Origin: Sphyrna mokarran
Taxonomy: Eukaryota
Length of the DNA: 64,000 nt
Reading direction: 5' to 3'
Assembly (NCBI GenBank): GCA_024679065.1
Contig: JAGIQG010000008.1
Span: 98,456,001-98,520,000, forward strand
Shown: one piece after another, positions 1 through 64,000 of the stretch
How the letters are laid out: the number at the start of each line of letters is the position of its first letter
Position numbering within the stretch: the first letter of the stretch is position 1
Program-made: the position numbers and the translations under genes
The notes under the pieces: model-generated
Told to the model about the DNA's origin: nothing
Seen by the model: only the letters and a program-made list of their open reading frames with translations
The model's database searches: none

Positions 1-111
1 GAGTTCTAACCCTATTTTATGGAATAAAAATGGAAAATGTTGTAAACACTCAGCAGGTTTGGCAGCATCTATGGAGGGAGTACAGAGTTTCTGTGACCTT
101 TCATCAGAATT

Positions 112-262
112 GATGAATGGTAGCCATATTGCCAAAGATCTGTATGGTGAACAGGTCAGTGAGTCTTGACCTGCTGGACATCCAAACCTCAGCTACACGG
201 ACACCTACAGGAGAGGTATGAAGATGGCAGATATCGACAATCACAACTAGCAGACATCCATT
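112..262 (+). mobile_element. RTE-like non-LTR retrotransposon 3' fragment
   Basis: Decayed translation resembling KDL.YGE...G.P.L.Y.DT..R.MK, typical of RTE ORF C-termini. Confidence 0.5.
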
Positions 263-730
263 GACAGCTGGGACCTACCATCAATAACCTGGGGTTAACA
301 ACTCAATGTAAAATGATCAAATAATCAGATAATGCCAGACTATGAGGGGCAGAGGGATCAAATGAGGCAGTCCTGAAATTACAGAATGAGTTGCATAAAA
401 TAGATAAAATGAGCAGAACAGCAGGTGGTGAAATTTAACACACAGAAAGTTAAACGCTACACATGGGATGAACAAAAACAAGACCGAATCATTCTTGCTC
501 TGTGAATGGAGCTGGAAATGCCCTTCCAGTCACAGTAAACCAATACTAAGCAGAGCAGTAATTCAGCAGGATACTGAACTACAACCCAAATGGACTAATG
601 AGACTGTACGTATCAGATCACAGCTGAAGCACTGGATCAATGTCTGGCCATCATGAAATAAAGGAGATATTCCACTGCTGCTGACCATACAGAAAGAAGC
701 CAGGAGAAGTCTGATCTATTGAAGAAAACT

Positions 731-890
731 GTAAGTAGTTTCATAGCACCAGATTAAAGTCCAACAGGTTTGTGCTTCATCAGGGGCAATGTCCTGAAAA
801 TTCATACTACCAAATAAACCTGTTGGTTTTAACCTGGTATTGTGAGATTACTTACTGTGCATACCCTAGTCCGATGTTGACAACTCCACA
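731..890. mobile_element. Palindromic Penelope-like (PLE) mini-element
   Basis: Inverted arms ~731-771 and ~817-855 plus tail ending ctccaca; flanked by ttgaagaaaactg / ttgaggaaaaactg (probable TSD); same family as 8843, 10618, 26290 and 55831. Confidence 0.65.
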
Positions 891-1215
891 TTGAGGAAAA
901 ACTGGAGAGACTTGGGCTATAGTGATTGGAAAGAGAAGGGGAGCAGATCAGGGAGACACTTTAAAGGGATATATAATTGTTAAAAGTGTAGAAAAAATTG
1001 ATTTTCAATGTTAGATCAAAATTAAGAGACAAAACACATGGATATAACAAAAACAGAAAATGTTGGAAGAACTCAGGAAGTTTGGCAGCTTTTGTGGGGA
1101 CAGAAACAGAGTTATCGTTTCAACCCTGTACGATCTTCAAAACTGCTTTTATTTTATGTAGGCACATAGTTTCTTTAATGTTACAAAAATGTCCCTAGGC
1201 ACTTCACAGGACTTG

Positions 1216-1487
1216 TTTATTTATTAATCACAAGTAAGGCTTACATTAACACTGCAATGAAGTTACTGTGAAATTCCCCTTGTCGCCATGCTCCGGCATC
1301 TGTTTGGGTTAATGCACCTAATGAGCACATCTTTCAGACTGTGGGAGGTAACCAGAGCATCCAGAGGAAACACACACAGACACAGGGAAATCACGCAAAC
1401 TCCACACAGTCACCTAAGCTGGGAATTGAACCTGGGTCCCTGGCACTATGAGATACAATGCTAACCATTGTGTCACCGTGCCGCCCC
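1216..1487 (-). mobile_element. tRNA-derived SINE
   Basis: Minus-strand head gggcggcacggtgacacaatggttagc with B box ggttcaattcc; shares its 3' tail with other copies in the window. Confidence 0.8.
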
Positions 1488-1938
1488 AAGAATTGACTCA
1501 AGTTACACAGATAGTAGAACGAAATACTATGGATTCTGAAAGCATTAAATCAAAAACAGAAAATTCCATAAATACTCAGATTAGACGGCATCTAGTAGAG
1601 AGGGAAATAGAGTTAATAATTCAGGACAATCTCCTTCAATCAGAATTTATGCTGTCCGGTCTGCTGGGTATTTCCAACATTTTCTGTTATGAAAGGCATT
1701 AGGTCAGGTAACCAGAAACTTGGTCAAAGTTTGAGACATGACTAGAGGAAATGGAGGTAGATTAATTAGATTTTAAAATAGAATAGGGCACTTTGAAAAC
1801 GATAGCAGGAAATCCTTCTTTGTATAAAGAGCAATCACCAGTCTGGATAGTGGAGGTAAAACCCTGGGATTATTTAAGAAGCAATTCAAATGCCAAGACG
1901 TGTGGGGCAAAGGGGGCAAAGTGCTGAACACTGTGATA

Positions 1939-2640
1939 TCATCAGCAAACATCCTCTCTCCTGACCTTATGATGGAGGGAAGGTAACTGATGAAGCAGCT
2001 GAAGGCGACTGAATCTAGAACACTACCCGGAGTAATTTCTGCAGCGATATCCTGGGAGTGAGCTAACTGGTTTCCAACAAGCAGAAATATTTTCCTTTGT
2101 ACTCAGTACGACTCCAACTAGTGATGCCACCCCCCCCCCCCCCCCCCGCACTCCTGATTCCTATGGACTTCACTTCTGCTACAGGTCCTTGATGCCACAC
2201 TTGATCAAATACTGCTTTCATTTTAAGTGTACTCACTCTCACCTCACAGCCTACTACTTTTGTCCAAATTTGGATAAGGTTGTAATGAGGTCAGGAGCTG
2301 ATGGCGCTGACAGAACTCTGCGCATCACTGAGCAAGTTATTGTAATTGTGTTTCATAGCATTGACAACACAACTTTCCCTCTATTTGACGATAGCAATTT
2401 TTCATGTTGCCAAGGTGATGCAAGTATTACAGCTGTACTGGAATAGCTTGGTTAGGGTCACAGCTAGTTCTGGAACATAAGTCTTCAACATTGCAGCCAG
2501 AACATTGTTAGTGCCCATAGCCTTTGTTGCATCCAGTACCCTCAGCTGTTCTTGATGTCACGTGGAGTGAATGGAGTAAGCTGAAGACTGGCACCTGTGA
2601 CACTGGGGACCTCAGGAGGAGACTGAGGTGGATCATCCGG
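1939..2640 (-). mobile_element. Old LINE RT fragment (CR1/L2-clade)
   Basis: Minus strand reads MFADD at ~1940-1954; similar to 50745-51440. Confidence 0.55.
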
Positions 2641-3402
2641 TTGGTTGAAGGTTACATATGCTTCAGCCTTGTCTTTTATATTGATGAGCTGAACTCCCAG
2701 CTCAAGGAAGAAGCAACTTGAAAGTTTACAGCATTGACGAAAGCCATTCTGCCTACCTTACCCTTGCTGGTTCTTTGAGAGTTATCAAATGAATTATAAT
2801 TCTTTGCTCTTGCACCACAGTCATGCAATAACTTCCCCTTCAAGGTATTTATGCAATTCTCTTTTAGGAAAAGCAATCAACAATAAGTTCTGATTTTCCC
2901 AAGACCCCATTCCTCATTCTTGTGCCATTTGCTTAAATCTATGCACAGTGCAGCAGAGAAGTGACAGACTGCAACTGAAGGATTTTCATGTTAATCTACA
3001 ATTACAGACTGCCAAAACTGCAGGCAGCTTCAAAGAGGTAACGATACTGAACACTAACATTTCAGTGTCCCTCAAAACCTGTGGCAGTATTTCTGAATGG
3101 AATACAAAATCATGCTGGCAAACTCATGCCAAAGAGAAATTTGTGAAACTGGGAGAAAGACATTTACCTAACTTCATAATGCTTCACTGGTGAAGAACAC
3201 ACCTCACAGTAAACACTGCAATCCTTCTCAATATTGCATGTCACGTTACCAAGGTAGTATTAATATGAAATCCTCTAACATTTCATTAAATTTTGGCCTT
3301 CAGTGCAATCTGCCTAAAGGGAGGCAGTCTGCAATTTATCTGTGTAACCAGCATTCAAAGGGTACAATACGAGGGTAAAATATAAGTAGTAATTATACTC
3401 AC

Positions 3403-6400
3403 TTGTAGACCTCCCAGAAGAAGTCTCATCCTTCTCTTCTGTCTCCAGGTTCCAAGTTACTCTCTTGACAAGGGGTTTGGTTTTCACCACAGTGTTTTGT
3501 ACAGCTGTTTCAGTTTCAGTCTTGACTTTCACAGGCTCTGTTGATTCCAGGAGAGGAATTTCCTCATTCTCCTTGCTGCTCTCTGTTTTCATTGATTCTA
3601 GCTTACTCTCCGACAAGTCATTTCCAATCACAACACTCTGTGTTTCTTCTTCCTTATTTACATTGTTTGAACCAAGGTCAGCTGACACAGTCTCCTGGTT
3701 TAGCTCATCCTTCTGAGAACATGTACTTACTGCAGAGCTCTCTGGGTGTTCATTCTTAGGTAAATTCACTGTCTCATCAGCCGGAGTATTGGAGTTTTGC
3801 TGTTCCTCAACCATACTCGCGTTCACAGATTCTTCTTGACCTTCTACGGGTGCTATTGAATCAGCGGTGGTGGAATTTTCAGTTATAGGCAAGTGTGTGT
3901 CAGATTTCACGGGCGAATGTTCGTGAATGAGTTCAGCTTCAGGTCTCAAATCTGTTTCTTCATTTACTGATAAAAGGGGGATCTCCTCCTGTTTGCCAAG
4001 GCATATTAGAGGAATAGAAACCTCATTTGAAACAGCAGGCTCTTGGTAACAAGGACTTTTAATACGGAGACACTCAGACACAACAGTGGGACTTTGTGTT
4101 ACTATTTCAGCCTGGCTCGTGCTGGAGCCATTACTTTCCCAGATGTGGTCAACTTCAACTTTAACAAAATTTTCTACTACGTTCACACTTTTGTAGTTGG
4201 AGTCCTTCCTTAGCTCAAGAAGTTCTTTCTGGTTTGTTTCTTCCTGTATTTCGCCCATGTATGGCACTGATTCCTCTTTAATGGATTCTGAACAGGATAG
4301 GCTCTGAATAACTGGTATAAAGTTACTTTCCTGCAAACTTTGAGCATCACAAGAAATAAGAGGTTTCTTTACTGAGACTTCCCTCTCCGAAAGCTCGTAA
4401 TCTTTGTAAGTTGAAGCCTTCTTTTGCTCTTGTTCCTTCTCGTCAAATTTCACTTTCTCTTGAATAAAAGTTTGCTTCTTCCCTACTTCTGGAAATTGCC
4501 ATTTTGATTGTGGACACCTATCTCTCGATCTTGATCTACTATGGTCTTTAGATCTTGAACGGGTTCTTGAGCGAGTTCTGGGTTTTCGCCTGTCTCTAGA
4601 TCTAGAACGAGACCTGGATCTTCTTTTTTCCCTAGACCTAGTTGATTTTCTCTTTTCTCTGGAACTTGACCTCGTTCGTGATCTTCTCTTGTCCCGAGAG
4701 CTAGATCTAGACCATGATCTCCTTTCTCTAGAACTAGATCTGGACCAGGATCTCATCTTTTCCCTAGATCGAGGCCATACTTTTTTCTTATCTCTGGATC
4801 TGGACCATGATCTCGAGCGCCTTCTCTCCCTGGACCAGGAGGTTGATCTTCTGCTCCGTCTTTCATAATGTTCCCGGCTTGGCTCCCGTCGGTACTGTTT
4901 CCTTTTTCCTTTTTCACTGCTGCTCCAAGAGTGTCTGGAGGAGCCTTTGTGGTCCCTCGATCCTGAAATCTTCCTTCTTCTTTTGTGACTGCCTGTAGAC
5001 GTGCCAGAAGAAGAACTGCCTGACCTCTTTTCTCGAGACCTTGATCTGGAACGTCGTCTTCTCTTTTCCTTACTCCTTTCCGGTTTAGATTTTCGCCTTT
5101 TAAACTTCTCAGAGCTGCTGGAGCGAGACCTTGACCTAGATTTTGATCTCCGTCGTTCTCTCGAGTGGGACCTCAACTTCTTTCGTTCCTTTGACCGCGA
5201 CCTTGATCTGTAACCTTTGTGCTCTTCAGATACTGAACTCTTGCATTTATGGTGGCTGTGGGAACTTGATCTCGATCGCGACCGTGAGCGAACCTTTGAT
5301 TTGGTGTGGAGTTCTTTATTCACTATTTTCCTTAGTTCATTTTCTGATGAAGTATCTGCATCAGTTCTCACGCAACTGACAGTTCGCAAGGTACCCTCAT
5401 CAGAGTATACACAAGAAATAATGACATCATTTTCTGTATTTATCGTCCGCCGTTCAGGTTTGGGTTTGTCTTCAGCCACTGTTGTAAAGCTACAATATGC
5501 TTGGTTTATGCGTGTTTTGTCCCACTTCTTCACATCTGATTCTATATCTAATTGCATATCCTCATCTTTGATATTAGCCTGAGATTCACTAATAGTCTCT
5601 GCCTCGGGGAACAAAGAATTACAACCATCAGGCCTGTGAGTTGATTTTTCTGTTGTCAGAACTTCAGCTTTGATTTTACAAGGCTCTGTTTGCTGTGTGC
5701 AAGACAGCTGTGAAGTATCAGTATTAAAGTAATGATTTAAAGTATTAGTTGTGTGTTCGTCATCTTCAGAGATGTCATTACCAGGACTGGGCACTGGGGA
5801 CTCACCCTCAGATTGCAACTTATTCCTATCAGGAGTGGAATTAGTTGATGATGGGTCAGAGCCAGTAGGTTCGAAAGGATCATATATCTCGTCTACTTCT
5901 TTCTTTATAGTGAATTTCAATTGTAATGCATTCTTGTCTTTTTTGTTACAATGCTGAACTTCGTCATCTGTGGGTTCAAAAGGGTCATAGGCATCCAACC
6001 TGGGTAACCTTGTCAAATGTCCATCGTTACTTGTCATCTTTGTACCACTCTGTCCAGATGTGCTGGATACTACGTCTTGAGCTTGGAGTTTTTCTTGGAA
6101 AGTACTGGAACTGCCAGCCGAACCTGTGGTGGTAGAAGATTGATGCCTCTGCTGGACAGGTCTCTCACTATTCATCTCACTATTTCCCAATTCCACAGGT
6201 TTTGTGGACTGGTTATTCTGTTCATTGCCTGCAAACCTGTTTATACAGGCTCGAGATAGTCCATTATTTTGCTTGTTACCAGTTTGCAACCCTAAACTAC
6301 TAGTTTGGTTCTTGATCTTTGGTATCCTGGGGAATTCTGATATATCAAGTCTCCTTACAGGTGACTTGGGTGGAACTCTGTTCAGTGTGCCCATATTGCT

Positions 6401-6813
6401 TTTGAAATGCAAATTGGAGGCACTATTTAACCATTTGAAAGGTGTAAACCCACTGGTGCTCTTCTGGTTGTCCCCAGCACTTTTATTAAATGTTCCTGTC
6501 CTTTGTGTATTAAGCAAGGAAACAGATTCGCCTGTCCTGGGGCCAACTGATATTTCAGGCATTGGAGTAAATGTTCCCGAGAAGGCAGGTTTCAGATTGC
6601 TGGAAGCTGTTTGTTGCCTTGGCATAGGTGTTAAACCAGATGTAGATGGTAATGTACCCAAGAATTGCTTTGCAGTGGTAGCAAGACCAGCAGTGTCCTG
6701 ATCCTCTTTCAAGGTGCTTACAGAGTTCCCTGAGATGCAAGCACTTGTGGATAAACTTCTACCAGAAGTTTCCCCAGTTCTACTGCTACTTGATGTTGAC
6801 TGTGCAGGTTGTC
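3403..6813 (-). CDS. PHRF1: PHRF1 large exon (3411 bp): RS-rich domain, two YDPFEPT motifs, KRVTW motif
   Basis: Core of ORF 3314..6889; acceptor tttttgctattgcatcag, donor A|gtgagt, phase 1-1; long RS dipeptide region at about 4520-5300. The gene continues left of the window. Confidence 0.95.
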
Positions 6814-6869
6814 CTGATGCAATAGCAAAAAGAAATTGTAAAATTAATACATTACACAACACATGCATA

Positions 6870-7360
6870 TGAATTGCCATTTTGGGCACTTTTTAGGAAG
6901 AATATCAAGTCCTTGGAGGGGGTTTACTAGAATGATAAAGAGAGAAATTGGAAAAGCTGGGCTGATTCTCTTTAGAGTTGAATGGTTATTGGGAGATTCA
7001 ATAGATGTGTTCAAGATAATGAGGGTAGATAAATGAAGGATGTTACCTTTCGGTGGTTGTGGGTGGTGACGTAGTTAGAACCAATGGAGACAATCTCAAA
7101 ATAAGCATCAGATCATTTCGGACTGAGATGAGGAGAAATTTTTCACTCAGAGGGTGGTGAAACTTTGGAATTCTCAGAGGGCTATGGAAACTCAATTGTG
7201 GAGCATGTTCACAGTTAGGAGTGATAGATTTCTACATATTTAAGAACATCCAGGAATACAGGAGTAGCACAGCAAAGTAGTGTTGAAGGAGAAGATCAGC
7301 CATGATTTCATTGAATAGTGGAGCAGACTTGAATTGTTGAATGACCTTTTCATGTTCCTT
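6870..7360 (+). mobile_element. Decayed CR1 LINE 3' fragment
   Basis: Contains gagatgaggagaaatttttcactcagagggtggtga, shared with the CR1 3' ends at ~20160 and ~42560. Confidence 0.65.
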
Positions 7361-7521
7361 GCGCTCATGTTCTTAAATTGGGAAGTTTATGTAGATCATC
7401 TCAGTGAGGCAATGGAAGCAATAAACCAGATAGGAAGATCATAAAAAATAAACTGATCAGCACTATTTTACGACAAACAGGAATTAGCTTAAGATAAACG
7501 AATTGATATTTCAGAGAATAC

Positions 7522-7679
7522 CTCGATCTTTAGGCTTTAGACTTCCATCTCTATTGATCACAACATTGGAACTGTCCATCAGCAAGACATCCTGCCCTGC
7601 TAGGATACTTCCCAGTACATCTGGTACAGACGTGGCTTCTGGTTCTGCCTCCTGGGCAACAACTGGAAGTCTTCCATTC
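7522..7679 (-). CDS. PHRF1: PHRF1 exon
   Basis: NGRLPVVAQE...VPDVLGSILAGQDVLLMDSSNVVINRDGSLKPKDR; acceptor ttattacag, donor G|gtattc, phase 2-1. Confidence 0.92.
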
Positions 7680-8842
7680 CTGTAATAACGATAAGATTTA
7701 ATCACTGTACAGACAAAATACTAAGTCATGTCTGACTGTTTTACTGCAAGACTGATAGCAGAAAGTTGAGATTGTTCCAATGAGAGCTTTCAACTTATTA
7801 GGAGATATGCGGCAACGACATCTTTTAGAAAAACACAGAACTGCAAAGTCACTGACCACCTACACAGATAGCCAAGTGTGCAATAACGCTAACAGGAGCT
7901 TTCTCTTTCAATTATTTTGAATGTACACAATCTGCCAATGGGCCCCCAAGTTCTTGGCTTGAACACGAAAATTAAGGCTGGATCCATTTGGTCCTAAAAC
8001 TCAACAGTTCAAGTTCAATAACTACGATATGATCCAACATGGTACACCATAAACCCGAGTGGTCACCACAGATTGAGATCAAACAACTCCAATGAGAACT
8101 ATGAAAGGTTCTGGTACAGCAAATCAGAATGAAGTAAAAACAAAACACCGCAGATGCTGGAAATCTGATATAAAAACAAAACGCATTGGGAAAACACAGT
8201 AGGCCTCGCAGTATCTGTGGAGAAAGAAAAACAGTGTTAACATTTTGAGTTGAATATGATGTTCCAGAAATATTTGACTCAAAATGTGAATTGTTTCTCT
8301 CTTCATAGATGTTGGGAGATTTGTAGAGTAAATCAGGAGCCTGTTTCTACTGACTGGAGTGTTGGTAATCAGAAGGCACAGATAGAACAAAGAAAATTAC
8401 AGCACAGGAACAAGCCCTCTAAACCTGTACCAACCATGTTGGCTGACTTAACTAAAATCCCCTAACCCTTCCAGGGATGTATCCCTCTGTTCCCAATCTA
8501 CAATAATTGGCAAAAAATTGTAAGGAATTAAGAAAAAAAATCATACTACAAGTTATAATCCAAAATGAGCTTTCTGAAAAGGATGGTGGAAGCAAATCAA
8601 TAATAGTTTTTGTTGCAAATATCTGGTCCATAATTCATGTGTTTTGGCATATAATCTTTAGTTTCAGTAATATATTCTTTAGTTTGGAGGTCATAAAGTA
8701 TTAAAATGATTGGAATAGCCTGGTTAAGAAAGTGGTAAACAATCCTAACAAAGAAAAATCAAGTCGTCCAGGTTTATCTTACAAGATCAGAGTTGAAAGC
8801 TAGAATAGAAACTTAGTGACTGATTTCTGGATCTCTCGGTGG

Positions 8843-9066
8843 ACACAGTAAGATTCAGAACACCAGGTTAAAATCCAACAGGTTTATTTGATAATAAATG
8901 CCACAAGCTTTCGGAATGCTGTTCTTCTGTCAGGTGAGTGGAGAGAACTCTTTGGAGAGAGTACGGTGCTTACTATCAAATAAATCTGTTGGACTTTAAC
9001 CTGGTGTTGTGAGACTTCTTATTGTGTTTATCACAGTCCAGCGTTGGCATCTCCACATCATGACTA
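8843..9066. mobile_element. Palindromic PLE mini-element with decayed hammerhead core
   Basis: Inverted arms ~8843-8894 and ~8970-9027, tail ggcatctccacatcatg; minus strand cacctgacag...ccgaaagcttgtg; imperfect flanking repeat ctctcggtg / ctctcagtg. Confidence 0.7.
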
Positions 9067-10429
9067 CCTCTCAGTGAAGCCAGGGTATTTCCATAAAATA
9101 AGCAACTCTGCATCAATTCTGGGAAAGAGGGTGGTAAAGTAGCATTAGAGACAAAAATTATTCTTATGGATTGCAAACTCAAAGATTTATATTGAAGGTA
9201 AAGTAATTTGTGTTTGACCCATCCGAAGTATGTTATGTTGACATAGTGATAGAAATGTATTTTGTTTAAGTGTGTGTTTGCTAACACAAACGCGCAGCTC
9301 AACTGAGAACAGATAGAGGCAGATGAAATTTTGCTTTAGTGTCTGCTGCACCATTCCAGACTAAAAGAACTAATAGGAGATCATAGTCAGTTAGGTCTGC
9401 CCTTCAAACAGAGAAAATAGTAACTTCATAGTTCATTGTAAAAAACGTGGTTGGAGTTCTATCTCAGTTTCATGGAAGAAGAGCAGTTGGAAGATTTGCT
9501 CTAGTTTGTGGTTAGTGGAATAATCTACAATGATCCTTATAGAATTTTATTGCAGAAAGCAATTAGCAGGATTTGCTTGGAAAACTATGGGAAGGCAGTT
9601 AGATATCTGAAAGCAACCTGAACGAGAAGCTGAGATTCCCACAAGTCTAAAAATGTGATGGATTGTGTAACCAAAAAAAGCTAACGGAAGTGCCCCAATA
9701 GAATCTTACCTCAGAGGAGCTGGTGCACAGAGGGATACTAAGGTGCATTCCAGAAAGCTGTGGTATACCTTTTGTGTTTGTCCCTGAAAAAGCGAATGAA
9801 CCTTCAAGTTTTGCAAGATAGGTAAATTATTTGTGGGGAATGGGGGAGAAGTAAAGAGGAAAACTAAGTTTTAGTCTTGATAGGCTGTAGTGTTAAGTCA
9901 GTGGTGCTGCTTTGTCTACTTTCTTATATATAATAAAGTTTGTTTTTTGCCTAAAAACCTCAAAATCTTGTGGCAAAGCTCAGATTGGCGTCTGAGTTTC
10001 TTTTTTAAACATTAACGGTTTCCTACAAAATCATATCCATTCCAAAAAGTAATCTAAAAGGTACTTTGAAAGGAAGAAATTCAGAGAGCTGTGGGAAAAA
10101 ATCAGGAGTGGGACTAAATGGATTATTCTTTCAGACAGTGTAGGCAATTTCCTGTACTGAATCATTCTATGATATTAAAATTAGCATTTTTATGGTTAGC
10201 ATCCAATAAAACTTCACAAAGGGAACAGAGAGCAACATTCAACCTTGAACTTAAATATGTAGTTACAACATTGTTAAAGTATGATGTGGGATCGGAGAGG
10301 ACAGAGCAGCAAGTTGGTCAAGAATGAGCAGATATTGCCAGCAATACTGAATAAGTATTTCACTTCAGTTTATGCAAAAGAGAAGATATTGAGGAAAAAG
10401 AAATAAGAAGTCAAAAGTAAGATGGGAAA

Positions 10430-12705
10430 TATTGGTAGTAATGGGTTAAGTGTTAAGTACAATACCATTCTTTATTACAGAAACATGGCTTAAAGGGCAG
10501 GAATAGCAAATTAACATTCCTGACAGTGTTTTCAGATGGGACAGAGACAAGGATAAAAAAAAAAGTGTGGAAGTTGTAGGAGGGAAAACTGTTGCAATAT
10601 TGGTTAACTAAAGAATGAAAACAAAAGGAAATCCCACAATACCAGCTTAAAGTCCAAACAGATTTATTTGTAGCAAAAGCCGTAAGCTTTCAGAAAGCTT
10701 GTGGCTTTTGCTACAAGTAAACCTGTTTGGACTTTAAGCTGCTGTTGTGGGATTTCTTTCTGTTTTACCAAAGTCCAACGCCGGCATCTCCACAGCATAA
10801 ATAAAGAATGACAGCTGTGAAAAGGGATGATATACCAGAAGGAGCAATTCAGGGCTTATGTTTGAGGAAATGAAGCTGGATTGATGGAAGGGGTATCAGA
10901 AAAAGAGCATTTAAGTGACCGTGAGTCTAATTTTGAGTTGCAGTTGTCATGGGAAAGGATAAAGACAGATCAAGAGTTTGAAGTAAGAGAAAGGCTAATT
11001 TTATTTAGTTAAAAAGTAGACTGCAAAGGTAAATAAGTGTCAAAGGAGTGGGAAGTTTTCAAGAAAGAGATAAAAAGTGTTCAAAACAAAGGGTGGAACT
11101 CCTAAATCTAGATATCTCAAAAAGCATAGAGAAAGGAAGGACAAAAATCAGATACGTATATCAGATGCCAACAGATTAGTGCTACTGAAAACTTAGAGTA
11201 TAGAAGATAAGGGAGTGAAATTAAAAAGTAAATTAAGTAGTCAAAGGTGGGAGACGGAGCATGAAAAATTATTGGCAAGTAAAATCATGGAAATCCCAAA
11301 GATATTTTATAGATGCATAATGAGAAGGTAAACAGGAGTGGGGCCAAAACAATAACTTACGTATGGAGGTGAACTGTGTGAACATGGTTCTTAATGAGTC
11401 TGTTTTGGTAAAAGAGAGAGACAAAGCAGACACTGTACTTAAGGAGGAATGCAAAGTACTGAATGAAAACAACAGGGACAAAAAAGAAAAAATTAAGGTG
11501 GTGAGGAACCTTGAAAGTATATAAATCACTCAGTCCACATTAAGTGTATCAGAGACTGTAAAGGACGAAAATAGTTGTAATCCTCTCTGGCTAGAGCTAT
11601 GTTGCTGGAGAATGCTAACATTGTTTCAAAGCAGAGAAATTACAGATCAGCCAGCCTAACTTTAGTGATGGGCAAATTATTATAAAAAAAGTTCTGAGAG
11701 ATGGTATAAGTAATCATTTAGAGTGTCAAGGAAGGATTCATCAAGGACAGTCATCACAGCTTTGTAAAGGCAAGGTCATATCTGACTTAAGGTTTCCTTT
11801 TTTTGAGGAAGTAACTGGAAGATAAATGAAGGTAATGCATTTGATGTGGTCAAGGGAGGTATCAGCAAGACTTGACAAGGTCTAAAATGATATACTGGTC
11901 AGCAAATTAAAAGCTAATGGGATACAAGGGAAAGTGGAAAGTGGAAAGTTGGATCCAAAATTGGCTGACAGGAAGCAAAGAGTTATGGTTAATCGATGTT
12001 TTTAATGACTGGAAGGGAGGTTCCTGTGGGATTCCACAGGTTCTATGCTACATCCCTTAATGTTCATTGGATAGTGCATGTTTCAGACTTAAATATAAAA
12101 CGTTTGCAGATGATGAGTGTGTGGTCGATAGTGAGGAAGAAAGCTATAGGGGACAGGAAGACATTAATTAGCTGGTTAGGTGGACAGAAAACTGAGAAAT
12201 GGAATTCAATCCCCTGAAAGTATCAGGGCAGATGAATAAATTGGTAAGAAATAAGAGCAGAGACGTTACACTAGAACCATACATGATTAAGCTGCAGCTA
12301 GAATACTGTGTACAACTCTGACCATGGCATTACATGATGTATGGTGGCTACAGTGAAGAGATTTAAAATCTTGTTACCAAGGAGCGAAAATATAAACTAC
12401 GACTAAAGATTGAATACAGGAGATTAAGGTGTATTTAATTAAATTGTATAAATTGTGAAGTGCTATATACGATTGATTGGTAGAAGAACCAAAGGGGAAA
12501 TAAGGAGAAATACTTCCACCCAGAGGGCAGTGGAGTCTAGAATTCACTGTCTTAAAAGGTACAAGCAGAAATTTTCATCACATTTAAAAATAAAACATTT
12601 GGATATGCACTTGAGGAGCTCTGACTCACAACGGGATTTGATGGAATAGTTCTTTCTGAACAGGCACAAAGCTGATGGGCCCAGTGGCCCTTTTCTGTGC
12701 TGTAA
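10430..12705 (+). mobile_element. Old, heavily decayed CR1 LINE
   Basis: Remnants of RT motifs (F.KARSYLT at ~11760, FADD at ~12103) and a CR1-type 3' end (~12670-12705); interrupted by the PLE mini-element at 10618. Confidence 0.65.
10618..10800. mobile_element. Near-perfect palindromic PLE mini-element
   Basis: 74-bp arms 10618-10691 and 10693-10766 around a 1-nt centre (aagctttc-a-gaaagctt), then tail ...ccggcatctccaca; TSD taaagaatga at 10609-10618 and 10802-10811. Confidence 0.8.
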
Positions 12706-12984
12706 ATCTCTGTGCTACTTTGTAAAACTGTCCTCTTTAACTAACTTACAATCTGACAGGATAAATCCAAGGAACCAGAGACCTTAGTTTAAAAGCTAAT
12801 GGTCTGTTGAAGGTAGAGGTGAGCTGAATGACTGAAGAGTGGCTAACACAAGTAAAACAGCAAGACATGGTTAACCTGAGTAATAATAGATTAGTAAGCT
12901 TAACATCTAATCATGAAAAAAATTGGAATCATTAACAAAAAGATGAAACTGCTAAATAGCCAAACCAAAAATAAAATATTTCTG

Positions 12985-13440
12985 GAAAGAAACATGTTAC
13001 CAAAGTTTTTTTGTCTTGAACTCATCAGAATAAATGCAAGAATGTTATATTTCAAACTTATACTGTAAGAGAAAAAGAGTGCTGAATGGATTGTAATTCC
13101 TGAACAACCTGAGGTGTGCTAATATCTACACAACCAATTTAAGATTTTGAGATAACATGACTCATTTATGCTTGCTGGAAGCAACTTGCATTCATGTGCA
13201 AAGGAAAGGAAATATGTTCGAGATTTATGCCATCTTTGAATTACCCAAACGTTTGGAGAGCCTGTCATTCCATTGCTTTCTCCATGAAAGCGCCTTCAGC
13301 AATCAGTGTCCACCTGCCGATCAATCAATGTCCTTTTCTCTATTGATACAAATCATTGTGAACGTTTGAAATTTGGCACTCTTAGATTTGTCCTGATGAT
13401 TGAAAGACCTTTGGCAGTATTTTCTTTTTAGCAATATTCA
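12985..13440. mobile_element. Older palindromic element of a separate PLE-like family
   Basis: Imperfect inverted ends, each with a ctgatga...aagac hammerhead-like remnant (minus ~12995-13030, plus ~13390-13415). Confidence 0.45.
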
Positions 13441-13521
13441 GAAAGAAAATAATTAGAAATAGCAAACACCGATTTTGGAAAGAAAGATGGTACTTGACAA
13501 AACTCCAATGGCATTTCCTAC

Positions 13522-13632
13522 CTTGAGATTTTTACAGAGATGGGCCGAGCTACAGGCCGGTGAGACCGGAGGGCTGAGCGGGAAAGAATTCTTCTCTTGT
13601 TGCTGAGAGGGGACCTGGGACTTGAAGTTTCC
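13522..13632 (-). CDS. PHRF1: PHRF1 exon
   Basis: ETSSPRSPLSNKRRILSRSALRSHRPVARPISVKIS; acceptor cctttggacag, donor AG|gtagga, 111 bp, phase 2-2. Confidence 0.88.
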
Positions 13633-14283
13633 CTGTCCAAAGGTTCAGCAGCATTAAAAACTAACATTTATTTCTACATTGTTTAACTTCTTCATGAAGC
13701 CTAAAACATTGGCTATTTAACATTTTAATTAATACCCAAAGTATACAATATCTTTAATGTAAAAGAAAGCCTCAAGAATCTTTTCATAAGAAATGGAACG
13801 GAAGTAGAGCATTCACTTTTCCGCACCCCACCAAGCCTGTTTCCTCTTTCAACATGATCACAACCTTCTACATCAATTCCACTTTCCTGCTTGCTCTCCA
13901 TATCTTTTCATTTCCTGAGACAACAAAAATCTGTCTCAGCCTTAAACATACCCAATGATGGAGCATCCACCATCCTCTGGAATAGACAACCTGCCACCAG
14001 TGCCTTCATCTGCAAAATTCTCCTTGCACACATATCTGTGGTCTCATCCCTTCCCCCCCCCCCCCACCTTGTCCCTTCACTTCCCTGAGAAAGAGTCCAG
14101 CGTTTCAATTATTTGACTCTGGCCACTTGAACATTCCCAAACTTCCTTTGCTCCATCCCCAAAGGTAGTGCCATCACTCTTACTGGCTGAGCTCTTGAAA
14201 ACTCTTCCTGAGTTGCCAACATACGGTCTGTGCTCAAAACTCCAAAAAGCATCTTAGAAGATTCACAATAATGGAAAACTAAC

Positions 14284-14471
14284 CTTTCAAATGGATCCAG
14301 GTCATTTGGATCACCATACACAGATAATGAAGCTGCTCCAATATCTGTTCTCATGGTCCTCAGGGAAGGTTCCAACGGCCTGTACACAGAAGGAACTGAA
14401 ATCCCATTTACAGGCTTACCAAGGCCAAGGTTCTTTGCAATACGTGAACGTGCAGTGACACTCGGTTTAAT
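14284..14471 (-). CDS. PHRF1: PHRF1 exon
   Basis: IKPSVTARSRIAKNLGLGKP...MRTDIGAASLSVYGDPNDLDPFE; acceptor tttttaaatag, donor AG|gttagt, phase 0-2. Confidence 0.93.
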
Positions 14472-14551
14472 CTATTTAAAAACAACAAAATGTTATCCAA
14501 CATCTGAAAACTCAGACCTATAGTACATAACAGCAGCAATGTTGCTCTCAC

Positions 14552-14685
14552 CACTGCCTTCTTTCCCTTCCTTCTCTTCACTTTTCTCCTACGTCTTCGC
14601 GTAGGTTTTCCGCTGGCCTTAGTTCCTGATGCCAGGCTGGTTTTGCCAAAAGATTTCTTTGTTCCAACTCTTTTCCTCTTTTTAC
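14552..14685 (-). CDS. PHRF1: PHRF1 basic (K/R-rich, NLS-like) exon
   Basis: GKKRKRVGTKKS...RRRRRKVKRRKGKKAV; acceptor ctctccag, donor GTG|gtgaga, phase 1-0. Confidence 0.9.
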
Positions 14686-15269
14686 CTGGAGAGATCCCAG
14701 TAAAAACATATCACAAGTTAGCACACTCAGCTGGCGTGACAGGCTTCCACAAGGTTAGAAATTACATTGTTTACATCAATTTCCATTCTGTGACATATCA
14801 ACGCAGAGCTAGGTATATTTAAAACACAACTCTTCACATCCATTTCATGTTCCCTACTACCCTGCTGCACTTGCTGATTCCATTCCAGGTTACGAACATT
14901 AATTGTTCCAAATAATTCATCAAAACATCTGAGCTTCATTAGCTAGAAAGGGGGTAGATAAAGGAAGGCCTTAGTGACGTACTCAAAATATTAAATATGA
15001 CTGATGTACTTGAAAATAACAATCTGGTTATTGTCTAGGAGGAATCAAATAAAATAAATGAACATTAGAGAAAAATAAATTACACAACTGTTAAATGTTT
15101 AAAATAATCTATTGCTGGACTGATTGGACCAAATACTGGCTATCTTTTTTGGTGCTGTATATTCTATGTAACATTCATAGAAAGCAATCAAGGCAACAAC
15201 TCTGGCAATTATATCAAATGGCAACTAATGTATGAGACGGGCTTTAATGGGACACTTAATGATCAAAAC

Positions 15270-15646
15270 AAATAGGTTGATGGGGGGAATTAGTGGGCAA
15301 GGGCTGTGCGCTTTGGTGGGAGAGTTAGTGGCCAAGAAGCTGGGCTTTGATGAGAGAGTTAATGGTAGACAGGGATGGGCTACAACAGGGAAGTTAATGG
15401 CCACAAGGGATGGGCTTTGATCAGGCCATTAATGGCTGACAGGGATGAACATTGACAGGACAGTTAATGTGAGAGAGGGATAAGCTTTGACAAGAGACAT
15501 AATGGCTGACAGAAATAATCTTTGATGGGAGAGTGAATGATTGAAGAGTGATGGGAAATTTAATATGAAAGAAGGATAAGCTTTGATGAGGAATTAATAG
15601 CTGAGAATGGTGAGCTTTGATGGAGGAGTTAATGGTAGAGAGGAAT
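15270..15646. repeat. Degenerate minisatellite, ~35-bp unit, about 11 copies
   Basis: Recurring unit of the form gggctttgatgrgagagttaatggyngacagggat. Confidence 0.8.
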
Positions 15647-15710
15647 GGGAAAATACAAGACACTTTTTTTTATTCCAAACATCTTGTAAGACAAAGCTGT
15701 TCACCATTAC

Positions 15711-15849
15711 CTGTTCTTTTCTTACGTTTCTTTGTGGTTCGAGTTCGTGGGGTGAGGGGCCGATGATACACAGCCGTGTTTAAGCCTGCGACTACAGTTT
15801 CAATTGTTTCATCTAGCAGACTTGCATTCATCAGGTACTGTGGTACATG
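15711..15849 (-). CDS. PHRF1: PHRF1 exon
   Basis: HVPQYLMNASLLDETIETVVAGLNTAVYHRPLTPRTRTTKKRKKRT; acceptor tttttacctgcag, donor G|gtaatg, phase 0-1. Confidence 0.93.
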
Positions 15850-16179
15850 CTGCAGGTAAAAACCAGCACGTTACACAAGTCTACAAGCACATTTACAGTT
15901 TCTTATTTTATATCACTCTGTGCATCCCAGCATTTGTAATCAGTTTCTTCATATCTTTTTTTTTGGTGTGACACAATGCCAAAATTGATAAAGAACATGA
16001 ACCTCTTGTAACTACCATGATACCTAGGCATATATGGAAACCAGAGTGGCTTTGATCAGAAATAAAACTTACAACTACTTGGCACAAATCATACTTTGCC
16101 CTTCCAATATATGGCAGAAGCATTTCCAATCATGTTCAGCCAGAAATGTTGAGTAATAATGTATCTTGGCCTCCTCCAG

Positions 16180-17010
16180 ATGTCTACAGGTTCACAAATG
16201 GTGAATCTTCTGCCAGATCAATTCATTCCACGTGATATTAAGAAATGGTTGAAGGTACTTGATACAGCAAAGATTATGAGTCTGACAACATCTTGGTGAT
16301 TGTACTGAACATTTTTTCTCCAAATCTAGCCACACCGCTAACCAGGCTATTCCTAACAATATGGAAAATTGCCCAGTTAAGTTCTGTCCACAAAAGGCAA
16401 TGTAAGTACAAACTAACCATTTACAACACACAGTCTACTTTCAAACATCAATAAAGTGATGAAAAGTGTTGTTGACTTTGCTATCGAGTGGCACTTACAT
16501 GGCAATAACCTGCTCACTGAAGCTCAAGTGGGTTTCACCAGAGCAACTCTGCTCCTGACTTCACTACAAAGTTGGTTCAATCAGACAAAAGGACTGAACT
16601 CCAGAGATGAGCTAAGTAATATCAAGGCAGTTTGTGACCAAGTGTGGCATCTAGGAGTCCTATCAAAATTGCAATCAATGGGGCATGCCCCACTGGTTGG
16701 ACACAAACTGGAAGAAAGGAAGATGATGATTGTGGTTATTGGAAGTCAAATAGGTATTTCTTAGGATACTGTCCTGAGCTCAAGCATTCTCAACTGCTTC
16801 ATCAATCACCTTTCCTCAGGTATACTTGCTGATAATCAGCATCATTCGTGCCTCCTCAGCACTCAGTGTCCATCCACAGGAAGACCTAGACAACATTCAG
16901 GCTTGAGCTGATAAATGATACATAACGTTCATATCACACAAGTGCTAGACAATGAACATCTCCAAACAAGAGCAAATTTAACCATCTCCTCTTGACATTC
17001 AACAGCATTC
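16180..17010 (+). mobile_element. Old LINE RT fragment (CR1/L2-clade)
   Basis: ORF 16456-16764 retains NNLLTEAQVGF and IKAVCDQVWH.GVLSKL, decayed RT motifs. Confidence 0.6.
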
Positions 17011-17286
17011 TTAGTGCTTAATTATCCAGAGAAGCCCATAGGAAACTAAGATTCAGAGAAATTCAGAGAGCCTGCGTCAATATAACGGAGCAGTTGTTGG
17101 GGCAGTATCTACTGCAGTCCACTTGCCTGACAATTCATTTCAGGCAGAAGAGAGCTTCAAGGTTGAGTTGCAGCAACTGCTAATGGAGGCTAGATTCTAA
17201 AGAAAGAGCTGAAATTCCTCAAGATGAAGACATGGTTTAAAGAATTTTTGTGATCACTGTAATCACTGGCATCTGGGTGTTTTGCT

Positions 17287-17580
17287 GGGCAGCACGGTGG
17301 CACAGTGGTTAGCAATACTTCCTCACAGTGCCAGGAACCCAGGTTCGATTCCCAATTTGGGTCTGTGTGGATTTTGCATGTTCTCTCTGTGTCTATGTGG
17401 ATTTCCTCCAGGTGCTCTAGTTTCCTCCCCAGACCGAAAGATGTATTGGTTAGGTGCACTGACCATGCTAAATTCTCCTTCAGCGTATCCTAACAGGCAC
17501 AGGAGCGTGACGATGAGAGGATTTTCATGATAACTTCATTGTAGTATTAACATAAGCCTACTTTTGGCTAACAAACTTTG
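17287..17580 (+). mobile_element. tRNA-derived SINE
   Basis: A box tggcacagtgg, B box ggttcgattcc, family 3' tail taacttcattg...aagcctactt. Confidence 0.85.
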
Positions 17581-18300
17581 CTTTACTTTACTGAGAAAAT
17601 GTGTAGAATCTGTCTTGGTTATGCCTACCATTTAATGTGCAATTTGTGGTGTGTTTGACCACAGTTTTCTTGTTAATGCTTACCTTATGTTAACTCTTGA
17701 TTTTAAAGAATAAGATAGATAGCATTGACTATTTGCATTGTTAATAATAATTTGTGAAAATTCTTTTTGTTTAAAGCCTTGGAATCTTCTGGCTTTATTA
17801 TCTTAGAAGGCAGCTGGCATTTCAAATTTAATCTACTTTACAACAAAGTTCCTGGATGTGGACTGGATTGTAGCAATAGGGTGTGCGATTGAAGTCCCCA
17901 GACTTATCAACTGGAAATTACTGAACTGACAATAACTCTCCTTCTGATGCTATAATATTGTTACTAAAACACTCAAACATCACACTTTGTTAACTACATT
18001 TTAATGGGGTACCAAGTCATAACTACTAAAGAACCACTCTATATTTGGATAATGTTAAACGTTTCCATTTTGATTAAAAAATGCCAAGTTTTTTGTTAAA
18101 TCTATGATATTTCAGCTTCTAAAGTGTATATCTGAATCTTTACTTCATCTATGTAAAAGTTAATTAAAAGTGAAGAATAATCAGTCCATTTTACTTCCTG
18201 GTTTTCTGTCTTTGGGAATACTTTGAAGTGATTGGCCATTTGTCCTGTTTGATAGCATTAATATTGCCCTGCAGCTGGGAAGTCCCTTACTTCATGCAAG

Positions 18301-20379
18301 GAAGCGTTCTTGGGGAAGAGTACAGAAGGAAAGTGGCGGATATTCAAGGAATGTTTGTCTGGGGCTCTACAAGACAACATTCCGAGGAGACAAGGAGGTT
18401 TTGGTAGGACGCGGGAACCGTGGTGCACGAAGGTTGTGGTGAACCTAGTCAGGAAGAAAAGAAAGGTGTATAAAAGTTTCAGAGAGCTAGGAGATCTTAG
18501 GGATCTAGAGGAGAATAAAGTGTGTAGAAGGGAGCTTAAAAAGGAAATTAGGAGAGCCAGAAGGGGTCATGAGAAGGCCTTGGCAGGTAAGATTAAGGAG
18601 AATCCCAAGACCTTCTACAAATATGTGAAAAGTAAAAGGATGAGAAGGGAAGGGATAGGACCTATAAAAGGTGAAGGGGGAAAAGTTTGTGTGAATCCAG
18701 AAGAAATGGCAGAGGTGCTTAACAAGTACTTTGCCTTGGTGGAAAGTGAACAGGGAGGTTGTACTGCAGGTTTGAGGCAAATGGAAAAGATTGAGTATGT
18801 GGATGTTAGGAAAGAGGATGTGTTAGACCTGTTAAATTCTATCAAGATAGACAAGTCGCAGGGACCGGATGGGATGTACCCCAGGTTATTGTGGGAGGTG
18901 AGGGAAGTGGTTGCAGAGCCCCGGCGATGATATTTGCGTTGTCCATGGAAACGGGAGAGATTCCGGAGGATTGGAGATGTGGTTCCTATCTTTAAGAAAG
19001 GGATCGAGGATAGTCCAGGAAATTACTGACCGGTGAGTCTGACTTCAGTGGTTGGTAACCTGATGGACAGGCTTCTCAGGGATAAGATTTATGAACATTT
19101 GGAGAAGTTTAGACTGATCAGAAATAGTCAGCATAGTTTTGTCAAGGGCAGGTCATGCCTTACGAGCTTAGTTGAGTTCTTTGAAAACGTGACTGAACAC
19201 ATTGATGAAGGAAGAGCGGTGGACGTAGCGTACATGGACTTTAGCAGGGTGTTTGATAAGGTCCCCCATGCAAGGCTTCTGGAGAAGGTAAGAGGGCATG
19301 GGATCCAAGGGGCTTTGGCCTCATGATCCAGAACTGGCTTGCCGGCAGAAGGCAGAGTGTGGTTGTGGATGGGTCTTGTTCTGCATGGAGGTCGGTAACC
19401 AGTGGAGTGCCCCAGGGATCTGTTCTGGGACCCCTGCTGTTTGTCATTTTCATAAATGACCTGGACGAGGAAGTGGAGGGATGGGTTAGTAAGTTCGCCG
19501 ACGATACAAAGGTGGGTGGTGTTGTGGATGGTCTGGAGGGATGTCAAAAGTTGCAGCAGGTCATAGACAGGATGCATGACTGGGCGGAGAAGTGGCAGAC
19601 GGACTTCAACGCAGATAAATATGTAGTGGTCCATTTTGGCAGGAATAATGGGATGAAGGAGTACAATATAAGGGGTAGGAGAGCTGTGTTGTAGAGCAGA
19701 AGGATCTTGGGGTCCGGGTCCATAGGACTCTTAAATAGACCTCGCAGGTGGAGGAAGTGGTCAAGAAGGCGTATGGTATACTGGCCTTCATTAATTGAGG
19801 AATAGAGTTTAGGAGTCAGGAGGTAATGATGCAGCTCTATAAGACCCTTGTCAGACTCCACTTGGAATATTGTGCGCAGTTCTGGTCGCCTCACTACAGG
19901 AAGGACGTAGAGGCTATTGAGAGAGTGCAGAGGAGATTTACGAGGATGCTGCTTGGATTAGGAGGTTGAGGGTTGAGGGAGCTGGGACTCTTCTCACTGG
20001 AGAGACGTAGATTGAGAGGCGACCTGGTAGAGGTTTATAAAATGTTGAGAGGAATAGATAGGGTGGACTCTCAGAGACTATTTCCCTGAGCTGAAATGGT
20101 CACTACGAGAGGACACAGATTTAAGGTGCAGGGAAGCAAATACAGAGGGGATGTTAGGGATAAGTTTTTCACTCAGAGGGTGGTGAGTGAATGGAATCGG
20201 CTGCTGTCGGAGGTGGTTGAGGCAAACTCGCTGAGGTCTTTTAAAAGACTTCTGGATGAGTACATGGAAACGAATGGGATAAGGGGTTATAGATAGGTCT
20301 ATGGATTGGTAGATATAGATGTGATCGGCGCAACTCGTGGGCCGAAGGGCCTGTTTGTGCTGTATTGTTCTATGTTCTA
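18301..20379 (+). mobile_element. 5'-truncated CR1 LINE, relatively young, frameshifted RT
   Basis: ORFs 18310-18930, 19033-19326 and 19323-19694 carry KS.GPDG, QHSFVKGRSCLT, YMDFS..FDKVPH, GVPQGSVLGP, KFADD; 3' end gggccgaagggcctgtt...ttctatgttcta. Confidence 0.95.
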
Positions 20380-20736
20380 AGATTCAAACATCAGAAAAGG
20401 TAAAAGCCATGCCATAAAGATTACCAGACCGTGGAAATCTTTTTTTTTGATATTAGAAAGGAGTACTTCAACTTTTCCACTGACCACAAAATTCAGACCA
20501 CAGATTCACAAAATCCATCATTTTAAGTATATCATTACAGAAGTTTCTGCGTTACGCAACACCTAGTTACAAGGGTGTTAATACAGTCTTAAATTCATTA
20601 CTTCCCAACAGAGGCATAATCATGCAGGAGCTCAGACATGGACATATCTAAAATACATTTGAACACATCACTGCATCATGTGTCATCCAGGTGTATCTCT
20701 GAGCTGTGTAGATCTGCACTGGGAAATTCAGCATAC

Positions 20737-20918
20737 CTCGATTTGATGTGCACGGGTAATTCTGTTCCGGTTTACATTTTCCCGAACTCTTTCACTCTGA
20801 CGAGTCCTTGCTATAGCACGGGTTCGTCTGGCAGATGGACGTAACCGGGAAGTAGTGGGTTCCTGTGCTGCATCAGCAACAAGAAAGGCAACCTCTTCAT
20901 CATCGATCTCCTCAACAT
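20737..20918 (-). CDS. PHRF1: PHRF1 exon (post-PHD, RTRAIARTRQSERVR)
   Basis: Acceptor ttctggttacag, donor GAG|gtatgc, phase 1-0; contains the PHRF1-like motif RTRAIARTRQSERVR. Confidence 0.93.
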
Positions 20919-21806
20919 CTGTAACCAGAAGCAAACAGAATTAACTGTTACTGCTGGAATGCCATTTCTGATCAACTTTGTTCCATTCACAAGCTTTAAT
21001 TTGGAGTAACGAGCAGTTCAGCTTGTTGCTCCTCTGGCTTTATTATCTTAGAAGATAGCTGGCATTTCAGTGCGCAGTGAGGCTGACCTGAAAGGACACA
21101 TCCTCAAGCAAACTTCATTTTCTGGGCTGATAAAATGTCTTATGCCTAATGATCAGTTAATTAGGACACAAACTGAATTACAACTTACATTCACATAGTA
21201 TCTTTAACATAGTAAAAAGTTTCCTATAGCTTTATTGAGAATACTTTTGCCAATTACAAATCCTATACAAAACATCTAATCCAGCATAAATTGGTCCATG
21301 AACACTACATTTTCTATTATTTAGAATGTGTCACAACATTCGATTTCCAAATACATTTAAGCGGCTGATATCTAATATAGGGCTTGAATTCTCTCATGTA
21401 TATAAGTTTAAAAAGTGATTTAAATTAAATGTTTAAGTTGATTAAAGAATATAATGGGGTAGATATAAATTATTTTGTCTTGTTGGGATGGTGTAAGTCC
21501 TGAACAAGGAGGCAAAATCTTCAAATTAGGGGTGAACAGGAAGTATTCCTTCATCCAAAGAACAACGGGAACCTGAAACTCAGGGGAGCCAACTGAATGT
21601 TTCAAAACTGAAATTGATAGATTAATGGAGTTATGATAATAATCAACAATGATCTTTTTGAATGGTACAACAGACCCAAGGAGCCAAGTGGTCTACTGCT
21701 ATATTTTGATATATTTGAAATGCAGGTTCATCAAAAAAAACACTTCAATTTAGCAGTTTTAATTGTGACATTATTGGGTTTTCAATAGATAATTTTGCAT
21801 GATATG

Positions 21807-21852
21807 GCCTCACTCCACAGAGCTCCCAGCCTCACTCCACAGAGCTCCCAGC
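21807..21852. repeat. Perfect 22-bp tandem duplication
   Basis: gcctcactccacagagctccca occurs twice in tandem. Confidence 0.9.
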
Positions 21853-21960
21853 ACCACAACCAGTCCAACATTGTGCACAGATTCCACACATAACTCAATA
21901 AGCTTAAAGTAAAGACTCTTTTCCCTCCAAAATATAAATAATATGGCTAATTTCATTTAC

Positions 21961-22052
21961 CATCTGTTGGATTGTTAACAGCACATTCTGGGCAAAACCA
22001 TTCTTCTACTGGAACAGTATCAAGGGCAGGATTGAGACAATCCAAGTGGTAT
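21961..22052 (-). CDS. PHRF1: PHRF1 exon, second half of PHD finger
   Basis: YHLDCLNPALDTVPVEEWFCPECAVNNPTD; acceptor ctctttctag, donor G|gtaaat, phase 2-1. Confidence 0.95.
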
Positions 22053-23927
22053 CTAGAAAGAGAGAGCATTTGAATCAGCAAAAACATTTATGAGAGAACA
22101 ATTACGGTTAAACGTGTAGACAAGTATAACCTTAAAGAATTAAAATATAAGCACCAGATGCTTTCTCTCCCAGAATGTGACTTCAATCTTCAGTCTCATC
22201 ACATAGAACAAAGGCAGGCGGCACATGGGGACATTATCATCTCCAGGTCTCCTATCATCCTGATCATCACTGGTTCATAAATCCTGAACTCCCTATCTAA
22301 AAGCACTGAGGAAACATCTTCAATGCTGCAGTTCAAAAAAGCTCTCAACACCATCCTTCCACTGCAATTAGGATGGGCAATGAATGCCCTCATCCTGAGA
22401 ATTAATTTTTTAAACCATGTTTTGAGTTTAGCTAGCAGTATTTAAAAGATGGTCAAGTATCAGCTGAGTGTAAAATAAATCAGTGTGTTTTACAACAGTG
22501 TCTGATGAACCATGTCTACTGTTGTAAGGGTGTGGAGGGAAGGAGGTAGTTTCCCATATACACTCATTAAGTAGATGCCTCTGCTGGGTTTGCAGGCATT
22601 TTTCAACCTCACTTTTTTCCCACCTGTTACTCAAGTTCATTTTCAGACAACTCAGGAGATGATTCCCTTTTCCTGGATAATACTTTTAAGATGTGAAAAG
22701 ATATGGATCAAATGGAGTTGAGGTACAATTTGCCCACAATCCAACTGAAAGATGAATGAGGCTCGAGGAGTTGAACTGCATCCTTTATTTCCCATGTTGC
22801 TATATCTGCTCTATATATCTGCTCAATTCAGGATTATTAGCTCAAATTCATTGTTTTAATAGAATGGTTATGTTTTAAACTGTTTCTTTAACATATGATA
22901 AAATGGAGTAATGAAAACTCATGTGATCTGCTTTGAATTCTGTCCAATGGCTATTGGCTGGTTATGGCATCAAGATCTAGGTCAAATGCTATTGAAATAT
23001 AAGTGCTAGGTTTTTGTTCTTGTTTTTGCAGACTCTGTCTCAAAGACTTCGAACAGGAACACAGACAGGAGAGTCTATCACAAAGAGAGAGACAACAGTC
23101 ACCATCAGCAGCAGGGAAAGAGCTGTTCTTGTTAGCTATCAGGTGGAAGGCTGATGGCAACAAGTCCTCTAATCAAGGAGGGGGAAGTATCTGAACTGAA
23201 AAACTCTGAAAGATTCATCCTGGCATGGCAGGGGGAAAGAAATCATTGTGGTGGGCTGTGCCGCTGGACGTCAGTTCAGGATTTCTTGGAAAACCAAGTT
23301 AAAGGATCTTCAATATTCACTGGATGTTATGATTTGATGAAAGGAGATGCAAGCACATTGGAAGCTGGGGATAACTTGCGATCGGGTCCTGTAAAGACTG
23401 TAATCCTGTGGAGAGCATGCCATAGCGTTGCAGTGTGAAGCTAGCGATCAAGTTAAGAAATTGACAAGAGATATGCTTTCAGTTGTATAATATGTTAGAT
23501 GCTTAATGTTTTTGATGCTGGTTGCACTTCGTTTGCGACAGTAAGATTTTAAAACCTGAAATTTTGTTGTGCAATTATTTTTGGTCAGTCAGTCTTTAAG
23601 GCACTGTAATAAATTCTAGGGTGAAAGCTACTTAGCTCCAAATTTCCTCACCTCTTATCATCACACCACCATCTCAATCTATTCTCTAATGACAAACTAG
23701 CCAATTATTCCAGTTTAACTTTATATCACATGTTAAACTGTAATTGTTTATTCTCTACGGATTCACCTAATGCACTAAAATAAATGTAAACTTCTACATC
23801 TTCATTTTAGGTCTCCTCGATTTTGGAACTTTTGAGATAAAATGTTATAAATGTTGAAGCAGAGGCAGGGTTCAGAGTGAAAAAGCCATGCAATAGGACA
23901 CGCGGAAAAATGCTGCAACATCGAGTC

Positions 23928-24188
23928 TGTTTATTTATCAGTGTTACAGGAGAGCTTACATTAACACTGCAATGAAGTTACTGTGAAAATCCCTTAGTTG
24001 CCACAATCCAGCACCTGTTCTGATATACTGAGGGAGAATTTAGCTTGGCCAAAGCATGTTTTTTAGACTGTAGAAGGAGACTGGAGTACCCAGAGGAAAC
24101 TCATGCAGAGTCAGGGAGAAATACAGACTTCACACACAGTGACCCAAGCTGGGAATTGAACCGGATCCCTGACTGTGCCACCATGCTG
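23928..24188 (-). mobile_element. tRNA-derived SINE
   Basis: Same family as 1216-1487 (shared tail ttacattaacactgcaatgaagttactgtgaaa). Confidence 0.75.
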
Positions 24189-25548
24189 TTCATAACATAT
24201 ATCACCTCAGATGGAACTTGAAACCAAAATCCCTGGCTTAGGAGGTTACTGCCTTATCCATCTGCACAGGCAAAATAGAATGAATGACAATCTTGTCTGG
24301 AAACTCCAATGGCTCACAATTTCTTGCATTTAAATTGACGTACACATATTGGGACTGCCATTTTGCTGAATTTCACTTCACCTATAGAGTCAAGGCCGAT
24401 TTCAGATCTCAAATAATAGGTAAGAGTGCTTGTGCAGAATCTTGCAGCAGAGCAATGATCCAAACAGCACAACTTCCATTATCAGGCAGAGCACTTCCTT
24501 CAGTGTCAGAGAATGCTGACACATGGCATAATGGGGCTGCATGACTAAATCATCTGCCTCCAGAAAATGAGAAAAGGGATATGATTGCATTCTCTCTTCA
24601 TTGGCAATGCAGTCATGGCAGTACTAGAATGTAAAAGGACGCTAGATATTAAAAATGTATTGCAATTCATTATTTGTCACTCAGTTCAGTCATTTTCAAT
24701 CCTACAAGTTTGTCATTGCAAAATATGTGGGTGAACTTTTAAGCTAACACACCTTCTTATAAACCGCAATACGAACAGAAAGCCGATCAGATCACAATTG
24801 AAAAACATGCCACACAAACTCTTGTTAAACATATAACTTTAACCAAAGATTTTCACCACTCATTATTATCACTATCTCATCACATCAAAAGTTATATAAT
24901 GACACTCAGAATTATTCCATTTTTTTTGAGCAAAATACTGCAATCTTTTCCCCAGATTAACTTTCTCCATTAAAACGTTACGGTGGGACATTTTAATTTT
25001 CAAACAGCACAAGCTGCAACTAACAGACCTCATCAGGAGTACTGTGTTCATTGTAGGATGCATTAGCCTTTAAGGAGGTGCAGCATACATTGACCAGAAA
25101 TATACCAGGGTTAAAAGGCTTAACTTATAAAGACAGAGACAAGAATGTTGCAATCTCTTACAGCTACAGTTCAATACCTAACACATTTCCCCCTCTCTTC
25201 AGTTCTGATAAAGAACCAAATAGACTCAAAACATTAACTCTATTTTCTTTCCCTATTGATGCTGCCCATTCTGCAGAGTTTTTCCAGCTTTCTCTGTTCT
25301 TGTTTCAGATTCCAGCAGCTGCAATATTTTGTCCCTTCTGGGGAACTATAGTGTATTACTTTTCTCCAGTCCCAGTCATCTGTATATTTTGGAAACACTT
25401 GGTTGTTTAGTGCTTAACAACATCAACTTGTATTTAAATAGCATCCTTACCTTAATAAAGCATCCCAATGCACTCACAGAAGAACTGTAAACCAAATATG
25501 CCACTCAGCCACACAAGAAGTTATTAGGTCAGATGACCAAAAGCTTGG

Positions 25549-25660
25549 TGTGGACCTCCACATCATGGCTACCACCGACATCACAAACTGCCGGTTCAAA
25601 GTGGAGAGGATCTCCAAGAAGATTATGCATATTGACACGGACATCAAGATTCTACCCATT
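25549..25660 (+). mobile_element. Short PLE fragment covering the probable ORF start
   Basis: ctccacatcATGgct matches the tail of the PLE mini-elements and continues MATTDITNCRFKVERISKKIMHIDTDIKIL; flanked by caaaagcttgg at 25538-25548 and 25661-25671. Confidence 0.6.
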
Positions 25661-26289
25661 CAAAAGCTTGGATAGAGGGTATATATTAAGGACTGCCTTA
25701 AGAAAGATGATGATAGTAGTAGTGAAGAAGTTTGTGAAGAATATTGCCGAGCTTAAGGCCTTGAAAACTGAAGTTACGATCACCAATGGTGAAGCAACTA
25801 AATTCAGGGAAGCACACGAGGCTAAAATTAGATATTTCATCTGTGGGATTGGAGGACATTGAGGATATGGAAAAATTTGAAAACATGGCCTAAAAATTTA
25901 AAATCAAGAGATCGCTTGCCCGGGAGTCAATACATTTCAGTGAGCAGAGACAATAAGGGAACAAAATTTGCTGCAAGTTAGACATGGGCAGCAGTGTTTT
26001 GGACGACTTCAGGTTTTTGACAACGTGCAACACCAACCAGGAGCAAGTTGGAATGATCAACTTTATGTAGTGTAGGCATAAATGAGGGTTTCAACTACAG
26101 GCAAGTTGGAACAGAAAGAGGTGAAATTGTGTGACTCTAAGGAGGTGAAAAAGCAAAAACATTAAAAAGGCCAGAAGCTCACCAAGGTTATCAAAAGACT
26201 CACTTAATCTCAGATTGCTGGCAGGAAAGGGATGAAGTCAGTAACTTGAAGTTTCGAGTGGGGACTGAAACAATGGCTTAAATGGTTCA

Positions 26290-27390
26290 CACAGTAAGAA
26301 GTCTGACAACACCACATTTAAGTCCAACTGATTTATTTGATAGTAAACTCACAAGCTTTTGAGGTTTCCCTTTTCGTAGGTGAATGGAGAGTTCTAGCCT
26401 CAGACAGTGCATATAACAGCAGACAGTTTACAGATTACTGATTAGAATGCGAATCTTTACACCTAACCTGCTATTCAAGTCTTAAAGTGGCTAACAATGT
26501 AAGTGGAAGGAGCACTGAGCACAGGTTAGACAGATGTGTATTGTCTCCAGAAAGTCCAGTTAGTGATGTCCTGCAAACCCAGGCAAGTCATGGAGGTTAC
26601 AGATAGTGCGACATGAACCCAAGATCCTTGTTGAGCCCGTGCTCACATGTGCCAAACTCGGCTATCAATCTTTGCTCAGCAACTGCGCTGTCATGTGTCA
26701 TGAAGACCGCCTTGGAGAATGCTTACCCGAAGGTCAGAGGCCTAATGCTCGTGACCACTGATGTGCTCGCCAACAGGAAGGGGTTGCCTGGTGATTGTCG
26801 AGCGATGTTCATTCATCTGTTGTCGTAGCGTCTGCATAGTCTCCCCAACGTACCATGCTTCGGGACACACCTTCTTGCAAGTATTAGGTAGACAACATTG
26901 CCGAGTTGCAAGAGTATGTACCATATACCTGGTGGATGGTATTCTCACATGTGATGATGTTATCCATGTCGATGATCCAACATGTCTTGCAGAGGTTGCT
27001 GTGGCAGGGTTGTGTGGTATTGTGGTCACTGTTCTCCTGAAGGCTGGGTAGTTTGCTGCGAACAATGGTCTGTTTGAGGTTGTGTGGTTGTCTGAAGGCA
27101 AGAAGTGGGAGTGTGGGGATGGCCCTGGCAAGATGTTTGTCTTCATCAATGATATGTTGAAGACTCCAGAGATGTCGTAGCTTCTCCACTCCGGGGAAAT
27201 ACTGGATGACAAAGGGTACTCTGTCACCATGTCCCGTGTTTGTCTTCTGAGGAAGTCGGTGCGGTTTTTCGCTGTGGCGCATCAGAACTGTTGATCAATG
27301 AGTCGAGCGCTATGTCCTGTCCTTATGAGGGGCTGGTGTTGTCAGACTTCTTACTGTGTTTACCCCATCCAACGCTGGCATCTCCATATT
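26290..27390 (-). mobile_element. Penelope-like element fragment with GIY-YIG endonuclease and inverted terminal segment
   Basis: Minus ORFs give QPCHSNLCKTC and CPEAWYVGETMQTLRQQMNEH (PLE Cys motif plus GIY-YIG); inverted ends at 26290 and ~27333-27360; TSD ttaaatggttca at 26278-26289 and 27392-27403. Confidence 0.88.
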
Positions 27391-28160
27391 ATTAAATGGT
27401 TCAAACAGCAAAATACTTCAGCAACATGCCACACCTACATTGGTGACATTGTAGACATTGCTGCCAAGGCCAGCATTTATTATCCAGCTCCAAGTGCCCT
27501 TAAGAAGGTGTTGAAGACTTGTCTTCTTGAATAAATAGCAAAGTTTACTCAGCCATTTTAATGACAGTTGAGAGGATAAAGGGAACTGTAAATCACTGCC
27601 TGAAAGGGTGGCATTTAAAATGCACTTGGATCTGCATTTGAAGTGCTATAACCTACAGGGCTATGGACCAAGAGCTGGGAAGTGGAATTAGTCGGATTAC
27701 CATGTAGCCTTATGTTTCAATCACATTGCTGTGGATCTGGAGCCACATATGGGCCAGACCGGGGTTATTGATGGCAGATTTCCTTCCCCAAGGACATTAA
27801 TGAACCAGCTCAGTGTTTACAACAATGAAGTTTGTTCGTGAATACCAGTACAGATGCAAGCTTTTTCATAGGATCCCCACAGTACAGCCATTCGGCCCAT
27901 CAAATCTGCACTGATAACAATCTCACCTGGTCCTATCTCCGGAAACCCATACATATACTCTGCTAATTCCCTCTGACATTTAGGAACAATTTAGAATGGC
28001 CAATCAACTTAACCCAGAATCGAACCCAGTCTCTGATGCTGTGACGCAGCAGTGCTAACACTGCGCCCAAAATATTATTTGATTAATTGAATTTAACTTG
28101 TGGGATTTGAGCACATGTTTTTGGAACATTAGCTCAGGCCTCTGGATTACTAAACCAGTC

Positions 28161-29107
28161 TGTTATCATCCTTGACTGGATGCCCAGGATTTTGGCAAGA
28201 TCCAGTTAGGGATTGAATTCATTTTGTTTAAAGTAGACAAAATTTGAAACTCAAAATGAATAAAGTCACAAGACTCCATGGGTTCTGAACAAACAAAAAT
28301 AAATTTTACTATACAAGGTCAGATATCTTGTACTTTTAAGATTCAGAGATAATATGAGGTACATGTAAATTAACAGAAAGTGTAATAAACGAAAGATGCA
28401 ATCAAGACAGAGTCCATGGATTTATCAACACCCACCCAGATTTCAGTATGAATTAATCAATCTCACAAACTCTCTTTCACAAAGAATTCTAGTCTTCATC
28501 TTTGAAGATCTAACCAAGGAATTCCCTCCAAAGGTCACTCCAATTCAGGCAGCATCAACTATGCTCACCTCACAAGGTTTTGATCTCTAAGATTCAACTC
28601 CCCAAGATTCCTGAGTATACAGTCAAGCAGCAACACAACCTCAAATCTTTGGCTGCGCCAAGCAGAACACTGCTGCTCCAAAGAGGCGCCTCTGCCCTGA
28701 CAGCCTTCAGCAAAGAGTTATCAACCTTTGACTGCTCCCTTTGATCTTCAGGGCTTCTCTAGAGCCTTCTCCAATTTAATTCTGCAACTCATAGTCTTTC
28801 CTTTATTTGAAACCTTTTTAACTGAACTCAGACATCTTCCCGTCTCCATCCCATCTCTGGCTCTTTTACTTTGAGACTTTCCTTTATCCCCTCTCCCTAT
28901 TCCCTGCCTGTAACACTTCTTCTTGATGGTATATCTTCCAGTCACCTCCAGGTTTTCACACTAATTTCATCTGCACATATGGAGCCAATTCCCTGTCTGC
29001 ATGTGTGCTAAAGTTCTGAGGCCCATCACAAGTTGGTGCCCCCAATCACCACTCTCAACATTAAGGTAAATTTATTAATTTAACAGAACAAGTCACATAT
29101 GTTAACA
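28161..29107 (-). mobile_element. Possible LTR (LTR-retrotransposon remnant)
   Basis: Termini TGTTA...TAACA; purine tract aaagggg immediately upstream on the minus strand; no TSD seen. Confidence 0.4.
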
Positions 29108-29169
29108 TACCCCTTTGAGATAATGGATGACTATCTTTTTAAAACATACTAAGGGAAGTAAATAGTGGT

Positions 29170-29367
29170 ATATTGGGAATTTTGGATGTACAAAGGGATC
29201 TAGGTATCCTAGTACACCAATCAATGAAAGGTGAGAGGCAGGCACAACAAGCAATTAGGGAGGCAAATTTTATGATCTTCATCCCTGTTCAGAAACAGGG
29301 ATGTCTTATTGCAACAAACAGGGTATTGGTGAGATCACACCTGGAATATTGCATGCAGTTTTGGTCT
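29170..29367 (+). mobile_element. Host CR1 fragment, left part (resumes at ~31664)
   Basis: QRDLGILVH...LVRSHLEYCMQFWS breaks at ttttggtct and continues at ctccttacctaag (31664-32085). Confidence 0.75.
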
Positions 29368-31192
29368 GAGAGCATTACAGCACAGTACAGACTTGTCGGC
29401 CCGCTATGTTGCGCCAACTGTGAAACCAATCTAAAGCCCATCTAACCTATACTATTCCAATATCATATGATTATCCAGTGACCATTAACGTTGACGAATC
29501 CATTACTGTTGCAGGCAGGACATTCCCTTACTACTCTGAGTAAAGAACCTACCTCTGATATCTGTCCTATATCTATCACCCCTCAATTTAAAGTTATGCC
29601 CCCTTGTGCTAGCCATTTCCTTCCTAAAAGAAAAAGGCTGTCACTGTCCACCCTATCCAATCCTCTGATCATCTTGTATGCCTCCAATAGGTCACCTTTT
29701 AACCTTCTTCTCTCTGACCAAAACAGCCTCAAGTCCCTCAGCCTTTCCTCATAAGACCTTCCCACCATATGAGGCAACATCATGGTAAATTTCCTCTGCA
29801 TCCTTTCCAATGCTTCCAAATCCTTCCTATAATGCAGCCTTTATTTGAAACCTTTTTAACTGAACTCAGACTTCTTCCCGTCTCCATCCCATCTCTGGCT
29901 CTTTTACTTTGAGACTTTCCTTTATCCCCTCTCCCTATTCCCTGCCTGTAACACTTCTTCTTGATGGTATGTAAAACTGTACACAATATTCCAAGAGGGG
30001 CCGCACCAGAGTTTTATACAGCCGCAACATGACCTTATGGCTCCGAAACTCAATCCCTTTACCAATAAAAGCTAACACACCGTACACCTTCTTAACAATT
30101 CTATCAACCTGGTTGTCAACTCTTAAGGGTCTATGCACATGGACATCAAGATATCTCTATTCAATCACACTGCCAAGTAACTTACCATTAGCCCAGTATG
30201 CTGTATTCCTGTACTCCTTCCAAAGTGAATCATTTCACTCTTTTCCGCATTGAACTCCATTTGCCACCTCTCAGCCCAACTCTGCTGCTTATCTATGTCC
30301 TTCCGTAACCTGCAACATCCTTCTGCACTATCCACAACTCCACCAACTTTGGTATCATCGGCAAATTTACTAATTTCCATGTCCTCATTCAGATCATTTA
30401 TAAAAATGACAAACAGTAGTGGCCCCAAAACAGATCCATGCGAAACATCACTACTAACTGAATTCCAGGATGAACATATCTCATCAACCACCATCCTCTG
30501 TCTTCTTACAGCTAGCCAATTTTTGATTCAACCGCTAAATTGCCCTCAATCCCATACCTCCATATCTTCTGCAATAGTTCACCATGGGGAACTTATCAAA
30601 TGCTTTACTGAAATCCATATTCACCACATCAACTGCTTTACCCTTATCCACCTCTTTGGTCACCTTCTCAAAGAGCTCAATAAAGTTTGAGGTACAACCT
30701 ACTCTTCACAAAACTGTGTTGACTATCCCTAATCAAATTATTCCTTTCTAGATTATTATAAATCCTACCTCTTATAATCCTTTCCGAAACTTTGCCCATA
30801 ACAGATGTAAGGCTCATTGGTTTAGGGCACTCAATGTTAAAATGGTGGCGTAGGCTCGTTGGGCCGAAGGGCCTGTTTCCCGTGCTGTATTGTTGCCTAT
30901 AATTACCAGGGTTGTCTCTACCCCCCTTCTTGAACAAAGGGACAACATTTGCTATCCTCCAGTCTTTTGGCACTATTCCTGTAGACAACGATGACCTGAA
31001 GATCAAAGCCAAAGGCCCTGCAATCTCTTCCCTAGTCTCCCAGAGAATCCTAGGATAAATCCAATCCGGTCCAGGGAACTTATCTATTTTCATACTTTCC
31101 AGAATAGCTAACATCTCCTCCTTACCAACCTCAATCCTATCTAAGCTAATAGCTTGCATCTCAGTATTTGCCTCGACAACATTGTCTTTTTT
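29368..31192 (-). mobile_element. 5'-truncated CR1 LINE nested in an older CR1, itself carrying two insertions
   Basis: Minus ORFs with GPDWIYPRIL, WRIANVVPLFKKG, GSVLGPLLFVIFINDL, KFADD, LVRPLLEYC; CR1-type 3' UTR near 29370-29410. Confidence 0.93.
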
Positions 31193-31464
31193 GATAATGG
31201 ATTGACAGCTGGTCTCAGTAATTATACTATCATTGTACATGAGGCAGGGGATTTTACCAGTGCTCAGTGCACAAGACACAACATGAGAACTGCCGACTGT
31301 GAAACTGTCAATTGTTGTAAAAACCCATCTGGTTCACTAATGTCCTTTAGCGAAGGAAATCTGCTGTTCTTAGCTGGTCTGGCCTACATTGTGACTCCAG
31401 AGCCACAGCAACGTGTTTGACTCTCAGCAGCCCTCTGAAATGGCCAAGCAAGTCACTCAGTTCT

Positions 31465-31660
31465 GATGGGCTTCCTCTGGGTGCTCTGGTTTCTTCCAAC
31501 AGTCAGAAAGCACTGTTTAGATACATTGGTCATGCCTGTCCCTCCATTTACCTGAATGGGCACCGGAGTGCAGCAACCAGGGAACCCCCAAAGCAACCCC
31601 ATTGCAGTGCCAATGCAAACCCACCCATGACACTGATAAACTTTGTGTCACAAGTAAGCT
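31465..31660 (+). mobile_element. 5'-truncated tRNA-SINE with T>C hypermutated tail and a short inverted tail copy
   Basis: Aligns to SINE copies at 17287 and 50418; see findings. Confidence 0.75.
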
Positions 31661-32829
31661 CACCTCCTTACCTAAGAAAGAGGGAGTGCAGCGAAGGTTC
31701 TCTATGCTGACGGCAGGCATGGCAAGACTGTCCTAAGAAGAGAGTTTGGCTCTCTGGACCTGTAGTCACTAGAGTTTAAAAGGAGAGGAGATCTGATTGA
31801 AACGTGTAAAATTCCAACATGACCGGACAGACTAAATGCAGACAGGATGTTTTCCTTGGCAGCAGAATCTAGAACCTAGGAACACGGTTAGGGTATTGGA
31901 CAGACCATTTAAGACTGAGATGAGGAAAAATTCTCTACCTCAGAAGACTATCAAGGCCAAGTCACTGAATGTATTCAAGAAAGAAACAGATAATTTTTTT
32001 ATGTTTTTAAGGGGAGATAGCAAGAACATGGCATTGAGGTAGAGGATCAGCTTTGAAGGGCCAAAACGTTTACTCCTGTTCCTAATATTTATTTTCAAGA
32101 AGTTTATTGTAAATGCTCCAGTTTCTTTGAGAATTTAAATCATGATATTATAATCACATCATATATAGACAAACATGTATACATTATATGGGCAAGTCTA
32201 TCACTGAGATAGAAACTATTTAACCCATCTTTCTTGAGCTACAGCTTTTCCTATCACTGCATTTGCCATGATCCTATAGATTATGTTACCACAAAAAAGA
32301 TCATAATGAGAAGTCAGAATGGTTGCACCAGGCATAGGCACTATTTGCCTATGCAAAGTTCCAGAAAAGCCTTTCGTTATTCCTTGCTATAAACTAGTAA
32401 CTGTTTTTATAAAAATATAAATCTAGGAAGGGAAAGTTTGTACCTTTCAACTTTTTGGAGGCAAAAGCAGGCTTGCATTCTGTCTTTCCACAAATAATGC
32501 AAAACTTAAATACAATCTATTTTAAAAATCATGCATCTGCACACACTTCTTGTTGCTTGTTCATTATAAATTACCATATACGTTTTTATAATGGCAGTTG
32601 CCTGTAAGTTTATCACATTGCAATTCCTGCCTTGCCCCTCAGTGAATTCACAATAATCATCTGAGTGCAATAATGGCACGTAAAGTTTACATAGCAGTTT
32701 CCTTCATAATTGTGCCAGTAGAATTTAATCATAAAAATGCCCAAGAAATTGCATAATTTCTTAAATAGAGAAGCACTGACTCAAACTAGCCAAAATGCAA
32801 CTAACCTCCCTCTCCCCTCCCCAACATGG

Positions 32830-33400
32830 ATGGCACAGTGACACATGGATGGCATAGTGGCTAGCAGTACCAGGGGCTTCAGTTCAATTCTGGCCTTAGG
32901 TGACTGTCTGTATGGAGATTGCGTATTATTCCCATGTCTGTGTGAGTTTCCTTTGGGAACTTTGATTTCTTCCTACACTCCAAAGTTTAAAACAGAGTTG
33001 AGGAGGAACTTTTTCACTTAAAGGGTGGTGAATCTCTGGAATTCTCCGCCCATTGAAGTAGTGGAGTCTACCTCGTTGAATATGTTTAAGTCACAGGTAG
33101 ATAGATTTCTGATAGACAAGGGAATTAAGGGTTACGAGGAGCAGGTGGGAAGGTGGAAGTGATCCACTTCAGATCAGACATGATCTTGTTGAATGGCGGG
33201 GCAGGCTCGAAGGGCTAGATGGCCTACTCCTATTTCTTACGTTCTTATGTGCAGATTTAGGTTGACTGGCTACACTAAACTGCCCCTTAGTGTCAGCAGG
33301 ATAAACATATGGGGTTACAGGAATAGAATCTGGGTAGGATTGTTGCCGGTGTAGCTCGATGGGCCGAATGGCTTTCTTCTGCCTTGTAGGGATTCTATCT
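32830..33400 (+). mobile_element. tRNA-derived SINE interrupted by a CR1 3' fragment (~32986-33248)
   Basis: SINE body ...cacactccaaag resumes at atgtgcag after a CR1 tail ending cctactcctatttcttacgttctt. Confidence 0.7.
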
Positions 33401-34593
33401 GATGCCACTTTAACTGAAAATTATATTAAACTTTGAATTTGCATGCATAACACCGCTGTAGATGAACTAATATTAGAAGTCGAATATATCCATGCATTCC
33501 CTAGTGGTAAATTTCCATTCCTGCCGTAACAGTTTTTGGTCACATTTCTTAGTTCAACATTGTGACATTGAAAACATTGTAACCAGTCTGAACGGGAATT
33601 TTCCATGTAAACAAGTCACAATGGTGCTGTAGTTTCAGACGACAGCCAGTAAGGTGGCATCGTTGCCTCAGCATATCATGTTTCATTGCATTCCCTAACC
33701 CAGCAGCAACTGATAAGCTGATGATTTGTATTTGTAGGTAAACGGGTAATTAAATAGTCTGGTGTCCTGCATATTAATTTTTAGCTTATGCCCATCAAAT
33801 GGGCTTCAACATTCAGTTGGTCAGTGGGAATTAGAACTTACCAGACAGAGATGTTTAGCTGATAAGGATTCAGTCACAAGATTTCTTTGTCCTGGCCCCC
33901 TAGATCCCTCAGCTGACCTCCCTGGAGACATCTTCCAAGGCCAAGTAAAAACGTCACCTGTAGGAGCCCCTAATTCATTAATCTCAGTAACTGCCTCTAG
34001 TTGAATGATTTGACAGTTTAATCAAGGTGAAGCTAATTGGGAAGTTATTCTTGTTAAAACTGTGGATATCAAGGAGCAACAGCAGCTAATTGAGTAAAGT
34101 GGCATTATGGATCATGTGGATTTTCACATAGTTGGGTTCAGGCAGAAATATAAAATGAGCATTAATTCAAAGAGGCCTGATCAGTCGTGAACCATGCGCT
34201 CAATAACTGTAATGTGTGAATTATCAGGGAGATACTTGCAATTCACCAAAGTGTTATTGTAAGTGATAGTTATTACTCTATGTTTCATATCCTGAATATC
34301 AACATTTTTGAACCCCATTATTTTAAGGAAGAATTTTTAAATTTAGAAGAAATCCCAACTTTTAATACATTCACTAGCTGAAGCTGTGTTACTACAAATA
34401 TTGCACAAAGATCAAACAACAGAAGACAGGGAAAGAAGAGATTCCCTAAAACCGACAGCAGTACATTTTCGGGCCATTATAGAGATAACGTTTGGATGTA
34501 CTGAAAATCAGGCTGTCATCGTAACAAAATCAATTTGAACCATCACTGTTTCTAAATACAGCTTTAAGTTATCATGTTCAGCTGATTACATAC

Positions 34594-34715
34594 CCCGAAT
34601 CACAACCGTCACAGAGGAGAAGGCTATCTTCCCGGTCACTTCGTCCACACACCTCACAGTTTGTCACGTCCTCTTCCTCCTCACCATTGCCTTTATCAGG
34701 GTTTTGGACTGGAAT
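34594..34715 (-). CDS. PHRF1: PHRF1 exon, first half of PHD finger
   Basis: IPVQNPDKGNGEEEEDVTNCEVCGRSDREDSLLLCDGCDSG; acceptor cttttgaag, donor GG|gtatgt, phase 0-2. Confidence 0.95.
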
Positions 34716-35228
34716 CTTCAAAAGAAGCGGAATTTGTAGTAGTTAAATGTTTGACTTATTAAAGCTACCATTTTCCTTTCCCTTCCCTTCAATGACACCA
34801 GACATGTGACACCAGGGAAGACTAGGGAGAGGTGAATTGTGATTTCCACTCAATTGAGTTTGGCTGTAAATGGGCCAATGCGTGTGTCACAGTTGGTAGT
34901 AATAACGCCAGGAAGTGCACTACATTCACTTGCACAATATAAGCAAGAATAGTTTCAATAGACCTTGTTAACCTCAAGGATTATTATTAGGCATTTCTGA
35001 TAGCTAGAGCTGGACTGGTAAAGTCAAGGTCATCTATGATGCCCTCAGAGCATTCACTGTCCAGGGTTAGACATCTGTGTAAAGTGCCAGGAGATTCCTA
35101 CCACACAGGGCGTTGTCTGTAACCCCATCCACCCTCAATTCCAAACCACATCACCTTGATCATTAGCAGGAGGGGAAAATTAAGTCTTTTTGTTTTTATA
35201 CAAGCATGCTTATGCCATTCCAACTCAC

Positions 35229-35312
35229 CTTCTTTAAAACTGTCCCTCCAAAACGTGTGCGAACACAGATATGTTTGAAGACGATTCGATCAACAGGACA
35301 CGAATTGGCATT
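35229..35312 (-). CDS. PHRF1: PHRF1 exon, end of RING finger
   Basis: NANSCPVDRIVFKHICVRTRFGGTVLKK; acceptor ctgaaacag, donor AAG|gtgagt, 84 bp, phase 0-0. Confidence 0.95.
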
Positions 35313-35499
35313 CTGTTTCAGAAATAACATTTATAAACCATCATAGGAATTTCTTTTCCTTTGCAAAATTGTGAGCTAATTCATCTGCTTTGAACTTTAT
35401 GACAGAACTTATAGATGGTTAACATCACGTGGCAGGTAGCTTTATAGGACACCCTCAATGCCTGCACTTCCAGCATGTGTGAAGTAAAGTAAGATAGAA

Positions 35500-35905
35500 T
35501 TTACATTTAATAGCTTCTTTCATAACATCAGGATGTGCGAAGGTGCAGTCACTGTTGCAATGTAGGAAATGCAGCAGCCAACTTGTACACACTAAGATCC
35601 GTAAACAGCAATGTGATGAATTCATTTGACTTGGTAATGGTGGTTGAGGGATAAATATTTTTTAGGTTAACAAGGGAAATCCCCTGCTCTTCTTTGAGTA
35701 CTGCATGGAATTTTACATCAGCTGAAGGAGCAGGCAGAACCCTGGTTCAATAACTCATTCAAAACACAACACACTTACAGCATGTCCAGCACCACCACAA
35801 TACCCTGCTGAAGTGACAGCCTGGATTATCTGACTGCCCTGGAGTGGACACTGAAACTATAATCTTCTGACTCAAGGCAAGACTGCTCCCCACTGAGGCA
35901 TGACT
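35500..35905 (-). mobile_element. Deu/SacSINE-like SINE
   Basis: cagtcactgttgcaatgtaggaaatgcagcagccaa and ttctgactca motifs; related copies at ~53290-53670 and ~60820-61450. Confidence 0.55.
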
Positions 35906-37369
35906 GACATTCTAAAGGGAAATACCATTGCCGTATTTCTTTCAAATTTTTAAGGAGAGGAACAAACGTGAAAAGAATAATCTCTGGCTGACTACAAATG
36001 CATCAAACATCTCTTTCTTGCTGTGAATATCATTTAAGGTTAGGTGCAATCACTTATAATTGATCAGGATTACTATAAAAAATAATTTTATTTGAAAATA
36101 TAAAATACACCAGTTAGTATAACAGCAAGAACGTTTTCTCAGTGGCACTTCCAATTTTATCAGATTTTTCTGTAATGGGAACTTGAAAATTAGTTGATCT
36201 ATACTAACATCCCATCACTGGTGCAGAAATACATTTGCAGTACTGTATAAAAGAGTTCTATCGCTGAATCACTAAAAAAGTAGTAAATGTTGTGCAAATC
36301 TACAAACCCTTAACCACCATTTACTACAGTTATCCTTCTGCCTCATTGTTGAAGGTATCACTGGAATGCAAAATGGTTTTCTCTCTGGGTTCCACACATA
36401 CATCATTTGGTTTGGGAAAACTTTACTTAAGTTTTGTAGATTGCACACTTGAAAAAAAGGGAACTAAATCAAAACTTAGCTTAGCAAACAATAAACTGCT
36501 TTTTTTTAAAATCATTAAATTCAATTCCTTTAGCACAACCATTCATACAACAGATACAAAAAGCAGACAGCAATGATGAACAGTAAATATATAGTGATAT
36601 TCACCAAAGTTCATTTTGGTAACGATGCTCTTTTTGATGTCTATTCGTGATTATTATTTGAATAGAGAGGCCATGACTTCAAAGCTGGCAAATGACACAA
36701 AATCCAAGAATGTACAAGCAGCAAGGAGAATAATAACCAACTTCACACGATATAGACAGACTATTGAAATGGCCAAATGTAGAGAAATCTATCAAGTCAT
36801 CTTTATGACTCTCATGGATGCGAGTGTTGCTGGCAAGGCAGCATCTGTTGCCCATCTCTATATGCCCTTGAGAAGATTGTTGTGCACTTCTTGAACTGCC
36901 TCATTCCATCTTGTGAAATTATACCCAGAGAGTTCCAGGATTTTGACAGAGCCAGTGGAAGAACCGGGATATAGTTTCAAGTAAAGATGGTATATGGCTT
37001 GGAGGGGAACTTGCAAATGATGATGTTCCTATGGGTCTGCTGCCCTTGCCCTTCTAGTAGTTGCAGGTTTGGAAAATGATGTTAAGAGATGCCTGGCGAG
37101 TTCTGTAGAGCATCTTGTATGTGGTACTCACTGCTACCACTGTGCATCTATGATGAATGTTTAAGGTGATGTATTGGATGCTGATCAAAAGGGCTGCTTT
37201 TTCTAAATGCTGTCGAGCTTTGAATATTGTTGGAGCCGCACTCATCCTGGCAAGTGACGAGTGTACCATTATACTCCTGACTTGTAGATAGATGCTGAAT
37301 TGGGGAAATCAAGACATGAGTTACTCGCCACTGAATTCCCAATCTCTGATCACCTCTTAGAAGCACAGA

Positions 37370-38850
37370 AAATCAGAGCAGAAATAGTTCATTCGGCTTT
37401 GAGTCTCCTCTGCTACTCAATTTCGTGGCTGATGTTATCTTAATACCATTCTCCCCTGCTCTTCCCATATATTTTGATGCCTTTAGAGTCTAGAAATCTA
37501 TTAATTTCTGTGATATGGCCTCTGCAGCCTTCAATAGTACAGAATTCCAAAGCTTCATTATCCTCCAAATGAAGGGTTTATCCTCCTCTCCATCCTACAT
37601 GGCCTACCCTTTATCTTGATACTATAACCCCTTGTTCTAGACCAGCCTCTCCATCTCCACAACTTGAAGAAATATCATTCGTGCATCTAATCTGTCCAAT
37701 CCTGTCAAAATTTTATACGTACAGCAAGATTCCCTCTCATACATTCAAACTCCAGTACATACGTGCTTAGTCGATCCAATTTCTCCTCATATGACAATTG
37801 TGCCATCCCAAGGATAAGTCTGGTGAACACCTTTGCTGCACTTCGTCTATGACAAGTATATCTTTAGCCAAGGAGACCAAAACTGTGCACCATACTCCAC
37901 TGGTGGTCTCACTAAGGCCCTTTACAGTTGCAACAAGACATCCTTGTGCCTGTACTCAAGTCCTCCTGCAATGAAGGCCAACATTCCATTTGCATTCTTA
38001 ACTATATGTGTATCTGTTTACTTTTAGTGATTGTATACAAGGACACTCTTGGTGCAGCAACGTTTCTCAATCTATCACTATTTAAATAATACTTGCCATT
38101 CTGTTTTTCCTACCCATTTGAATGATCTTACACTTACCAACGTTATACTGCATCTGACCTGAATTTGCCCACTCAATTTGTCTAAATCGCCTGAAAGCCT
38201 CTTAACATCCTCATCACCACTCTCACCATGTTTCATATCTTCAGCAAACTTGAAAATATTATATTTTGTTCGCTCACCCAAATTATTGATTTATTTCATG
38301 ATCACTTAGTTTTGAGCTGTGACTCTCTAGTTCTAGATTCATCAACAGGAAACATCCTTTCCACATTCACAATATCAATACTCCTCAGGATGTTACATGT
38401 TGCCTCTTACTCTTCTAAGCTACACTGGATAGATAGAAGCCTAACCTTACCCATAAGCACCTTGCATTGCAGGTGGTTGCCTAGTAAACCTCTCTGAAAT
38501 GCCTCCAATGCATTTTAATTCTTACTTAAGTAAGGAGATCAATACTGCATATATTACTCCAGATGTGATCTCACCAATGTCCTACATAACTAAACAATAA
38601 CTACTTTTGCATTTAATTCTCTTCGCAATAAACAATAACATATTAGCTTTTCGAATTACTTGCTTTAACTGCACACTAATCTTTTGTGATTCATGCACTA
38701 GGACATCCAAATCCCACTATAATCTCTCATGATTTAGGTAAAATGCTTTCAAAATGCGCAATTTTGCATTTGCCCACATTATACTCCATTGTCAGATCTT
38801 ACTCACTTAATCCTTGTAGCCTCCTGTCTTCTTCACAACTTATTTTCCTA
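37370..38850 (-). mobile_element. Two adjacent decayed CR1 3' fragments
   Basis: Minus strand KFAED at ~38240; two LEY..QFWSP-like regions at ~37875-37900 and ~38535-38560. Confidence 0.65.
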
Positions 38851-39372
38851 CGTGATTCTAGACCACAGAAATGGAATTGACTCCCCAACTTCCCTTTGAA
38901 ATGGAGAAGCAAGCCACTAAGTCCAAAGGTAGTTAGGGATTGACAACAAATGCTGGCTTTGCTGGTGATACCCACACTCCACAAAAGAATACTAAAAGGT
39001 GATGAGGGGAATTTCTTCTACATAGCCAAGTGCTGCAATCTGGAACATTCTTTTTAAAAGAGGTGAGGGAGAGGATGCATAAGCAGATTCAGTAGTAACT
39101 TTCAAAAGAAAATTAGTCTAAAAACTTAAAAATGAAACCACAGCAAGACAACGGGGAAACAGCACGGGAATGGAACAATTTGGATAGTTCTTTTAAAGGG
39201 CCAGCATTGACATAATTAGCCTAACAGCCTGCTTCTGTGCAGTATGATTCTATAGTCTTCAGTGGTCCTCTCAGAGGCATTCAGTCTTAGTGAAGGTGGA
39301 TTAGGGATCCTTTCAAATAGTTGACATTTAAAATAGTTCAACAGGCTACAAAGCCTGGTTCACAGCACTCAC

Positions 39373-39569
39373 CTTTGACCATTCAAGAATACAATCAAGG
39401 CAAAAATAATGTGCACAGCTTTCTGGAGTTCCAATTGCCTGATCCCGGAAAGTATTCAGACAGATAGGGCAGTTTTCAGCCTCATCATCAGAGCTGCTAG
39501 CCCACTTCCTTCCAGAACTGGCCTTCTCTGTGTCATTTCCCTCCATAGCCTCCTCCTCATCATCATTAC
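39373..39569 (-). CDS. PHRF1: PHRF1 exon, N-terminal part of RING finger
   Basis: Encodes CPICLNTFRDQAIGTPESCAHYFCLDCILEWSK; acceptor tttgtcccaag, donor AAG|gtgagt, phase 1-0. Confidence 0.95.
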
Positions 39570-41876
39570 CTTGGGACAAAAGAAAAAATGTTTTGTTTTA
39601 AACATACTCAATGGCTTTTCCACTCTAACCCCTCAGATTGTAAATTTGAATTACACAAAGCATGATAGGGGAGACAAGTTTATGATGTAAATTTACATAA
39701 CACTTCTAATGTAATAAATCAGCCAAGCTGCTTTACAGGGGCGTTACCAGAATTTAAAAAAAATCAAAATGCTGGAAAAATGAAGTAAAAACAGAAAATG
39801 CTAGAGATATTCAGCAGGTCTGGCAGCAACTGTGGAGAGAAACAAATTTGACATCTCAGTCTATAACATTTCATCCTGTCCTTTGTCTTCACAGATGCTG
39901 CATGACCTACTGAATATTGTGGCACTTTCTGCTTTTATTTATAAAATAGCTTTGAAACTGTGTTACATAAAGAGACATTAGGGAAATTAAGCAAAAGCTT
40001 GGTCAAACTTTACAGATCATTTTAAACAGGAAACAGAGAAATTGCAGAGTTTAGGTCTTAGGCTGTTGAAGATAGGATCACCAATGAAAAATGAACTCGC
40101 CAGAAATGGAAATCTCAGATTGTTGTAGGGGTGCAGCAGGTTTTTATAGAGATTGGGAAAGGTAAGGCCATGGAAGTATCGATACATAAAGATGAGAATT
40201 TTAAATTTGAGACATTGCCAGGAACCAATGCAGGATCAGCATGCACTTTATTATCTTTAGGCACAACTAGATCTCCTGGCCGACCTCACAACTCTGCCCT
40301 CTGTAAACTTGAGCTCATCATAGGGGCAGCAGTTTTAGATAGTCTTAAGTTTACAGACAATGGAAGTTGGGAGATCAGCCAGGTGTATCTAGAGATAATA
40401 AAGACATGAATAAGGGTTTCACGGGCACAACGGAACAGCAACATAATCAAGTTACAATGGGATACTGCTATGGGCATTCCAATGTACAGCAGAGAATTGT
40501 ATGTAAAATCTTCCACATTAGAAACATTTCAAAAGTGAATTGGATTAAAAATTCAAAAATAAAACCACAGTAAGATTATGTGGAAAGAGCACGGAAACGG
40601 GACTAATTGCATAGCTCTTTTAAAGAGAAAGCATTGACACACCTCCTTCTGTACAAAATTTACACTAGGATAATCGAGACAAATTAGCAATGCATTCAAA
40701 TGGTAGAAATTTAAAAATGGAAGGTAGACAAAAGAATGAATGCAGATTCAAGTTTTGAAGAAAAGCTTGAATTGCAAGAATACACACAAGTGCAGAGAAA
40801 GATAAGAGAAGATTTAAAAAGAAGTTTTTAAAAGATAATAAATAGTCTTGATAAAGTACATAAGGAAAGGAAGTTTCTTGCAGTTTGTGGAATAAGTAAC
40901 TAGAAGAGGTCTGGTGACAATTGCTCTTGCTTTCAGTGCATTTGAACATGGTGTTAGCTGGTCAGTGAAAACAGCTATTATTGTAATAAATAAGGTCAGC
41001 GCATAAGATGCTACAATTGACAATTTTGAAATTAATGGTTTTCAAATTTTTGGATATTTTAAACATGGCTGAAGTGGAGGATGTCTACACAGAATGCAGA
41101 GACATTGAATGGCCCGATGTTAAGAGCTCAACTTCCAACAACTCCATGTTGTGTGGTCCTATACCAGGGCAGTCCTGGTCTGTGTTAAGTTATCCATTTG
41201 CAGCTTGGGTACGGATGGGCTTAAAAGTCCACAGGTTAGGATGAGGGGAGAGAAAAATATTTTAAGAGTCCCTGGATCACCAGTGACCTTTACAAGAACA
41301 GAATATGCGTACATGCTTGCACAAACAGATAAGAGCAGGGACAGGTGCTGACCCTACCCATTATTCAATCCACATACAGCAATATCTAGTTGGTTAAAAC
41401 ACTACAACCAGGGCCACCTCTTCTTTTAGGAATCTATCCTTCAGGGAAGGAGGGTTGAGGAAAAAAAAAACAAATTCCAAGGCTTGAAACTTTATTAAAA
41501 TATAGTTTTTGCAAGGGAAGTAACTTACCTGAATAATGCTTCATCCTGTAGATTTTGAATGTCTTCCAAATTAACAAGATTAATAGTTCTTATAAGATCA
41601 ACAATGAAGCATGCGCTTATGAATTCAACCAAATCAAATCTTACAAGGTAGTGAACCATTTCCCTGCTTTTTGACTAAGATCAAACCTGAGATCAGGTAT
41701 AATGCCTGCTTTTGTTAGCTTGGCTTTAGAATGTCTTTTTTTATGGGAACCATGAATTGGATGCAGTTTGAATTTGAACTGGTTTTTGGAGCAAACAAAG
41801 AGATAGATTCAAGAATTGCTCTGTCCACTCCATGCATTGCCTTTGTGACCAAGAATGGAAAAGACATAAACTATAC

Positions 41877-42020
41877 CTTCCTCTGCGTCCTCATCTTCAT
41901 CCTCTTCATCATCCTCATCATCTAAATCATCATCTTCTGCCCCTTCTCCATCTTCATCATCATCGTCGTCGTCGTCATCTGTACCATCCTCGTCTACATC
42001 ATCTTCGCTACCAGATTCCT
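41877..42020 (-). CDS. PHRF1: PHRF1 acidic (D/E-rich) exon
   Basis: Acceptor ttttgttag, reads EESGSEDDVDEDG...DAEE, donor G|gtatag, 144 bp, phase 1-1. Confidence 0.9.
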
Positions 42021-42104
42021 CTAACAAAAGACCACACATTCAGAATTTTAAAAGCTAGCTTGAAGTTAGACTTTCGCTCCACAATTCTTAGGGAATGGGC
42101 CATG

Positions 42105-42768
42105 TTATATGTCCATAGGTCTCTTAAATCTGCTCCGCAAGTGGAGGATGTGGTCAAAAAGGCATATGGTGTACTGGCCTTCACTAATAGAGGAACTGAG
42201 TTTAGGAGTCGGGAGATAATGCTGCAACTTTATAAGACCCCACTTGGATTATTGTGTGTAGTTCTGGTCGCCTCACTATAGGAAGGATGTGGAAGCTATT
42301 GAGAGGGTGCAGAGGAGATTTACAAAGATGTTGCCTGGATTGCGGGGCATGCCTTATGAAGATAGATTGAGAGAGCTAGGTCTCTTCTCCCTGGAGAGAT
42401 GAAGATTGAGAGGCGACCTGACAGAGGTTTATAAGATGTTGAGAGGAATAGATAGGGTGGATTCTTGGAGGCTATTTCCCAGGGCTGAAATGGTCGCTAC
42501 GAAAGGAACAGGTTTAAGGTGCTGGGGGGTAAGTACAGAGGAGATGTTAGAGGTAAGTTTTTCACTCAGAGGGTGGTGAGTGAATGGAATCGGTTGCCGT
42601 CAGTGGTGGTAGAGACGAACTCGCTGGGGTCTTTTAAGAAACTTCTGAATGAGTATATGGGATTTAATGGGATTGGGAGTTACAGATAGTTCTATGGCCT
42701 GGTACGTATAGATATGATCGGCACAACTTTTGGGCCGAAGGGCCTGTTTGTGCTGTACTGTTCTATGT
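42105..42768 (+). mobile_element. 5'-truncated CR1, same subfamily as 18301-20379
   Basis: Closely similar to ~19715-20379, including the 3' tail gggccgaagggcctgtttgtgctgta..gttctatg. Confidence 0.92.
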
Positions 42769-44736
42769 CAATGATCACATCTGATATAAAAACTGCCCAA
42801 ACTGACTGACAACAATCAAAACCAAAGGGTTAAGACACCTCAAGGTTACAAGTGTAGAAAAGGCCATATTTCCAAAAAATTCAGTGAATAGCAAAATATT
42901 CCAGTTACATAATACAAGTTAGTCACAATTCATCAACAAATCTATTCAGGTCAATCAGGGATGAAAGACAATAGTTATGAGAGCAAGCTTGGTTGACTGA
43001 AACTAGCATTTTACAGCATTAAGAGACCTTTAGACCTATCAAACACATTGAGAATGCATGCACAAAATAGTGCAACTTAAAAAACTGAGCTGTCAAGATT
43101 AACTAATGAAGATGTAAAACAAATACTGTACATTTCTGGAATATAATTTCTGGAATTCTAGAAGTACACTTACTGAACATTTCTGATATTTCAGTTTACA
43201 TTTAAGAAAGTCAACAAGTTATAGGCTTATAGAAGAACAGGAAGCCACTTAGGTGCTGTAACCTGTTCCAACATTCAATAAGTTCAGGCCTGATCTGTAA
43301 TTTAATCCATATGTCTTTATCCCTTAATACCTGTGGATAATAAAAATCTAATAATCTTAGTTTTAAACTTAACAATGGATTTAACACCGATTGCCATTTA
43401 TAGAAGAGAGTTCCAAACTTCTGCAACACTTTGCAAGTATCAGTTTTCCTAATTTCCATTTACCCAGCAGTGGAAAATCGTCAAGTATTATCCTCTAATC
43501 AATGCCATTGAGCAATACAAGGGTTGCATAGGGACAACCAGCACCATTATGTAAAGTCATGCAAGAAATATCAGTATAGTCATATCAGGAAATACAGTGC
43601 ATGTTGGCAAATGAAGAGGTAACCCATTGGAAGCTTATTGATTATGTTAAGCCATAGTGGGATTTTTTTTTAAAGGCAGTGAGGTAGCAAATTGGAAATG
43701 GATTAAAGAACAGAAAACTGTGTGGTGCTAATGAATATTGTTTGGACTCAAGTGGTGTAAACAGGAGTCTCCCCCGGGGTCAGCATTAGTTTCTCTTCTC
43801 ATTGCACACTGGACTTGGGTATAGGAAACAATGCAGTGATATCTGCAGGCAACACAAAAATAGAAAGAAAACACTCCATATCTGAAATAAAAAACAGAAA
43901 ATGACGGAAATAAAAACACAGAATCATTGCATTGCAGGACACCTGGCCCATCAAGCCTGCATTGACTCCCTGAAAGGGCATTCTACTTAGTCCCGCTCAT
44001 CTGCCTTATCCCGTAACCCTGCATTATGAAAGAGAAACACAATCATTGAGATCAACAGCAGAGAAATGGATCCTTCGGCCCATCGTAACTGCGGCGGCCA
44101 AAGACAAGCCACCCAATTATTCTGATCCTGTTTTTCCAGCATTTAGTCCATAGATCGTATGCCTTTGCATCGCAAGTGCACATCTAAATACTTCTTAAAT
44201 GATTATGAGGGTCTTTGCCTCCACTACCCTTGCGGCAGTGAGTTCCAGACTTTTACCATCCTTCAGATGAAAAGGATTTTCCTCATAGCCCCTCTAGATG
44301 TCCTGCCTCTTCACTCAAATTTAAGTCCCTGGTCATTTATCTTTCCAAGGGGAAAAGTTTCTTCAACTGAATGATTTGGTGCACAGCTTTCATCACATTG
44401 TTTCTAATGAAGCAAGGCACATAAAGTTTGATTCAATAAATAAAGGGACCAATATAATCCTTTATGAGGAGGATTGAGTGTCTTAAATAGTGTGTTGCCT
44501 TCCTGTAATTAGGGTGAACAACTTGACAGCATACTGCAAAGGGAACAGCCAAATCCATTTGTTTTAATTCATGTTGGGACCAACTGCATGGGGAAGACTA
44601 GACAAAATAATCTATTGTGAGTGTATCAGGAACAAGAAGCCAACTTTCAAAAAAGACCCCAAGGGTTATAATTTAAGATGCTGTAATGCTATAGACCAAG
44701 AACTGGAAGGTGAGATTGACTGAACCGCTCTTCTCA

Positions 44737-45025
44737 ACCAATTTCCTCCCTAGCGTCCCACAACGTTCTGGGATATACCTCACCGGGTCCCGCAGATTTA
44801 TCTATCTTGACTTCTAGCATCTCCTTTTCTGTAATATGTACACTACTCAAGACATCAATATTTAATTCCACAAGTTTCCTAATGTACATGCTTTTCTCAG
44901 TAAATACTGATGAGGAATATTCATTTAAGATCTCACCCATCTCATGTGGATCCGAACATAGATTATCTTATTGACCCTTAAGAGGCCCTACTCTCTTCCT
45001 TGTTACGCTTTTGCCCTTTATGTAT
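44737..45025 (-). mobile_element. Internal CR1 ORF2 fragment
   Basis: MGEILNEY.SSVFT...KIDKSAGPGEVYPRTLWDAREEI. Confidence 0.8.
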
Positions 45026-45614
45026 ACACCTCCTTACATGCCATAAATCTGTGTCTGAGCTAATTGATGCGAGGATAAACAGACTACGGAGGTGAACAAG
45101 AGGCTGAAGTGGTATGGAAAAAAGACATTACATTTTATAGGACACTGGTACCAACACTAGGCCAAAAATGTGCTGCTCTATCTAAATTTAACTGGGCATA
45201 AGATATACTGAAACAAATAAATACAATGGTCACAAGAACTTTAAATTAGTTTAAAGGAGGGTCCAGGTGAAAAATATAGCATTAATAACATATCAAAAAC
45301 AGACAACATGATAGAGGATGAAGTAACAGTCAGAAATTGTGCTTTCGGTGCAACAGAGGAAGTGAAAAGTAAAAAATGTAAAGTGATTTATCTACAAAAT
45401 GTTATGTGGCTCAAAGAAAACTTTACACAAAAAGAGTAAAAACAACAAATTGACTGAATCGCAAGCACAAATTCAATTTGGAGGGAACGGCATTGTTGCC
45501 ACGGCCTTGTTGAAACGGCCTGCAGGATGGTCACAGCTGAAAACTAAATATACCAGGTTATAAGGCCTATGGGAAAGATAGGGAAAATAGTTGAGGAGAA
45601 TCAGGTGAATTCAC

Positions 45615-45875
45615 AAAGTTTATTTATTAGTGTCACAAGTAAGACATTAATACTGCAATGCAGTTACTGTGAAAATCCCCGAGTTGCCACACTCTGGCAC
45701 CTGTTCAGGTCAATGCAATTAACCAGCATGTCTTTTGGAATGCGGGAGGAAACCGGACAAATCCATGCAGACATGGGAAGTTCATGCAAACAGACAGTCA
45801 CCCAAGCTGGGAATCCAACCTGGGTCCTTGGTGCTGTGAGGCAACAGCGCTAACCACTGTGCTACCGTGCCGCCC
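45615..45875 (-). mobile_element. tRNA-derived SINE
   Basis: Minus-strand head gggcggcacggtagcacagtggttagc; family tail. Confidence 0.82.
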
Positions 45876-46439
45876 ATGCAGCCACTTCATTGGCAAACAA
45901 AGATAAAATGAGAAGTAAGCAGGCAGTGCAGACTTTATGGATAGAATTAAGGAAGATAAAACAATTTTAAACTCTAGTCGGACTTATCTACAGACCTCCT
46001 GATAGAAGCTGTGAAGACCACATAAATTCAGAGATTTCACAAACAGATAGCAAAAAGGAGAACAACTTTCATAAATATTGGAATAAGCAGATCAGCATTG
46101 TCAGAGGCATTGTGGATGTTTGGGGTAGTATGCTGCAACAAGATGGCCTAGAACCAACAAGAGACGAGCTGTATTAAATTTCACACGTGGAAAATGAATT
46201 TTAATGTAGACAAATGTAAAGTCAACCCACTTTGGATCTTGTTGGAGAAATTCATAATAGGTTAGAGAAATTTCAAATAATCAGTGACTTAAGTCATTAA
46301 TAAAATACTAGCAATACGTGAAATGACCTCAGATCAGACTCAGTCTAACAGGGAAACTGTGTACATAAAAACAGTATGAACACAGTCCAAGATTTAACTG
46401 AGTATGAGATTTGAACAAACATTTCTGATTTAAATATGT

Positions 46440-47050
46440 ATTTTTTTATTTATTATTGTCACATATTAGTATAATATGTGAAAAGTATTGTTTCTTGCAT
46501 GCCATACAGACAAAGCATACCGTTAATAAAGGAGAGAATGCAGAATGTAGTGTTATAGTCATAGCTACCATCATTACAATCATAGTTACAGTCAACTTAG
46601 TGCAAAGTAGATCCATTTAAAAATCCGATGGTAGCAGAGAGAAAGCTGTTTTTGAGTTGGGTGACACATGACCTCAGACTTTTCTTTTTTCTGACGGAAG
46701 AGAATATGTCCAGGATGCGTTGGGTCTTTAATTATGTTGCCTGCTTTTCCAAGGCAGTGGCAAGTGTAGACAGAGTCAACAGATGAGAGGCTGGTGTGCA
46801 TGATGGATTAAGTTATGTTCACAGCATCTTGGAACTTGAGCCGAGTAGGAGCCATACCAAGCAACGATACAACCAGAAAGAGTGCTTTCAATGGTGCATC
46901 TGTAAAAGTTGGAGAAAAATCGCAGCTGACATGCCAAATTTCCTTTGTCTTCTGAGAAAGTAGAGTGGGCTTTCTTAACTATAGTGTTGGCATGTGTTCG
47001 TGATTTGGATACCTAAAACTTGAACTCTCAACGATTTCTACTTTGTCCCC
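46440..47050 (-). mobile_element. Rex1/Babar-like LINE 3' fragment
   Basis: Minus strand LYFLRRQRKFGM and IIKDPTHPGH.LF, typical of Rex-Babar C-termini; A-rich tail with aataa repeats. Confidence 0.6.
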
Positions 47051-48223
47051 ATTTTGCTATTTCAGTATTTTAAAATGTATTAGCTGTATTTTTAAAAATA
47101 ACTGTACACTTTAACCAAAAGCAGGTTATCACAAAGCCTAATGAGAAGAAAGGCTTATTGACAGGAACCATATACTTTAGAACAACGAAACTACAGAATG
47201 TGCATGTTCTTATCAGCAAAAGTTACTAGCAGTAAGGTTCTCAGAGCTCCTTTATGAATAGGGTTGTTCACATTGTCCAAATAAGGCAGGTCTCATCAAA
47301 GGTAAGAAAGTACATCTGTCTGGTTCGACAAAGCAAGAGTTAGTGGGAACCTTAACTTTGATCTTTGTAGCTAAGCATCAAGTGTTGCTGGGCAATAGAG
47401 GAAGAAGCATCAATGGAAGCATCCGGATTCTACGGACCAATAAAATCCCATTATGTCAAAGAGTAAAATGCAATTGGCTAAAGCATATGACAGGTATTAT
47501 CAATGATTGATTTTATTGAAAATTATTGGTTTGTAACAAATGGAAGACAAGAAAAAGTAAATTTGAGAAATATATAATTGATCTTCTGAAGTATTGTAAC
47601 GTCAAAGTGGTTTTGGAATACTTCAAGGCCTTCTCTTCCAGAGAGGCATTAGATTGCCCATTGCCCATTCTCCCATCTATCGATACGTATCAATAAAGAT
47701 ACATCTTTGTATTGGCTGAAGTCTTTGGCAATTTCTAGCCTCCGGTGAACCCCACAACATACCTAAAAAGGATAAAAGGGAATACTTTCTAAATGGTAAA
47801 TTTGAATCACAAAAAGTTAATATGTAGATATAGAAAATAATTAGGAATGCAAATAGGATGTATGCCTTTATTGAAAGATGGATGGAGTTGAAAAGTAGAG
47901 AAGTCTTACTACAACTGTATAGGGCACTGATGAGATCAAAGCTAAGCACTGCATACAGTTTTGGTCTAGTTATTTAAGAAGGGATATACTTGCATTTGGA
48001 GCAGCTCAAAGAAGGTTAACGAGGTTGATGTTTGAGATGAAGAGATGCTCTAACAAAGTTGAACAGTTTGCATCTATACTCATTGGAGTTTAGAGGAATG
48101 AGAAGCCATCTTATTGAAGTATGTAAGGTTTTAAGGGGGCTTGAGAGGCTGAATAGACACTGGGAGGATGTTTCTATTGCAAGAAAACCTAGGAAATTTA
48201 GAGGGCATAGTCTTAAAAATAAG

Positions 48224-48945
48224 GGGAGAGGGATTCTCTAATCCCCCTGCACTAATTTTCATGAGCTTTCATGTCCTACTAACGTCTTCCAGTGCCAGGT
48301 TTCAGGCGCGATCTGCTTCATGCCGAAACAGGTGGGGAGGCAGGGCTAGCATTTAAATGATATTTTACATATCATTTAAAAGCTATTAGCTAGCCTGGAA
48401 CTAAATTCTGCAGGCCAGCTAACTTCTCTCACCCTGCCAGAGTGCTTCACTCCAATGGGGACTACGCTAGTCCTGGGAAACTAGTGGCCCAATCCTGCAG
48501 GGGGTAGGGCGGTGGAGATTCCCCCAGGACATGGGCTTCCTGGCGCTGCCCAAAGAGCAAAATGACCATGCCCAGGCATCTTGGCACTGCTCATCAGCGG
48601 GGGTGGGAGATTCCGCTGCCACTCTGCATTAGGATAGATGGGAGTGGGAAGGAGGCCAGCAATCGAGGTTGTCTAGTCCGGGATGGTACAGGACGGGAGA
48701 TGGGGGCTGGCTAGCTACCGAGGCTGACAATTCGGGACCACCGCCTACGTGCAGGGGCCTGTAGATTTCAGCCTCCTGGGTGAGATTAGGCTCATCCCCT
48801 GAAATCTAATATTATTCATGCTGATGGCCTGTGCATTGCACACAGTGTGGGAGATTCTAGTGTGAACTCCCACTGAAAAAAGACCACGTGAGTACTCCAG
48901 TTTTCCCGCAAATTCAACACATACTTTTTGGGAAGAATTCCACCC
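48224..48945. mobile_element. GC-rich non-autonomous DNA transposon (MITE-like) inserted in a CR1 fragment (~47770-49150)
   Basis: Imperfect TIRs ggg..gggattct / agaattccaccc; host aaaataag|gggtg is split with a probable 3-bp duplication (aag). Confidence 0.55.
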
Positions 48946-49669
48946 AAGGGGTGTCTTATTGAAGAATGAGATGAGGAACTTCTTCCCTAGGGTCAATAAT
49001 CTTTGGAATTTTTTACTTCAGAGGGTATTGCAGGCTGGGTCAATAAATACATTCAAAGTCAAGTTAGACAGATAGTTTTGATCTTCTGGGAGTGAGGGAT
49101 TAAGAGGGGCAAGTGAGAACACCCATGATGTCATTAAATGCTGGAGTAGGCATGAAATGGTGAAAAACTAGAAACAAAGGCAGTTCAAAGAGACTTAGGG
49201 ATCTGGCTGCAAAGATCATTAAAATGTCATGAACAAGTACAGAAAATATTCAAAAAGGCGAACAGAAAGTTGGTCGAATCTTGAGAAATGGAACACAAGG
49301 GAGTAGAAGCCATCCCTTCAGCTACGCAAAGTCCTATTTGGACTACACCTGGATAAAATAAGCAGTTCTGGGCAACACCCCATAGGAAGTTATAGTGGCC
49401 TAGTTCAGAATGCTATGTAGATTTACCAGAATGATACCTGGATTCAAAAGATGAAATTATGATAAGCAATTACACAACCAAGGGCAGTATGTCTTGTAAT
49501 TAAAAACAGTAAGACCTGATTAAAAATTTTCAAGATAGCAAGGAAAACAGAGTGTACATATAGGGGAACTGGATTCACTTGTTGGGGAGTTCTGGGAGTA
49601 AAAAGTATATTCTAATAATTAGGGCCAAACCTTTAGGGTGAGAATTTATTTTACACATTCTTGATGTAT

Positions 49670-51440
49670 GGGCGTCACTGGCTAGGCCTCACCCATCCCT
49701 AGTTGGCTTGAAAGAGTGATAGTAAGCTGCCTTCTTGAACCACTGCGGTCCCTGTGATGTAAGTACATCCACAGTGCTGTTAGGGAGGAAGTTCCAGAAT
49801 TTTGATCTAATGACAATGAAGGAACAGCGATACAGCTCCAAGTCAGGATGGAATATGATTTGGAGGAACTTCCATGCAGCTGCTGACCTTGTCCTTCTGA
49901 TTGTAGCTATCGTGGGTTTAAAAGATACTGCCTCAGAAGCCTTGATGAGTTCCTTCAGTGCATTTTGCAGATGATACATACTGATGCCAAGCATCAATAG
50001 TGGATTGGGTGAATGTTTGTGGATGGGAACAAACAGACTGCTTTGTCCTCAATAATGCTAAGCTTCCCAAGCGTTGTTGCAACTGCACCCATTCCAGACA
50101 AGAAGAGTATTCCATCAGAGTCCTGACTTGTGCCTTGTAAATGGTGGACAGACTTTGGAAGTCAGAAAGTGAGTTACTCACAGCAGGATTCTTAGCCTTT
50201 GGCATGCTTTTGGAGTCACAGTATTTTTCTGCCTAGGCAGTTCAGCTTTTCATCAATGGTAACTCCCAGGATGCTGATAAGTGGGGATTCAGAAATAGGA
50301 ATGGCACTGGAACTACGGTTAAATTCTCTCTCATTGGAGATGGTTGTGCCTGGCACTAACATGGCATGAATGCTACTTTCCACTTATCAACTCAAAGGTG
50401 TGTGAAGAGTCACAAATGGGAGCAATACAGTGGCACAGTGGTTAGCACTGCTGCCTCACAGAGTCACGGATCCAGGTTCGATTCCCGGCTTGTGTCACTG
50501 TCTATGCAAAGTTGGCACAATCTCCCCGTGTCTGCATGGGTTTTTTCCAGTTGCTCCAGTTTCTTCCCACCATCTGAAAGATTTGCTAGTTAGGTGCATT
50601 GGCCATGCTAAATTTTCCTTCAGTGCACCCAAATAGGGCAGAGTGTGGCAACAAGGGGATTTTCAAAGTAACTTCATTGCAATGTTAAAGTAAGCCTACT
50701 TGTGACATTAATTAAAACAAACTTTAAAATGATGCTGAACATTGTATAATCATCAGCAAATATCCCCACTTCTGACTATTTGATGGAAGGAAGGTAATTT
50801 ATGAAGCAGCTCAAGATGTTCGGACCTCGTACACAGCCTGAGGAACTCCTGCAATGATGTCCTGGCACTAAGAATATTAACTTCCAACAATGTCAACCAT
50901 CTTCCTTTGTGCTAGGTACAACTTCATCCAGTGGAGAATTCCTCTCCTCTCATTCCAATTCTCATTGACTTGAGTTTTGTTTGAGCCCACTCTGTCTAAT
51001 GCCACCTTGATATTAAGGCAGTCATTCTGACCTCACCCCTGCAGTTCTGTTATTTTGTCCATATTTGGGCCAAGCTGTAATGAGGTCTGAACTCTAACTG
51101 AGAGTCAGTGAGTAGTGCTGCTTGATAGCACTGTTGATGACCCCTTCCCTCACTTTGCTGATGATCAAAAATGATGAAGTAACAATTGGTTAGGTTGGAT
51201 TTATCTTGTTTGTGGTTGTTTCTTCATGACAAGACATATCTGGGCAATTTACCACTTTGCTGGATAGATGCCAATGCAATAGCTGTACTGGAACATGGCT
51301 AGCTTTGGATGACAAGTCTTCAGTATTTACTGGAATGTTGTCAGAACTCAGAACTTTTGCCGTATCCAACGCCTTCAGCTGGTTCTTGACATCATGTGGA
51401 ATGAATCAAATTGGCTGAAGACAGGGATCTTTGATACTAC
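49670..51440 (-). mobile_element. Old LINE (CR1/L2-clade) interrupted by a SINE
   Basis: VGIFADD on the minus strand at ~50750-50770; LSTIYKAQVRTLMEYS in ORF 49933-50205. Confidence 0.7.
50418..50725 (+). mobile_element. tRNA-derived SINE
   Basis: A box tggcacagtgg, B box ggttcgattcc, intact family tail. Confidence 0.85.
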
Positions 51441-52298
51441 GTATGTTAGGAGATTAATCACCTTTAACAGCTGTGAACAATTAAGTGCCCACAGTCCAGA
51501 AACTCCAGTTTCCTTAGCCTATTCTAATTGTGTGGGCTCAGGAAAGGCAATATCCTGGGCCTAATGAAGAGAAAGATCAGCTGGAATCCTCCTTCCAGAT
51601 TGTCATCAGTGATCTCCACTCCAGGTATGGATATTAGATCAGGAGCAGGATAGGTGATGCTTTCCAAGTTGGAATAGGAACAGGAAGCAATTATACCCTT
51701 CACATTTAGTGTTATGACTGACCTGTATCTTAAATCCATCTATCTGCCTTGGCTCCATATATCACAACGCTTTGACCAGCAAACAAAAAATCTATCTCAG
51801 ATTTTAAATTAATTGATCAAGCAACTACTGCTTCATCTATCACCCTTTGCGAAAACAAGTGTTTCTAACTTCTCTCATGAACGATTTTACTGTGGACTGC
51901 CCCACAAGCCTGTCAATACATTCTGCCTGTGCCTTCACGTGAACAATGTCTACTTTTGGAAAGTATCCAAACTACTGCCAGTACCTTGGAGGCGTACCCC
52001 AAGAGTAAGCATTTTCCCAAGATAAAGGGAAAAAATCAGTTTGATATTTTACCTATATGGAGCATGATGAAATATTTAAAATTTAACTCATTATAGGCTT
52101 GTCAGGATCACTGATGTATCAGTACCCTTCCAAGAGAAGAGTAACATTGAAAGCTCTTTTCCCGGAATACCCCCCTCTTTAGTTCTTCATTGCCTTCAAT
52201 CAGCATGTTTGGCCCTCAACCCAAAACAAGGAAAGCTTTTTCCCATTGACATGTCCATCACATCGCATCCAGTACCTCATTTTGCTCATGAACATTAC

Positions 52299-52395
52299 CT
52301 TCATCACTAAAAATGGAAATGACTTCTCGTTTTCCTCTTTCCTTTCCCAGTGTTGCATTTACATTAGTCAGCTCATCTTGGCTGTCGTCATCCAT
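52299..52395 (-). CDS. PHRF1: PHRF1 first coding exon (CDS part; exon 52299-52419 includes 24 nt of 5'UTR)
   Basis: Acceptor gtttcttgcag, ATG at 52395, reads MDDDSQDELTNVNATLGKERGKREVISIFSDE, donor G|gtaatg, phase 1 matches next exon. Resembles the MDDDS.DEL N-terminus of vertebrate PHRF1. Confidence 0.88.
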
Positions 52396-54019
52396 AGTGT
52401 ACATTCAGAATTGGAATACCTGCAAGAAACAAAGGAAAAGTCTCCATTAACTAAAATCCAACTGAGGCAATACATTAAAGAGAGCAAGTTCTGATCATGG
52501 TCATAAAAACAGAATGATACAGCATGGGAGGAAACCATTCAGCCCATCACACTTGTGCTAACTCTTTAAAAGCACCATCCAATTAGTCTTTTCCGTAGGT
52601 CCATTATTTTTGATTCTTTTCAAGTGTTTACCCTGTTCCATTTTGAAAGTTACTGTTGAATCTGCTTCCATCCCTATTTCAGGCAATGTATTCCAGATCA
52701 TGACTCATTGCATGCAAAAAAAAACTCACATCTCCTTTTCACTCTTTAGCCAATTATCTGAAATCTGGATTCTATGGTTATTCACTTTTCTGCCAGGGGA
52801 AACAGATTTTCCTTATTTACTCGTGAGAAGATTTTGAAGCTCTCTATTAAATCCCCCCATTATTTTCTCTGCTCGAAGAAAAGCCACCACAGCTTCTCCA
52901 ATTTTTTATCCCTTCTACCATTCTGGTAAATCTCCCTGGTATCCTCTCAAAGACTTTGATATTCTTCACAAAGCATGTCACCAACAACTGATCACAACAG
53001 TTCAGTTGGAGCCTAATCATTTTTTTTTAAAGAAGTCATTTCAAGGCTTGCTGCTTTTCTGCATCGCTTAGACACAGAAAGATTTCTGCTTTTGTGACTG
53101 GAGTAGGTTTACATCATGGATGATGGTTAAATTTGTGTTCTCATTAATTCCACAAAATCTCTAGTTCAAACAGATCTGGGAAGTTCTGAATAAGATTGAA
53201 CCATCAATGCCACAACAGCACTGAAAACAATCTCACCAAATCTCCAAGATCATGAAACTTAAAACAGGACAAATGCACAAGTAAGAAATGTCAGTGCAAA
53301 AAGACTGAATTCTCTGGGTTTCAAAGGTCACATTGACTTCGTCCCATTTCTGGATAACCTCAACCAAGACAGAATAGACGAAAGCATCTTGGCTGGTAAA
53401 GAATGGTGCACGTTCTGTCCTCTCAGGTAGATGTTAAAGAATCCATCAACACTATTTTGACATAAGCAGAGATTTTCTTGGTATCTTGCAAATATTTGTT
53501 CCCTGACCACAAAGAGAAAATAAATTACTTGGGCACGAGATTTTGCTCTGCACAACTGTCTGTAAGTGTCCTTGGATTTCAACAGTATGACTACAGTTCA
53601 AAAGCACTTCACTGGCGCTAAAATGCTTCAGAACATTCTGAAGGTCATGAATGGTACTACAGAAATATGAGTGCACATTTTTTATTAGTGCATGGGTTCT
53701 TTTTAGATTAAAAAAAGCTAGGAAATCTACAAATATAGAACAACAAAGGCTCGATGACAGAGAAAAATCTGATAACAGTGCACACACCTTCCAGCATGGC
53801 TTCACAGATCCAAAGTTAAAATGCACGAGCTATCTGTAGGCTGGTAATGCATTCAAAGACCCTATAGAACAGAAATCCCACAAAATTCATATCTTTCTTG
53901 CAGTTGTTGGTTATGTTATACACTGCCATACCTCATCGCTCACCATTATAATACTGCGTGGTGTTAAATATCTGACCTAGCGAAAAGGATCAAAGTAATT
54001 ATAGAGCTAATATATCATC

Positions 54020-54845
54020 AGGGAGAGTCCAAAGCCCAATCATCTTTAGCTACTCAATGACCTTCTTTCCAATGAAACAACTACAGTGGGGACGTTTGCT
54101 CTGATTGCACACTGTTCAATTACATTATGATTCCTTAGGTACTGAAGCAATCTATGCCTGCATGCAGCAAGACATGGACAACATTTAGGTTTGGGCTGAT
54201 AAATGACAAATAATATTCATATTTTGCAAGTGCCAAACAATAGCAAGAGAATCTCTTCTCCTCTTAGCATTTCAACAGTATTACTATTGCTGAATCTCCT
54301 GCAACCACTGGGGGATCACCATTAAACAGAAATGAACAGCCAACTAAATAGCATGCCACAAGAGCAGGTCAGAGAAATTCTGTGCCAAATAACTCAACTT
54401 AGCTCAATTCCATAACACCTGTCCACAATCCATGAGGCACAAGGTAGAAGTGCAAAGGAATGCTCTCCACTTGACTGAATGAATCAATACCAACAACACT
54501 CAGCCCACTTGATTGGCATCCCACCCACCATCCTAAACATTCACAATGGCGCAAGTATCAGCAACATGTACCATCAACAAGATAAATTGCAATTTGCCAA
54601 GACCCCTTCGACAGCACTTTCTATGAACATGCAACTTATCACCTAGATAGACAAGGACACATAGAAATAGCACAGCATACAAATTCTCCTCCAAGTCCCT
54701 CACCATCTTGTTCCTTGGGAGAACAAGGTTAAAATCTTGAAACACCCTTCCTAACAGCACCCATACCTCATGATTGCAATCATTTAATTGTCAACGTCAA
54801 CTAAGGACCTGGCCTTACTAAGAATGCTGACCTCTCATGAATGAA
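54020..54845 (+). mobile_element. Old LINE 3' fragment, same family as 49670-51440
   Basis: gtggggacgtttgctctgat (decayed VG.FADD) followed by family 3' region. Confidence 0.55.
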
Positions 54846-55830
54846 TAAAAGATATATTCGGGCTGCTGAATGTAAGTTTGGTTAAGGGGGTAAATTTTAA
54901 GACTATTTTAAGGGAGAGAAAGGCAGAGATGTTTTAAGGTACCTAACTAATCATAATATTTACTGATATTCTTGTTAATTAAAATGTCATTTTTTTCACT
55001 GATCAATCTGGTTAAGTGTGTTACAACAGCTTGCACTTAAATTGCAGTGCAAGGAGGAAAGGTGAGGAAAGGGTGAAAAGAGGGATAGAGGGACTGAAGA
55101 CCAGAATGAATAAAAACTGCTGAGCACATGAAAAAAAGCCTATAGTATAAATGACAAGTCTTACAGAACAGATAAATATCTTTAATGTTGGATTTCATCA
55201 AGAAAATAAACAGCAAAGCAGCAAATTCAACATACAATCCGACACTTTTATTTACAAGTTTTATAGATTAAAGAATAAAAGAGACAGACTCACAATTTAA
55301 AATCTGCCTTGATATATATACTTTTAAATTTATGATGCTGACTTAAACAAAAACTCAGAATCTGTCAAAAAAAAAGTGCATCAACTCCCAGAGCATCACA
55401 CAGTAAATCATCTTTTAATCTATTTTCAGATACATCCAGCAAATCTAAACATCACATCTTATCACTTCATGCGCTGGGAATATGTCTGCATCAAAGCAGA
55501 AAAGCCCAGATATGAAACAGCATCCCACACAACCTGAGTTCAATTTCAGCATTTGGAAACCTTTATATTGCTTTTTGAATGAAGAGAATCACTGCTCTTT
55601 TTTTTACAATATCTAATTTTAAACATGACTAAATCAGGGAGCTATGAACTGAGCCAAGATTAATTTCCCATGAATAGCATGTGTAGGTAAGAACAAAGAA
55701 CATTACAACACTGGATCATACTCTTCAGCCCTCCAAGTCTGCACCAAACATGCTGCCTGACTTAACTAAAACCCTCTACCCTTCTGGGTACCATATCTCT
55801 CTATTCCCATCATATTCATGGATTTGTCAA

Positions 55831-56005
55831 GACACAGCAAGAAGTCTGACAACACCAGGTTTAAGTCCAATCAATTTATTTGATAGTAAATTCACAAGCT
55901 TTCAAGGTTTCCCTCATCGTCAGGTGACACCTGACAAAGAGGGAAATCCAATGTTGTCAGACTTCTTACTGTGTTTACCCCAGTCCAATGCTGACATCTC
56001 CACAT
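55831..56005. mobile_element. Palindromic PLE mini-element
   Basis: Centre tcaggtg-a-cacctga; arms cagcaagaagtctgacaaca / tgttgtcagacttcttactg; TSD tttgtcaagacac at 55823-55835 and 56006-56018. Confidence 0.8.
55893..55926 (-). ncRNA. Minimal type I hammerhead ribozyme motif (PLE-type)
   Basis: CAC-CUGACGA-U-GAGG(GAAA)CCUU-GAAA-GC-UU-GUG: both core boxes, stem I CAC/GUG, 4-bp stem II, palindromic AAGCUU in place of stem III. Activity unknown. Confidence 0.6.
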
Positions 56006-56192
56006 TTTGTCAAGACACCCCTTAAAAGTCACCATCGTATTCGCTTCCACTACCTCCTCTGGCAACAAGTTCCCATCACTCTCACGTAAAGAGCCTGCTT
56101 CATACATCTCCTTTAAACCTTGCTCCATTGCAACTGATTTAACACAAAATACAGCTGACATGGATGTTCAAACCTGAGAAGGGGTTTCAATG

Positions 56193-57642
56193 AAGGCTGA
56201 GGTGAGTCATGATTGAGATTATGAGGCATACGGACAATGAATAGGAAGCAGCTGTTCCCCATGGTTGAGGGGTCAATCACAAGGGAGTATAGCTTTAGGG
56301 TAAGGAGCAGCAAATTTGGGAGATTTGAGAAAAAACATTCTCACTCGAGGGTAGTGGGAATATGGAATGCACTGTCTGGGAAGGTAGAGGAGGCCAGAAA
56401 TCTTACAACTTTCAAAAAAATTTGGATGAGCACTTGAAATATAATATTCAAGGATATGGGACAAGTGGAGGAAAACGACATCAATGTGACTGTGGTAGTT
56501 ATTGTTGGCGCAGACTCGATGGACCGAAGGGTGTTTTCTGCACTGTATGACTGACTCATAATCAGAGGTTCCTCTTGAACAAGTCATATTTAACATGTAT
56601 GTTACAACATCAGAGCTATAATGACTCCAAAAGTGTTGTTTTCTAAAAGAAATTGTATTTGATTCACATACTCATCATTACCCATTACTAAAAAGCACTA
56701 AAATTCACCTCAATGAGGTGAACCGAGAAAATCTATTTCTGCCAGTCAGTGAGCTGCTCATCGGAATTAATAAACATAAAACCATTAGCAAAAGAGTAAT
56801 GGAGGGTTTTTTTTAATTTGTTTCTCCAACTGAGGACTGTTCAGACTTTAAATTTCTGACCAAAAACAGCAAGGGATTCAGAATCCGCAATAACTTTTAA
56901 AAGGGAAAGGGCTAAGTAATTGAAGATTAAGGATTTTAAAGAACGCAGGAATAAGTGGATATTTCTTTCAAAGCACAAGTATAGCAGGCTGAATATCCTC
57001 CTTCTGGGCTGTAAAATTCTATGAATCTAACAGTAAAACTCATAATAAAAGAAATAATACAAAAATTGAACAAAAGCATTACTTTAATTGCCGAGAAACT
57101 TAAAAATTGAGTCATTGTACTCTAGCGCACTACTGTCGTAAGCTTTTTAGTAATGGGTAATGAGTATGTGAATCAAATACAATTTCTTTTAGAAAACAAC
57201 ACTTTTGGAGTCATTACAGCTCTGATGTTGTAACATACATGTTAAGTATGGCTTGTTCAAGAGGAACCTCTGATTATGAGTCAGTCATACAGTGCAGAAA
57301 ACACCCTTCGGTCCATCGAGTCTGCGCCAACAATAACTACCACAGTCACATTGATGTCATTTTCCTCCACTTGTCCCATGTCCTTGAATGTTATATTTCA
57401 AGTGCTCATCCAAATTTTTTTGAAAGTTGTAAGATTTCTGGCCTCCTCTACCTTCCCAGACAGTGCATTCCATATTCCCACTACCCTCAAGTGAGAATGT
57501 TTTTTCTCAAATCTCCCAAATTTGCTGCTCCTTACCCTAAAGCTATACTCCCTTGTGATTGACCCCTCAACCATGGGGAACAGCTGCTTCCTATTCATTG
57601 TCCGTATGCCTCATAATCTCAATCATGACCCACCTCAGCCTT
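56193..57642. repeat. Inverted duplication, arms 56193-56696 and 57142-57642, 445-bp spacer
   Basis: Arms are reverse complements with about 8 substitutions and one 3-bp indel; mirrored ORFs in the track (56237+/57398-, 56273-/57239+). Confidence 0.95.
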
Positions 57643-58640
57643 TTCTGCTCTAAAGAAAACAATGCAAATCCATCAGTCTCTCCTTAATAATCAAATGCTC
57701 CATCTCAGCAACATCCTGGTGAATCTACTCTGTGCTATCGCAGCCATTCTACAGTGAGGTGACCAGAACTGCACACAGTACTCCATCTGTGGTCTAACCA
57801 ATGTTTTAATACAGTTTCAATATTATCTCCCTGCTCTCAAATTCTATTCCACAACTGACAGAAGCATGTGTCCCATATGCCTTATCTATCCTATTCACCT
57901 GCTCTGCCACCATCAGGAATCTGAAAATAAGTACCCCAAGCTCCATCTGTTCCTCTGAGCTTTGTAGTGTCCTGCTATTCTGCTAGATACTCCTTGTCTT
58001 GTTACTTCTTCCAAAGTGCATAACCTCGCACTTAAATACCATCTGCCACTGTTCTGTCCATCTGACCAACACAACTTTATCTTCCTGTAACCTTCTTCAT
58101 CACTATTAACCATCCTACAAAACTTAACGTCATCTGAAAACTTGCTTATCACTCTCCCCACATTTTCTATATTATTTATGTATCATTGCCACTGCACACT
58201 GGCCTCCTGTCACTGAAACAGCCTTTTACCACTTCTATTTGTGCCCTATTACTTAGCCAATTTCAGCTTCATCTCACCAAGTCTCCCTGAATTCCACGTG
58301 CTTCAACCTTCTCAATCAGTCTTCCACGTGGGACCTTGTCAAAGGCTTTGCTAAAAGCCATATAAACTACATCAACTGCACTTCCCTCATCCACACACTT
58401 GATCACGTTTCCAAAAAAATTCTATCAAATTTACTAAGCATGAACTCTTTCTGACAAAGATATGCTGACTAATTCGCCCATGTATTTCCAAAGCAGAGAC
58501 TAATTCTCTCCTTTAGAATTTTCTCCAATACTTTCCCTCACATTGACATGCGGCTCACCGGTAATTTTCTGGTTCACCAAGACCACCTTTCTGAAAGGGA
58601 GAATCACATTAGCTATTCTCCAATCCTCTGGCACTTCCTC
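57285..58640 (-). mobile_element. Decayed CR1 LINE
   Basis: SEEVPEDWRIANV, KFSDD, and VDVVYMAFSKAFDKVP (minus, ~58330-58377); CR1 3' UTR at ~57290. Confidence 0.85.
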
Positions 58641-58647
58641 TGAGAGA

Positions 58648-59517
58648 AGTCCAACAGGTTTATTTGGTAGCATAAGCTTTCGAAGTGTCGCTCCTTCTTC
58701 AGATGAATGAGGAGTTGTGTATGCAAACAGGGCATATAAAGGCACAAACTCAACTTACAAGATGATGGTTGAAAAGTGAGTTTTTACAGGTAATCAAGTC
58801 TTAAAAGCACAAACAACGTGAGTGGAGAGAGGGTTAAGAAGAGGTTAAAGGGATGTGTATTGTCTCCAGCTAGGACAGTTAGTAAGATTTTGCAAGCTCA
58901 GGCAAATTGTCAGAAAGTGTGATATGAACCCAAGATCCCGGTTGAGGCCGTCCTCATGTGTGTGGAACTTGGCTATCAATTTCTGCTCAGCGACTCTGCG
59001 TTGTCATGTGTTATGAAGGCCGCCTTGGAGAATGCTTACCCAAAGATCAGAAGCTGAATGCCTGTGACCACTGAAGTATTCCCCAACAGGAAGGAAACCA
59101 TCTTACTGGGTTATTGTCAAGCGGTGTACATTCATCCATTGTTATAGCACTTGCACGGTCTCCCCAACTATCATGCCTTGGGACATCCTTTCCTGCAGTG
59201 CATCAGGTAGACAATGTTGGCCAAGTCGCAAGAGTACGCACCACGTACAAGTGGGTAATGTTCTCACGTGAGAACATGGGAGGAGATGGCATCTGTGTGG
59301 ATGATCCGATGTATCTCGCAGAGGTTACTGTGGCAGGGTTGTGTGGTGTCGTGGTCACTGTTCTCCTGAAGGCTGGGTAATTTGGTACGGACGATGGTCT
59401 ATTTGAGGTTGTGTGGCAGTTTGAATGCAAGAAATGGGGGTGTGGGATTGCCTTGGCGAGATGCTCGTCTTCATCGATGACATATTGAAGGCTCTGGAGA
59501 AGATATCATAGCTTCTC
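58648..59517 (-). mobile_element. Penelope-like element 3' part with hammerhead motif
   Basis: Homologous to 26290-27190; minus 58671-58705 reads CAU-CUGAAGA-A-GGAG(CGACA)CUUC-GAAA-GC-UU-AUG. Confidence 0.85.
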
Positions 59518-59518
59518 C

Positions 59519-60225
59519 TATGGACAAGCCCTCCTTATACACAGGATCTGCTCAGATGAGAGGATCACAACAGACGCCTCCAGACACTGCAAGATGCTCT
59601 CATAAGAACAGAATATGGTGCTTGACTCATCGATCGACAGTTCCGACGTGCCACAGCGAAATATCACTCGGCCTCTTCAGAAGACAAATACAGGACACAG
59701 TGGACAGAAAACCCTTCTTCATTCAGTACTTTCCCGGAGTGGAGAAGCTTTGACATCTTCTCTGGAGGCTTCAACATGTCATCGATGAAGACGAACATCG
59801 TGCCAAGGCCTTCCCCACACCCCCACTTCTTGCCTTCAAACAACTGCACAACCTCAAACAGACCACTGTCCACAGCAAACAACTCAACCTTCAGGAGAAG
59901 TGACCACAACATCACACAACCCTGCCAAAGCAACCTCTGCAAGACATGATGCATCACTGACATGGATGTCATCATCTTATGTGCTAACACCAGCCACCAG
60001 GTACACTGTACATACTCTTACAGCTCGGCCAATGTCTACCTGATACGCTGCAGGAAGGGACATCCTGAAGCATGGTACGTTGACGAGATCATGCAGATGC
60101 TACGACAACGAATGAATGAACACCACTCAACCATCGCCAGGCAGGAGTGTTCCCTTTCTGTCAGGGAACACTCCAGCAGTCAAGGGCATTCAGCCTCTGA
60201 TCTTCGGATAAGCATTCTCCGAGGT
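59519..60225 (+). mobile_element. Penelope-like fragment (RT C-terminus to GIY-YIG), inverted relative to its neighbour
   Basis: YGQALLIHRICSDE, PFFIQYFPGVEKL, ANVYLIRCRKGHPEAWYVDE..Q.LRQRMNEH. Confidence 0.85.
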
Positions 60226-60819
60226 GCCATTCTGAAAGGCGATATATAAATGGAGTTTCGTGTTGTCTTTATTTGGAAATGTAAGGCAGATCCCAGCTGA
60301 AAGTCAGAAACACCCAGCACTAAAACAAAGCACGATACCTAAAGTGTGAAACCTCCATAAACAGAGCTGGCTGTTTTTAATATATTGGAGACAGAAATAT
60401 TTGCATTGATATAGCATTCATACATTTTCAAAACACCTAAGCAATAACTTGAACTTACATTGCAACATTAATATATTAAAAAAATTCCAAGGTGCTTCAC
60501 AGGAGTAGACAGGTAAAAATAGTCACCCCCAAAAAAAGGAGATATTGGGAAGGGTAACTATGAGTTCTCCGGGATCTTTCAAGTAGAAGAGAAATATAGG
60601 ACATTAGACCACTTCACACAATTAATTACTTCCTGCAAATCAAATTAATTGCATGAATGATCAGGTTCATGTGTGCATATTTCTATTCTGTATATCCCAG
60701 TGTTAGATGATTATAATGGAGGAAAGCGTGTAACCTATCTAGTTCATTCTTCTATGAAAAACAATAGTTTGCATCATTACAGCTTCAAGTAGCAGCCCTT
60801 GCTCGATGGCAGATCTTGC

Positions 60820-61450
60820 GAATAGTCAAATCATTGGTTTAAGTCCTTCTTAAGAATTGCACACATATACAAGACTAGGAGGAGATGCTGCATCATCAGA
60901 AGGCTGGTGCTGGCGAGGTGCTGCACCATTGGAGGGCCAGTGCTGGGGGGGGCACCGCACCATCAGAACATCAATATACAGCAGCGCTGCACTGTTGGAA
61001 GGGAGTACTTAAGGAGCGCTGCACTGTCATGTGTCAGTACTGAAGGAGGACTACATTGTCAGGAGGTCAATACCTGGAGAACACTGCATTGTTGGAGGGG
61101 CAGTAGAAGAAGTCCTTCACTGCCAAGAACAATACTTAGAGTGTTGCAATATGAAAGGTCAGTATTGAGAGAGCACCACAATATCAGAGGGGCAGTACTG
61201 TAAACATACAACACTGTTGTTTGCAACCTTTCAAATGAAGTGTTACACTGAAGCCCATGTGCCCTCAGGTGAATGAGAAGTATTTGGTAAGAGCTGATTG
61301 TTCTCATATAAACTGACCAGGAACCCCAAAGCAGATTACCTAATCTATTTATTTCATATGCTGTTTGTGAGACCTTACAATCTGCAAATAAGCTGCTGCT
61401 TTACAACAACAACCACACTTCAAAACTATTAGCTGAATACTTTGAGTCAT
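60820..61450 (+). mobile_element. Deu/SacSINE-like SINE with internally expanded ~33-bp tandem array (60880-61200)
   Basis: Repeated unit like gaggtgctgcaccattggagggccagtgct, followed by SINE core ctttcaaatgaagtgttacactgaagccc. Confidence 0.6.
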
Positions 61451-61752
61451 GTTTTAAATTGTTCATGGGGTGCAATCGCCGTTAGCAAGGCTCACATTTG
61501 TTGCTCATTTGTAATTACCCTTGAGAAGGTGATGGTGAGCCGTCCTCTAAACTGCTACAGTCCTGAACAGTTGTTTGGAAGGAAGTTTCAGGTTTTTTTT
61601 TATCTAGTAGCTGTGAAGCAACAGTGATATAGCTCAATTCAAGATAATAAGTAATTTGGAAGGGAAATGACAGGTGATGATATTTCCATCAGTCTGCTGC
61701 CTTTATCCTTCTATGTGTGATAGAGATTGCATGTTTGGGAGTTGCTGTTAGA

Positions 61753-62058
61753 AATCATAGAAACTCTACAGTGCAGAAGGAAGCCATTCGACTCATCTAG
61801 TCTGCACCAACAACAATCCTAACTAGGCCTTATCCCTGTAACCCCACATTTTACCTCAGCAGTCCTCTAACTTATGTACCCGGGACACTAAGGGGCAACT
61901 GAGTATGGCCGACGCACCTAACCCGCACGTCTTTGGACTGTGGAAGGAAACCCATGCAGACACAGAAACAACGTGCAAACACCACACAGTGAACTAAGTT
62001 GGGAAATCGAACCTAGGTCCCTGGAACTGTGAGGCAACAGTGCTAATCACTGTGCCTC
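61753..62058 (-). mobile_element. tRNA-derived SINE with CR1-like tail
   Basis: Minus head ggcacagtgattagcactgttgcctcacag, B box ggttcgattt; tail ...ctgcactgtagagtttctatga. Confidence 0.75.
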
Positions 62059-63484
62059 CAAGGCTTGGCAAGTAACTTCAGTGCATCTTTTAGTGGTGCA
62101 CGCTGCTGCCACTGTCAGCTAATAGTGGAAGGAGTGAATGTATAAGGCTATGAACGGTACTAGAAAAGTGCAAATTTGTTCTTTGTTCATTTGCTCTTAC
62201 AAAGATGATGTAGGATGGGAGGAGACTTGTGTGGGTCAGAAACAAACCAGCAGGGCCAAATGGCCTTTGTCAATGCAATGATGTCTATGTAACATTCCTA
62301 GATACACTTACCAAACAAAGTTCTACTAATTTCCATCGTGAAAATTTCAGCTGATCACACCTCCCACCCCTCAGAAGAGTTCTGAACATCCACAAGTGTG
62401 GAAAAAGTGCTTCTTGACATCACCATGAACAACCAGGTTCCACTGTTAAGATTACATATCCTTGTATTCCCACACAAGAAAAAAATTCTTTTTCTATCCC
62501 TTTATCATTTGAAATATCCTAATCATATCTCGACTTTCTAATCTCAAGAGTTCACAAGCCAAGATCATTCAGGTAGTCCTGGTAAATTTAATCTTTGAAA
62601 CTAGTTTTGTCCTGTTGAATCTGCACCATATCCTTTCTAAAGTCATTGCATCTTTCTTAAAGTTTAGTATCCAAAACTGAACAGTTACTCCAGATGGGGT
62701 CTAATTAACACTTTGTAAAACTGAAGCATCACATTCTCCTTTTTGCATTCAGTCCCTTGAGATAACAGATAATATTTCATTAGTCTTTGTATACCATTAC
62801 GATTTGTGCACATAAACAACCTAAGTCCCTTTGCTGCTCCACATCATCGAGTAACTCCACCCACTTGCAAGCTCCCCTCTAAGCCACACAACCATCCTGA
62901 TTTGCAACTATATTACCATTCCTTTATTGTCACTTGAACAAAATCCTGCAACTCCCTTCCTAACAGCACTGTGGGTGTGCCTGCATGGACTCCAGTGTTC
63001 AAGTAGACAGCTCAACTCCACCTTCTCGAGGGCAATTACAAATGGGTAATAAATGCTGACCTAGCCAGTGACATCCCAAAAAAGAATTTTTAAAAATCTT
63101 TCCAATCTGCCTTCCTACAAGCGAGACAATAATGGAATTATGGTCTGGAATATGCACCTAAAATGCTGGCAAAAGAAGATTCAACAGTAATTGTGAAAGG
63201 ACATTAGATAACAAGGGAAAAGAAGAAATTATGCAGTGTTATCGGGGAGGAGGTTGGAGATGGTGCAGTACAGAAAGGCTGTCATTGGATATATCTTTGT
63301 AAGCAGCTTGCTTCAATGGCCTCCTCCTGTGCAGTATTTTTTTTAAATCAATTGATTCAATGTAGTGTAAGGAGGAGTAATACATTGCATAAGATATCAG
63401 GACATTCAGCCCAAATCTGTGCTAGCACTTGTACTCTACATGGGTATCCTCCCATTCCATTTGTATTCATCTCAGCACCTCATA

Positions 63485-64000
63485 ATCATAGCGTTTTACA
63501 GCACAGAAAGAGGCCTTTTGGCCAATCATGTCCATGCTGGCCATTAAGCACCAATTTATTCTAATCCTATCTCCAGCATTTGGTCTGTAGCCTTGTGCGC
63601 TATGGCATTTCAAGTGCTCATTTAAATACTTCTTAAATGTTGTGATGGCTCCCATATCTATCTCACTTTCAGGCAGTGAGTTCCAGATTCCCACCACCAT
63701 TTGAGTAGGTGGTTTTCCCTTGCATCTTTTAGAAACCTCTCACACCAAACAAACCAATGCCCTCTGGTTACTGACCCTTCTAAGGGGGGAAAGTTCCTTC
63801 CTATTAACCCCATGCCCTTCATTATTTTTTGCTCCAGTCAGATTCGCACTCGACCCACTCAACTCTGAGGAAAACAACTGCAGCCTATCCAATGTTTCTT
63901 CACAGCTGAAACGCTCCAGCTTGCTAGTGAATCTGCTCTGTACGTTCTCTACCGCAATTGCTTCCTTCCTATAGTGTGACAACCAGGAGTGCATACAGTA
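63485..64000 (-). mobile_element. CR1 3' fragment running off the window
   Basis: HYRKEAIAVENVQSRFT and VVGIWNSLPE; CR1-type 3' UTR near 63490. Confidence 0.8.

Follow-up and report, generated by a model that had tools for sequence, protein, structure and literature searches.

A single SINE copy in the window, the 64,000-nucleotide stretch of the Sphyrna mokarran genome analysed here, carries a cluster of T>C substitutions. The cluster is genuine, inherited and single-copy, and it represents a burst of A>G change on the strand antisense to the element. We propose, with a probability of about 0.7, that ADAR edited an antisense, folded-back RNA and that this RNA was then reverse-transcribed into the germ line. 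Support for the edited-RNA reading comes from the strand of the host gene, a rare fold-back arm beside the tract and inverted pairs at other loci whose two arms are changed on the same strand. The first-pass annotation had also proposed that an edited RNA was reverse-transcribed and fixed in the germ line, and the results support it; of the three outcomes that it named as speaking against the idea (a C-rich subfamily or ancestral state, an assembly artefact and an unskewed substitution spectrum), none was found.

The target copy is the 3′ two thirds of a tRNA-type SINE (31462..31640, plus strand), covering about positions 110–290 of a 294-nt consensus built from 36 genomic copies; the 5′ part is missing. 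To its left lies an older SINE of a second family (31304..31461, plus strand), which lacks its 3′ end where it meets the edited copy, and to its right a LINE fragment (31679..31947, plus strand) that starts just behind the inverted arm described below. The older SINE is putatively SacSINE1-like, the LINE fragment putatively CR1-like and the target SINE putatively HE1/V-SINE-like. HE1 is given as the shark V-SINE in a published table (PMC3747384). In an alignment to consensus positions 219–283, the tract 31571..31626 (56 nt) showed T>C at 15 of 21 consensus T residues (71%) and A>G at none of 16 consensus A residues (Fisher test for T>C versus A>G, p = 6e-6). Read on the plus strand, the changed sites are 31571, 31578, 31585–31588, 31594, 31598, 31599, 31610, 31611, 31616, 31622, 31625 and 31626, which correspond to A>G on the minus strand. 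About 13 T>C changes with few others had been counted by eye in the stretch quoted by the first-pass annotation; exactly 13 are present at 31585–31626, and the ones at 31571 and 31578 are additional. The remaining changes in the tract are G>A at 5/16 sites and one transversion, and two of the five G>A lie directly 3′ of a new C, that is, TG>CG>CA. Hypermutation is limited to these bases: consensus 110–218 is essentially unedited in this copy (T>C at no more than 3 of about 29 sites, in a poorly aligned region), and the flanking SINE and LINE fragments are not hypermutated, with substitutions at background.

The dominant change is thus T>C on the SINE sense strand and not G>A, the mark by which APOBEC DNA-edited retroelements are recognized, and A>G on the element's sense strand, which would mark ordinary target-primed retrotransposition, is absent. 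In ordinary retrotransposition the sense RNA is the template, so that A>G would appear on the sense strand; the template here should therefore have been an antisense RNA, and the T>C on the sense strand excludes normal retrotransposition of SINE RNA as the route. Any return to DNA would thus have followed an unusual, still unproven path, and the exclusion of retrotransposition is a point that the earlier account lacked.

Background rates were obtained from 43 tail-bearing copies in 600 kb of unselected DNA and were 3.95% for T>C and 3.7% for A>G, compared with 10.3% for C>T and 13.3% for G>A outside CpG, which agrees with the earlier remark that ordinary decay runs in the opposite direction to T>C. 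The maximum number of T>C changes per background tail was 3 (n = 43), and five sister copies in the window have 0–2 at the tract positions. When per-site rates were taken from 147 unselected tails, the probability of at least 15/21 T>C was 1e-17, or 1e-10 with the rates multiplied by three, in a genome that holds roughly 200,000 tail copies as extrapolated from the 600-kb sample; the skew of the spectrum is far beyond chance. The exact C-rich 19-mer occurs in 2 places in 2.77 Gb, as against 18,863 matches of the T-rich motif, and a C-rich 31-mer, searched genome-wide with 3 mismatches allowed, matches the target only. Together with the tail-pattern search described below, these results argue against the C-rich tail as a multi-copy subfamily or an ancestral state.

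Contigs from two sequencing runs place the change in germ-line DNA and show it to be neither RNA nor an assembly artefact. The X1 contig, possibly from the source sample itself, covers 31475–31983 without a difference over 509 nt. The X2 contig, covering 31475–31709, has 14 differences and 2 gaps, which makes X2 a relative at about 6% divergence. Of the 15 tract C residues, no fewer than 12 are common to the window and X2, so that the cluster is present in this relative too. X2 has C>T at seven places in all; of the five listed, one is a cluster site (31626). Runs X3 and X6 gave no coverage of 31585–31613 at 86% similarity. At 31626–31627, the window reads CA and X2 reads TG, for which the simplest ancestor is CG, arisen from T>C and decayed in two opposite ways. 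The presence of the cluster in both sequences and this inferred CG ancestor indicate that the cluster is older than their split.

On the minus strand, the changed A residues of the target by 5′ neighbour were U 5/5, A 6/7, C 2/7 and G 2/2, so that U- or A-preceded sites were changed at 11/12 and C-preceded sites at 2/7. The neighbour preference described from the letters, with A>G mostly after U or A and several A residues after C unchanged, was borne out, the low rate after C being partly confounded by CpG reversion to T. In general, ADARs disfavour A after G, and reverse transcriptase reads inosine as G. Both 5′-G sites of the target, in ADAR's least favoured context, were changed, a point absent from the earlier reader's account; an edited A follows both sites, which may ease the 5′-G rule. 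Avoidance of 5′-G by ADARs has been reported in all animals surveyed (PMC5625713). The 5′-G sites were changed at 8/14 in the seven tail patches, 3/18 in body patches and 0/4 in the A>G-rich copy L095. Pooling of nine T>C-rich copies, with selected sites included, gave U 33/49, A 34/63, C 12/64 and G 11/32. CpG reversion, together with selection on TA/TT sites in the other copies, confounds the difference between U+A and C (p = 1e-7); 5′-G sites were changed less often than U+A sites (11/32 versus 67/112, p = 0.015).

Directly behind the SINE lies an inverted 19-nt copy of its 3′ end (31645..31663, minus strand; consensus 265–283, 17/19 identical by alignment). The first-pass annotation had reported an unmutated 16-bp inverted copy; the inverted copy itself stands, but it is longer and contains two changes from the consensus, which on the minus strand are one C>T and one A>G. 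In minus-strand RNA, 31645–31663 pairs with 31615–31633 in a predicted 19-bp stem with an 11-nt loop (−23.5 kcal/mol, z −3.7, 0/200 shuffles), and the stem spans only the last third of the 56-nt tract. According to the alignment and fold prediction, the loop is the A/T tail of the SINE (31634..31644), in which the T-before-A sites 31634 and 31637, the best ADAR context, are unchanged, whereas all five such sites in the tract are changed. Only 1/5 A residues in the arm is changed; since the arm retains unedited letters, the edited tail was not its template. A 15/16 inverted tail match within 100 nt downstream was found in the target only (1/191 tail copies).

The edited strand appears to be the transcribed strand of a host gene. 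A 1192-residue frame at 3314–6892 on the minus strand shares 93% identity with a protein from Mustelus that bears the name PHRF1, and 13 further exon matches lie between 52404 and 320, so that the gene occupies 320..52404 (minus strand, 14 exon matches in total); one exon of 3.4 kb codes for an RS-rich region. The target SINE lies in a GT-AG intron (22058..34589, minus strand) between the two PHD-finger-coding exons. Since PHRF1 is on the minus strand, the A>G strand is that of the PHRF1 pre-mRNA, antisense to the SINE; this concordance is 1/1 locus, with 50% expected by chance. The same intron contains a full-length sister SINE in the opposite orientation (23930..24206, minus strand), 7.2 kb from the target, which is a possible long-range pairing partner and is itself unedited (A>G 1/51).

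Three other repeats were observed in the window. Upstream of the PHRF1 start, an inverted repeat of about 500 bp (56193–56696 and 57142–57642) has arms that are 97.8% identical and 445 bp apart, with 7/11 substitutions being A/G or T/C. A 133-bp direct repeat (28800–28932 and 29838–29970) is 99% identical over a spacing of 1 kb. The repeat at 19656–20383 is 90% identical to copies in L187 and L010, which are themselves 97% alike, and on this similarity it is a member of a young family.

Further T>C-rich copies were found with degenerate patterns. The tail pattern, which demanded 4/7 T>C, gave 9 matches, seven of them SINE tails including the target, and this raw count is not above chance (4.2 expected); in the six non-target tails, however, T>C was found at 22/84 sites not used in the selection, versus 3.1 expected. 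The body pattern gave 9 matches, 6 of them in SINEs, and L211 and L218 each had 5/19 T>C at unselected sites (p = 0.001). Both have a body patch with an unedited tail, which rules out that patches are confined to the first-copied 3′ end. L090, L212, L214 and L219 stood at background and L213 was marginal, whereas L087, L088, L055 and L215–L217 were excluded as chance or non-SINE matches. The resulting set of nine T>C-rich copies was picked after the data had been seen. Their patches use differing subsets of sites and have no other diagnostic change in common, although some C positions coincide, and these differences in site indicate independent events. Truncation at the 5′ end was found in 7/9 T>C-rich copies versus 8/68 comparison copies. 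No upstream LINE sequence common to the tail-only copies was seen by eye, and no parent locus with the same junctions as the target or L092 was found among the best candidates scored. At five other loci, a Pfam search of the 240 longest of 1,153 unmasked frames, over 60 kb each, gave no host exons, and base skews were uninformative.

Inverted complementary SINEs within 60 nt were found for 2/8 of the other T>C-rich copies (L092 and L218), compared with 0/175 background copies (p = 0.002). At L092/L113 (1486–1934; G000:C1104 near 87.38 Mb), an inverted tail fragment with 13/23 T>C stands 55 nt before a full inverted copy, and the tail of the latter has A>G at consensus 245, 246, 262 and 267, on the same genomic strand and facing the patch, so that both show A>G on the plus strand. 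This partner was also found independently, as 1/24 matches of the mirror (A>G) search. L218 (1121–1672; G000:C1548 near 33.74 Mb) is a SINE nested in an inverted one, and A>G falls on the same strand in the two: the patch is in the antisense arm, while A>G in the sense arm affects 4/37 sites, located opposite the patch, which is weak alone. L218 is also the best locus for testing post-insertion rewriting. An inverted partner within 60 nt is lacking in 6/9 T>C-rich copies, in five of which none was seen for the tail within 1.5 kb. The borderline copy L006 has an inverted partner 384 nt away, a distance reached by 18/175 background copies, and the inverted neighbour of L010 overlaps its patch little and was left uncounted.

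The mirror A>G pattern gave 24 matches (23 SINE, with L107 excluded) versus 4.9 expected. Outside the motif, only L095 is clearly hypermutated (16/29), and the pooled value was 46/775; free hairpin sites were changed at 7/207, versus 8.6 expected. Except for L095, these copies were not counted as hyper-edited, as their sites outside the motif show no excess. L095 (1357–1548; G000:C1437 near 22.66 Mb) is a 5′-truncated copy with A>G on the SINE sense strand (21/38), at sites whose 5′ neighbours cleanly follow U, A > C > G, and judged by the edited strand it would be a classical edited-RNA insertion. L093–L116 show an excess of paired AA>GG doublets at consensus 245–246 and 267–268 (23 versus 4.9 expected) and none elsewhere, with consensus 268 changed in 15/23 versus 0/141 background copies. 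Single doublets among the 18,863 motif matches were not in excess (TT>CC 9 and AA>GG 23, versus about 7 and 28 expected), and the copies with them were at background outside the motif. The paired doublets are unexplained; they might stem from tandem mutation or from light editing of the hairpin at the SINE's own 3′ end. Consensus 217–284, which contains the target's tract, is predicted to form a long stem-loop of its own, and several 5′-truncated copies begin near the base of this stem.

A change in one direction on one strand, in a short patch of about 70% density, after 5′ U or A and with pairing partners, points to adenosine deamination in double-stranded RNA; judged by pattern only, ADAR is the likely enzyme. 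Dense editing of repeats occurs in the RNA of a cartilaginous fish: 200,171 hyper-editing sites, 81% of them in repeats, were reported in elephant shark brain (PMC5625713). The events at the target might have been as follows. The PHRF1 pre-mRNA strand holds the antisense SINE tail and the inverted sense arm, which are predicted to pair. The arm would formerly have been about 65 nt long, with a stem spanning consensus 219–283 that left the loop and the remaining SINE sequence single-stranded, and ADAR would have converted most of the paired A residues to inosine. A LINE reverse transcriptase or Pol theta, primed at a DNA break, may then have reverse-transcribed the antisense arm together with the loop and 19 nt of the opposite arm, with inosine read as G; in the process, the older SINE on the left would have lost its end, and the arm on the right its remainder. 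By the comparison with X2, fixation would have preceded the split from the relative about 6% diverged, and the new CpGs then decayed. In mammalian cells, Pol theta has been reported to repair DNA on RNA templates (PMC8195485).

Whether the RNA came from the PHRF1 intron itself, with repair in place, or from a fold-back pair elsewhere, with insertion of the patch, stands at about even odds. In-place origin is favoured by the PHRF1 strand match, the nested L218 and the short patches in otherwise normal full-length copies, and the excess of 5′ truncation among T>C-rich copies fits an event at the time of insertion better. The more specific proposal that ADAR-edited intronic pre-mRNA was written back into its own gene, through RNA-templated repair at fold-back SINE pairs, is tentative and rather less likely. 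Several observations count against ADAR acting on RNA: 5′-G is not avoided in the tail patches, the present arm pairs with only 19/56 nt and the longer arm is inferred, the intron's inverted sister SINE is unedited, 6/9 copies have no abutting partner and the nine were chosen post hoc.

Three other explanations were weighed. The view that no special process took place, the cluster being a subfamily trait or ancestral C-rich state, a product of gene conversion from a copy of that kind, plain decay or a fault of assembly, draws on the C positions that also occur in other copies, and we consider it very improbable: the C-rich 19-mer is found in 2 places against 18,863 T-rich matches and the 31-mer in the target only, the other patches are different site subsets without another diagnostic change in common, the probability is about 1e-17 per copy, and X1 is identical over 509 nt while X2 has the cluster. 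A polymerase error burst is improbable too, if somewhat less so. In this explanation, a LINE reverse transcriptase placed dG opposite U (through wobble or low dATP), or a Pol eta-type enzyme left A>G at WA near a break. Reverse transcriptases misincorporate by wobble and at low dATP, and Pol eta produces clustered A>G at WA sites. Our literature search found no paper directly on either mechanism as the source of such a burst. An error burst explains both the sense T>C and the 5′-G changes in tails, and in the T run at 235–238 the changes rise towards the following C (2, 3, 4 and 5 of 8 copies), as in slippage. However, conversion of 71% with 0/16 A>G and one transversion is far above the error rates typical of these enzymes, the body patches and L095 follow the order U>A>C>G, and the inverted partners are unexplained.

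Deamination by ADAR of the DNA strand of an RNA:DNA hybrid, either first-strand cDNA on SINE RNA or antisense DNA in an R-loop, is the strongest of the alternatives and still unlikely. It would give SINE-sense T>C directly, as APOBEC gives G>A, without the need for an unusual RNA, and it fits the 3′ position, the 5′ truncation (7/9 versus 8/68) and the patches without partners. Full-length ADAR2 was shown in vitro to edit the DNA strand when RNA and DNA form a matched 90-bp hybrid, but only three sites reacted there, far below 71% (PMC5389660). Moreover, the body patches of L211 and L218 with unedited tails are unlike an insertion intermediate, the explanation predicts neither inverted partners nor A>G on the partner's sense strand, and the host-gene co-transcriptional R-loop model, as presented in bioRxiv 2020.02.11.943845, predicts the opposite strand for PHRF1. 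Editing of an antisense folded-back RNA remains our preferred reading.

An antisense SINE scar on the host pre-mRNA strand, beside fold-back partners, cannot come from the retroelement's normal cycle. It points to germ-line RNA-templated repair or to ADAR acting on hybrid DNA, both of which have long been debated, and we found no inherited example in the papers searched. If in-place write-back were true, one could count the patches as fossils of heritable information flow from RNA to DNA in a vertebrate, by a path other than retrotransposition. Our literature search also turned up no report of SINE copies hyper-edited on the antisense strand and fixed in a genome.

Several known systems resemble parts of this picture. 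Dense A>I clusters with an inverted neighbour in non-coding RNA are typical of pre-mRNA inverted-repeat hyper-editing (PMC5625713, PMC2873906), which as described there is RNA-only and strongly avoids 5′-G, whereas the changes here are in DNA and avoid 5′-G only partly. Routes from RNA editing to DNA at a transcribed locus are offered by ADAR as a DNA mutator (PMC5389660; bioRxiv 2020.02.11.943845) and by Pol theta repair (PMC8195485); the available text of these sources concerns in vitro or somatic events at sparse sites, and no dense inherited tract is described in it. The APOBEC "DNA editing" fossils of Knisbacher and Levanon, which were screened in LTR retrotransposons only, are likewise clustered, one-directional and strand-biased deaminase scars in single genomic copies, but they are sense G>A from C>U in the cDNA of LTR elements, as opposed to sense T>C in a non-LTR SINE (PMC4866542). 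Among non-LTR elements, ADAR1 did not edit L1 RNA in one reported cell assay (PMC5224506). The nearest likeness is found in avian retroviral DNA, where, according to a review, ADAR-type A>G is fixed in the U3 of a Rous-associated virus and in an inverted repeat of avian leukosis virus (PMC12925331); there, as here, about half or more of the A residues in or beside an inverted repeat are changed to G and fixed via reverse transcription. In those viruses, the element's own sense genome is edited within its normal cycle, whereas here a SINE within a host intron is changed on its antisense strand, with fixation in the germ line across species. The fixation of A>G via the cycle of a retroelement is thus known, and what is new here is the antisense strand, the match with the host intron and the association with a fold-back.
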